Below, one piece after another: positions 1 to 64,000 of a DNA stretch of 64,000 nucleotides (the first letter of the stretch is position 1; every line of letters starts with the position of its first letter). The DNA is taken from positions 744,001-808,000 of the forward strand of contig JAWMAR010000039.1 of assembly GCA_036785375.1 (NCBI GenBank), written 5' to 3'. A program made the translations under genes and the position numbers. The notes under the pieces were generated by a model. That model worked only from the letters and a program-made list of their open reading frames with translations. It made no database searches and was not told the DNA's origin. Source of the DNA: Leucoraja ocellata (taxonomy: Eukaryota).

Positions 1-625
1 GATTCTTGGAGTCTTTCCAGCCGGGTGGCACCAGCAATGGCTGCCTCGCCAACAGTTTGTTTGTCCCTTCCTTCTTTGTTGTTTGTTTGTATGTGTTTAT
101 TGTATGTTTTTAGTGTTCTTTAGCATGTATTATGTAGGGGGGGCGAGTTGGGGGAAACTTTTTCTCTAATCTCTTACCTCGACCGAGATGCAAGTATTTT
201 TCCCGTATCGTATCTCCAGCCACACTGCGGCCGAACATCGAGGACTTGTCGGCCTTTGCTGGACAACGATTTCGAGAGCACCACCGTGGGAGCCTGCGGA
301 CTTAACATCACGGAGCTCGGGATCCCTGTCGGTGATCGACTTTGGGGCTCCAACTGCAGGAGCCTGAGGACTTTAACATCACGGAGCTTGCGGTCTTTGG
401 TTAGAGACCGACTTCGGGAACTCCAAGCCGCAAGAACTTTGACTGCCCCGGATTGGACTTTATTGCCTTCCATCACAGTGAGGAACATGAGGAATCCGCT
501 GTGGTGGATGTTTATGTTAACGTTTATGTAATTGTGTGTCTTGCTTTTTTTTTTGTATAGCTGTATGGTAATTTGAATTTCACTCTACCATAATTGGTAC
601 GTGACAATAAACTGACCTTGAAGCT
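1..625 (+). repeat. Unclassified interspersed repeat ending in a LINE-like tail
   Basis: Internal CpG-rich subrepeats (gacttaacatcacggagct twice). 3' end gtgacaataaactgaccttga resembles tails at 786-900 and 10880. Confidence 0.45.
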
Positions 626-1365
626 TGAAACCTTTCTGAACTATTCCAGTAACCATTCAATTGCTCTCGCAACATCTCTCAAGCTCTTGCCCCCGTTCAC
701 ATTGATCACTTTTGTGCCTTTGCTGCACTTGACTCTGCACAGAGTCTTGGGGAGATGTAGCAGAGAAACTGCCCTTTTGGCCCATTAGTTTAGTTTAGTT
801 TATTGCCACATGTAACGGGGTACAGTGTAAAGCTTTTGCTGCATAGTAACTAGTCAGCGGAAAGACAATACATGATTACAATCAAGTAATTCACAGTGTA
901 TCACATTGAATCTATGCTGACTATCAGACATCCATTTGCATGAATTTTACCCCAACCCAATTTTATCCTCCCCACATACCCATCAACTGCCCCCAATTAT
1001 ACCTCTGCACACCAGGGGAAATCTATCATGGCCACATTACGTAGATGCCAGCAGCAATTCATTGTGGCCAAGTCACTTCCCAACCTGAATGCTTTTGGAA
1101 CTTGGGAGGAAACTTGAGCACCTGGGGAGCCCACAAGGTCCCAGGAGGAACGTGCAAACTTATCTCAGACCAGGAGCTGAGTCTGCATTCTCTCGTTGCA
1201 CCACTCCAATACGGGGGTGAAGGTTGGAGACACTAGACTGTTCCTCCATGTTCTAACTTGTCACATTTAACTGGATTATGCAACTGATGTTGCATAATAT
1301 ACAATGTACCTATATTAATTTTGTCATGTCAGCTATAATTTGAGAGATTTGGTCACATCACAGAA

Positions 1366-1530
1366 ACACAGAAAACAGGTGCAGGAGTAGGCCATTCGGT
1401 CCTTCGATCCAGCACTGCCATTCAATATGATCATGGCTGATCATCCGAAATCAGTACCCTGTTCCTGCTTTCTCCCCATATCCCTTGATTCCATTAGCCC
1501 TAAGAGCGATATCTAGCTCTCTCTTGAATA
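1366..1530 (-). mobile_element. CR1-type LINE 3' end fragment
   Basis: Reverse complement of the tail shared with 4028-4513 and 12733-12905. Confidence 0.75.
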
Positions 1531-2540
1531 CATCCGTCTGCTCTGTGCAAAGATAACAAGTCGAACCACCATTATAGTTCAATACAAAGTTCCTGAGAGT
1601 TGAATCAACTCTCAATCAACAGTTGAAGAAGGGTCCTTACAACAGGGGGCCAGCCATGTACACCAGTCACTGCCCTGCTCTCAGCAATCCTCTTCGAAAT
1701 ACGGCACCATATTGGGTCTGGACTTGTTTTCACCAGGTCTGCAGAAGACCCTATGTAAACCCTGTACCCACTGCCCCTCATCCTCTATGCCTAGCCTGGG
1801 AGGAAGGCCACCCTGCTTCTCTCATAAGCCTCATGTACCCACGTTTGGGAATGTATCCTGTCAGAGACATCCCCACCCCCACCTTCCTGCAGCTAAACAG
1901 CTCCTATTGTCTCTTCCCAGTTTGGTCAAAGGTGAAACATTATCTCTATTTCACTTGCCACAGACATGACCAGACCTGAATATTTCCAATATTTTATTTT
2001 TGATTTTACATTTTTTAGTTTTTGGATGCACAGTGCATGGAAACAGGACCTTCAGTCCACTTGTTCTACGTTTATCCCACTTTCTCAGGCACTCCCTGCA
2101 CACTAGGGGCAATTTACAGAGGATAATTAACCTACAAACCTGCACGTCGTTCGGATGTGGGAGGAAATCGGAGCACCCGGAGGAAACCCATGCATTAGTG
2201 TTTGGGGTTAGTATCGGGGAGCACCGGGAGACCCACACCACCCTGGCCACACACTCATTTCACTCCTGCTGTCGGGAAGAAGATATAGGAGCCTGGAAAC
2301 TGCCAGGTTCAGGAACAGCTGTTTCCCAACAACCATCAAGCTACTAAACACTACAACCTCCAAATAAGCTCTGAACTACATAGACTTGGGAGCATTGTGT
2401 TTTTCTTTTTACACTATTATTTTAGTGTGTGTGTTTTTGTGTGTGTGTCCGTCCACACACACACAACTTTTTTTCTTGTTTATTTTATTGTTTATACTGT
2501 ACTATGGTTACGTTGTGCTGCTGCATGTAAGAATGTTATT

Positions 2541-2724
2541 CAAAAATGCTGGAGAAACTCAGCGGGTGCAGCAGCATCTATGGAGCGAAGGAAATAGGCA
2601 ACGTTTCCTATTTCTAAACGTTGCTTATTTCTTTCGCTCCATAGATGCTGCTGCACCCGCTGAGTTTCTCCAGCATATTTGTTCACCTTCGATTTTGCAG
2701 CATCTGCAGTTCCTTCTTTAACAC
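2541..2724. mobile_element. Fold-back Penelope-like fragment with 12-bp TSD
   Basis: Inverted arms aaaatgctggagaaactcagcgggtgcagcagcatctatggagcgaa and its reverse complement. aagaatgttatt is repeated at 2529-2540 and 2725-2736. Confidence 0.7.
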
Positions 2725-3049
2725 AAGAATGTTATTGTTTTATCTGGGACATATGACAATAAAGCACTCTTGAAAACGTGCTAGCTCCACACAGACAGCG
2801 CTCTGGCATGGTGAGGCGGCAACTCCACCAGCTGTGCCACCCTGCCACTCCCTTATTCTCTGTCTTTTCATGCACTGTGAGTTTGCACCACTGATGTCTG
2901 TAGTCCCAATGTCAGGTTGTGAACACTAATTACTTGTGGTTGGGTTTGGAAATACGAGCTGAAACAAAGCCACCTATTTATCTTAATTGATCTTGGTTCT
3001 AGACGACCATATGGATGCCTAACTGAAAGGCTGTTGACTCGTCTGCTGC

Positions 3050-4660
3050 ACATTGAGGGAGGCTGTGCTGTATAATTGTGATGGATTAGTCTGAAAATTA
3101 AATGTACTACGATGGACTAATTCATGTACTACACTGCTCTGGACCATCTGGATCACAGGAACACATACATCAGACTGCTGTTCATCAACTACAGCTTGCT
3201 GTTCAACCCCATCCAAACTCATCGCCAAGCCCCAAGGCCGGGCCGCTGCATCTCCCTTTACATCTGGATCCTTGACCACCTCAGTCAGTGAGATCTCCTC
3301 ACTGATCTATAACACAGATGCCCTCAACCCCCTGCTCTACTCTCTGTAGACCCATGACTGTGGGCCCAATGCAGCTCCAATGCCGGAGAATCACAGGGGT
3401 ATTGAGGAGAGAGATAGAACTTCCTAATGAGAGGGGCCACAACAACAACTTCTAGCTTAATGTCCACAAAACCAAGGAACTAAATCGTGACTTCGTACAT
3501 GGGATGTCAGGATTTTTCCTTGGGTGTTAATGTCTCAGATGTCTTGCCTTGAGCCCACACATGGATATCATCGTGAGAGGCTACACAAGCGCTCCACTTT
3601 AAAGAGATGTGCCATGTGATCGAATACTAACAAATGTCCACAGATTTACTGTAGAAAGTATCCAGTCAGTGTGCATCGTGGCCTGGTACAACAACTCCAA
3701 TACACAATGAATAAGACAGATTTAGAACGATATGGGCCAAATGTAGGCAGGTGGAATTAGTGTAGATGGGGCAAGCTGGTCAACACATTGGGCCAAAGGG
3801 CCTGTTCCACGCTGTATGACTATGATTAGTGTCAGGTTATGGGGAGAAGGCACGATAATGGGGTTAGGAGGGAGAGATGGATCAGCCATGATTGAATGGT
3901 GGAGTAGACCAGATGAATCAAATGGCCTAATTATGTTCCTATCACTTATGACCTTATGACCAAGAGATTGCAGAGAATGGTACTCAGCCCAGTCCATCAC
4001 AGGCACAGCTCTCCCCTCCATCAGACATTGTTGCCATAGAGGGAGTACAGCGAAGGGTCACCAGACTGATTCCTGGGATGTCAGGACTTTCATATGAAGA
4101 TAGACTCGGCTTGTACTCGCTAGAATTTAGAAGATTGAGGGGGGATCTTATAGAAACATACAAAATTCTTAAGGGGTTGGACAGGCTAGATGCCGGAAGA
4201 TTGTTCCCGATGTTGGGGAAGTCCAGAACAAGGAGTCACAGTTTAAGGATAAAGGGGAAATCTTTTAGGACCGAGATGAGGAAAACATTTTTCACACAGA
4301 GAGTGGTGAATCTGTGGAATTCTCTGTCACAGAAGGTAGTTGAGGCCAGTTCATTGGCTATATTTAAGAGGGAGTTAGATGTGGACCTTGTGGCTAAAGG
4401 GATCAGGGGGTATGGAGAGAAGGCAGGTACAGGATACTGAGTTGGATGTTCAGCCATGATCATATTGAATGGCGGTGCAGGCTCGAAGGGCCGAATGGCC
4501 TACTCCTGCACCTAGAAGGTGGCGTCGATCATCAAGGATCCCCACCATCTAGGCCGTGCCGTCTTGCTGCTACTGTTGGCAGGAGGTACAGACCCTAAAG
4601 TCCTCACCACCAGGTTCATGAACAGCTATTTTCTTACAACCATCAAGTGCTTGAACTGAC
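3050..4660 (+). mobile_element. Degenerate Rex1/Babar-like LINE RT region interrupted by younger insertions
   Basis: Decayed RT-like coding (YIRLLFINYS.. near 3165; C-terminal TTRFMNSYF near 4605-4630). Split by SINE/LINE tails at about 3720-3960 and a CR1 piece at 4028-4513. Confidence 0.55.
4028..4513 (+). mobile_element. CR1 LINE, 5'-truncated (ORF2 C-terminus plus 3'UTR)
   Basis: ORF 4078-4440 contains LGLYSLEFRRLRGDLIETYKIL and FFTQRVVNLWNSL, the typical CR1 ORF2 end. Confidence 0.9.
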
Positions 4661-4799
4661 CCTACCGCCTTATTTCTAATTGTGTTTAACACCAATGTCT
4701 TGGCTTTTGTTTTGCGGTCTATTTTTCTTTTCCCTGACCTTGCGGAATTTAAGAATGATGTGTTTCTCTGTGTTGTCTGAGTCCATGCCAATTTTAAGT

Positions 4800-5005
4800 T
4801 TTTGACTCTCTCCACCGTTGTTATAAACAGGATTCTGGGACTTCATCTTTCCTCTTCCAAAGTCCACAATCAGTTCATTGGTTTCACTGATATTGGGAGC
4901 CATGTTGTTGTGCTGGCACCATTTGGTCAATCAGTCGATCTCACTTCTATACTCTGACTCATCACCATCTGTAATTCGTCCAACAAAGGTGGTGTTGTCG
5001 GCGAA
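4800..5005 (-). mobile_element. Rex1/Babar-like RT fragment
   Basis: Minus ORF has KWCQHNNMAPNISETNELIVDFGR, the post-YADD RT motif W...NNL.LN..KT.EL.VDF. Confidence 0.65.
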
Positions 5006-5269
5006 TTGTTGTAGGCTTTATGTAATTATTGGCGGAGTCTTGACCTCAAACTTATCCTACCAACTGTGACAAAATGTCCACAGCCCATTTGTTGAATGTG
5101 CTTGTGTGTTTACATGGGGCTATTTTATGGAAGGCACCACGTATAATGCCTGGTCTCAGTCAGTCTGGAGAGAGGTAATTGGTCATTTTGTTTCCTTGTT
5201 GTAGGATGGCAAAAAAAAAAAAAAGAAAAGATTCCATTCTCTGCCGACAACACGCACATTTGGTGGGGC

Positions 5270-5372
5270 AGGGTGGGGGCTGGGTGTGTGTGGATGGGAC
5301 TGGGTGTGGGTTGGGTGTGTGTGGATGGGACTGGGTGTGCGTGGATGGAGCAGGGTGGGGGTAGGTGGGTGG
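5270..5372. repeat. G/T-rich short tandem repeat (gggtgtgtgtggatgggact-like unit)
   Basis: Unit visibly repeated about 3 times. Confidence 0.7.
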
Positions 5373-7053
5373 GGATTGCTGACGCTGTGGCAGCAAATGT
5401 CTCCCTGCTCTACATCTGCATGTTGGTTCCGAACATGTTTTGGCCCTCTGTGTAATTCTATCTCAATCTGTCCCATAGTATCTCCTAAAATAACCCACAA
5501 AGTGCTGGCATAACTCAGCGGAACGGGCAGCATTGTAATAGATGTCACCTGTTCATGTTCTCCAGAGATGCTGCCTGACCTGCTGAGTTACTCAGGCACG
5601 ATTGTATTTTTTTTGTAAGCCAGCATCTGCAGTTTATTGTTTCTTCATAGTTGCTCCCAATAGACTGACTCACTCTGTATTTTTAATAAAAGAAGACAAC
5701 CTTGGGTAAGATAGAGACAAAATGCAGTCCCACCCTTACACAACGATATTATCAGTTGCTTGGTGAGTAATCTTATAATAGGTTTTTTTTTAAGAAGGTG
5801 GTTCCTATTTCTCAACCTGTCGACACAAGGGCTCTGTTTAGTAGCAAAACAGGTCTGTTTGGTTGCAACTGGCTTCTCACTTCTTCAGCACAAGTATAAT
5901 CCTGTCTTGATTTTTTAAATATCATTACTTTGCTTATTTGTTGTTCCAAGAATTTGCTTTTACTCTCCTAGAGTGCTGCATATTGTCTTCTGCATATTGT
6001 GCCTAGAGTTTCCATTTAAGTTTGTTGACCTTTCAAAAAAAAAGGTTTGTCGAACTATCAAATTCCTTTTGATTCTTTTGATGGATTTCCAGCGCAGACT
6101 AAATTGCCAGAATCCATTTACACAAGAAATATGTTTCTGCATGACTGCTTTATGCTGACAGAGACGGGAAGAATGTTTTGTGGCCCTTGCTTTCAGCTTT
6201 AAGATTATTTGAATTATACTGCAGTATAGTCACTTTAAAATAGTTATTGTAATCTTTAAATATGCGTACTTTACTTATACAATGGATAGTGCAGAAATAG
6301 AAATTCAAAGGGATGAAGGACAGAGCTGTTTGCTTAACAGGGGATTCATTCTGACTGGCTTTTGCTCAGTTTATTGTTGACTGCTCTGCTTTGCATCACC
6401 TGTACATTCAGGAGCAAAGTGAAATGTTCTAGAGAGACAAGTTAGCCATCAGTGCTAAGTGAAGTATTTGGTGATTATCACAACATCTTTGTGTACTCGT
6501 GATGTGTTGGTGGATTTGCAATCCCCATTTTATTGAAAAACTGTGTCTGGCTGCACCATGTATTTGATTAAATCTCGCAGCAGTCTGCCGTCACTTGGCT
6601 TGTTTTGACGGCTTTTGTTCAGAAAGTGAGGCAATTGTATACTTCCTCTCTTCCTCAAGCTTGAAGACTTCATCTCTTCATCTCCTGTGGTCTTCTCTAA
6701 ATAACAATTTTTCATGCAAGTTATCAAAGGAAAACCATGTAGGTCAGAGGAGACTGGCCCAGGGATGTGGACCAGGGAGGAGACTGGCCCAGGAATCGGA
6801 GGAGTGAACTAGCAGCTGATTGTAACACTTCAGGAAGGAGTTTCACAGATGCAGTCTGTATTGTTCCAAAGTTCACTGCAGTTTGGCAAGCAGTCTTAGA
6901 CTGGTCATAGTGCTACAACACTCAAACCTACCTTGTGTAAGCCGACCAGACAGACAACATTACGGTAAAATGTCAGACTATTAATGGTGGTAAACTCTGA
7001 ATGTTGGTGGAATATTGTTTCTAGGAAGTTAAACTGCTTAAACGACATCAACG

Positions 7054-7190
7054 NNNNNNNNNNNNNNNNNNNNNNNNNNNNNNNNNNNNNNNNNNNNNNN
7101 NNNNNNNNNNNNNNNNNNNNNNNNNNNNNNNNNNNNNNNNNNNNNNNNNNNNNNNNNNNNNNNNNNNNNNNNNNNNNNNNNNNNNNNNNN
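7054..7190. other. Assembly gap
   Basis: Run of N. Confidence 1.
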
Positions 7191-8926
7191 CCCCGGGTGT
7201 GCATATGTCTCTGTGGGTGTGTGCATCTGGGGGTCTGTGTGTCAGTCTGTCTTTGTGGGTGGGTGCCAACCCCTTTGTTTCTCCCCCCTCCATCTGTGGA
7301 TCCTGGGGTGGTTGAGGGTTTTCCAATGGGATCCACAAACTCTGCCAGAGGTGGGTACAATGTCGGACAGACAGGGGAATGTGTGCCTGAGATCTGCAGT
7401 TCCTTGTGTCCACTAAGTGCACCTGACGTGGAGGTAATGATAGATGTGGCCAGTTGGAGCTGCGTGTATGAATCACCTCCAGGAAGTGATAACAAATATT
7501 ATTCTTGTCAACCTGGGCTAACATTGTAAAATAAATGGAAGGTTGCTACTAAGGAGAGGCCGGAGGGACTTGTACAGAGGGAGTGACATTCAGGATTTGC
7601 TGTGTCACATTTTCCATTGTTGGGACCTTTGTTCTCGAGTTGTAACCTCTGCCCCTCCTTGCCAGAGATGTCTTTGCTCCTTGCTGTGAAATCTCACAGA
7701 TGTGTGTGTATTCTTGGACAAAGTTCTGAGTTCTTGTTTTGCTGATAGTTTGTCATTTAAAAAGCCACAGCTGAATGGGTCCATTTCTGATCTTAAATCC
7801 ACATTTCGAGTTACTTTTGTAGATTTTATTTTGGTGAAAAAGTGTGTCACAAATAACGGTGGATCTGAACACAAAATCCTTTCAGCAGATCAGCAGCACC
7901 ACTGGACAGAGACATGGAATTCATGTTTCAGATGGAAGGCCCCTCATTGATTCACACAGCACGGAAACAGGCCCATCAGCCCATCTCCAAATTGGGGAAT
8001 CGATAATTGATTGCCTTCTCGCAGTTTTTAAGAGTATGTACAGTGAATGTGGCGCCTGGATTGTCTTTGAAACGTTAGTGAGCCAGTAACTCGTTGCCCT
8101 AGTTGTGCTTGGTTCAGGCGGTGAGCAATGTGTGGCACAGTGAGGTAGGCCCACCATGCGAAGCCACATCATATCCCCTCCGCTGCCTGACCCGCCACAA
8201 CCTGTGGAGATGTGCAGACTCGACACAGTGTGTCTCAGCACCTGATGGTCGCAGATACTCCCTGTGACAGTGTGAGCACACCCTCCCCGTCGCTAATCCC
8301 AGCAGTTTCCTTTGTGTCGGACCCCTGCTTTCGAAACGTAAACACCCATCAGATTTGTTGCAATGCTCAAAGCAATGAAGCTCCTTGATGTTGGGACATC
8401 ATTGTGGGAAGACCTAGAGCAGGAGAGGACCAGTTTCCTGGCCAGTCTGTCACGGTTATGGAAGGCAGTGGGACCCAAGCTCAGGGCTCTGGGATCTGAT
8501 ATCCCTCTGTGTTCAGCACTGCAGGAGGCAGCCCATCGAAGGACCTTTAGAGCCCGGCTCAGTCTGAGGAACAGGCCGGATGGTGAGAGGGGCCTGGTGG
8601 AATAGTGACCCCACTCAGAGTCCAGAGAGATCTCAGGATCATTCAGTTCATCCAAAACTTTGAAAGTGGAAGGGAATAGATATTTCTGCGTGTGCAGACT
8701 TTTAACGTTTTCCTTCCTTTCACAATTCCTCGATGTGATGTTAATTTGGGTGAAGTGCCTGAGGCTCCCTCTGCTGGTGGTGAGAAAAACACCAAGCACC
8801 AAGCTACCTCTGACCTGGGGCTTCCTCTGGTGTTTGTTTTCTTTTGCACAGATACCAGTGCTCGAAAAACAAAAACTTTATTAAAAATCCTTTGAGAAAA
8901 ATTGAAGCGGTTTCAACAGCAGGCTG

Positions 8927-9168
8927 ATAGAAACATAGAAAATAGGTGCAGGAATAGGCCATTCGGCCCTTCGAGCCTGTACTGCCATTCAATATGATCA
9001 TGGCTGATCATCCAACTCAGTATCCTGTTCCTGCCTTCTCTCCATACCCCCTGGTCCCTTTAGCCACAAGGGCCACATCTAACTCCCTCTTAAATATAGC
9101 CAATGAACTGGCCTCAACTACCCTCTGTGGCAGAGAATTCCACAGATTCACCACTCTCTGTGTAAAAA
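8927..9168 (-). mobile_element. CR1 LINE 3' end
   Basis: Near-identical to the reverse complement of about 4290-4513, with an atagaaacatagaaa tail. Confidence 0.85.
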
Positions 9169-9224
9169 TGATTGGTAGAGCTGCATCAGCTATATTTCAA
9201 TGTAGGGCTGCCGTGTCCCCCCCC

Positions 9225-9530
9225 CCCCCCCCAGTGCCAGAGGCTCAGGTTCAATCCTGACTACGGGTGCTGTCTGAGTGGAGTTTGCACGTCCTCCCTG
9301 TGACCTCCTGGGTTTGCTCCGGTTTACTCCCACATCCCAAAGGTGCTGGCATTGTAAGTTAGTTGTCCTGGTGTGTGGCTGAGGCGTGGAATCGGGGGGG
9401 GGGGGGGGAGATTTGTCGGGAATGTGGGAAGGAGGAATTGTGGTGGGTTAAATGTGAAAGTGATGTTTGATGGTCGGCATGGACACGGTGGGCCACAGTG
9501 CCTGCCTGGTGCAGTGCTGTATCTCTCTAC
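9225..9530 (+). mobile_element. HE1-like tRNA-derived V-SINE, degenerate
   Basis: B-box-like ggttcaatcc, V-domain-like gtggagtttgcacgtcctccctgtgacc, tail gctgtatctct. Confidence 0.65.
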
Positions 9531-9960
9531 CACTTTCACATTTTGATTTTAAAATTCGGTGATTGTGGATCTATAAAAAGTATTCTTCCCAAAAGCATCA
9601 AGTCATAAACTCAAATAAAACCTAAACCGACAAAGAGACAAAAGATATAAAATGTGAACCCTCTCTCACAGGTACTGCCTGAGTATTGTTAGCAAAGATC
9701 TTATAGCAGAGGATCCGCTATAGGATCTTTGGTTAGCACTCTCTGTTTTTATTTCAGATTTCCAACCTCTGGAACTTTGATCTGGTTACATTTCTCGGTG
9801 TAGATCGCACTCGAGGTTGAATCGCAGGGAATTCCTGGGCTATGTTTTCTGGAATCACCGGTTTATAAAGCCACTCGATTCAATTAAATATTTAATGCTA
9901 CAGGTCAAATATTGAAGGGAAAGATGAAGATTTTTGAAAACCACTTTGTAAAATTGACTG

Positions 9961-10206
9961 AAGATAGACACAAAAAGATGGAGTAACTCAGCGGGCCAGG
10001 CAGCATTTCTGGAGAGAAGGAATGGGTGAGGTTTCGGGTCGAGATCGTTTTTCGGACTAGTTTTCAGCAGTCTGAAGAAGGGTCCCAACCCGAAAACATC
10101 ACCTGTTCTTTCTCTCCAGAGATGCTGCCTGTCCCACTGAGTTACTCCAGCTTTTTGTGTCTATCTTCGATTTAAACCAGCATCTGTGGTTCCTTCCTAC
10201 ACATTA
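9961..10206. mobile_element. Fold-back Penelope-like fragment with TSD
   Basis: Inverted arms at about 9961-10058 and 10069-10168. Flanked by taaaattg(a/g)ctg at 9949-9960 and 10207-10218. Confidence 0.7.
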
Positions 10207-10369
10207 TAAAATTGGCTGTTGGAATTCTATTCTTCCATTTGCAATTCCTACGTCCATATCCTAGACCCTTCTGGTTTATTCAACTCCTCGGTAGAGCCCC
10301 ACTCTGGCACCATTAGCCCCCATTTCAGCGAGGCACGTATTTTGTTCCAGTGAAATTAACATAAAGTGA

Positions 10370-10700
10370 ACCGTGTAATGAGGTACAGTGAAAAGCTTTG
10401 TTGCATGCAATCCAACCAGATCAGATATATGATACATTAGATACAATCAAGTCAAACTCAAGTACAATAGATAAAGGGGAAGATGCAGAGTGCAGAGTAT
10501 TGTTCTCAGCATTGTAGCGCAAAAGTTTCTTAGACAAAGTCCAATGTCTGCAATGGGATAGAGGTGAACTGGACCCTAGCTTACGGAAGGCCAAGTTCAG
10601 AAGCCTGATCACAGAGGGGAAGAAATTGAACCTGAGTCTGGTGGTGTGCGCTTTCAAGCTTCTGTATTGTTTGCCTGACAGGAACGGGGAGGAGGTCTAA
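10370..10700 (-). mobile_element. Rex1/Babar-like LINE 3' end
   Basis: Minus ORF KAHTTRLRFNFFPSVIRLLN is the typical ORF2 terminus. Confidence 0.65.
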
Positions 10701-12732
10701 ATCTGGACCCTCCCTCCCTCCCACCTCTGCCACTAGATGGATGGCAGCAATGTAAGGCTTTCATAGCGAACTACGAGGGACAATAATTGTTGGATCTGCC
10801 CACTTGCATCAATGAATATCAAAACATTACTTATTAAACTAATTTGGATGACAATTATTGTAACTGGCACTGTTATTGATTTATTATCGTCATATGTATT
10901 GAGATACAGTAAAAAAAACCTTGTTTTGCATGCTGTCCTGGTAAAATAACATCCGTGCCTGACTACAATCAAAGCCAAGAGAAAGGAAACAGAGTGCAGA
11001 ATATCAAGTTGCAGTTGTAGAGAAGATAGTGTTACAGTCACAGAGAATGTAGTGTTACAGCTACAGAGAACTGGGAATTAGCTTGTCACCTGAGCCATCA
11101 CATCTCCAGTGCATAATGGATAAAAACAGTGCCGAACTAATGTGTGTAAGTTCTGACCAATATAAAACCCAAATGTGGCACTGTAATTTGATGATACAAT
11201 CCTATGTGATAGTAGCAGAATTAGGCCATTCGGCCCATCAAGTCTACTCCGCCATTGAATCATGGCTGATTTATCTCTCCCTCCTAACCCCGTTCTCAAG
11301 CCTTCGCCCCATAACCTCTGAATTGATTTGATTCACAGAGCACCCTGGGCACCAGAGTTAGTGGTGAGGGTTTATATGTGGGAAGCACTGTGCCAGTGAG
11401 GAGGACTATGTAAAGCCAACCTTCACCAAGGCACCTCCGAGAGCACCTCTGAAGGAGTCCAGAACATTCCTGTTTGCGTGTCTTATTCATGTCTTGCAAC
11501 GGGGAATGTCCACTTCCCATTCCGCCATTTTTCTGCCTCCTCTGGGCCTTGGGTAAAAGTTAGGTGGGAGTTTAGCTGTGTTGCCGTGCCTCCTGCAGAC
11601 CAATCCTGGTCCAGGGTAATGGTTTTGCAGTAGAATTTCATTCTAGAATTCTCTCTCTGGAAATATTAGTAGCAGCCATCTCGCCTTTCTTACTAAGATT
11701 CTGACAAATTATGTAAAGAGCCCGGATCACTCGGAGCATCTCATACCATGTTTGTTAAGGCCCTTTCAGTGGGAAGAGGTTTCCATCCAGGGAGCTTGTC
11801 ATTAATCCAACATTGCATTTTTACAAGCTAAAACCCTTGCTTTTCGCTGTCTCAGCATATGTAGTTTTTACACCAGCTACCAGAAAAGTACATGCAGGAC
11901 GAGGACATACAGTGACAATCTAAAAGGGAAGCGCGGTGGTGCGGAGGGTAGTGCTGTTGTCTACAGTCCCAGGACTCGGGGTTCAGTCTGACTGGGCCAC
12001 TTTGCATCGGCTTACATGTTCTGCCCCCCAAGGTCCAGCTTCCTCCCATTTCCAGGAGATTTACTGTAGGTTAATAGACCACGGTAGATCACCCTCGAGG
12101 TGGCAGGGCATACAAGACAAAGTTGGTGGCAAAATTGAAGGGAATACATTGCAGAGGAATGAGAAAAAAGGAATTTGGACTGATGCGTTGTTGAGTTTGG
12201 AGTGGGTATGGACTTGTTGGGCTGAAACTGTCGTCTTCCGTTTCAGAATAAGTACGTAATGTTGTACATAAACTTGATTTAAAACATTTCATTTCAGGAA
12301 AAGTTTGCCTTCTATTGCAGGGTATTTTAAATTGCAGTGATTTCATTTACTTTATGATTTTTTCCGCTGGTCCGGCTTCTTTTGATAATTCTGTGGTGTG
12401 GACTAAGGAATTTGTGCCTGAATTGATGAACTGGGGAAATAGGCATTTTCTGTTGTACTTTGATAGTTTGCTTCAAGCTGGTAATGAACAAAAGAGAGAA
12501 AAGCTCCGTTAGGCAATAAATGGTATTTCTGCTGTTCACTGCTGTCTTGTTTGAAGCTCTGCATGGGCCAAAATAAATAAAGGAATGCCCCCCCTCACCC
12601 ATTAATAAACTAGGTATGTATGTCACAGATTATTGATTAATGGAGCCGAACAGGAAGTCATCCTTGCTAATTAGAACAAAACCACAGCATGAAATTTGAC
12701 CTTCCTATGTCAGCACAGTTATGACTACACGT

Positions 12733-12905
12733 TAATTTCAAGAGAGAGTTAGATTTAGCTCATAGGGCTAACGGAATCAAGAGATATGGGGAGAAAGCAG
12801 GAACGGGGTACTGATTTTAGATGATCACCCATGATCATATTGAATAGCGGTGCTGGCTCGAAGGGCTGAATGGCCTACTCCTGCACCTATTTTCTATGTT
12901 TCTGT
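12733..12905 (+). mobile_element. CR1 LINE 3' end
   Basis: Tail gaatggcctactcctgcacctattttctatgtttct shared with the other copies. Confidence 0.8.
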
Positions 12906-13342
12906 GTTAATATTGGGAGAACAATATTACAACTACAAAGCTGCTCAACTATTTTCTCTTCATTCACTGGAATAATGATGATACAGGTTGCAGATAAACA
13001 ACCTGTTACCGCACCCTGTGGTAAATAGCTTCCATTACCACACAGCATGAGTTTATTGTCACCACTTCCTGCTGTTATTTAATCCAGAGACAGGATTTGT
13101 TTTTCTCCTAATATTGTTTCTTGATAGGCCAGGCTTATTTGTTTGAAACTTTGTATGTGGGTAGAATGTTTGAATAACCGGGTGCTCCACGTAAGAGCAA
13201 TGGCTCACTCACTGTGCTAACTTTATTGTACAATTCATTAATTTTCTCTCACTCTATCTTTTTATTTCTCTCTCTCTCTAGGGCAAGACTCCAGAGTGTT
13301 GAGTCATGCAGGATGGTGAATGTTTAAACTAGAAAGCTTACC

Positions 13343-15237
13343 ATGGCAACATGGGTGGAGGGGAAACCTATCCCACCGCGGAAGAATACGTTGAGTGACG
13401 TGAATGATGTCAGTGAGATAAAGACTCCCTGGGCTCGTGGAAGTCCTCTTTCAGATGCAAGCAATAAAGCCCTGGACCCAACAACTCCAACTTCTCATAT
13501 ATTCGATGAAGGCAAACTGAGTTACAATTTGGGTTCGGTAACCAAGACTTTAATAACCCCAAAACCAAGAGTTTCTCCAAGACCATTTTCCTCAGAAAAA
13601 TCCTCTGTGCCATTCTCACCTTTCCGGATCACACAAGCACCGGCTGCACCCTCGGAGCTTAAGAGAGTAACTTCGAAAGTTACTCCATCAGGGAAGCTGT
13701 CTGCAGCTACAGGTGATGAGGAAGCATGGTTCAGGGGCACAGCAGCAAAGCATTCACTAGCTGCTTCACCACTCTGGTCTTCAGGATCTTCATATGGACC
13801 TGAGAGCATCAGTTACGTTGGGGCAAGTGATTCTCAGGAGGATAAAAACATGCTTCATTTGCCTTCAACACCAAATCTCTATAATGTTGCAGCTTCCTCT
13901 TCCAGCGTAGTCTTGAATTCGGAAAGTATGGCAGACGAGGAGAGAGACTATTCCAAAGCGAAGGCAACCACATTGGTTATTTTGGAAACTTCGACTCAGA
14001 AGTTAAAATCCAACAACTCCATTGAAGGTGACTCCAAAGCTGGGAAATGGATGAGCAGAGATGGACCAAAGGATCTCCAGATGCCAAGGACCTCAAAACC
14101 TTTTACGTTGCCTAAACCATCCTTCCGTTTTGGGAAGTGCACCTTAAGTGCCATTCAAGGGATCGGGACGTCAGATCCCGCAGCACCTCCTCTGAGTGTT
14201 TTGGAAAAGTTGGACCAAAGTGCACAACAAGACACAGACAACACAGACAAGGAAAGGGACATTGCTGACACCTCATTTCCTCGCAGATCCCATCCAAGGA
14301 AATCCAGGCCGTTATCTTCGTGGCTTTCTGGAACGACACTTGACCAGAAATCAGAAACCCCCATAAAACATGATGAAAATGCTGCTTCTCCTGAAAAACC
14401 ATGGCTTAAAAAGCCCAGGCCTCTGTCCATGGACCTAACGGCCATGTTTGAAGCAGCAGGGTCCACGGTTTACAAGAGAAATACCAGCCCGTTGGAGGAA
14501 AGCAAAGAGAATGTCCCCGTCATGCAAACGCCAGGTGCTCTGTTCTCAGGGACCAAACTCAAAGCAGAAGGGTCAGCAGCGGAAATGGAGATATCCAGGT
14601 CTCCCACGTCTCCTGATGACCCTGAAAACAAAGGAAGGAGTTACCTGTTTGCTGTCAAAGAAACTGTTAATAGCAATCCAAAGATAGATATCAGTAGAAA
14701 AGATTACAAGGGTCTTGTGTTGTCTGAGACAAAAAAAGAAGAGGAAATTAGTTCAAGAGAAAGCAAGATACTGTGGCACAATGATAATAGTGACAATATA
14801 ACCATTGCAGCATCCAGGAAGGAGGAAAAGGAAGAGAGAACGTTCACTACCTCATCAAAAACTAAAAAGGAGAAATTGGAAAGTAGCCAGGAGCAACATA
14901 AAAGTTTGGCAAATAGGGAATTGGATAACATTTCTAGTCTGGAGCCTGCTCCAAATGATGAAAATCCTGGTTTGGGTTCAAATGATCGAGGACCGAAAGG
15001 GAATAGAACTCCAATTTGTGGTGGGATGATTAAGAGACGCATCAGTCTTCTCATTAACAACGCCAGCAGCAGCCCAGCAAAAACCGAGGGCACGCAGGCC
15101 GCTGGTGAGAAGGAGAAGATAAACATCTGTGTCAAGCAGCAAGTCCAAAGCTTCATTTCTGAGAACAAAGAACAAGTCCAAAGTCCCCAAAGACGGTCAC
15201 TTCCACCTCGACCACTATCTTCAGATATAACCAAACT
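13343..15237 (+). CDS. KIAA1671: KIAA1671 orthologue, first coding exon of the long isoform (exon starts at 13282 with 61 nt of 5'UTR)
   Basis: 1.9-kb open frame. Pyrimidine tract plus AG ends at 13281, the start is ttaccATGg, and the donor is CT|GTACGT at 15238 (phase 2). [27 protein letters not shown] and RRSLPPRPLSSDITKL match recalled human KIAA1671 motifs [27 protein letters not shown] and RPLSADLTKLF. Confidence 0.88.
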
Positions 15238-15538
15238 GTACGTTAGTTTAACTTGTGATGTTTACTTCGTCTGTGTTTAAAACAAAATGCATCCCATGTC
15301 TGTCATTGTTTTCAGTCCAGCATGCTGATACCTGCAGGTCGAATTCATCGTTAATCACACACTGTTGAGTCTAGGCACAAAGCATTTCTTCTCTATTCTG
15401 TTCAAACTGAAGAGAAATTGCCTACACTCCTCGAGGGCAGACACACACCTTCAGATTCAGACATCTGTCAGGAGTTGCACACAACACTTCACCAGACTGA
15501 TATGCCTAAGTCTCTTGTTCTCGCCATTGGCTTTCTTT

Positions 15539-17190
15539 TAGAAACATAGAAAAATAGGTATAGGAGGAGGCCATTACAAGCTGCTCTAAGAATCCATCTC
15601 GAGGCACTCTACACACTCTCTTTCTTGGGGTCCTGAACCAACCTGATTTTCCCAGTCTACCTGCATATTGAAATCCCCCATCCCTACAGTGGCATTACCT
15701 TTGTTACATGCCAGTTTTAACTCCTGCTGCAACTTACACTCTACATCTGGGCTACTATTTGAGGGTCTGTAGATAACACCAATTAGTGTCTTCTTGCCTT
15801 TGCAATTCCTCAGCTCAATCCACAGTGTCTCTACCTCGTCAGTCCCTATGTCTTCCCTCGCAAGGGTCTGAATTCCATCCCTCACCAGCAGAGCTACCCC
15901 CCTTCTCTGCCCACCTGCCTGTCCTTTCTATAGGATATATAACCCTGAATATTAAGTTCCCATGCCCGATCCTGCTGCAGCCATGTCTCAGTAATCCCCA
16001 CAATGTCATATCTACCAACCTCTAACTGAGCCTCAAGCTCATCCACTTTACTTCTTACACTTTGCGCATTCATATACAGTATTTTTAATTCCTTACGCAT
16101 CTCACCTTTCACATCGATCCCTATTACACTTGGCCATACTCTCCTATCCCTTTCTGAGCTTTAATTCCCGTTAATTCTGGGGTCATTAGCTATCCCAGTT
16201 CCTCAGCCACACATTCACGTCCCGTTTCTCCCTGTTCCTGCTCACGGCCGCACGAGGAAGTGGAAACAAACCGGAGATAACCACCCTGGAAGTCCTGCTT
16301 TTTGGCACTTTTCCGAGCTCTCTAAAGTCACACTTCAGAATATTCATCCCCTTCTTTCCGACATCATTTGTGCCAACATGTACTACCACTTCCGGCTGTT
16401 CACCTTCGCCCTTGAGGATTTTCTGCTCTCTGTCTGTGATATCCTGGCGCCAGGGAGGCAGCACACCATCCTCGAATCCCGTCTGTTGCCGCAGAAACCC
16501 CTGACCGTACCTCTCACAGTGGAGTCTCCAACTACCAAGGCGTTGCCTGACGTCAGCCTCTTTGGTTTTGGCTTAACAGCACTTTTTGCTTCCCAAGCCA
16601 GTGCGCCGCTCAGTGTGTTAATGTCTTCTCTCCCGACAGCTTCTAAGTGGGTGAACCTGTTCACAAGAGGTACAACACCCGGGGACCTTTGCATTCCATG
16701 TTTCCTTTCCTTTTTCACCATCACCCACCTTCTCTCATCCAGTGCCTTAGGTGTAACAATCTTACTGTAGGACTTGCCGAGGAACCACTCAGTTTCCCGG
16801 ACGAACCTGAGGTCATCCACTTGCTTCTCCAATTCCCCAACACGGTCCTTCAGGAGCTCTACCTGGATGCACTTCTCACATTTGTCGCAGCCAGAGGCAC
16901 CAGCGGTGTCCTTGACCTCCCACATACTGCAAGCATCACACTGAATCAGCTTGCTTGACGTCTCCTTCTTTCGTCTCTCCCGCTCCAGCGTTTGGTGTGG
17001 CGTCCTCCCTCAGCCTCCTCGCCGAAGACTTGCAGCAAGAGACTCGCACCTTTCTCACAGAGCACTTACCCTCGACAGAGCTGCACCCAGACAGGACCGC
17101 ACGCACCCCTTGAGCAAGTCTTGCTTATATCAGATGCTAAATTGCCTAATTGTCCAATTTACCAATCTTCCAATCTTTGCCCAATGACCT
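15539..17190 (-). mobile_element. CR1 LINE 5' part (5'UTR, ORF1 zinc-finger/SGNH esterase, ORF2 APE endonuclease), frameshifted, joined to a 3' tail
   Basis: ORF1 pieces CDKCEKC..LKDRVGELEKQVDDLR, LVVGDS, CCLPGARI and VHVGTND. APE pieces LYMNAQSVRSK..DIVGITETWL, GVIYRP and GDFN. CR1 tail at 15539-15575. Confidence 0.9.
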
Positions 17191-17264
17191 TGCATCGAAA
17201 GTCTCTCACCGCAATTTCCCTCATTGCAAATGCTAGCCTTGTTTACAATGCAGCTGGAATACAT

Positions 17265-17414
17265 ACAAAACACTGGAGTAACTCAGACCCTTCTTCAGAT
17301 CCGAAACGTCACCTATTCCTTGTCTCCAGAGATGCTGTCGGACCCACTGAGTTACTCCAGCTTTTTGGGTCTATCTTCGTTTTAAGCCAGCACCTGCAGT
17401 TCCTTCCTACACAT
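17265..17414. mobile_element. Penelope-like fragment with short inversion and 12-bp TSD
   Basis: gctggaatacat at 17253-17264 and 17415-17426. Body homologous to 10069-10204. Confidence 0.7.
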
Positions 17415-17451
17415 GCTGGAATACATGCCTGATTCTTCAAGAACTAGTCAG

Positions 17452-17812
17452 CTGTCAGCGACCGAAGGATTGGTGACGGGATCTAGGGAGTGGGCAGGGC
17501 CGAAGATGTCCTGGTTAAGTTGCTCCTGGTCCTGGCCAAACTGGTCACGTCGCCAGGCGGAAGAGGGCTTTGCCCGAGTCAGATGCTTGCCCCTTTTCCG
17601 GGGTTATGTCCGCTCCCGGGTGGTTTTAGAGAGGGACATAGTTGTATAGTAGTTATTTAATATAGCTGTAAGGATTGTAGCATAGATGTTTGAAAATGTA
17701 GATAATTTGGTGGATTTTGTACTATGGTGGTGGGTGTGTTACCAAGGTTTTTTTTTTCTTCTGGTTTTAGTATCGTGATCGTAATTAAATAAATTGTTTT
17801 TGATACAAAAAA
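17452..17812 (+). mobile_element. L1/Tx1-like LINE 3' fragment
   Basis: Encodes CLPLFRGYVRSRVVLER (Tx1-like ORF2 end), then a T-rich 3'UTR, AATAAA and an A tail. Imperfect flanking repeat aagaac(ta/ag)gtcag. Confidence 0.55.
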
Positions 17813-18897
17813 AAGAACAGGTCAGTGGACAGAACCAGGTTCTGAAGCTCCCAGTGCCTGATACAACACATCAGGGCAGTGATACAACACATCATTCCAC
17901 TCTGGGCAAAAAGCAGAGCTTCGGCAGCAGCAGAGCCTAGAGCTGACTAATCCATCATCACGTGTTATGCTTTCTGTAAAAACCTGTCTTGCATAAAGCC
18001 CTGGCTGTATTTGTTAAACCATTCACATGGCCAAAGGAATGCATTTACTTGTTGAGTTAACAGATTTAATAACCAGCTCCTCACTCCCTTTTACTTTTTG
18101 GTTACGACCTCACGATCAATAAACAAGACCCCTCTCCCATGTGTCGATGTAAAATTATTTAATAATTTTTAATTTGAATTAAATGTTATGCCAGTTTTCT
18201 TGTTTTCTTCCATTATGATGTTTGATGTGAAGAGAGGTTGTACACCACACACACCCTGTATAATCAATGGTCGCCCAACTTGGACACCACTCAGATACTG
18301 CATTGGACACCACATTGTGCCTCCACACAGCCAAGTTCCAGCATGAAAACACATCCCGGGTTCCGCCCAAATTCTGCTGTTTTTGCCGCAGATTTTGTAA
18401 ACGACCTTTTGTCGAGTTGTTGCTTCTTCAGTAATTGCCCCTCGTGTCCAGACTTGCTCAGCAGTAACCTTCCCTGAACGAGATTAACAGAATCTAGTTA
18501 CTCTATACGTAAACGATCAGATTGGCGTGGTCGTAACTGGAACATTCTGCCTTTGTTCACTCACTGCCTTTTCTTACAACAGCCTGGGGTTTGTGTGTTG
18601 GGGAATGGCAATTGTAGGAACACAGCCAATTGCTCTGTGATTGTCACATTGTTGTGACAATATTTTGCCTCCAAATCCTAGTTTTTAAGAGAAGAGTCTG
18701 ACAACTATACTCTTTTTTTTCTCAACAGTAGCACAAAATGACTGATCCTGCTTAACCAGTTCTTTGTTAGCCATTTCTCGCAGTAATTGAGTGGAAGCTC
18801 TTTCTAGCTTTTATTCCAAAGGGCTATTACCTTACAGATAAATGGCTTCAATTTTAAATTTGTTTGATTCATAATTTCCTGAACATTTTCTCAAAAG

Positions 18898-19051
18898 GTT
18901 TGAGACTCGAGCAGTTGTCGACGGTGGTCGTTTGGAGAAGCAGGTGGATATGACTGTCTTTTCATCTCCAGAATATTCCGTTTTGCAGAACGCTCAAGAA
19001 CAGAGAGGGATGGAGATCATTGAAAAAGAAAATGAAGTTGAAAGAGACTCG
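18898..19051 (+). CDS. KIAA1671: KIAA1671 coding exon 2 (154 nt)
   Basis: Acceptor ttttctcaaaag|G completes codon CT|G, restoring ...DITKL-FETRAV..., consistent with conserved TKLF. Open frame to donor TCG|GTAATG, phase 0. Confidence 0.85.
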
Positions 19052-20581
19052 GTAATGAACTTGTGCTTTTCACTGGACTGTCAGGCCATGGTAAACCCAG
19101 TAAAGCAACAAAATCTCTCTATTGATGTCGGCTGCTATATTGATGCAGCCCAGCTCAGCTGGAACAATGAGCTTCATTCATTGACTGAAGCAATTTGGAT
19201 GTATCAAAATGCCACAAGTTAACACAGTGACCTTGCCATTAGATAGGGATATTCTTGAATGCTCAACAGCATAATCTGTGGGAGTGAACGTTCCTGTGCT
19301 GGTCACGTGTGGTCCATTGGGTTTGACGTACGACACACAACAGGAAATCTATGGTTTAGTAATCCCCACAAACATTTCAAATTTAACAAAGAGCAATTGT
19401 TAGAGAACATCTCTTGAATCATTGAAAGTCATAATTTAAATACTATATGTTTCTAAACAGGAAATGGAAAATTCACTTAACCCACTTAATTTGAAGTCTT
19501 GATTGAATTTGGCAGCTAAAAAACTTTCTCAAGTGATGTTACATTGGGTGTTCAGTGCTGTTTCATGAATTCACTTCTCATCTTCAATGCTATTCAATTT
19601 TCAAATCCCCGACATCTGGTCACCTGGGATTTTACTTGCTGCGGCTGCCATCTAATGTGAATAACTCAGGTTGTAAAGCTCTGAATCCCATTTACTGTCC
19701 AGATTCCATTCACTAAAGGGTGGTGTTACAACCACATGAATTGGTCATGGTCAAAGATTTCTGGTGAGGCCAAGGAGGTGGTGTTTGTGATCAACATTGT
19801 AGGGAGAGATGAATAGAGTACTGTGATCCAGTTCATAGTTGTAGTCTAATTAACACTCTGGACAACATGGCTCTCAATCCTTTATTTTGCTCCCCTTTTA
19901 TTTTGTTGTCCCTTTGCCTTTCCCACCTAATTGTTGTTAGGTGGGAAAGGCAACATTGTTCCATTATTAGGTAGGAAAGGCAACATTCCCCTGCTCCATT
20001 GTTGAGGACAGGAGGATCAGTTCGTGGGAATGGCTCCCATGCAGATTCCCAGCAAGCTGCATGCCAGTGTGAGTTGGAAATGGATCACTCCGACCTCATT
20101 GATGCTAGAACCACAAGCACTGGTGCAGGGGAATTAAGCACGTGCTTTGTCCATGACTGAACTGTCCACGTCTTGTGATTGAGTTCAGTGGTAGACCCTC
20201 CGTGCCTCAGTTAGAACGTGGTCTGATCAAACTTTGGTTCACTCATCCTGATCTCACAGTTTCTTATGTGGAATCCCTCTGAGTTTTTTCCAATCACTTC
20301 ATATTTCAATGTCTTTCTGTATTTTTTGTTCTCACCCACGCACACTATTTACTGGATTGTTCATCGGGGCATTTATACAGCTGAATGCCTGCCCCAAACA
20401 CACTTATTCCTTAACAAAACTATCAACATCTCTACACTTGCTACCTTTTCACCACGTTACCATCTCCAGTTTCATCAGTCTTAACAATCTGTCATGTGTA
20501 TTCTTATTGAATGTCTGTTGTTGAGCATCGGACGCCTCCCACTGAGTCTCATGACCAGTTTTTGTTTTCCTTCTCTTCCAG

Positions 20582-23404
20582 GTAGGAAAAGGCCAGTTGC
20601 ATGTGGCGGAGCCGGAACCAGAGTATATTTGGACCAGACTTAATTCAGTGAGGAAAGTGAGGAAAGCTTTGGATAAAGGGACCACCGAAGAGGAAACCAG
20701 CTTGGAGAAAATGATCATGCCAAACGATGCCGGGAGGAAGAGGGAGATGAAGATTGGGACCAGTGCGCCTGAGACCAATGTTGCTTCAACAACCAAACTT
20801 GGTTCCCAATGTTCAGACAGACAGAAATGTGAGCCTGAACCATTGAAGTCTGAGTTGCTGGTAAAACCTGTCAGAGTCTTCGTAGTTGAAAGTGAGACCC
20901 AACATCAAAGGGTCCCAGAGATAATGGACTGGGAAGGTTCTTCCAACTCGGCAGATTCCCACTTTGATAAAGGGAGGAGATCGGAACAAACTTCCAAATC
21001 CGGACCAAAGAGCTACTTGGCTATGAGAGCAACAGTTCGAGTAACACAGGATGAACTCGAGAGCAAGAATACAACATCTTCTCGGGTTGAAGATACACCT
21101 TTAGAGCGGAAAGAAAAGGGTTACTTTGAAACAGAGGAACAATCTGATTCTGGGTTTTACTCTGGAAAGATCACTGAACGAAATGTTCCCATTTTGCTGC
21201 CAGCTGGAGGTGACGAGAAAGTTGGTGTCTTGCAGAAGGTCTGCGAGGAAGCAGTCTGTCCCGCACTCCCAACTACCTCTGCAGACAGGGTCGATGTCCA
21301 GAGCACCAGGAGGTCAAATGTTGCGACAGGTCAAACAAAACTTAAAGAAAATGTTTGTGGTGTAAGGAGACGCTGGAACCAGCCACATCCAACCGAGAAT
21401 AACACTTCATTAGCTGCACCAGATTCTGATATCAGTGGGATGGAGGTGTTCAAAATGGTGCAAGTTCAGCAGTCGATACTCAGCTCAGCAAAGTCTGGCT
21501 CGGATAAAGTTGGAAAGAAACCAGTGAAGGTGACTCGGCACAGCTCCTTCAATAACCCAGGCATGTTCCTTTCAAAACCTAGCACCAGGCATCCTGACTT
21601 AAGAAAATGTGATGACTTGATCATCCAGGACCTGCTGCTGTCTGCCAGATCCAAGAAAGATCCAAAGTGCCGGGACAATATTGAAACTAAACATTGGTTG
21701 CAAGATGAGGCAGCTTCAGATTTCTATTGGAAAGCCCCATCAGAGGCAGGAAGGGATGAGAAAAGCAAGAAGGTTTCTTCAGAAGTCAACGCTGATCAAA
21801 TGTATGGTTCTTCAACTGAGGCTGGCTACAAGAAGCACAGCTATGTTTTAACTGATTGGAGGACAGACAGCTTCCGTGAAGAGTTCTCCAAAGATTACCC
21901 CAGGTTTTTCACCCCAGAAAAACCAAAATCGACTTTGTTGACTGAAGAGTTTCTTGCCAAGCCATGGACCGACAGCATGGAGGATTTGTCAGAGGAGGCC
22001 CATGTAACACCAACTGTGCAAAAGTCTAAAGCGGCAGATGTTGAGAAACCAAGAAAGACCAGGGGCAGTTCGTCAAGTAAATGTCACAATGTTTTAGACC
22101 TGGATGTTTTTATGGCAGAATACAGAATAGAAAGTTCAGCGAGGAAAATTGAAGAACCAAATAGTTTTCATTACCAGAATAAGAAGAGCGACCACCATTC
22201 CAAAGCACTTCAAAAAGATCATGAAGAACACGGAAGCCCAAAGTTGACAAAATCTGCTGATCTAGACGCTGGAAAATCATCCCTTTCAGGCAAAAGGAAA
22301 AGTACTTCTGATAAGCTGATTAGAAAAGCTTTGCATCGCAGCAGTATCCTTGACCTCGATGCCCTGATGGCTGACTACACGAAAGAATCAACAAGACCTG
22401 CTGATGTTCTCCAAAAGACATCTGGATCCAAACTAACCAGTGGCCTGTCACCTGGTGTAAAAATTCAGGAAACATTTTCACCTCTTTCCGAAGAAGTGAT
22501 CTTGCCACGAGGTGATCAAGTAAAGATATATCACGCTGCAGAACTAACAATGGATGCTTATGATGGTGCAGTCAGTGATGTGAAAAGGTTCTCCAAAGAA
22601 GAGAAGAAAGCAGGCAGACCATCCTCCACCGACTATGAGCACAAGGAGTTGAGGAAGTACGAGGGTCACTCAGCCGGCCAGCAGTCAGAGGGTGAACGGG
22701 GTGGGGACCCCAGCCCAGTGCTTTCTGTCAGCAGACGGCCCCGGCACGAGAGGAGGAAGAGTAGACCATCCTCTGCTTGTGTCGGGCACAGGGAGGTGCA
22801 GCAGCCCAGTGTCCCTGCAGATGGACAGAGAACAGAGGCTGGCAGAGACAGAGGGGAGATGATACCCAAGTATGGCCAGGGGGAGATGATACCCAGCGGC
22901 AGGGAAGCCGGGAATGAGGAGGGAAGGTCCATGACTCCTATGGAGATGGGCCACCCGCATCAAACACCAGGAGGGCTTTACCTGGATCCTGAGACGAGAG
23001 GCTGGGATTATTTGGCTGGTTCAAGGAGATCTCTGCATGGTTCTTTATATAACGTACTGGAGAAAGAAAAGATTGTTGAACAGTCAGTAGATGACGAACA
23101 GCGTTCAGAGGTGAAAAGCGGAGTAACAGGAGATGGGGAACATTCCGCCCAGAATTCCCCCAGGATAATGAAGAGCCATCCCAAAGATACTCGCCACTCG
23201 GTTTTAGAGGTGAAGAAACCACGGTCTTCGGCAATTCCCAAGAATCCACAAAGGGCAGCCGATGGGCCTGCAGTGAACCAGGAAGGCACAACAGCAGACT
23301 CCAAACCCCACAGAGGCAGAAGGAGCCACTCCTCTGACCGGGTTCACAGCCGTAGTCCAGAGCTTTCAAAGCTTAGGCTGCCATCATCAGGGGAGGATAA
23401 GTCG
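20582..23404 (+). CDS. KIAA1671: KIAA1671 coding exon 3 (2823 nt, low-complexity, likely disordered region)
   Basis: Acceptor ttccttctcttccag|GTA in phase 0, 941 open codons, donor TCG|GTGAGT at 23405. HRSSILDLDALMADY matches recalled human YRSSVLDIDALMAEY. Confidence 0.88.
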
Positions 23405-23715
23405 GTGAGTGGCCTTGGAATAATATTCATTGTGGCAGCATCTAAACCCGTTATTTTAATGTTATCAGGGAACCAGGATGTTAAACTTTTGCCAGTAGTA
23501 ATAATACTATTTTAGTTTGATCACGGTTGATTCTGTAACTGATTGAAAATATAGCATTCTACCATTAATGACCTGAATGTAGTAAAGATAAATTAAAATT
23601 GTATGTGGCAGAACTTGTAACTTTGGAATATCTTTACATTGAGAACTGGATTCCCCACATAGGCCGGGTTTAACTAAGTTCCCAGAGCTTTCAGGACCAT
23701 TATGTGCAGCAGTAT

Positions 23716-24030
23716 AGTTTAATTTAGAGATACAGCGTGGAAACAGGCCCTTCAGCCCATCTAGTCCATACAGACCAGTGATCACCCATTCATACTAGTT
23801 CTATGTTAACCCACTTTCTCATCCACGCCCTGCACACCAGGGACAATTTACAGAAGCCAATTAACCGACAAACTGGCACATCTTGGGAATGTGTGAGGAA
23901 ACCGGAGCACCTGGAGAAAACCCATGTGGTCACAGGGAGAATGTACAAACTCCATACAGACAGCCCCAGTAGTCAGGATGCAACTCAGATCTCTGGCACT
24001 GTAAGGCAGCAACTCGACTGTGCCGCCCTC
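23716..24030 (-). mobile_element. HE1-like V-SINE
   Basis: Reverse complement of 42915-43212 with tRNA-like head, V-domain and (aaact)n tail. Confidence 0.75.
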
Positions 24031-24475
24031 TGGCCTGAAGCTCTCCCACATATATACTGCCCTGAAATCCCAATCCGGATTCCTTCTTGTTTCTCCTCTC
24101 CGTCCTCCTATACCTTTCCCCAATATCTGCCTCTCCTTCCCTTCCTTCTCCTTTCCATCCTCCTCTCCTTTTACTTCCCTTCCCTTTCACCCAAGCTGGT
24201 TAGTTAATTTAGTTAGTTTTGTTAATTTGCAATAAGCTGGTTGCAATTTGGCTTATCTTTGATTTGCACATTGGCCTTGCCACCCCTTGTGTACTAACAC
24301 GCACATTTGCCAATTCTTTCAAGAATCTTTTTGCCACAGTGTCTTCATAAAGTCCAGCTGGGTGTTACTGTGAAAGTGTTGTGAACAGGCGTAGGCTGCT
24401 GTTGCCCAGATTATCAAAGATGATTTTCTCGCAACCCCGCCATGTTGGATGTCACCTACTTCACCGCTGGCTCTT

Positions 24476-25068
24476 ATAGAAACATAGAAAATAGGTGCAG
24501 GAGTAGGCCATTCGGCCCTTCGAGCCTGCACCGCCATTCAATATGATCATGGCTGATCATCCAACTCAGTATCCTGTACCTGCCTTCTCTCCATACCCCC
24601 TGATCCCTTTAGCCACAAGGTCCACATCTACCTCCCTCTTAAATATAGCCAATGAACTGGCCTCAACTACCTTCTGTGACAGAGAATTCCAGAGATTCAC
24701 CACTCTCTGTGTGAAAAATGTTTTCCTCATCTCGGTCCTAAAAGATTTCCCCCTTATCCTTAAACTGTGACCCTTTGTTCTGGACTTCACCAACATCGGG
24801 AACAATCTTCCTGCATCTAACCTGTCCAACCCTTTAAGAATTTTGTAGAATCTTCTAAATTCTAGCGAGTACAAGCCGAGTCTATCCAGTCATTCTTCAT
24901 ATGAAAGTCCTGACATCCCAGGAATCAGTCTGGTGAACCTTTTCTGTACTCCCTCTATGGCAAGATTAGGAGACCAAAACTGTACGCAATACTCCAGGTG
25001 TGGTCTCACCAAGACCCTGTACAACTGCAGTAGAACCTCCCTGCTCCTATACTCAAATCCTTTTGCTC
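24476..25068 (-). mobile_element. CR1 LINE 3' fragment
   Basis: Minus ORF 24566-24874 is nearly identical to the 4078-4440 protein. Confidence 0.9.
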
Positions 25069-25210
25069 TTAAAGATAGCAGAGTCAGGGGATATGGGGAG
25101 AAGGCAGGAACGGGGTACCGATTGTGGATGATCAGCCATGATCACATTGAATGGCGTGTTGGCTCAAAGGGCTGAATGGCCTGCTCCTGCACCTATTGTC
25201 TATTGTCTAC
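25069..25210 (+). mobile_element. CR1 3' tail (variant subfamily), head-to-head with the preceding copy
   Basis: ggatatggggagaaggcagg...gcacctattgtctattgtcta. Confidence 0.75.
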
Positions 25211-25690
25211 AGACAATGTTTTGTTGGGAAACAACTTTCTACTTTAACTTGTATGTCTTTGCGTAAGGGAAAGCTCAGGGAAGATAGTTAAACTAGGCTT
25301 TAGTGGGGAATCTAATTCTCATTGTAGATTTTCAAAGTATAAGGTGTTAGTTTATTTAATGTACATACAGTTGATTATGTAGCTTGCTATTTTCCATAAG
25401 TTATTGTCATAAAGTTATATGTATGAATGCAGGCATGAAATTTTGTTCAGACCGAAAGGTCTGAATGACAATAAAGGGAATTCAAATTCAAAATTACACA
25501 GCACAGAATCAGGCCATTTGGCCCATATGAGTGGAAATAAAGTAATGGTGTGTAATGGACTCCTGTCTTTGACACTTCCCAGTGAAAGATACATGAGAGG
25601 CCACATCCTGTCTACTCGGGATTTGCCTTAAGGTGGCACGTTTAGTGATGTTTGTCATTTGTTTAACACACCTTGCTTTATCTGTGCCAG

Positions 25691-25855
25691 GATTCCCAAC
25701 GTGTGGGAAAGGAGGAAAGTGTGGATTTACCAAGGAGGACGAGACGGACACTCGAGGATATGATTAAGATGTCTGCAAAGGCCACGAAACCGCGTGAAAC
25801 AGTCGCCCATTCCAGGCAGGAGGTGGCGCAGGAGAAACGTCACGTGCACAAGACA
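25691..25855 (+). CDS. KIAA1671: Probable KIAA1671 coding exon 4 (165 nt, DSQRVGKEES...RHVHKT)
   Basis: Acceptor tttatctgtgccag|GAT, donor ACA|GTAAGA. 55 open codons, phase 0-0, compatible with exon 3. Charged composition like the neighbouring exons; little recognisable sequence conservation. Confidence 0.7.
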
Positions 25856-27487
25856 GTAAGAGACGGTCGTTACATTTGGCGGCTTCCCCGTGGCCATGCG
25901 GCCAGTGCCGGTGTAGCCAGGCGGTGTGTTGGTGCTGCAGTAGACAGGCGGCATGCCAGTGATGCTGTGGATGTGCCCGTTGGTGGACAGTCAATGTAGA
26001 CAGGTGGTGTGTCGGTCAGTGCCACTGGGGATGTACATGATGTTGCTGCTGCTGTTTACGGACAGGCGGTCGGTGTGATTGTTGGTGGACAGGCAGTCAG
26101 CACAGGTTGTTTATAGACAGAATTAACAATGGAATGAGGTACAAAATATCAGTTAGAATTACACAGTTTGGCAACAGGCAAGGGCTCATGTCCTTTGGAG
26201 GAGGTGAGTAAATGAGTAATATTGTCTTCTAGCACATAGAATGTGTTTTTAATTGTCTTAAAGCTGGCACTAAAGTAATTTTGGTACTGTAATTTACAAC
26301 CGTACTGTAATTTTGGAAAAATTTAGCTAATGTCAAGCTCTGTTTTACATCGACTGTTTTGAGAACTTTGGACTGAAATAAATCAGCTGGGACTTCCTAT
26401 TGTGCTGAGTGTGGTCAGAGTTGTTGCTGGGCAGAAGTTCTCAGCGTTTGTCATTGGAGGAGAGGTGGGTGAGGAGGCTGGTCCGAGATGGGGTCGGGGT
26501 ACTCTGTCTTTTGATAAAATTATTGACTGGGAAATACAGCTCTGCCCTTTGCATCAGTGCTATTGGCATTTAATGATCATATGAGCTGTTAAAATGCTGC
26601 AGAATGTTAGTTGAATGGAGGAACGTAGTGCACCCCAAATCCTTCCTGCAATATTGTTGGCCACTGATTGAAACCAGTCACGTCACTCTCACTTTATGAA
26701 TCGGAAAATAATTGCGCCACCGATATTTACAACTCCATTTTGCCACTCAAAGTCGATCATCATTCTCCAGCTCAGTGCTGTGTCCAGCCACGTATAATAT
26801 CATGTCCAAGGCCACGGGGTGCTGTTATTATTCACCTGGTCTTTGTGTGGAGTGTGGCTTCCCTTCCATCAGTATGTGGGAATTGAAAGAACATTTTATA
26901 ACGTGGATAACGTTGTTCACGTTAATAAGTTTCTGCATTTCCTTAATGCAAATGAAGAAATGGTTTAGTGTTTGCAATAGTATCCTCCTCGGTAAGCGTT
27001 GCCCAATATATTTGGATGTGATATTTGGTTTTCTGTTGCTCTCTTTCTCCCCCACGAGCGAGAGCCCGAGTCTGAATCAAGATGTCACAAGGGGGATCAG
27101 TATTTCACGCTTGAACTTTCCCTTTGGGAATGGTGGAAACATGAGAACCAGTGGATCGAAGAGAATAGTCAGTGAAGATAGACGCAAAATGCTGGAGTAA
27201 CTCAGCGGGACAGGCAGCATCTCTGGAGAGAACGGGTGACGTTTCTGGTCGAGATGCTTCTTCAGACTCTCAGATTAATCAGTGATACTGAACCTGTAAT
27301 CTAACGTTCCTTAGTAATGTGAGAGAGGTCCATCGGTATTCTGAGATAATCAGAGATATTAAGGATATCGAGGTATCTCTGGTCCAGGATTCTGGTCATC
27401 AGGACTGGGGGGGTAAACATACTCTTGTTGCTCCCAAGGCAGAGCAGAAAGCACAAAATGACTGAATGAAATATAACGCCGAATGGT

Positions 27488-27882
27488 TATAGAAACATAG
27501 AAACATAGAAATTAGGTGCAGGAGTAGGCCATTCGGCCCTTCGAGCCTGCACCGCCATTTAATATGATCATGGCTGATCATCCAACTCAGTATCCCGTAC
27601 CTGCCTTTTCTCCATACCCTCTGATCCCCTTGGCCACAAGGGCCACATCTAACTCCCTCTTAAATATAGCCAATGAACTGGCCTCAACTACCCTCTGTGG
27701 CAGAGAGTTCCAGAGATTCACCACTCTCTGTGTGAAAAAAGTTCTCCTCATCTCGGTTTTAAAGGATTTCCCCCTTATCCTTAAGCTGTGACCCCTTGTC
27801 CTGGACTTCCCCAACATCGGGAACAATCTTCCTGCATCTAGCCTGTCCAACCCCTTAAGAATTTTGTAAGTTTCTATAAGAG
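27488..27882 (-). mobile_element. CR1 LINE 3' fragment
   Basis: Minus ORF 27587-27850 contains FFTQRVVNLWNSLP; tail (atagaaac)n. Confidence 0.9.
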
Positions 27883-27944
27883 TTATAACGATCTAATTCA
27901 GCCAGCGGGCATTACAACAAAGATTCAAGGCAATATTTTCCTTT

Positions 27945-28071
27945 ATGTTGAAAGGAACTGCAGATGCTGGTTCACACTGAAGATAAACATAAACTGCTGG
28001 AGTAACTCAGCGGGTCAGGCAGCATCGCTGCACAAAAGAAATAGGTGACGTTTCGGGTCAAGACCCTTCTT
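27945..28071 (-). mobile_element. Penelope-like fragment with 14-bp TSD
   Basis: caatattttccttt at 27931-27944 and 28072-28085. Body is the reverse complement of the tgaagaagggtcttgacccgaaacgtcacc family. Confidence 0.7.
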
Positions 28072-28289
28072 CAATATTTTCCTTTGCTTTGTACAAGAGC
28101 TTCACTTGCGCTTATTTCTGTAACCTGACAATGTCAGACTGAAATAACCAGCTTGCAGGGTGGAGAAGGGTCTTGACCCGAAATGTCACCCATCCGTGTT
28201 CTCCACAGATGCTGCCTGACCCGCTGAGTTACTCCAGCGCTTTGTGTCCTTTAAGATGGAACCTGTTATTCTGCCAGCTCTCTGCATCC

Positions 28290-28321
28290 TGCAGTGCAGA
28301 CCTTTTGCCAGCAGATGGCAG
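28290..28321 (+). promoter_or_regulatory. Predicted CTCF site with upstream module
   Basis: CCAGCAGATGGCAG at 28308-28321 matches the CTCF core CCASYAGRKGGCRS exactly. TGCAGTG starts 18 nt upstream, where the ZF9-11 module is expected. Confidence 0.6.
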
Positions 28322-28348
28322 GACGACATTAAAGGGCCAAGCTGTTCA

Positions 28349-28680
28349 TCTATATAACTAAAAGTCTCATCTTGACCACTTCCTGTCTGCGATGTATATT
28401 GATTTTAGAAAAAATGCTACCAAATATCGCTATGATTTTTAGCCATCTTACTCACAATCCTCCTCCGCTGAGGCAGCCCCGAGGATTTTTCCGATCGATG
28501 AAAAATAAAAAAGTTATGAATGTTTAAAAGATCAGCTGATTTGTCCACTCGCCTGTCAATCAACGTGATAATGGTAACGCCCCTTCAAAGGGGTGGGGGT
28601 GGTGCAGCAGGAGTATAAAGCCCTGAACTCTGCTTGAAATGGTATGAAATTGCATTTGAATTTGGTGGCCTGCAATTGTG
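28349..28680 (+). mobile_element. Possible non-autonomous Helitron 5' end
   Basis: a|TCTATATAACTAAAA resembles Helitron 5' termini. No convincing 3' hairpin-CTAG located. Confidence 0.3.
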
Positions 28681-30064
28681 TTCAGACCCCATCGGAACGC
28701 AGTCCATGGTCACAGAAGCGGATTGACCTGCAGTGTTGCCACTGTTTTTCTGATTTGAATCTCAAACAGCTGGTAGATCCTGTCATGGATTTGAGAAACT
28801 CAATTTTCTTCAGTGACAGTGTTGCCTCTGAAACTTACTGTCTTACGGTTCCAATAAGCGAGTTCGGTATTCCGACTGTGCATGCCCAGGTCATACGACA
28901 CTGGAGATAAACATTCTCGACAGCTGAGCTGCTGCATGTATACAAACCTGCGTTTCATCCGCAATCAGGATCGAACCGGGTCTCCAGCGCTGCAAGCGGT
29001 GTTGATTTGCTACTGGAGTTAGCGACACTAGTTCTCCCTTCTCCACTGGTCCATGCAGAAATGTCAGCAGTGACAATCTATTGAATCACGGTCCAGCCCC
29101 CCTCAGTCTGGGTGTATGGGTTCCATTCTCACTCGGGCTGCCCTCCAGGGGTATACAGGGTTATTATACAGGGGCGAACCATGCACTCTGTCCAGGGGCA
29201 GCCAGAGATGTCCGGGGTGACCCTGGACTGACGGGACACCGGTCCAGAGCAGTGGCGGTCCCAGGCTTGCAGCCAGCGCGGAGTAGAAGCGCTAACTCCA
29301 GCTCAACTCTGCTCCAACTCCCGAGGAACCGTTCCCCGACGGGCCGGGGACCGTCAGCTGCACCTCTCACCTTATGCTACCTGCCCCGCTGAGTTACTCC
29401 AGCACATTGTGTCTACCTTCGGTGTAAACTAGCATCTGCAGTTTCTTCCTACAGGGCGACGACGCCTGTCCGGGTAAAGGCGAGGCGGCGGGGAGAGGGA
29501 TGGGATAGAGAGAGGGATGGGATGGGGAGAGGAATCCCTCCACCTCCCCCCCCCCCCTCCATCCCCCCCGCCCAGGACTGGAGGGAGGGACTGGGGGACA
29601 TTGCCCGCCTCTGCAACCAACCTGCAAACCCCAGCATTCCCCGCAGAATGTTAGACTAAACACATCTATGAGCAAAACACAAACACGCACGTCTTTCACC
29701 CCCCTTCTCTCTCCCCCAACTCTCACCGTCTCTCCGCCAGTTCAGTCTCTACCCGTCTCCCACTCGCATCTGCCCCCCTCTCTCTCGCTGTTACACCCCG
29801 CTCTCCCGCTACCCGGCACCCCCCTTCGCTTTTTTTTTTTCTCAAATGAACTTTGACAAATCCCATGATTCCTTGCGTTTTTCAGAATACTGAACTCGCT
29901 TCTTGCAGGTGAGCTGTGTTGGACCATCTTTACCTAAGCACCATGTTTAATTTCAGAAAGGCTTCGCACTTCATTTCAGCTCTATAGGTTTATCACAAAA
30001 TAGATTCTAGTGACATCGTCCAGAAAGTTTACATGAAACAGAAGGCTTGGCTTCACTTTGAATC

Positions 30065-30298
30065 NNNNNNNNNNNNNNNNNNNNNNNNNNNNNNNNNNNN
30101 NNNNNNNNNNNNNNNNNNNNNNNNNNNNNNNNNNNNNNNNNNNNNNNNNNNNNNNNNNNNNNNNNNNNNNNNNNNNNNNNNNNNNNNNNNNNNNNNNNNN
30201 NNNNNNNNNNNNNNNNNNNNNNNNNNNNNNNNNNNNNNNNNNNNNNNNNNNNNNNNNNNNNNNNNNNNNNNNNNNNNNNNNNNNNNNNNNNNNNNNNN
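30065..30298. other. Assembly gap
   Basis: Run of N. Confidence 1.
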
Positions 30299-32974
30299 GG
30301 AAGTGTTACCAGTATTAACCACCATGATCGATGCAGGATTATATCTGAAACTTGTCCTGGTCTACTCCCTCTGAATGCTGACTGACTTACAGCAGTTGTT
30401 GGAGGCAAAGGAACTGCAAGTGCTGGCATCTTGCATAGAACAAAGTGCTGGAGCAACACTCTGAAGAAGGGTCCCAACCCAATACGTAACCTGTCCACAT
30501 TCTCCAGAGATGCTGCCTGGCCCGCTGACTTACTCCAGCACTTTGTGTCCTAAACAGTGGTTGTTGCTTGTGTTGGGTTGTACTTCTTCAGGTTTGTGAA
30601 ACTGAAAATAGTAGTTGTGTTGCAGTGGACCGTCTCCAACGATGAAACTGAGTGATGGGAGTCAAAAATTACATGGAAGGAAAATAAGTTAATATATAAT
30701 GGTGTGTTCACGATACTTTTGTCATCCGTCTTTCTTTGAGAAAGGAAGTAAAGTACAAAACTGTTGATGCTTATTTTTCTTGTATTTGTTTCTGAGATGC
30801 ATTGAGTTGCCGTCATCGCATGACCTCAGCTGTATCTATGACAGCACAGAGGCAATGAAATGACAGCAGTCCACATAAATAGGTCATCACAACTTCATCG
30901 CCATTCATGGCGGCAGCTTCTCCGTTGCCATAGTGATCTGCACCAACCAGCTGAGTAGTGGTGTTGCGACTTGTCAATCAGGGAACCTTGCATGGAGAAC
31001 TGCAACTGCAGAAGGTAAAGTATAGGACACGGCATCAGTTCCCCAGGTCTCCATCCACCCCCACACCAACTGAACGGTGGAGGGTCTTATAAAGGAGAAT
31101 ATTCGCCATTGAAATTAAATAACAAATTGAGGACAAAATGATTGCCCAGAATGAGCTGACAATCCTCCTCTGACAGGGAGGTTAAGGTTCACACCAGGGG
31201 TGGAGTTGAGCTTGTTCTTCTGGTCCCAGGGTATAAAGTTGTTGATCTGGTGGAACTTCATAGTCCTGCTGGTCATGGTGAACATTATAAACCGAGAGGA
31301 AAAGCTTCTTGAAACAATTAGCTTTGCATCTTCCCCCACATTTGTTATGCTTGGTCCTTAAATGAATGCAGGAAATGCCTCAAATTTTGATAAAGCGATA
31401 TCTTGGTTGAGCTCCAGATCTTTAAGGACTCATTCGGCCAAAAGCTATGTTTCAGGTCAACTAGTAAAGTTGAGTCGAGTTTGTTGTCAGATGCACAAGT
31501 ACAGTGATGTACAGGAACAGTGGGAGTCTGACATAAACACAGAAAATCTCAGCCAGTCAAGTCACATCTGTAGACTTGCTGAATGCTTCCAGCATTTTCT
31601 GTTTTTATACCACATCACTGAATCTGCCTCAGAGAGAGAAAAAAACCCACTTGACTATTTATTATTTAGGGTGTTAAGATTGTTCATGTTATCCATGATG
31701 TGACACTTGATTTCCCTGGGTTTATTCAGAGGTTCAATAAGAATACTGATTATTTGATCACCAGCAGAATGAATTGAGTAATTTAACATTCACTATGTAA
31801 AAAAGCTTTGTAAGTTAAATTTGCTATAGTTTAATTATACACTGCAATTAGATATTAAGTGATCCTTGGGTTGAGATGCATTACCTCATGCAGTGCTATA
31901 GAAACATGACATCATTGGCTATTGCTCATTCATTCCCAGATCTTGTGGATTTCCCTGAAATTTCCAGTCCCACGGGGATTCTGTGCCATCACCTCAGCAC
32001 TCTCCATCTAGGTTCCTTCACGGAAACCATCGTAAATCCATCAATAAACCCCTTACCTCATGGATGATGTGATCGTCCTATTGCAGATGTATGTAATTTT
32101 GTTTGTGTCGGTCACAGATATCAGCAAATAGATCTGAGGTCCTCAGCTGGGCATCCAAAGATGAACAGCTGTGGTGGAATCTCAAGCATGTTACAGATGA
32201 CGGTTTTGTATGAAGCTAGGAACATTACTGAGCAGGAAGCGACAGAGCAGAAATTATAGATACACAAAAAGCAGAAGTAACTCAGCGGGTCAGACAACAT
32301 CTCTGGAGATGCGGTGTGACCTGCTCAGTCACTCCATGTTTTTGTGTCCATCTTTGGTTTAAGCCAGCATCTGCAGTTCCTTCCTACACGCAGAAGAAAT
32401 TATGTTGTTCATATTTTAAACTTCTCCTGCCAGTGGTTGGTTGAGACGGTGAATAAGAGATTTGCTCTCATTCTTCTGTTTGTGATCCGTAAGTGAATAA
32501 TGTTTGTGACATCAAGGTTTGAGTTAACAGCACTGCCCCGAGCCTCACTGCTTCTTGCTCTCCTTCAATGCCTGACCCAAAATCATAAAGTACTACGCTG
32601 TGCAAATTGGGAAGAGCCACATTCCTGTGCACTGTCACTCCTGGATAGGAATTAAGAAGAGATTTCCTCCAGTTCGGCTTCAGCTCAGCATCACAAACAA
32701 TAACTTCTTGTGCTGTCTCCAGCCCGCACTGCCCAAGGTTTTGCAACTTTCAATACGGTGCTGACAAAGTAGACTGTAATGAAAGTGATGTTCACTTCAT
32801 GATGACTTTGCCTTGTTCTGTGAACGTAATGCTCTCACGTTCTCAACAGATTTTCCCCATGATGTTGCGATGGGATTGTGTTGACTTGGTGTCATGTAAC
32901 GCGGGCAGAGTGAATGACACGGCTTCCATTGCCTCCGTCCCTTCCCCTATAGCACCTGCCTTAATGTGAGGCTG

Positions 32975-33436
32975 ATAACTTTTTTGTCCAATTCCCTCTC
33001 TCCATCCCTCTAGCATCCTAGTTCTCCGACTAGTTTCACTGTCCTCCTGATTAAATCTTACTGTTTGTATGCTTCGTTGTCAGCTTCCCCTCGGTTAACA
33101 AAGATCCTTTCTACATTTTCCTTGACCGTCCCCTTTGATCTCTCATTTTCACACCTTGCCCTTCCATATTTCAATGTCTCCCTCCACCATGACTCTCAGT
33201 CTGAAGAAGGGTCTTGATCCGAAATGTCACCCATTCCTATAGTCCCGCTGAGTCACTCCAGCATTTTCTGTCCACCCACTTCTCCTTAAATGGTTTCGAC
33301 CGATGACCTTTTACATTTCTACTGAACTGCATGTGGCCATAAAATAGACACAAAAATCTGGAGTAACTCAGCGGGGACAGGCAGCATCTCTGGAGAGAGG
33401 GAATCGTGTGACGTTTTGGGTCGAGACCCTTCTTCC
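32975..33436. mobile_element. Longer Penelope-like terminal fragment (+) followed by an inverted copy (-)
   Basis: Pyrimidine-rich body related to 59270-59525, with a ctgaagaaggg..gaaatgtc core at 33201-33228. Reverse copy at 33345-33436. Confidence 0.6.
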
Positions 33437-35147
33437 ATAATGTTGGCCACTTGGTGTCTCAGCCACAGTCTGTAACTCCCGTTACAGCCACAGAATTGTT
33501 GTTCTGCATTGCACTGAGCAAAGTAACAGCTGATTGTTTTGTGTGGATTGAGGTTGGAATAAGGGCTTTTTTTAAACTCACTATTTGCATATATTCAGTA
33601 TATACATGATTTTAAAACCTGCCACTGCATTTCCACTGACCTTGCAATCAATAAATGGCATTTTGTGATATACCAGTTTGTCATAAACCTCCAGCCTTGA
33701 ATCACTTTCTGATTAATATGCCATTTCCAATTAGTGTTCCAGCGTTTGTTTTGTGGAGTCCTTGTTCCTATAAATCTCACCAGGACCTGCAGTCATTTTG
33801 CGTAATAATCTCTGAGAGGGGGCACTTATGTCATCTGGCCTTCTGTCCGCACACGGAACCGGTAAATCTTTACGGGTACAGTAATTTGCTGCCCTCAATC
33901 TTACACGTGTGGCTACAACAGGCACAGAAAATGATGAGGTCACTGGGTTATCCGAAGCTTTCTTCTCATTCCCGCACCTGTCTACAATGGCCAGTCCCTG
34001 CAGACAATGAGGGGGCCTGGATAAAATAATATAAACATCAGGTTTCAACTCAAACCGTCAAATATTCCTGGATAAACGTCTAACAATATGCAAGAGCTTT
34101 GTTTTGGCTAGAAGTATTATAATGCTTGTTTTTCCAAACACATTTGCATCTTTGTGTGGTAGTTGTGTGGCATATTAATGATACAGTGAAGAACAGTCCT
34201 GTCTGACTGGTTCAGTCACCAAACCTGGCCATACCTCTCCAGGTTAGAAGCTGACTGGCAAATCCCATGTGTTATCTGGTGGTTGATAGCCAGAAGAGCT
34301 GAGTAAATTGAGAGAAATGGTTTTCATTGGTTTGAAGTTTCTAAAATGAGATACTTCCATGACCTTTGGACCCTTCCACACTTCAGGACTTGGAACAATA
34401 AATGACCGGGATAGGGTTGCACATCAGCTGTGATCTGGTGGAGTGACTCAAGGGCCCGGATGGCAAATCTGGCTCCAAGGTCCATTAACCAATTGAAAAG
34501 TAAAAGATCTGGAAATCCAAAATAGAAACAAAGTGTTGGCAAAGGGTCAGGCGTCATCTGCGAGAGATGAATTGGAGTTGTGTTTCAGACCCATGACCCC
34601 TGAATTCAAACTTTACTCTTTGTGATGAAGGACTGTTGTCCTGAAGCATTAACTCTGCATGCTGCTTCCACACATTCCACCCACCCAGCAGAATATTCCT
34701 GCTTTTATTCCGTTCAGCGACTCTGTGGTAGATGAGAATTCAAGATTCAAGAGAGTTTATTGTCATGTGTCCCAGATAGGACAATGAAATTCTTGCTTTG
34801 CTTCAGCACAACAGAATATAGTAGGCATGAATACAGAACAGATCAGTGTGTCCATATGAATTCATTGTGTAGCTTCAACAGAAGAAGAACATTTTTTGCT
34901 AAAATTGTAATTAACTGAGGTGGTGGGTTCAAAAAGAAGGAACCTAGTTGAATGAGATTGACCCGGGATTGCTGAATGGTGAAACCTCATGCAAATAGAT
35001 ACAACTCTAGTGTTGCAATCTGATTCTGCATGTGGCTTTCCTTCCCGACACCTTCTCACGTGGCAAAGCATCAGTGACTATTTGCTTTTTTATGTAAATA
35101 TAATGTTTTTCTTCACAGTTTGTTCCCTTGCAATTTGCAGCATTTAG

Positions 35148-35757
35148 AACCATAGAATCTTACAGCGTGAAAGTAGGTCCTTTGGCCCAACTTGCCCACA
35201 CCAACCAACATGCCCCGCCTACACTCGTCCCACCTGCCTGCGTTTGGCCCATATCCCTCTAGACCTATCCTATCCATGTACCTGTCCAAATGTTTCTTAA
35301 AAGTTGCCATAGTAGCTCCCTAATCTACCTTCCCCCGGCAGCTCGTTTCATATACCCACCACCCTCTGTGTAAAAAAGAAAGTTACCCTTCAGTTACCCC
35401 TTTTAAATCTCCCCCTCACCTTAAACCTATGTCTTCTGGTTCTTGACTCCCCAACTCTGGCCAAAAGACACTGTGTCTACTCGATCTTCTTCTCGTGATT
35501 TTGTACGCCTCCATAAGATCACCCCTCATCCTCTTGCACTCCAAGAGATAGTGTCCTAGTCTACTCAACCTCTCCCTATAGCTCAGGCCCTCGAGTCCTG
35601 GCAACATCCTTGTAAATCCTCTCTGCACCCTTTCAAGCTTGACAACATCTACATCATAACATGGTGACCAAACCTGAACACAATATTCTAAATGTGGCCT
35701 CACCAATGTCTAATGCAACTGCAACATGACCACCCAAGTTCTGTATTCAATACTCTG
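35148..35757 (-). mobile_element. CR1-clade LINE 3' fragment whose tail resembles the SINE tail (HER1-like)
   Basis: Minus ORFs VRPHLEYCVQVWSP..LERVQRGFTRMLPGLEGLSYRERL and FKKHLDRYMD. Confidence 0.85.
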
Positions 35758-36679
35758 GATATTTGTCCACGTCAGGGGGAGTTCACACCTTGGGGAGGGG
35801 GGTGCATCCCACACATTTTGTGGGGTCCCACACACTTAGGGGAGGGGGTACCACACATTGGGGAAGGGGGAGTGGGAGGGATTCCCCCCGCACATTGGTG
35901 GTGAATTGTTGCACTGCATTAGATGTAGTTGGTCAGAGGAAAGGTCCCGTCTGAAGGCTATGGCTGATCACCCTGACACCCTGGCCAAATCCTTATCCCT
36001 AAAGCACACTGCTGAGAGAGATTGTCGTTGTCTTCTGGGGTTTATGCCATTGTTTTGTGCAAGTTGACCAGAATATTCCCTGCTTGGCACAGTGAATTCA
36101 CCACATAACCCACACAACTGGCCTGAGAGAGGCTCCACTGTCATTGGCCTTGGGGAACATGAGGGAAACACAGTCTGTTTTTGTGCCAAGACGGGGAAGG
36201 AGCATTGTTTCAGAGTTGAATTGCCGGAAACTTTCACATGTCAACAGAGAGATTTCAGTTGCCCATTGATCTGCGCAGTTCTGTGTATCCATGCTGATTG
36301 TCACCAAGTGGAGTGCTGCCGCGATGAGCTCTGTTCAGCCACTCCCTATGTAGTGAAATGGATTTTTTGGTAAACTCTACAATCGGAATAAGTTACAACT
36401 TGGTCACATTGAACAAAGTGCTGGAGGAACTCAGCGGGTCAGGCAGCATCTGTGGATGGGAATGGACTGGCGACGTTTGGAGTCGGGTCCCTGCCGACTG
36501 AAACCTGGCCCGAAAGGTCGCGTATCCATTACCTCCACAGATGCTGCCTGACCCGCTGAGCTCATGCAGAACTTTGTGTTGTGCTCAGAATTCCAGCATC
36601 TGCAGTTTCTTGTGTCTCCTCGATGTTGATTACAGCTTACCTATATACCCACGCAATTGGACATTATCGATAGTATAGA

Positions 36680-37090
36680 TATACGGAAACATGCCCTTCA
36701 GCCCAACTCGTTCATATCAACCAACATGCCCATCTGTTAGTCCCATTTGCCTGTGTTTTACCCATATCTCTCACAATGTATCCTAACCATGTACCTGTCT
36801 GAATGACTTTTAAAATTTGTTATTGGACCTGCCTCAACCACATCCTTTGACAGCTCATCCCATATACACACATCCGCTTAAAGAAATTAGCCCTCGGGTC
36901 ACTGTGATATCTTTCCCCTCCTGTCTTAAACCTACTGTATGCCTTCTACCCTGGGGAGAAAAAGCTATTTCCCCTCATGTTTTTATACACATGATCAACC
37001 CTTGGTCTCCTAGCCTGCCCACCTCTATAACTCAGGCCAGCGAGTCCTAGCACTGTTCTCATTAATCTTCTTTGTACCCTGCTTGACTTA
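36680..37090 (-). mobile_element. Degenerate copy of the same CR1-clade 3' region
   Basis: Similar to 35160-35640. Confidence 0.6.
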
Positions 37091-37439
37091 ATGAACAAAA
37101 CACACTAACTGTAAAAGTATCATTGTCCTAACAGTATCAGTCTGTCGGGGACAGAGAGTTTAAACATCGTTCTCCCGCACCCCTATCAGTGTGTCATGTC
37201 TGTTGCCATTTTATATCAGAATACCATATATAGTAAACATCTGCTTGTGGTGGGGGAAGCAGGGACTTTAACTCTTCCCACTCACTGTCCAACCACACAC
37301 TGACCAGCAGGATTTGTATCTTACATTGCTACTGTTGTAGGCTTCCTCATCAGTTGAGAAGTTTATAACATTGTATATAAAAGAACAATGTCTCTTTCAA
37401 ATTTAGGAAAGACTCGTTTTGAAAAGAGTTTTTGCTTTT

Positions 37440-37540
37440 TCAAAGCACGGTCAGGCAGTAATTACTTCAGCAGTCATTTCCTGAGTGTGCATCACGTGAC
37501 TTCTGTGTATATGTCTCTCGCTCTCTCTCGCTCTTGATCG

Positions 37541-37618
<78 letters not shown>

Positions 37619-38151
37619 TGCTGAAGACTGTAATTGCTGGATGTGGGGAAAGGCAGCAGGTCAGCAATGGAGTGTGTGTGAGTGTGTGTGTGCATGTAAG
37701 TATGTGAGTGTGTGTGTAAGTATGTGAACATGAATGATTGATCATGTGGGAGTGTGAGAGAGTGTGTAATAGTATGTGTGTGAGAGTGTGAGTGTGTAAA
37801 AGAGTGTGTATTGTGTGTATGAGTGTATGTAAGAGAATGTGGGTGTGTGAGAGTGTGTGTGTGAGTGTGTGTATGTATGTCAGTGTGTGTATGTAAGAGA
37901 ATGTGAGTGTGTGTAATAGGTGTGTGTGAGTGTGTATATGAGTGTATGTAAGAGAATGTGAGTGTGTATAAGATGGTGAGTGTGTGTGTGTATACGTGTT
38001 GCCTGCCTCAGTGACAGAACACTTTGCTCAACCTGCCCCGGTTCTCGCTGTAACCAGGAAACTGAAAGATAGCAAGTGAGTGGGGAAACAGCAGAGTGAG
38101 CTTATTTGAACTGTATTTTTTTAACACACAGAGATATTCTCAGCAGAGAGG
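37440..38151 (+). promoter_or_regulatory. Probable internal promoter/5'UTR for the 38152 exon
   Basis: Palindromic E-box TCACGTGA at 37492-37499, followed by (CT)n and TG-rich tracts directly upstream of the small first exon. Confidence 0.35.
37514..37998. repeat. (CT)n microsatellite followed by an imperfect (TG)n tract
   Basis: Directly visible at about 37514-37615 and 37670-37998. Confidence 0.95.
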
Positions 38152-38202
38152 ATGGATTACTATTATTGTCCATGGCTACGCAGAATGTTTCAATACTTTT
38201 GG
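38152..38202 (+). CDS. KIAA1671: Alternative first coding exon of a short KIAA1671 isoform (MDYYYCPWLRRMFQYFW)
   Basis: aggATGg start, 17 codons, consensus donor TGG|GTAAGT in phase 0. Resembles a recalled MDYYYCP-type short-isoform N-terminus (not verified). Too short for the ORF track. Confidence 0.7.
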
Positions 38203-39739
38203 GTAAGTGAGCTGTGGCAGTCACTTCCACCAGTGCTGCCTCTCTCAGGAATCGGTGGTGCTCTCTGCTTAAAATGACAGGAAACCTCTGAATCAATTCC
38301 AAGTCGTAACCTTGATGCTAAATATGTGGGAAGATGGTTCATGTTAACTCTCAGCGTTCCAATGTTTCACGTTCCACTGGACAAATCCTGTGTCTGGTGC
38401 AGAGATCCTGAAGAGAGAAGAATTATTCCGGCAGTGTGTCTCAAGGTGCTGTGTTTAATATTGAGCACTTGTTCAAACTGAAAGTTTATGTCAAACTTGT
38501 AGTATTTTCCTCCACACTGTGTCAGGTTTGCTAACTAGCACAAACAACAGGGGGGAAATGTATTTTTGCCTATTGCCAGGCGATTTGTGTTGTGAAGATC
38601 GGGGTGGTGAGTCTTAGCAGTGAAAACTGTGGTGTGGGGTAGTGGGTGTTCATGGTGAAGACTGTAGCTCGGAGTGCCTGGCTACTCGTGGTGAAGAGCG
38701 TGGAGTGGATTGGTGGGTGTTCACAGTGAAGAATGTGGTGTAGGATGGTGGTTATTTACTGTGAAGACTGTGGCTCGGAGTGCCCAGTTACTCACGGTGG
38801 AGACTTTGTATGTAGACCCAGCTCCCACACCCTCTGGGAGAGTACGGGTGCATTAATGCGGTCATTTGATGTTCAGACACCCACTGTGAAGACGTGTTGC
38901 ATTATTCACGAGCACTATGTGGTAAAGTCCAGCATTCTGGTGTTGCCACTGTTTCGCCATCGTTTTACAGAAAGCTGATTACCTGAATAGATCATGCAAA
39001 GAAATAAACAAAAACCAGATTAAGTTCAACAAAGGATAAAACATTTCAACAAAAGTAAAAAATAATATATTGCTTTTTCTGCTGCATAAACTCTTATGAC
39101 AGATACTGTGGTCATGTTTCAGAAAGAAGCATTGGAGCCACTTCCAGGTATTTCAAAATATTAGTGCTATGTTTTTCATTGTTGTTCAGTCAGTCATTGA
39201 ATAAATAGCTGAAATCCTGAAATTCTGACATAATTTATCTGCAATCCTGTGATTTTTGCTGAGCAACGTGCGGAGCAGCCTTGAGATGTAGCAATGAACC
39301 GGAGATGGGTTGAATATGTGCTTTGTGTGAGTCGATCTTGATTAGTTAAGCGGCGATGAGAGGGGAGGAATGCACCTGGACACTGCTTGCCCCACATCTA
39401 GATTGGCAGAGCCAAACGTCCCAGCTCTTTCCCACTCTGTTTCCGATCTAAATCTCAGGGAGCGGAGAATAAAGACTACATGTTGGAGATACTCGGCAGG
39501 TCAGACAGCATTTGCACAGAGAGAAAGTTGGAAGCGGAACGAGTAAAAGTGCAGAGAGGACAAGGGGTGTTCACTTGGGAATAGTTTGTTAACATGGAGG
39601 GGGTCGACGGTGTGTATTACATTCTCACTCGGCGCACACAAGCCGGTTAATAAACAGTTGTGGCCAAAGATGGCATGCAAGAGAGGAACAGGAAATGATT
39701 GAAACGTAGAACGCAATAGGGAAGATGCAAAATCTGTGG

Positions 39740-39920
39740 AAGATTGCCACAGAGGGCTGTGGAGGCCGTCACTGGATATTTCTAAGGCAGTGATAGACAG
39801 ATTCTTGATTAGAACGAGTGTCAAGGAGAGAAGGCAGGAGAATGGGATTAGGAGGTGGAGATCTGCCACGATTTGACTTGATGGACCAAATGGCCTAATT
39901 CTACACCTGTAACCTGTGAG
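39740..39920 (+). mobile_element. CR1 3' end, degenerate
   Basis: Homologous to the reverse complement of 51090-51317. Confidence 0.65.
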
Positions 39921-42914
39921 CATGTTGTGATCTTCACCTTAACACCCAAACCTCTCCCCTTCACCCCTCTCGCCATCCTGTCCACGCCCCCTGCCCCAGC
40001 AACCATACCCATCTCAGCAAAGGCCAAAGGCTGTTGTTCTACAACCTCCTTGTTTGAAAGCAAGTTTCCCATTTGAGGCATCACTGAGTCTCAATGTCGA
40101 AAGCAATGTCTAACGTGACACAGTGTGGTTATAAATGGCTCAGCGGAAATGAGAGCCTTTCCTGCCTTTATGAAAGAGGAATGAATACAAAAGGACTGTG
40201 AGACTATGAGTGTAATTAGCTCTGCTTCCCTACAATATTGTACAGGTGAAAAATAGGGGGAAATGATCAATGTAACATGATTGGTGCTTGGACAACGATG
40301 CAGAAAATACAACAATTGGGCATTGTTATTGTGTGGGGAAGCGGTTCAGAAACCATAAGTAATAGGACAAAACATCATGATGAAGGTACAAGACAGAATG
40401 AGGCATCAGAAAGGAGGACGCAACCACAAAGGTCAAAAATCCCAAATAATGCTTCAGATGTGGGATAATGTAAGTCAGAAGTAGGAAGCGATCGAATGTG
40501 ATGAAGGGTGAGAGATACTAAGTTTGGAAGTGACAAAATAATGTGAGTAAAGTCGTCAGCAGTGGGTGTACAGGCAGGCGATGGGGGATTACAGAATCTA
40601 CCAAGGGCTGGAGAGCACTGGTGTCACCGAAATGGACAGGTCATGAAGTTTGAAGATCAGATGTAGGTCAAACAGATAATTGACCTTGGAGAGGGCTGAG
40701 AAAAAGTAATTGTAGATAGGATGCGAACATTCATACATCAAATTGGCAGACGGCAAGAGACCAGGTGGTTCATTATTCGGACGCAATGACGGCCAGTAAA
40801 ATGTGACCAAGACCCCGATTGTTACTATGTAATCTTCTGGGAATGCGGAAACTGCAGGAGCAAGAAGGGAAAAGTGCTCCTGAAGTTTCCTCTCAGATCA
40901 TCAAAACCAGTGGAGTGGACAAAGGCACCAACTCTGAGATGTGGATGGGTACTGATTGTGGATGATCAGCCATGATCACATTGAATGGCCAGTGCTGGCT
41001 CAAAGGGCCGAATGGCCTACTCCTCCTGCACCTATTGTCTATTGAGATGGAATCTCTGTCCCAGTCACGATCCAATTCGAAGTTCAGAGACGTTACATGG
41101 ATCTGAACCAATGCAGAGGTGGGGAAGTGGAGATTCAAGATCATGGAAACATGGCACTCTGAAAATGGCACTCTGCTGATTATAAGGTTACCACAAAGAG
41201 GAACAATAAATTCACCCCATTACACTGATTCTCTGACTCACTGTTCAATGTCATTTGGCAGTAACATTGCATTGAAAATGGGAAAGATGGTGGTTTTATC
41301 GGAGCTTCTAGATGTGTTGGAGGCAAGGTTCTGGATCCATAGATATGTGTACACTGTAATCATGGACCTTGTTTTGTTTTGATGCTTTAACAGTAATTGT
41401 TCACTAAAATAAATCCGTCAGGTTATTTTCACCATACAAAGTTGTTTGTAGTATTGTAACCTTTTCCCTGCTAATCTTTGAGATTCACTTCTCATTAATT
41501 CACAATGAATGCTGCTCTATTTGTTCCTCCTTCCTTGTTTATAGAACATATTGAAAGATTCCCTTAAATTCTGCCAATTTGCCTGCACTTCCCTTGAATC
41601 AGTCATTTTGCCTCACCGCCAACACCACTACAATCTATAGCACAAGATCTCGCTAGCTTTGAACACATGCCCACAGATTGTACAGGGTCAGGATACACAG
41701 AGTGAGGATAAATGCTGAGAGGAGTTGTCAGAAAGCAAATAACAACTGTCCATTTGTGGCCCAAATGGGGATGGTCTATCTGAGCTAGGGTGTTGTTATA
41801 AAGACGTCAGAGAGAAATTATCAGAATCTGTCAGGATCCATCAGGAAATTCAGAGCTGAAACTGATGACAGTCGTTCAACACGGAATGGTTCAATTAGTC
41901 CATGTGTTGTAATTGTCTGGAATAATCCTGGGTTTAATTCCTGGATGAAAAGTTAATTGTGGTAAATGTGTTAACCTTTCAGTCCTGGCAGGATTCAATG
42001 TAGATGAGGTTACTTCATGGATCCTAGACTTTGATCATTTCACTATTTGATGGTGTGCTGTGTTTGGCATCTGGAAAAGCAAGGAAAGATTTTAAATAGC
42101 CAGCCTACTCAGTTAGATTATCGTTGGTCTGTATCTAACTCCATGACTTACCTTGGATCTGTAACCGTAATTTATTTGTTTTTAACGTCAAAAAAGCTTT
42201 TAATCTTCCTTTGATTTATTTTGAAGTTGAGCCTAGATTTCCACTAACTTTTCTGATTGCACCAGAAATTGCCCAGCTCAAAATCTAAGGTTTGGCCCCT
42301 TGATCTTGATTATTTCGCTCTCCCTACCAAAGTCTCCAATAGCCTTCAACACTTGAGATGGTAATGTGTGATCTGATGCTCTTGCAACAGTTTCTGCAAT
42401 CTAACCTTAGTCTATCTATTTTAGCCCTGGTGTCCTTCTGCTAAACTTATGCTGCACATACTCCGCGTATGTCTCAGAATCTCTATTCATAGTTCCGGTG
42501 CAGCTTTCATCTCGGGAGGTCTGAATTTAACGTCAGAGCAACAGTTGTCCACATGTCAGTCAGATCTTTCACGGCAAAAGTCATTTCTCTTAACTATAAC
42601 CTATAACGTCAAGTGTTAACAATTACTTATTTACGCTCGTATCTTTTAATGTGGTTCCGATCTACCAGATCCACACATCCCTGCAAATGTTGCTTCATTC
42701 AGATGTAAAACCTTGGTTACTGACTGAATGAATCATATTCATTCCTCTGTGAAGTTCCACCATTTAAGATCGCTGTTCCCACAAAGACCCTGCAACCACC
42801 ACATCAACATTAACCCTTTCTCATTGATCTAAAATAAGTTATTCCTTATTGGTTGGTCCACACTCTGGGCAAGAAAACCTTACATTGTACACAGTGTATA
42901 TTCAACCTCCAGAG

Positions 42915-43212
42915 GGGGTGACACAGTGGCGCAGTGCTAGCGTTGCTGCCTTAGTGCCAGAGGCCCGGGTCCAATCCTGACTATGGGTGCTGTCTGTATG
43001 GAGTTTGTCCGTTCTTCCTGTGAGCGTGTGAGTTTTCTCCGGTTTCTGCGCACATTCTAAAGACATGCAGGTTCGTAGGTTAATTGGCTTCTGTAAAATT
43101 AATTTGTTCCTCATGTGTAGGATACAACTACAGTACGGATGATTGCTGGTTGGAACGGACTTGGTGGGCCAAAGGACCTGTTTCCATGCTGTATCTCGAA
43201 ACTAAACTAAAT
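42915..43212 (+). mobile_element. HE1-like tRNA-derived V-SINE, near full length
   Basis: A-box-like tggcgcagtgc, B-box-like ggtccaatcc, V-domain tatggagtttgtccgttcttcctgtg, tail gctgtatctcgaaactaaactaaa. Confidence 0.8.
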
Positions 43213-44902
43213 GTGTTAGTTTGGTTTCCCGATCTAAAGCTTGGTGTATAGATGATGCCAGTGCCCCAAAGACTACACCATTAACTCCAGATTATTTGAG
43301 CCACAATTTCAATTCATGCTGCTGTTTTGCATTTGGCCTGATATGATCTGAGGATTCGGTGATATGTTTGCGGTTCTGTTTATAATCTTGACCCCGACTG
43401 CTGCCGATCGCTGAGGAGAACCTCCCACATAGTCAGGTCAAGGTGGGAACAGGCAAAGCCTGGATAGCAAGCTCGGTGCTTCCCATCCACACGTATTTGT
43501 ACAAATGTCCCAAACCGATGGAAGTTTGGAAGGAAAACCCATCAATTCCTTGCATACATAGGCCCATTGAGGGCTTCATCTGAAGGGCCTGGAGCTGAGT
43601 GAGGAGCTACTGACAGATCCTGACCAAAACTCAGTGCAATTGTAGACACAGAGTAGACACAGTCTTGATTCTCCATCTATCTGAAGATAAAGGTTATTAT
43701 TCCAGCTGGCTTTTTTTAATTATTCTTGCCTTATTGGTTTTCAACGTTGTGTCAACATTAGAAACACCATGAGACACAAAGCACTGAGCGGGTCAGGTCA
43801 CATCCCTCGAGAACATGGACAGGTGATGTTTTGGGTTGAGATCCTTCTTTATCCGCAGTTCTTTGTTTCTAAGTTAGAAACATCTTCTGCCACGGAGGTT
43901 GTCCCTTGATTACTGATTTCTGTCATCTGCACAACAAGGTGGTTATCGCCTGCAAGCGATGCTGCCCCCCTCTGGACACAGGCAGCAGCAGGAAACCTGG
44001 TGAAGTCTGAGATCAGTGCAGTGAAAATTGTTGTGTTCCCCTCTCTTTCAACCTCTAAAGACCAACATTCAAACCCTCAAGGGTTCCCCACTAATTGTAA
44101 CGGGGACCCTGCAATTGAATTTAATAAATGGTATTCGCCCAGCATTCCTGTACATACATCAGTTGCTAGCATTCAGCCAACTTTCCTGCCTGTCATCTCT
44201 GCTGAAGATGTTTGTTTGTATTGGGAAATTTCTGACACAGCCATGCTGAACTGTGGGGAACATTTACCAGGGACGTCCCCAATATGCCAGATATGCCATC
44301 ACTTACTTTTGCACCTCCTGCCCCCTCAGATTTGGTCAAGTAATATATTTAGTGATTTTGTATTCTTCCTTACAATGTTACCTTCCCTTGTGCATGACAG
44401 CTCTTGAGTGGGGCGTGGATCGGTGATTGTCAGTAAATATCTAGTACTTCACTCTGTGACTGTCCTGATGTTGAATGTAGATAGATCTGCCATAGCACCC
44501 TCGACCTTACACTTTGACCCTGCTTCTGTTCCCACAAGCGCTGCCTGATTCATTGACTGCAAACTTTTGTTTTTATGTAGGTGGGTTTGTGCAGCTTTGA
44601 GCTGTCTGACCTACCGTCTTTCTCTAAAACCTCAACCATCGAGAAATTGTTGTGTTTTTCATCCCACCTTTAGTTCCCTTAGTCAGCATTTTCAGTGTGT
44701 TATTACATGATCCTGTGGGGCTGGGATTATGGATTCACTCTGTGCCATCGTGGACATTATCCTTGGGGTCTGGTTGGCAGCCTTCAACCTATCAGCACAC
44801 CATGATGGAGAAGATGGCAGATGTTTGTAGACTACCAACCTTTCGGGTGCAGGAAACGGGTCTAAAATCCTTGACAATTATATGATGGATTATGGTGTCA
44901 CC

Positions 44903-46170
44903 CAGGGCTGCCAACTCTCACGCTTTGAGCGTGACACTCACGCATTTCAGCCAATTCTCACGCCCTCATGCTGAAGACAGAATTCTCACGCTGGCTTAGT
45001 CCCTGCACAGCAAAGATCGTAGAGCGGAGCTGTAGGATCTTTGCTGCACAGTTTGTCTCTTTGCGCCACATGACAGCGCTCTGCACAGATTGGGGAAGCG
45101 CGTCGGTCCCGGGCAGCGGGTGTCAGCGCTTTTGTGCGCCGTCTGCGAGCGCTGCGCTTCTGGCTGCCGCAGCAACCTCGCTCCCTCCCTCCCTCCTGCC
45201 CTTCAACTCACACGGCAGCGCCAGCGCCGCCAATCCACGCTACATCGTGCCCGCCAGACTCCCCATTGGGCGGCCGGGTAAAGAGAGGGAGGGGAGAAAG
45301 AGAGAGAGTGAAAGAAAAAAAGGGAGGGATGGAGGCAAAGTGAGACGGGGAAGGGAATGTAGAGAGGCATTGAAGGAAGGGAAGGAGAAAGGGGAGAAAG
45401 AGGAAGCGTGAGGAAAAAGAGGGAGGGGAGGAAAGATGGAGGGGGGGAAGGAAAGATGTGTTTCCCTGTGTGTGGCTCCTTGTGTGTGTGTGTGTGTCTC
45501 CCCGTGTGTGTGTGTGTGTGTCTCCCTGTGCGTCTGGTGTCACATCCTGGCCTTAGACAGGGCTGCCAACTCTCACGCTTTGAGCGTGAGACTCGCGCAT
45601 TTCACAAAATTCTCATGCTCTCACGCTGATCACAAAATTTCTCACGCTCAAATATCTGCGGGTGCTGAAAGTTCAAAATAAAGCAAAAATTGTTTTGGAG
45701 GTGAGTAAAAACCATGAGGGGAATATCAGGTGAATGCCTGATTCCCCAGGATATGTGATTCAAGCACTAGAGGGGATTAGTTTAAAGCAGGGCTATCAAA
45801 CTACCGGCCTGCGAGATGATTTTGGGGGAAAGAAAGTAATTTAGTTTCTCCCATGCAGATGGTGTGATAGGTGAGACACGGCGGCAATGGTCCCAGCACC
45901 AACTCCCCCTCCCCCTCCCCCCCTGAGGCACGGCACACACCTCCCACCGTCACCTCCGGCGGCTCTATGTCTGTCGACCGCTGTCCACACCCCATGGAGT
46001 TTTAACCCAGGCCCGGAGCCAGGAGAGGACCGGGTGAGTGGGGGCGTTGGTGCAGCCTCCGGCGCCTACTATGGGAGGGGGAACAACCCCTCCCACACCC
46101 ACCCCCCCTCGGTCGCTACGCTCCCGTGCAATTTCTCACTCTCAACTCTCACCCAATGTTGGCAGCCCTG
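44903..46170. mobile_element. Non-autonomous hAT-like DNA transposon
   Basis: 13-bp perfect TIR CAGGGCTGCCAAC / GTTGGCAGCCCTG. Flanking direct repeat tgtcacc at 44896-44902 and 46171-46177. Subterminal ctctcac motifs, no transposase ORF. Confidence 0.75.
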
Positions 46171-47662
46171 TGTCACCTCTCATTCAGGGAGAGGGATTAC
46201 TGCAGCACTTTAGTGACTGAAGATTGCAAAAGGATCAAATCGAGGCAGTGTAAGCAAAATGTTGAGAGGTTTGGGATGTGGTGTTATAATTTAACAACTT
46301 GTATTTCCAGTTTTAATTGATGAGCAAAGAATGCCCTCACACTGAAAAGCCAGACACTGTTCCCCATCTGTCAGCAGTCTGCAGAGAGAAGGATCACTGG
46401 ATCAGGGACAGATACAAAATGTGGAGTAACTCAGCAGGTCAGGCAGCATCTTTAGAGTTACTCCAGCATTCGGTATAAACTAGCTTCTGCAGTTCCTTCC
46501 TACATACAGGATTGGGGATACCTTTGCCGATATCAAAGATCTTGCGTGGATAATTCCATCTTATGTTGGGACATTGCGAGCTCACAGAGACAGACGGTTG
46601 CCCAGTGAAAATTGTTTTTAAATCGAGGCCCTGCCCATATAGATCGCAGAGCTCCAGGGCTCCAACCCAGGGCTTCAAAGAAGATTTTCATGTTTCCGCT
46701 CACTCTCCCTCCACCCTCCTTTCCTCTCACACGCTTCTTCCCAAATCAAGATCACACTCGTTGAATGATGTCAACTCTAAGGGTTGGGCAAGTTGAGATC
46801 AGTGAGTGAGAGGCTAAGAAGTGAGCTGATGAATCTTCTTGACGTAATGAGGGGTTTAGATCAAACAGAAATGACGTAATCCCTCCATCTGATGGATTGT
46901 TAACCTGACCTCAGAAACTTTGGCAGAGATGGATTGTGTGAGGGGGGGGGGGGGGGGGAGGTTGTGCGGAAACTTTTCATTGGAGAATTATGATCTGGAA
47001 TAGGACTAAACGGTGGTGGCATCCTAAACTATAATTAATTGTGAGAAGGTGAATGGGAAACAAGGATAGGAGCTTAGGAGAGAAGAGTGCACCATCTCTC
47101 CAGGAGTTAGTGCTCCCACAATGGGCTCAATGGCTGACTATGTAAGCAGTTTTTTTAAACCTATCTTAAATATGCTGATCTACTTTCTAAAGGTTTTTGG
47201 CCATATTTTGTTTTGTATTTCATCCCATTTCATTGACACACGTACATCCACTCCAGGTCATCAACCTGTCCTCATGTTGCCCATTGCATGCTTGTTCTCT
47301 CTGCTTAGTGATCCTCTCATGAAGTAAGTGTTGATGTGAAACTGGGCAATCAAATTTGTAATTCGGGTCAGGCCCTAAACTCTCGAGCATGGCCAGTCAG
47401 ATCTGGGGCTCATTCATAACATTCTTTCAGTGTCAGTGATCAGAGCCTCAGGATTACACATACAGTGAATACAATCAAGGTGAGAGAGTCCCAGGCATGT
47501 GTCCACAGAGCTATGTATTATTGTGGCATTAGTGTTCAGCATCCTTCACTTGGGGTTCCTGCTCCCTCTCTCCAGTGAAGAGTAGTCGCAGCTCGCAACA
47601 GTCGACATCTGACGACTAATGTCTTCCAGTTAAGAAACCACAAAAGTCAGTCTCTGTCAAAA

Positions 47663-47917
47663 TCTCCCTCCCTCCCTCTCTCTCCATCCTTCGCTCCCTC
47701 TGTCCCCTCCCTCCCTCCCCTCCCTCTCCCTCCGATCCCTTTCCCTTTCTCCCCGTCCCCTCTCCTCCTCGCTCCCTCCGTCCCCCTCTCCCTCTCTCTC
47801 GCCCATCCCCCTCGCCCTCCGTCCCCCTCTCCTTCTTTCTCCCCATTCCCATCCCTCTCCTCCCATCCACCTCCCTCTGCGCCCCCCCCCCCCCCCCCCC
47901 CCCTTCTCCCTCTCTCA
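47663..47917. repeat. Polypyrimidine low-complexity tract
   Basis: Almost pure C/T, with a long C run. Confidence 0.9.
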
Positions 47918-50084
47918 CAGTTTTATGAAGAATTTTTTATCAACACACCAATGAAAAATAAATGTTAGGGAAGGTTGTAACACATTGTGAATTCAGCCCG
48001 TGTGATTCTCACTGTGCAGAAGATTAATGTCAAGCAGAGCAATTAGGAATGAAGCCAGTGTTGCATAGAGGAATCTTCAAATTGGACCCAGTGCTTTCAT
48101 TGGTTTTTTTTCTTGTTTTGTGAGATTTAAATTTATTATCTTCTTTGCTAATTTCACATAAAGAACTCCACTTCTGAAAACTACTGAAACTGCCAGCAGT
48201 GTTTTACTGAGGATAATGAATGGTTCAGGAGTTACATTTTTGCACTGATGATTTCAGGGTCCTGTGTTGCTGTGAACTGGCATTTGCTCATGAGAAGCTT
48301 TGTTCACTATTGAGTGCCCGTTCCAGTAATTCCCTCAGTGGCCCTCAATGCCCAGCTATGTCTGAAGAAGGTTCCCGACCTGAAACATCACCTATCCATG
48401 TTCTCCATCGATGCTGCCTGACCCGCTGGGTTACTCCAGCACTTTGGGTCTATCCCCAGCAAAGACACATTAAGTTCCCGGTAACTGGTTGCCCTTGGGT
48501 TTGCTCACCTGCTGATGGAACTCTGGTGGTGGAGGGAACAGGGCTTCCCTTTCAAAGTAAAATTCACGACTAACGTCTCTGAATATTGATAATGTTGACA
48601 ACTTCACACTAAAATGGCAGCAATTCTTCAGCAAATATTTGGCGATGTCTCACTTTGTTTCACTTACACCCAAATATGCCTTTAATTTTTGCAAGTGTTA
48701 CTCTTGTTCATGCTGATTAATATCCAGAGTTACCAGGACTTGTGAATCCTTCATTCCACTACTTGCTGTGGGTAAGATTAGGTTACAGTTGAACCACAAA
48801 ACCCTTTCCTCATTTGGGAAGTGACTGTGTGTGGTGTTCACATTGTATTTTTGCAGGGAGGTGTCAGTCTGTTGAAGTCAGTAAGACCAGCCATTGACTA
48901 TCTGAGCTTGTCAGGTTAAAATGAATTGTTCATTCAAGTAATCATAATGCTAGCTCTTGGTAAGTCTGCACTCCTTTCTTTTAGTTTGCTTCTATGATTT
49001 TTTTATAACCAGTAATATGCAGGGGAAACAGTGAAGTCTTTGTCAGTCATGGACCATTTCAAATGAGACCAAGACAGATGTGTGAAGAGATTAAGGGCCA
49101 GAATTACTTTGTAAACAACAGAGCTGGAAGCTGTGAGCTGCTCTTGAACAAGGTCTGATATTAAATGATATTGTATTCTTGTTAAAAGCCAACCATCGAA
49201 TTTACAAAATCTCACTGTAATATCCACAAGCAGCATTAATCTCACATACGCACACATACATGCAGATACATACACATATGCATGCATACATGCATGCATA
49301 CACGCATGCATGCTCACATATGCTCATATGTACACTCAAACTCACACACAACACATGCACGCATACAATGCATTGCAAAGATCACAGGATTACAAATATA
49401 CTCCCCTGCGTCATGAACATTTAAAATAGTCACTTGATTTCCTGTTGTAAAATGTGATCAGTTAAGGACATGTCATTGTAGAAGAACCAAAGTCACAAGG
49501 TCCGCTGACTGCAACAGGCCAAATGAGGATGGGTTGCTGATCCCAAGGCAGGGCCAGACCCTTCATCTGCCGGCTCTCGGAGAGAGACCGAAGCGCAGGG
49601 CGCTAGTGCCCAGTAGTGGTCTGAGGAGCCGTGGTCTACATCAGAGCTGCCTCGTGTCAATGGTTCACTTCATCCAACCGGAAAAAGACAACCTCAAAAA
49701 CAGAGTACTTTCACTCACTGCTCTTGGCCTTGTCCAGTGAAGGAGCCAGCAGATCACTGCTACATTTATATATAAGCTTGGCTTGTCTGGTCATAAAGTC
49801 ATAGAGTGATACAGTATGAAAACAGGCCCTTCAGCCCAACTTGCCCGCTGCACATTGGCCAACATGTCCCAGCTACACTAGTCCCATCTGCCAGCATTGG
49901 GTCCATATCCCTCCAAACCCATTCCTGTCCTAACCCTCCAAACCTGTCCTATCTTCGTCACTAAGTATTCAGAATATATGTGAGGGACATCTCAAAATCA
50001 GTCGTCAACATCACCACAGGTGGTTTGTGTTCAAACTTTGTCCCACCATCATAAATCATGACTATGGGTGAACTTGGGATAGGG

Positions 50085-50395
50085 ACTGGACATTGTCCCT
50101 TCCCCCACAGTGGTGTCCATTGTGGGGGGGATGATTTTTTGTCTGTAAGGTAATGGCTGCCGTGAAAGGAGAGTGGATGTTGGCGCGCTTTAGCTGCCGC
50201 TGCTCTCTCTTCACATTGTGTTTTTGATTTTTGTTTTTGGACTGAATTCTGTTTTTAATTTGTGTTTCTGTGATGTCTTTATTATTTATTTTATTCTGAT
50301 TATATGTTTATATTTCCTGTTAACCTATGTAAGGTGTCCTTGGGATGTCTGAAAGGCGCGCAATAAATAAAATGTATTATTATTATTATTATTAT
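50085..50395 (+). mobile_element. L2-like LINE/SINE 3' end
   Basis: tgtaaggtgtccttggg..gaaaggcgc..aataaataaa followed by (TAT)n, typical of L2-type tails. Confidence 0.6.
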
Positions 50396-50738
50396 AAATG
50401 AAATCTACCCAATAACTCGCTTGGAAGTATAGCTGGTGTTAGCACTGGAACTAAAATGAAGGGCGTCGGCTACTGGTTACAAATGGTGTTTCGGATAGGA
50501 CAGGTAAAACAAAAAAATGTGATGGTGACATTTTGGATCAGGACCCTTCTTCAGACTGATTGTAGGGGGGGTAAGAGAAGAAAATGTTCTTCTTCCCACA
50601 CCCACCTACAATCAGGTTTCCCAACCTGAAACGTCACCTATCCATGTTCTCCAAACATGCTGCCTGACCCACTGAGTTACTCCAGCACTTTGTGTCCTTT
50701 TGCGTATTAACCAGCAATTACAGTTCCTTGTTTCTCCT

Positions 50739-50741
<3 letters not shown>

Positions 50742-50776
<35 letters not shown>
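50742..50776. repeat. (TA)n microsatellite
   Basis: Directly visible. Confidence 0.95.
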
Positions 50777-50779
<3 letters not shown>

Positions 50780-51089
50780 GAGGGAGAGAAATAAGAAATG
50801 TGTGAGTGATATTTTAGAATTTAGTGTGGCCAAGTAACTGGTAGTTTCAATGCACAGAGCATGAAAAATAAATTAAATGAACTCCAAGTTCATCTTTGAG
50901 TAGGCATGGTTATTAGAATGGAGCCATGCCTGGGATTAGGTCTAAACTTGTACTATAAACTAGTGGGGTTTATTGGAAGGATGAGGAAAATGGTAGCAGG
51001 GGACACTATCTTTGGAGGGGAAACTATCTTTAAGTTAAATTAGACAATTGAAAGGAATTTTATACTCTAGGTGGAGTTGGCATCATAAG

Positions 51090-51317
51090 AGAAAGTAGCA
51101 GAATTAGGCCATTCGGCCCATCAAGTCTACTCCGCCATTCAATCACGGCTGATCTATCTTTCCCTCTCATCCCTATTCTCCTGCCTTCTCCCCATAACCC
51201 ATGACACCCACATTAATCAAGAATCTATCTATCTCTGCCTTAAAAATATCCACTGATTTGACCTCCACAGCCTTCTGTGGCAAATAATTCCACAGATTCA
51301 CCACCCTCTGACTTAAG
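51090..51317 (-). mobile_element. CR1 3' end
   Basis: Shares gtagcagaattaggccattcggcccatcaagtctactccgccatt with 11212-11315. Confidence 0.75.
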
Positions 51318-51726
51318 AAGATGGAGGTTTTGGCTTCCATCAGCAACTGAAATGATGGTACATTCAGAAATCAGACCAGGTGGTCTAAAATCAAACCACC
51401 AAGACATGTGGATTAACTGGCAGGTTTACTAGAAGCTGCAAGGAGCTGACTTGGCGATCTCAGAAGGTGGTGAATTTTCCTGCATGTGCTCAGAATGTTT
51501 TTCTGCAACAGAACCAATAAAAGACGGGGCCTTATAGGTTAGTATTGAGCAAAAGGGCCAGATTTAGTTAATCCTTCTGTACGTGAGTAATTATCTAATA
51601 ATAAGCATGTGATCAATTTCAATGTTGTGTCCAAATGAGGCAAAAGAAAATCACCTCCTTAGATTCCAGATTTGTGCCATGTATTGAGGCAGGATTTAGA
51701 TGCAGTAAATCAGATAAATATACTGA

Positions 51727-52020
51727 TTAGTTTCATTTAGAGATACAATGCGGAAACAGGCCCTTCGGCCCATCGAGTCAGCGCCGCCGACACACCAGGC
51801 ACAATTTGTTAAACATTTACCAAGCCAATTTGTGTACAAACCTGTACGTCTTTGCAGTGTGGGAGGAAACCGAAGATCTCGGAGAAAACCCATGCAGTCA
51901 CGGGGAGAACGTACAAACTCCGTACAGTACAACACCCGTAGTCTGGATCGAACCTGGGTCTCCGGTGTTGCAAGCGCTGTAAGACAGCAACTCTATCGCT
52001 GTGCCACTGTGATATGCCAC
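51727..52020 (-). mobile_element. HE1-like V-SINE
   Basis: Reverse-strand tRNA-like head with B box ggttcgatcc, V-domain and tail. Confidence 0.8.
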
Positions 52021-52413
52021 CCCACTGCTGGTTTAAACCAGACCAAGGAAAAGTGTTTGGAATGATTTATTGCAACATGGAGTCTGTATATATATCCTCA
52101 ATGTGGTGAGAAAGGGAGATTAATGAGTTGCTAGTTAACTATATCCCTGGACTGCTAAAGTGATGAGGCATGGTGAAAATTACAAGAGAAAAAATTATAT
52201 AAAAATGTTGGAGGGATGTATAGCTCAGTATAAGGTGGTAAAATAGGACATTAGACGCACAAAGTAGGAAAAAAAACCTTTACAGAGAGAGAAGGTGTTT
52301 GGAGCAGGCATCAAGATAAGGCGGAAGGGCCAGCATTCTGGTCAGCCCAGGAAAACCAATATTGAACCAATTAAATCAACATGAGTCTGGTAATGACAAA
52401 TGCCTGGGAGCAG

Positions 52414-52515
52414 AGTCTGAAGAAGGGTCTCGACCCGAAACGTCACCCATTCCTTCTGTCCAGAGATGCTGCCTGTCCTGCTGAATTACTCCAGCATTTT
52501 GTGTCTATCTTCGGT
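52414..52515 (+). mobile_element. Penelope-like fragment with an intact hammerhead-like core
   Basis: CTGAAGA-aGGGtctcgaCCC-GAAA-cGTC at 52417-52444. Confidence 0.65.
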
Positions 52516-53789
52516 GTCTCTACCTTTGCAGATGTCGTGACTATGAATTCCCAGTAGGATCTTGATTTGGGAACTTCATTTTTAGACTGGAAAACCATGC
52601 ACATCATTCAGCATTTTATGGAGGATGACAATGAGAGCCAATGACTCACTGACCCGTTGCCTTAACATCTGCTGTTCGAAATGTATCAAGGTCTATAATG
52701 GGTGGCTTGACTCAACTAATTGAACATTTTCATGTGATCCTGATGAGTGAGTGTTGTTCATACTGAACTGAGGAGCAGCAACAAGCTGGCAATTGCTGAT
52801 GAATGTTATGTGTTTAAATTTCCATAACCCATTAGATTTAGGCCATGCACTCAGTGTTTTTATGTCTTCAATGTTACTGTTGACTCTACAAGTCACTGCA
52901 GACGTGTCATTGACAAACTTGAACAGTTGGATTTCCAAATGAGAAGTTCTTCAAGTTGAAGCTCATTGAATTAATTTTACTGACCTGATAAGAAAGTTGG
53001 TGATCTGCAGTTAATGTTAGGATAGTAAATCAAATATCCAATGTTGCCTTTAGCAGCACTATGATAGACACCAGTTTAGCTAACATTTTTTAAATTAAAA
53101 AATGTTCTTTTAAAGATTGATCGAAGCTGCGGAAAACATCAGGACAATCATTTTTCACAAAAAGATATTTCAAAACAGTAAAAGCTCAAAACAATAAGAG
53201 ATCCAAAAAGTTGAGGTCTGCAGCTAAATCATGGAAAGGTCATGGAGAGTTTCAGAAACTGATATTACGCTGTTCTTTATATCAGGGGGACTAAAGTGTA
53301 AAGTGGTAAAGGTTACGGCAATACAAAGTCCTCATTGCAACACAGTTGGAGAAATGTGGTGCCTCACCTTGGAAAAGACAGTCGGTTTGGAGGAGATTTA
53401 ACAGAATAACTTGGGTCTTAAGGAGTTAAAGTATGAGTTTAGGCAATGTTTTGTGGAGATTCAAATGTTCAGTGATTTTATTTAAGTTTATGTCATTTCA
53501 TGATGAACAAATGTACATTCACTGTAACAAAATTCTCTCTATAAATTGAGGAATCCAAATCCAAAAGTATTGACTGACAATTAGACCCAGGTCTTGCAGA
53601 AGTAACGTCAGGGCGGGCTAGAAGTGTGGAACTGTTCTGAAGGCGTCAATTACTGTGGGGTCACTTGTTCAAGGTGAAGGAATACAAAACGAAACAGTGA
53701 CATTTTCTGCAGACAAATAATGTAAGAAAAACCAGGATATGGAAGATTTCACCAAGATAAATAGAAACAACAAAATGGTAGAAATAGTC

Positions 53790-54510
53790 ACATAGGGCAG
53801 AAACAGACCCTTCGGCCCAACTCATCCATGCTGACCACGATGCCTCATCTACACTAATTGTTTATTGTCTAAACCCACCTGCTCACATTTAGCCAATATC
53901 CCTCAAAACCTTTCCTATCCATGTACGTGTCCAAATGTATTTAAAATGTCTTTATACTACCTACCTCAACTACCTCCTCTGGCATCTTGTCCCATATACT
54001 CATCACCATCTGTATGAGAAAGTTGCCCCTCCGGTTCCTATTAAATCTTTCCCCTCTCACCTTAAACATATGCATCTTGATTCCCCTATTTTGGATGACT
54101 CTGTGTATCCAACCTGTCTGTTCTCTTCATGATCTTATACACCTATATATGATCACCCCTCAGCCTCCTGCTCTCCAAGGAATAAAGTCTTAGCCTGTCC
54201 AACCTCTCCCTATAGCCTGTACTCTTGTCCAGGTAACATCCTCAAAAAAATGTCTCTGCACTCTTCCAGCTTAACTTCATCTTTCCTGTAGCAAGGTGAC
54301 CAAATTGATCAATTTCCCCCCTGGGATAAATAAAGTTCTATTGTATAGTCAAACTGAACACAATGCTCCAAATGTGGCCTCACCAATGTATTGTACAACT
54401 GTAAAATGACATCCCAACTTGTATTCTCATTGCTATTGAAAGCTAATTTACCGAAAGCTTTCTTGACCACCCTATCTACCTGTGACATTACTTTCAGAGA
54501 ACAATCTACC
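53790..54510 (-). mobile_element. CR1-clade LINE 3' fragment
   Basis: Minus ORF QVDRVVKKAFGKLAF..LQLYNTLVRPHLEHCVQF. Confidence 0.8.
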
Positions 54511-54555
54511 GTCATTTTAAATTATTAGTATGGTGAGGCTAAATTTGATTTGAGA

Positions 54556-54830
54556 ATTAAGGGACAGAAGTTTAGAGGTAACATGAGGGGGGAACTTCTT
54601 TACTCAGAGAGTGGTATCTGTGTGGAATGAGCTTCCAGTGGAAGTGGTGGAGGCAGGTTCAATTTTATCATTTAAAAATAAATTGGATAGGTGGTATATG
54701 GATGGAAAAAGAATGGAGGGTTATGGATTGAGTGCAGGTAGATGGGACTAGGGGAGAATAAGTGTTCGGCATGGACTAGAAGGGACAAGATGGCCTGTTT
54801 CCGTGCTGTAATTGTTATATGGTTATATGG
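54556..54830 (+). mobile_element. CR1-clade 3' end with (gttatatg)n tail
   Basis: Encodes FFTQRVVSVWNELP..FKNKLD. Confidence 0.75.
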
Positions 54831-55819
54831 TCAAATAGTGGTTGGCAGAAGTGAAAATAATACAAAACAAATGTTTATGTTTAAAAATTAAAAGCAGAAA
54901 ATACTTGGAAAATGCGAAATATGGAGATTGAAAATCTAAATGAAATTGAAATGTTGGCGAGTACAGAGAGATGTTGCTGTTGTCAATAGAAGTAGAGGAA
55001 ACGGGCATGGAGTGTGATTGCTGGTGTACTGTGGCATTGATAAAGCTGATCTGGGCAGCGACAACACTGACGATCTACAAGTAAAGTTAGTAAACAAGAT
55101 AAACAGCCTGATCTTTGAAGGTTCTGTTCTTTTGGTTGATTTTCCAATATCATTGTGTGAATGGTGTCTGGCAGTCTCGTGGCTACATCTTACATCTAAC
55201 ATGCATCCGTTAGTGTCCAATCAGTGTGAGTTTTATGTATTGTGTGAATATTTGTCAAAGTATTTGTAATTTTTCTGGACTATTTAGTGCTTGCCTGATT
55301 CTGGTGTATCTATCTGAATCAGGCTGGTAGACCTGAACAAAGGGATGTGGAGGATGCAGTTTCTCCACACTGCCCAGAGCCATAGAATTGTCTGAAAGGA
55401 ACTGCGTAATTCTGCTGATTTACTGATCAGTGGTCTGGGGTTAAGTGTTCTGAGTTTCCTCTCTGCATCACGATCATTCAGTGCAATTCTCTGACAACCC
55501 AGCTGAAATACTTCAGTATTGTGAGATACACTGATACAGAATGAGGCCATTCAGCCCGTCGGGTCCATGGTAGTTTCTCAGCAGTTTGTACACATGTTAG
55601 TGTATTGTGCCTTCAGCAGCCAATCTCAAGGGCGGTTTCTGCTGTTCTGAGAGCTGTGTGTGGCACTTCATTTATTTGTTGGTGGCAGTGACTGCTGTTC
55701 GTCACAAGTAACAACTGAATTATATTCATCTCCATTTCAAGCTGCCGGAAGCTTCTATTCCCGTGACTTGTTCATCCCTTTGCGTGTTTCCAGCACTTTC
55801 CGTTTTACTCTTGGAAAGA

Positions 55820-55933
55820 ATGGAAGAGGAACTTGAACCTCGCCATCCATACGACAAGAGATCGTTTAGTAAATACATCATTTCACGTTTTCAACACATG
55901 TATGGAGATATGGATAAAATGTCCTCTGACTTG
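55820..55933 (+). CDS. Weak candidate alternative first coding exon (MEEELEPRHPYDKRSFSKYIISRFQHMYGDMDKMSSDL)
   Basis: agaATGg start in apparently non-repeat sequence, 38 codons, possible phase-0 donor TTG|GTGAAT. No recalled homology. Confidence 0.3.
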
Positions 55934-56685
55934 GTGAATTTTGGATCACTGCAAATTGCAAACTTGTCGGCAGTTTGGCACGGTATTTGTGTGGATAGTT
56001 TCACCAACAGAGTTCACACAGCTGGGCAGTACATTTGCAAACCAAATTTCTAGCTGAATCACTCTCACGTACTCTACACAATTCATTAAGGGAGAATTAA
56101 AAAAATTATTTTTGAAAATACTCCCACTTTATTTCAATATTTCCAACCATGACTTCGGCTAACCCCTTCTCTGGCCCTCCCATGTTCCATTGTAACTGAG
56201 GCTCATCTATAACGGTGCTTTCTGCAAAGAGTCCCATTCAGAGGTAGCCTCAGAGTGAGAGCAGAAATATCTGTGTGAATAACACGCCGCCTGTCTGTTC
56301 CTGTTATAGATTGTGCAGACGGCTGCTGGCCTAGTGTTGAGTGGGTTGCAAAGTGCTAGGATGCAGCCAGATCACGTGCCTGAGGAGGCTTGCAATAAGT
56401 AGTAATTTCCAAAAGCACGCGTTCCATTCATCATTCTGGTGATTTACCAAATATTGCTGATAATTTTGTTGTATATTTAATGTGCATGTAACACTGCAGC
56501 AAGAATATCCTGCTCCTGGTGCAGATGATAATTAAACTCTCTTGACTCTCGCCTTTGCGATGCAGAGAGGGAATTTTAAAGGAGTTTCTGACATTGTGTT
56601 TGATTCCACCCTTGCTTCTTTCCTGAGTAACAGACCCATTTCACTTGCCCAGATGCCTGGGATTCCCCATCACTTAAGTGCATGG

Positions 56686-56776
56686 TCTGAAGAAGGGTTT
56701 CGGCCCGAAACGTCGCCTATTTCCTTCGCTCCATAGATGCCGCTGCACCCGCTGAGTTTCTCCAGCAATTTTGTGT
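56686..56776 (+). mobile_element. Penelope-like fragment with hammerhead-like core and 14-bp TSD
   Basis: acttaagtgcatgg at 56672-56685 and 56777-56790. Core CTGAAGA-aGGGtttcggCCC-GAAA-cGTC at 56687-56714. Confidence 0.7.
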
Positions 56777-57044
56777 ACTTAAGTGCATGGAATGTTTTTG
56801 GTGCAATGTTACGAGGTGTGAGCCCTTGCAACCGGCTGAGACCTGACAAATGTGACCCTGAACTCTCTGTGGAAAACTGCAGAAACAGTGAATCCGCTCT
56901 GATTTGTATTGGTGACAACAGACATACCAATTGTTTCTGAACTTGGAAGTTGAGATGAAAATTAGATTCCTTCTCTCACCCATTCCTTCTCTCCAGAGAT
57001 GCTGCCTGTCCCACCGAGTTACTCCATCTTTTTGTGCCTATCTT

Positions 57045-57590
57045 GAGGGAAAGGTTATTGCCTTGACTCCACTTTACAAATCTCTCTGTCTCCTTCCTGC
57101 ACACCATCTCATAATGGTTTGAGATCCAGCCCACTACGGTGATGTCACCTGCAAACTTGTATATGGAGATAGAGCAGAATCTGGGCACAGTCATGAACTT
57201 ATAGGGAGGACGGACGGGCTGAGAAAGCATACGTGTGGGCAACTTACCCGGGGATGCTTTGTCACCTCTCCTCACTGATTTTGGTTTGTGGGTCAGGAAG
57301 TCCAGTGGCAGAGGGGAGCGTCTCCAGAGATACTTCCTGCCCCGCTGAGTTACTCCAGTATTTTGTGTCTATCTTTGGTGTAAACCAGCATCTGCAGTTT
57401 CTTTCTACACAGTTTGGATGTGAGTTTGGTTGGAATTAAGATGTTGAAGGCAGAGCTGTCGTCAATAAATTGGAGTCTGATGCTGGTGTCCTTGTTATCC
57501 AGATGTTGCAGAGATGAGGGCAGGGCAAGGCAGATGTGGACCTGTTGGGTGGACTGCAGTGGATCAAGGCTCTCTGGCAGGCTGGAGGTT
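57045..57590 (-). mobile_element. Degenerate Rex1/Babar-like RT fragment
   Basis: Minus ORF IYKFAGDITVVGWIS..KWSQGNNLSL, a decayed KFADD motif. Confidence 0.6.
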
Positions 57591-57899
57591 AATGTGGGGT
57601 TTTGTTTTCTATTCTAGTTTAACTAGTGAACAACATCGTGTGGATCGAACTGTTAGTTTGGTGATAGATGTGTGTTGTCCCGCTGGGCTCAGTGGCGTTA
57701 GTTTACTGCTCTTGTTCATGCTGTAATCAATCTCTGACGATTCGAGGGTTAATATTTCCTTCACTTCGCTGGAGAAAGAAAAACACACAATTCCCTCTGG
57801 GGCACTCATGACCCTGGAATGAATCCAAACGATCCTTCCCCTGGCCAAGCCTCACCTGTAAACCGCATCTCCTGCCACAAAGACTCGTTCAAACGAGAA

Positions 57900-58900
57900 A
57901 GGCAGAGCTTTGGTTGCTGGGCAACCGGAATTTCTTGAGCCCAACCCCTATCCCAGGCCGCTCCCCACCCCCCCTGCGGTCTGTTCACCTCGGGCCTCCC
58001 GGGGTAGGGGAGTGTGCGAACAGGGCGAGGGAGGGAGGCTGTACTCACAGAGACGATGCCCGCCTAGAGCGCTCTCTCTATTATACCCGCTCCGTGCATC
58101 TTACGCTCCCGTCACGGGCAGAGTGAGTGGAGGGTGTGGACCGTCTGCCGGCGGCTGCGGGAGAGGGAGAGAGAAGGGAGGCGTCGGGCAGCGGCGGTGG
58201 AGGCGGCAACCAGTGACCCCGCACCGCACCGCACCGCCCGCTCATTGCCCCGGGGTCCCCGTTCCTCTGTGTTCTGTGTTAACCCTCCCTCCGGGGACTG
58301 ACCCCAGCCCCCAGTTCACAGCTCGCCCGCCACCTGCCCTCCCTCTCTCCTGCCCTGATCCCAGCCCGGTGTCTCTCCCCTCCCCTCCCCTCCCACCCAG
58401 CAGCCCGGGGTGGCCGCTGCCTTATTAGGCGGCTCTGCCCGGAGCCCGTCTGACGGGAGGGACCAGATTCCTACTCAGAAGCCGGGTGGCGCCGTCAGTC
58501 GGCGCTGGGAGGGAGGAGGCGATGGGAGCGGCGGCGGCAGCGGTGGTGGAGCCGGGGGCGGGGAGCGGGGACTGACCATGGACTACCTGGGGGACAAGCT
58601 GACGGCGGCTCAAGGCCACATGTCGCAGTGGGTGGGCTCGGTTCGCCGCTCCCTGCACGGAGCCCTCGGTCTGCTGGGCTCGGCCGTGGGCCGGGAGCGG
58701 GGCGCCGCAGACTTGCCCACCGGGGCGCCTCTCAAACGGACCTCGTCCTTCCGCCACTTCGCCTCCCGGAGCCGGGAGTCGTTCCGCCGCTTCTCGCTGC
58801 GGAGCCAGCAGAGGTTTCAGTCGCTGAGGAAACGGAGCACCTTGTCCACCGGCTCCGACACCACCGACATCGTAAGCATCGCTCTCTCTCACTCGCTAGC
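57900..58900 (+). promoter_or_regulatory. CpG island / internal promoter and 5'UTR
   Basis: Strongly GC- and CpG-rich, not recognisably repetitive. TATA-like ctattata near 58078. Leads into the exon at 58578. Confidence 0.7.
58578..58871 (+). CDS. KIAA1671: Alternative first coding exon (98 aa, MDYLGDKLTAAQGHMSQWVGSVRRSL...SDTTDI), probably of KIAA1671
   Basis: accATGg start in a CpG island, GC-rich third codon positions, donor ATC|GTAAGC in phase 0. Lies on the same strand, inside the intron before the shared 3' exons. Confidence 0.75.
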
Positions 58901-59269
58901 ATCTTTCCTGTCCATGTCTTGGAATGGGGAGGGGAGGGAGGGAGAGGGAGAGGGGGAGAGGGGGAGGGGGGGGGGTAGTTATTGGTGGATTGTCTGGTTA
59001 ATATTTCAGGGTGACAACACGGCACAAACCGTGCCTTGAGAATATTTCGATAAACTTGTATTTCACGTAGAAACAAAGCATGTTTGTAATGGTGACACTT
59101 TTGCGCGATTGTATCTGAGCACATTGATCACACCAGCAATATCTTCTCGCCACCGACTGTAATCCCACGTTTAGTTTGCAAAGTTGCAGTTTGGGGAGGA
59201 GGGGACAGGTAATGGAGGAAGTGTCCACCTTGGATTTATTTACTATATACTTGTGAAAGTTCCACAGAC

Positions 59270-59525
59270 CACAAGCAAAGCTGAACCTGTTCAGCTGTTG
59301 GTATCCCTTCGTTATCACCTCTTTCACAGCCAACAATGGACCATTGTGGGCTCCACCTTTCCTTGATCTACGGTGCCGGCTCTGATTTGTTTTGTACCTT
59401 TTCATACCTCTAGTTTCCTTCTCCACTGATTTTCAGAAGAAGGGTCACGACCCAAAACATCACCTATTCCTTTTCTCCAGAGATGCTGCCTGACCCGCAG
59501 AGTTACTCCAGCATTTTGTGTCTGT
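59270..59525 (+). mobile_element. Penelope-like terminal fragment
   Basis: Homologous to 33060-33275, ending gagttactccagcattttgtgtct. Confidence 0.6.
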
Positions 59526-60519
59526 CAACTTTGGGAGTAGCTTGGAAGGTGCACAGGTCATAGGTGTCACGATTAAATGGAGTCTCCTCTTTTCCATCTT
59601 GCACATCCCCTTCACACTTCCACATTAAATGCAGCCCCCTCTGATAAAGTCCCTGACATCAGACCAGTGCAAGCCATCTAATGCAAGCTTGTCATTGCTT
59701 AATCCTAGCCCCACTGCACCATCCTGCAAGGAGACAACTTTTCTTCCCACAGCAGTCATTTTTGTTAGCTTTCAAATAAGGGTGTTAATTTATTGCTGTG
59801 CTTTTAAGTACGCTTGAGCAGTGGATTTTAGGTCACATACACTGTCTATGCTCATATAACCTCTTACTTTCAAGTTGGGGCAACTGCCAATCTGTGGGAT
59901 CAATCTTGGTTCTGATGGTGCAACTGACAATGGAAGGGTACTGTAGTCACCACCCTTGACCCCAAGATCCTTGATCCAGATTACATTGTGAGCAATATGT
60001 TGTAGCTTACTGCGCATATTTCAAACCTCGGGCACTTTGCTGGAGTTTAAGATGTTGATATCAATTACAAACATGGTGATATGTTTGCAGGATCTGTAAT
60101 GTAGGTCAGAGTAGGGTTTGCTCTGTGCCTCTAGATTTGGGACATTGCTTCAGTACCGTTCTCTCCCTGACATTAGATTCTACACTGACGTCACATTTTC
60201 TCCTTGGAGGACTGCCATGGGACTACAGGTTCCAAATTAAATTAACGAGCCTACTTTCTGAAATGGTTCTAATCCCTGAACTGACATGAATGTAAACTTA
60301 ATATTTGTTGATAGAAAATTGCTGATTTAAAGATGGCCTGAATGATGCAGGCAATCAAACTAAAACTAAATATTATGTTAATGGTGCAAAACTCCACAAA
60401 GGACTTTCTAGGGGTGAGTGAATAAGTTGGGAGGAGGCAGACGGGGGGAGATGACTAACGGCTCGGGTTGTGTGCTTAGTCACCTGCTCCACCCCTGTAC
60501 TCTGCAGTGCCAACTTGAT

Positions 60520-61420
60520 ATGCAGGTTCACTGATGATGCCATCGTTCCCCATCAGATCAACAACAATAATGAGATGAAGTACAGGAGAGAGATTGGGAA
60601 CATTGTGTCAGCCCAGCCCTTAACATCAGCAAGATGAAATAGTTAGTTGTGGGCCCAAGGATGTGGGGAGAGAGGGATGGTGAACGCAAACCTGTCCTCA
60701 TTAACATTAACGACAGCTTCATGTTCTGAGGCAGCCATATCACCAACTACCTTGACATGGTCCCTGTGCCCATCTAGTCCATTCACACCAAGGAGATGAT
60801 CAAGTAAGTGCATCAGCGTATTTACTCTCTGAGAAGATTTGGTGTGTCCATGAGGATTATTCCGAACTTCTACAGATGAGCTATCAAAAGTATTCTGACA
60901 GGTTGTATCTCAGCCTGGTATTGTACCTGCTCTGCTCTTGGCCACCTGAACCTGCAGAGAGTGGTGAACACTGCCCAGTCCATCACAGGCTTGTCACTTC
61001 CTTCCATCCACTCCATCCTCACGGGTGCGTTGCATCAGGAAGGCTGGAAGTATCGTCAGGGATCCCTGTCACCCCGGCCATTCCCTTTCCCCATCTTGTA
61101 CCTTCTGGGAGCTTGGAACCCCGGATGCCCGGACTTAAGAACAGCTTCTTCTCCTTTACTATCAGTCTTTTGAACCAATCACCTCTTTGACATCTCCTTT
61201 CACAGAGGTGTTGCCACATAGTCTTAACCCCAACTACAAATTGCAATTACTATTTTTGCAATGCTTCAGCATTACAATCTTTGCACTATTCTGGGTTTTT
61301 TTGCATTCACCACTATATTTACTGCTGCGTCTGTCATTGTCATGTATGCTGTGCAGTCACGCGAATAAGAACATTCATTGCAGCCTAGTGTATATGAAAA
61401 TAAACTCATTTGAATCTGGA
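60520..61420 (+). mobile_element. Degenerate Rex1/Babar-like LINE 3' part
   Basis: ttcactgatgatgccatc encodes an FTDD (YADD-like) remnant. Terminal LKNSFFSFTISLLN and an aataaactcatttgaa tail. Confidence 0.6.
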
Positions 61421-62524
61421 GACGAGGAGAGGGGTGGAGAAGGAATTCCCAAACAGTTAACGTTCATAGATGAATTCTCTATTGTCAGTTGGAGCAATTA
61501 CATTTGTGAATGATCAGAAGGTGAGAAATGATTGCAGAGATCTCTGGATTTATTTAGTGATCAACGGAGTTAAATTTCATCCACTTTGCTTCCACTCGAA
61601 CGTCCAAACCAAAACTGCCTTCTGCAACTTCTACTGCAAACAATGTCACATTTCCCCCCAACTTAATGCGCCTCCTCTCCTGTCTCCTGTTGAACTTGTA
61701 ATCATGCTCCAAACTCAATATCCTGTTTACGGATAAAATTATCCAATTGTTCTTCTGGAACATTATCCAGCTTTCAGCTTGAAGCCGCCTCTCTTTCTCC
61801 CCTTTTCCCTCCCCACCCAGATTCATTCTATTGTAATCTTATCTCGTTATCTTGAGATTTGTTAGTCCCTCCACTGAAAGAGTTCCCCAGGCTGTTTGCT
61901 GCTCACAACAACTTAGCCAAACGTTGGCATCGCGCTCCATGAGGTCTTGTTTGTCCAAGGCTTCATGCCTCATCAGCATTCACAGTCCCCTTTAATGAAA
62001 TCCTTCCGTGACTTGCTCGTTTAAATGGGCAGCACAATGAATTGTTGCCTCAACCCTGTGGCAACAGGTTCGATCCTGACCTCGGGTGCTGAACGGCTAA
62101 AGTTGCACATTCATCCCGTGTTTGTGTGTTTCACCTTCCGGGTGCTGCGGGTCCTCCCACATCCCAGGAACATGTGGATCAGTAGTTTAATTGACCACTG
62201 TTATTTACACATGGTGTGTAGATGAGTGATACAACCCTGGGGCTATTGAAGGGAATGTCAGAAGAGGATGTCAGAGGGAAAAGTAGTACTAAATACCATT
62301 GCTCTTAAACTGGCACAGATTTGATGGCCAAGTAGCCACTATGTTGTGTGGCAACTTACAGGGACTGTTGGCTCCCTGACATGGCCACCCATAGTTCCAT
62401 GCCTTGTGCTTCTCACTTGAGGCTGCCTCAATGTTAACCCTTTGGCGATCCTTTTAAGCACCTTTTGATCCTACATTCACCAAGTTTATTTTTTATGTGT
62501 ATTAGGACTATCAAAATATTCATT

Positions 62525-62860
62525 AGACATAGGAGCAGAAAAAGACAAATCGGCCCATTAAGTCTTCTCTGCCATTCGATCATGGCTGATCTATCTCTGC
62601 ATCTCAACCCCACTCTCCTACCTTCTCCCCATAACCTTTGTCACCCATACTAATTAAGAACCTGTCAACCTCCGCTTTAAAAGTACCCATTGACTTGTCC
62701 TCCAATGCTGTCTGTGGCAATTAATCCCACTGATTCACCACACTCAGACTACAGAAATTCCTCCTTATCTCCGTTCTAATAATATGTCCTTTTATTCTGA
62801 GGCTGTCGCCTCTGGTCCTAGACTCTTCCACTACTGGAAGCATCCTCTCCACATCTACTC
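62525..62860 (-). mobile_element. CR1 3' fragment, degenerate
   Basis: Homologous to 51090-51317 and 24476-24830. Confidence 0.7.
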
Positions 62861-64000
62861 GAGGCCTAATCAGCTACAGTGTCATGTTGGAGACAGATTT
62901 CAGGAGTTTGCCTCAACTGTTCACCCTCTAGACCAGCCCATTGTTTACAAATCCAATACCACCCCTACCCCTCCCACTGTTCCTCCTGCACTCTTAGAAC
63001 TTTCCATTTATTCTCTCATTCCCTTCAATTGCTTCCACATGTCAAATCTTCCTATTCTGAAGAGAATTCATTGACGTGAAATGTTGCTCTCATCACTGAT
63101 CCTGCATTCTCTGAGCATGTTCAGGCGTTTCTGGCCCTGTATCACCCCATCAGCTTGCCACTGTGTTTGGTTCTTTAAAAAGGTGAATTCAAATGTGCAG
63201 AGTGTTATCTTGAGTTAGATCATCAGTGTCGATTATTTTGTGATGCAGGAGCATAAGTAAATCCCTGTCCACCCACCTACCTGTGTGTAAAGATTAATAT
63301 CATGTTGAGGTGGTGGTGTGGTCTTGTGCTGCACAACCAGCTCTGGTCCTGGATGGGACTATTTCTGGTCCCATTCATCTTCCCTTCTATTCCTGACCAT
63401 CTTCACAACTCCACCCTCCATACCCCATCCACCACTCCCCATCACCATGGTTCTTTCTCCATATATTTGGAGACTGGGATCTTCTCTTGATCCTGGGAAA
63501 CCAGCATAGACCCAATGAGTAGAATCACCTCTTCCCATGTTGCAACTGAAGACCCTCGAGACCCAACATGACATTGCTAGCACTTTGTTTTCAGTTCAGA
63601 TGTATCTACTGATTAAGTATTTGGGTTCAGTCTGGGCTTGGCTCCTTTGTAATCCAGGGGAGGGTGGATTCTATAGAATTAGTGCCTTGGCACTTGTTTC
63701 TTGATCAATTTTTGGTGTTTTATCCAGCAACGGATTGATATATTTTGTTTGAGGTTGGTATAGTTGTGGCAATTGTTCGGTTGGAGTGGCTGCAGTCAGG
63801 CTTGGGTTGAGTTTTCATTCAATATATAACAGATGAATGTTGGTAGACAAAAATGCTGGAGAAACTCAGCGGGTGAGACAGCAACTATGGAGCGAAGGAA
63901 ATAAACTTTTGGTCAGATTAAAGCCCTTTCTCCTGTGGGTTAATATGATTCAGTTGACAATATAAAGGCTATTGGTTCAATCCGTGCTGCTGGTCTCTGG

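Follow-up and report, generated by a model that had tools for sequence, protein, structure and literature searches.

Two, and very probably three, alternative N-termini share one KIAA1671 tail in Leucoraja ocellata

The analyzed 64,000 nucleotides (the window) cover the 5' part of KIAA1671 in Leucoraja ocellata. Front ends of 1,679 and 98 amino acids are spliced onto one shared phase-0 exon opening a 302-aa tail, and a third front end of 17 amino acids is very probably spliced likewise in the skate lineage, judging from its equal length, phase and position. Sequence comparison identifies all three starts as orthologous to human KIAA1671 isoforms 1–3. Which front end is used is likely decided by alternative promoters. 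The two short ones likely direct the tail, itself a predicted binder of actin capping protein, to membranes as alternative targeting tags. We hold this combined picture with considerable confidence, its membrane-targeting component, taken by itself, being tentative and put at somewhat below an even chance. The features within the window and the acceptor beyond it are as follows.

13282..15237, + strand, first coding exon of the long isoform (ATG at 13343, phase-2 donor; an internal exon with its upstream acceptor at 13282)
18898..19051, + strand, second coding exon of the long isoform (placed by tblastn of Mobula and Chiloscyllium proteins, its splice sites keeping the frame)
20582..23404, + strand, third coding exon of the long isoform
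25691..25855, + strand, fourth coding exon of the long isoform (phase-0 donor 25855/6, GTAAGA, joined to the shared acceptor)
38114..38133, + strand, T-rich tract plus AG, a possible acceptor read from the sequence, by which a non-coding first exon may precede the 17-aa exon
38152..38202, + strand, coding part of the 17-aa alternative start exon, orthologue of the human isoform 2 N-terminus
55820..55933, + strand, 38-aa candidate (38 codons, donor GTGAAT), rejected as a chance ORF
57751..59000, + strand, CpG island (GC 0.69, CpG observed/expected 0.75), likely promoter of the 98-aa isoform
58578..58871, + strand, coding part of the 98-aa alternative start exon, orthologue of the human isoform 3 N-terminus
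C39:905481 (161481 in window numbering), outside the window, common phase-0 acceptor and start of the shared 3' exons, from protein mapping

The long front end comprises 1,679 stop-free codons over four exons, in line with the approximately 1680 residues given by the first-pass annotation, and its first coding exon is 59% identical to residues 1–635 of the Mobula protein XP_062890642.1. All four donors (long, 17-aa, 38-aa and 98-aa) are in phase 0, and on re-reading the sequence the coordinates, GT donors, phases and good Kozak contexts previously reported all hold, including the Met-Asp-Tyr start common to the two stronger exons. The downstream phase-0 acceptor that had been anticipated beyond position 64000 was located at C39:905481, the proteins P0002 and XP_055511874.1 both mapping onto the 98-aa exon plus six downstream exons of which the first starts there. 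The locus has more than one 5' exon with an ATG, their donors all in the same phase and facing a single common acceptor; the proposed common downstream exon for several N-termini on one PF15327 tail is supported. RNA reads from related species connect the long donor to this acceptor (7 reads in run X24, agreement 0.99), the last 30 bases of the long exon preceding the acceptor with 29 of 30 alike in a by-eye comparison, and the 98-aa donor is joined to it in one contig each of runs X1 and X8. In the four related-species runs, covering about 5–6% of each raw run, no spliced read from the 17-aa donor was seen at the acceptor (X21: 0 reads), and the 38-aa donor was missing among the loose ends there. 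The junctions proposed earlier were recovered for the long and 98-aa donors but not for the 17-aa and 38-aa donors.

The gene identity is supported by domain content and gene order. The Pfam domain PF15327 (Tankyrase_bdg_C) covers residues 230–389 of P0002 (E 2.5e-36), and a genome search for it returned only two matches among five candidates, both at C39:909477-910181. The named relatives are KIAA1671 and the rest unnamed PF15327 proteins, TNKS1BP1 being absent from the names shown. A TNKS1BP1 paralogue of like design was not found in the genome, where the PF15327 search led to the KIAA1671 locus alone and the 98-mer search to itself and its duplicate copy only (2 of 16 candidates). Downstream of KIAA1671 follow CRYBB3 and then CRYBB2.

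C39:930167-932665 and 942428-946279, same strand as KIAA1671, crystallin exons from PDB matches

One exon per crystallin cluster was searched, yielding beta-B3 (E 3e-22) and beta-B2 (E 6e-25) as best PDB matches, so that KIAA1671, CRYBB3 and CRYBB2 follow one another on one strand as in human.

Short KIAA1671 isoforms are already present in human RefSeq, where NP_001373863.1 (391 aa) bears the 98-aa-type start and NP_001373864.1 (UniProt isoform 2, 313 aa) the 17-aa-type, and the 98-aa isoform is also in Leucoraja RefSeq. The three-start design is thus ancient, yet already annotated in human RefSeq/UniProt; what is new is that a cartilaginous fish has the 17-aa exon, which traces every one of the starts to the ancestor of jawed vertebrates. 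The antiquity suggested by the first-pass annotation is supported, the design being no younger than the divergence of sharks and bony fish.

The 17-aa exon consists of 17 codons with A at −3, G at +4 and donor GTAAGT, and is identical in the second genomic copy described below. The human isoform 2 start has equal length with 9/17 identical residues, and its best tblastn match in the 59 kb intron is exactly 38152-38202 (E 2e-6), the second-best match having an E of 0.008 and containing a stop. A matching motif opens 58 of the 197 compared proteins, which include close relatives and hence are not independent; 57 of the 58 run directly into the shared exon, and positions 1, 3, 5, 6, 7 and 17 are invariant among the 58 and the same as in the skate exon. 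In frogs the equivalent junction likewise carries a 17-aa start opening with Met-Asp-Tyr, with Cys6 replaced and a cysteine at position 12 instead. A search requiring shared 5-residue words yielded no cartilaginous-fish or teleost protein with this start, all 37 matches being amniote where named.

The 98-aa exon (98 codons, ACCATGG context, donor GTAAGC) matched 94 of 358 candidates from catshark to primates, nearly all of them with PF15327 and many named KIAA1671. With 64/95 residues (67%) identical to human it is more conserved than the annotated tail (109/275, 40%), whereas the functional paper found covers the long form alone. AlphaFold predicts helices at residues 2-40 and 56-90 (mean pLDDT 66), the second of them basic and aromatic; the peptide as predicted thus pairs an amphipathic helix with a basic-aromatic one, and it has several Arg-x-x-Ser sites. 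The 17-mer is predicted from its sequence to form a hydrophobic amphipathic helix with Cys6, with a hydrophobic moment of 0.59–0.61 across skate, human and hoatzin. Met-Asp/Glu starts keep their Met and get it acetylated, a pattern fitted by both short starts. The cysteine of the 17-mer could be S-acylated, although the loss of Cys6 in frogs weakens a strict Cys6 acylation model. For the 98-mer, the Arg-x-x-Ser sites suggest that phosphorylation could turn its membrane binding on or off. Its residues 69-87 reach a basic-hydrophobic score of 0.86, but this score does not single out the 98-mer because a basic patch of the shared tail scores alike (0.81–0.87).

Full-length KIAA1671 has been located on F-actin, its C-terminus is weakly similar to the CAPZA2-binding region of TNKS1BP1, and an affinity-purification match with CAPZA2 is cited (PMC10092648); that paper deals with the 1806-aa form only and does not contain the word 'isoform'. 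Capping-protein regulators such as CARMIL, CD2AP and CapZIP bind through a CPI motif; a PDB profile search matched no capping-protein or CPI complex, its two weak matches having E values of 0.48 and 1.2, and the literature search returned no paper joining TNKS1BP1 with 'CPI motif'. In an alternative to the membrane-tag reading that we likewise put below an even chance, the short front ends could be protein-binding or stability modules, or reflect tissue-specific promoters with a minimal peptide. Amphipathic helices bind proteins too, and the conservation of the 98-mer (21 invariant columns among 33 sequences) far exceeds the need of a simple lipid anchor. The similarity of the 98-mer to PIMREG/RCS1 clusters in an Atlas feature search (0.76–0.77) lies below the 0.9 lead level, and kinship with PIMREG/RCS1 (PF07326) is not supported, as 16 proteins gave no RCS1 match at E up to 10. 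In the 15 kb around the genome's RCS1 match the 98-aa profile reached a best E of 0.29, and an N-terminal exon was not located there. Against a role of the 17-mer other than membrane binding, its hydrophobic face is retained from skate to human.

The widest form of the membrane-tag reading is in our estimation unlikely. In it, KIAA1671 would for more than 400 million years have kept a switch, set by the choice of promoter, that addresses a capping-protein-binding tail. Depending on whether the tail carries a lipid-modified 17-aa helix, a phospho-switchable 98-aa membrane module (the gene's most conserved part, without a Pfam family) or the 1,679-aa scaffold, capping protein would be regulated at one cortical site or another, and the short isoforms would carry the core function. 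The conserved short isoforms, set against a study of the long form only, offer a ready test of isoform-specific targeting.

Regarding promoter usage, the CpG island spanning the 98-aa exon makes a separate promoter there quite probable, and a KIAA1671 alternate-promoter event is listed in a stomach cancer RNA-seq study (PMC6111597). At the 17-aa exon a CpG island is absent (CpG observed/expected 0.25–0.31), and that transcription starts directly there is modestly favored. The exon might instead be the second one after a non-coding exon, or a rare cassette, entered via the AG at 38130-38133, making the switch partly one of splicing. We consider this unlikely: the T-rich tract and AG 18–20 bases ahead of the ATG, the lack of a CpG island and some bird and turtle models extending upstream in frame speak for it, but most amniote models begin at the Met of the exon. 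Moreover, the X24 reads join the long donor directly to the shared acceptor and skip the 17-aa exon, which is therefore not a constitutive cassette.

The whole window belongs to copy 1 of a tandem pair.

−1770..74359 and 74560..150623 (window numbering), two tandem copies separated by a 200-N gap

This 76-kb tandem duplicate probably arose in assembly. Between the copies there are about 1.2–1.3% substitutions plus indels, which is high for two alleles, and neither long front end is interrupted (1,679 and 1,677 codons), as would fit a real duplication placing two sets of three front ends before one tail. We judge such a duplication improbable, since copy 1 stops exactly at the 200-N gap and copy 2 starts exactly after it, the signature of contigs from two haplotypes joined in one scaffold; the PF15327 exons exist only once, and the differences look unselected, with 15 synonymous and 24 non-synonymous codons. 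The likely false duplication is a warning to annotators of the Leucoraja ocellata assembly GCA_036785375.1.

A third intronic start exon at 55820-55933, weakly proposed before, did not survive. Over 48.5 kb of intron, six sense and six antisense candidates pair an ATG in strong Kozak context with a phase-0 donor and equal or exceed its score (donors scored with an approximate matrix). The ATG-to-donor pattern alone is not above chance, and it is by homology alone that the 17-aa and 98-aa exons stand out from noise. That the 38-aa ORF is a fourth, lineage-specific start exon is highly improbable, despite its good Kozak context, its phase-0 GT donor and the existence of lineage-specific extra starts in mammals (P0165, P0100, P0175), as in the second copy codon 12 is followed by a +1 frameshift and the donor is weaker, no 5-residue word is in common with any of the 197 proteins, and its donor was not among the loose ends at the acceptor in the four runs. 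Nothing marks the open frames over the CpG-richer stretches at 29006-29392 and 44935-45411 as start exons, and 44968-45408 is without a Pfam match. A strong donor also ends a 49-aa candidate at 45887-46033, which lies within a repeat-bounded element.

Among known systems, human KIAA1671 itself is the closest, its isoforms 1–3 (isoform 1 with 1806 aa) showing three front ends, one tail and the same junction as in skate. The mammal-only extra starts P0165, P0100, P0175 and P0105 differ in lacking a match in the skate intron, five such peptides giving no credible match over its 59 kb (best E 0.015). The KIAA1671-like isoform X2 of Leucoraja erinacea (XP_055511874.1, 400 aa) combines the 98-aa exon with the tail as in the window, with 271/274 modelled tail residues identical, and a 17-aa isoform is absent among the four members of its cluster. 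In the literature covered, which takes in few subscription papers, we found nothing that describes the short isoforms of KIAA1671, says how old they are or deals with their acylation. Clustered protocadherins and UGT1 have several 5' exons and one constant 3' region, as KIAA1671 does, but in them the variable exons arose from one another by tandem duplication. In an ungapped comparison the 17-mer agrees with the 98-mer at no more than the first 3 of 17 positions, the common Met-Asp-Tyr; since the start exons are unrelated, membership in an array of this type is rejected and the term 'array' used in the first-pass annotation is unsupported. From fish to human, large introns of CACNB2 harbor short conserved ATG-containing first exons, and its beta-2a N-terminus carries palmitoylated cysteines (PMC2365960), an acylation that is demonstrated there and predicted for the KIAA1671 17-mer. 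In plectin, unrelated short N-termini on one common exon set isoform expression and localization (PMC8468861). Both plectin and KIAA1671 are actin-associated cytoskeletal genes splicing unrelated short N-termini to one common exon; plectin has twelve first exons with tested functions, whereas KIAA1671 has three starts, one replacing 1,679 residues, known from sequence.

KIAA1671 carries alternative 5′ ends on one shared tail, giving products of about 1,981 and 400 aa, and a third, 17-aa start probably gives a product of 319 aa. The long front end comprises four stop-free coding exons (1,679 codons), which align with proteins of 1,993 aa in Mobula and 2,039 aa in Chiloscyllium (13 proteins, E up to 0.001), with 400 of 1,495 residues identical to lungfish:

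13343-15237, coding exon 1, by similarity to Mobula and Chiloscyllium proteins
18898-19051, coding exon 2, by the same similarity
20582-23404, coding exon 3, by the same similarity
25691-25855, coding exon 4, by the same similarity

As the ATG exon of the long form has an acceptor at 13282, its promoter is placed further upstream; CpG-rich patches at about −5.5 kb and −21 kb, upstream of the window, could hold it. The common downstream phase-0 acceptor that the first-pass annotation had expected was located beyond the window, where a shared phase-0 exon begins at position 905481 of the contig (C39); another five exons reach to about C39:915010. The tail contains PF15327, whose sole two matches in the genome lie here, and is identical to Leucoraja erinacea isoform X2 (XP_055511874.1) at 271 of 274 modelled residues. 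Beta-B3 and beta-B2 crystallin exons lie downstream, in the same order as at human KIAA1671. Several shark RefSeq models of 1,732-1,878 aa (among P0189-P0195; Chiloscyllium, Hemiscyllium) stop just past the long donor without the tail, which suggests read-through or alternative last exons.

The whole window (1-64000; C39:744001-808000) falls within the first copy of a 76-kb tandem duplicate, both copies together covering C39:742231-894623. In window numbering they span −1770 to 74359 and 74560-150623, and a gap of 200 N is all that lies between them. They differ by substitution at 996 of 76,570 aligned bases (1.3%, or about 1.2% once two stray repeat rows are set aside). The long frame is open in both, and its codons differ synonymously in 15 cases and non-synonymously in 24. 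Most simply, two haplotypes were scaffolded end to end, and a false duplication is very probable. With the duplicate collapsed, the distance to the acceptor is about 59 kb for the long donor, 47 kb for the 17-aa donor and 26 kb for the 98-aa donor. The first copy alone has a 385-base repeat (27497-27881), and the two copies carry a 155-base segment (73161-73313) in opposite orientations. Open frames on the minus strand at 16186-17009, which begin zinc-finger-like and have a weak, below-cut-off Pfam match to OSK (SGNH-fold; E 4.5e-4), resemble ORF1 of a CR1/L2 LINE.

Read from the sequence, all four donors and three ATG frames proposed initially were correctly placed and in phase 0: GTAAGA at the long exon end (25855), GTAAGT after the 17-codon frame (38152-38202), GTAAGC after the 98-codon frame (58578-58871) and GTGAAT after the 38-codon frame (55820-55933). 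The good Kozak context likewise extends to all three ATGs, each having A at −3 as well as G at +4. By itself such a pattern is common: scanning both strands of 48.5 kb of intron with an approximate donor matrix yielded 6 sense and 6 antisense candidates scoring at least as high as the 38-aa donor, and 9 and 13, respectively, at the score of the 98-aa donor. The decision therefore rests on homology and reads. A further ATG-to-donor frame, of 49 aa and ending at a strong donor, lies inside 44903-46170. This stretch resembles a small, nested DNA transposon: two direct repeat units of 91 bases (44903-44992 and 45558-45648) are 87% alike, and the repeat's end recurs in reverse near 46160.

The 38-aa frame was discarded as a third start exon. 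In the second genomic copy one extra base follows codon 12, the frame soon meets stops and the donor is weaker; that copy, by contrast, agrees with the first at all 161 bases of the 17-aa exon region and at all but one codon of the 98-aa exon. The 38-aa peptide had no 5-residue word in common with the 197 proteins compared.

For the 98-aa exon, 94 of 358 candidates matched the peptide (E up to 0.001); they range from catshark and teleosts to primates, and PF15327 is present in 88. RefSeq has this start as human isoform 3 (NP_001373863.1) and Leucoraja isoform X2; identity to human is 64/95, with 109/275 for the tail. The exon is surrounded by a CpG island and contains four Arg-x-x-Ser/Thr sites, and two helices are predicted for the 98-mer (2-40 and 56-90; mean pLDDT 66), the second basic and aromatic. 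The only amino-acid difference between copies, at codon 49 (58722-58724) in the variable linker, is Gly versus Ser, with Arg in Leucoraja RefSeq. A coelacanth KIAA1671 protein of this type (P0094) bears the UniRef label 'Crystallin beta B3', probably a mislabel taken from the neighbouring gene. PF07326 (RCS1/PIMREG family) matches elsewhere in the genome (C49:4344809-4347790, loci L033 and L034; C224:684998-685111, L035) showed no link to the exon.

A motif matching the 17-aa exon starts 58 of the 197 proteins compared, including human isoform 2 (NP_001373864.1, UniProt isoform 2), and in 57 the shared exon follows at once. They match the 17-aa exon at 7-10 of 17 residues, with six positions invariant and shared, the rows being related rather than independent. 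Short isoforms of ~313 aa turned up in one search and made up all 37 candidates of another, being amniote wherever a name was given, and tblastn of the human 17-mer against 59 kb of KIAA1671 intron placed its top match, over the full length, exactly at 38152-38202 (E 2e-6). In two frog proteins the junction is likewise preceded by 17 residues beginning Met-Asp-Tyr. Among cartilaginous fishes and teleosts no protein with such a start was retrieved, for which the word-based search may be the cause. A T-rich tract with AG lies 18-20 bases 5′ of the ATG and no CpG island was found at the exon, so that its status as a first exon is uncertain.

Four runs of related species were compared with the shared exon. 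In X24 (raw RNA, about 5% read), 7 of the 16 reads on this exon had the long donor exon as loose 5′ end (29/30 bases, by eye). X1 and X8 each gave one contig with the 98-aa exon in that position (26/30 and 28/30), their RNA status being guessed and X8 flagged as probably DNA though its contig is spliced; X21 gave no reads there. The proposed joining of all donors to one acceptor thus stands for the long and 98-aa exons, in related species, and no loose end in the four runs matched the 17-aa or 38-aa exon; splicing of the 17-aa exon in this lineage is probable.

Promoter choice would select the front end. Sequence and modelling suggest that both short front ends may act as membrane tags for the tail: the 17-mer is predicted to be an amphipathic, hydrophobic helix, with a computed moment of 0.59-0.61 in human, hoatzin and this fish and a cysteine that is invariant across 58/58 amniote rows; the 98-mer has its basic, aromatic second helix; and both front ends begin with Met-Asp/Glu, a start that favours a retained, acetylated Met. 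Against this reading, however, Cys6 is absent in the two frog proteins and a patch in the tail is just as basic. The tail itself probably binds capping protein. PMC10092648 localises the 1,806-aa KIAA1671 form to F-actin at the microvillar base and cites a resemblance to the TNKS1BP1 region that binds CAPZA2.

The layout is the orthologue of an arrangement already in human RefSeq and UniProt; the variable-start design claimed at first is real and ancient, but as a novelty it was mostly annotated already. PMC6111597 lists an alternate-promoter event for KIAA1671, and PMC12652946 and PMC11581034 do no more than list the gene; the literature searched held no publication on the short isoforms. The new points are that a cartilaginous fish has the 17-aa exon and that the so far unstudied 98-aa module is strongly conserved. 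In mammals the shared acceptor serves additional start peptides (P0165, P0100, P0175 and P0105: human X2 and its pig counterpart, squirrel monkey, colugo), which have no match in the KIAA1671 intron here. In protocadherin/UGT1-type arrays the variable exons are duplicates, whereas the start exons here are not, and the term 'array' is therefore dropped; KIAA1671 is instead like plectin (PMC8468861) and CACNB2 (PMC2365960), in which unrelated N-termini are likewise placed on a common exon.
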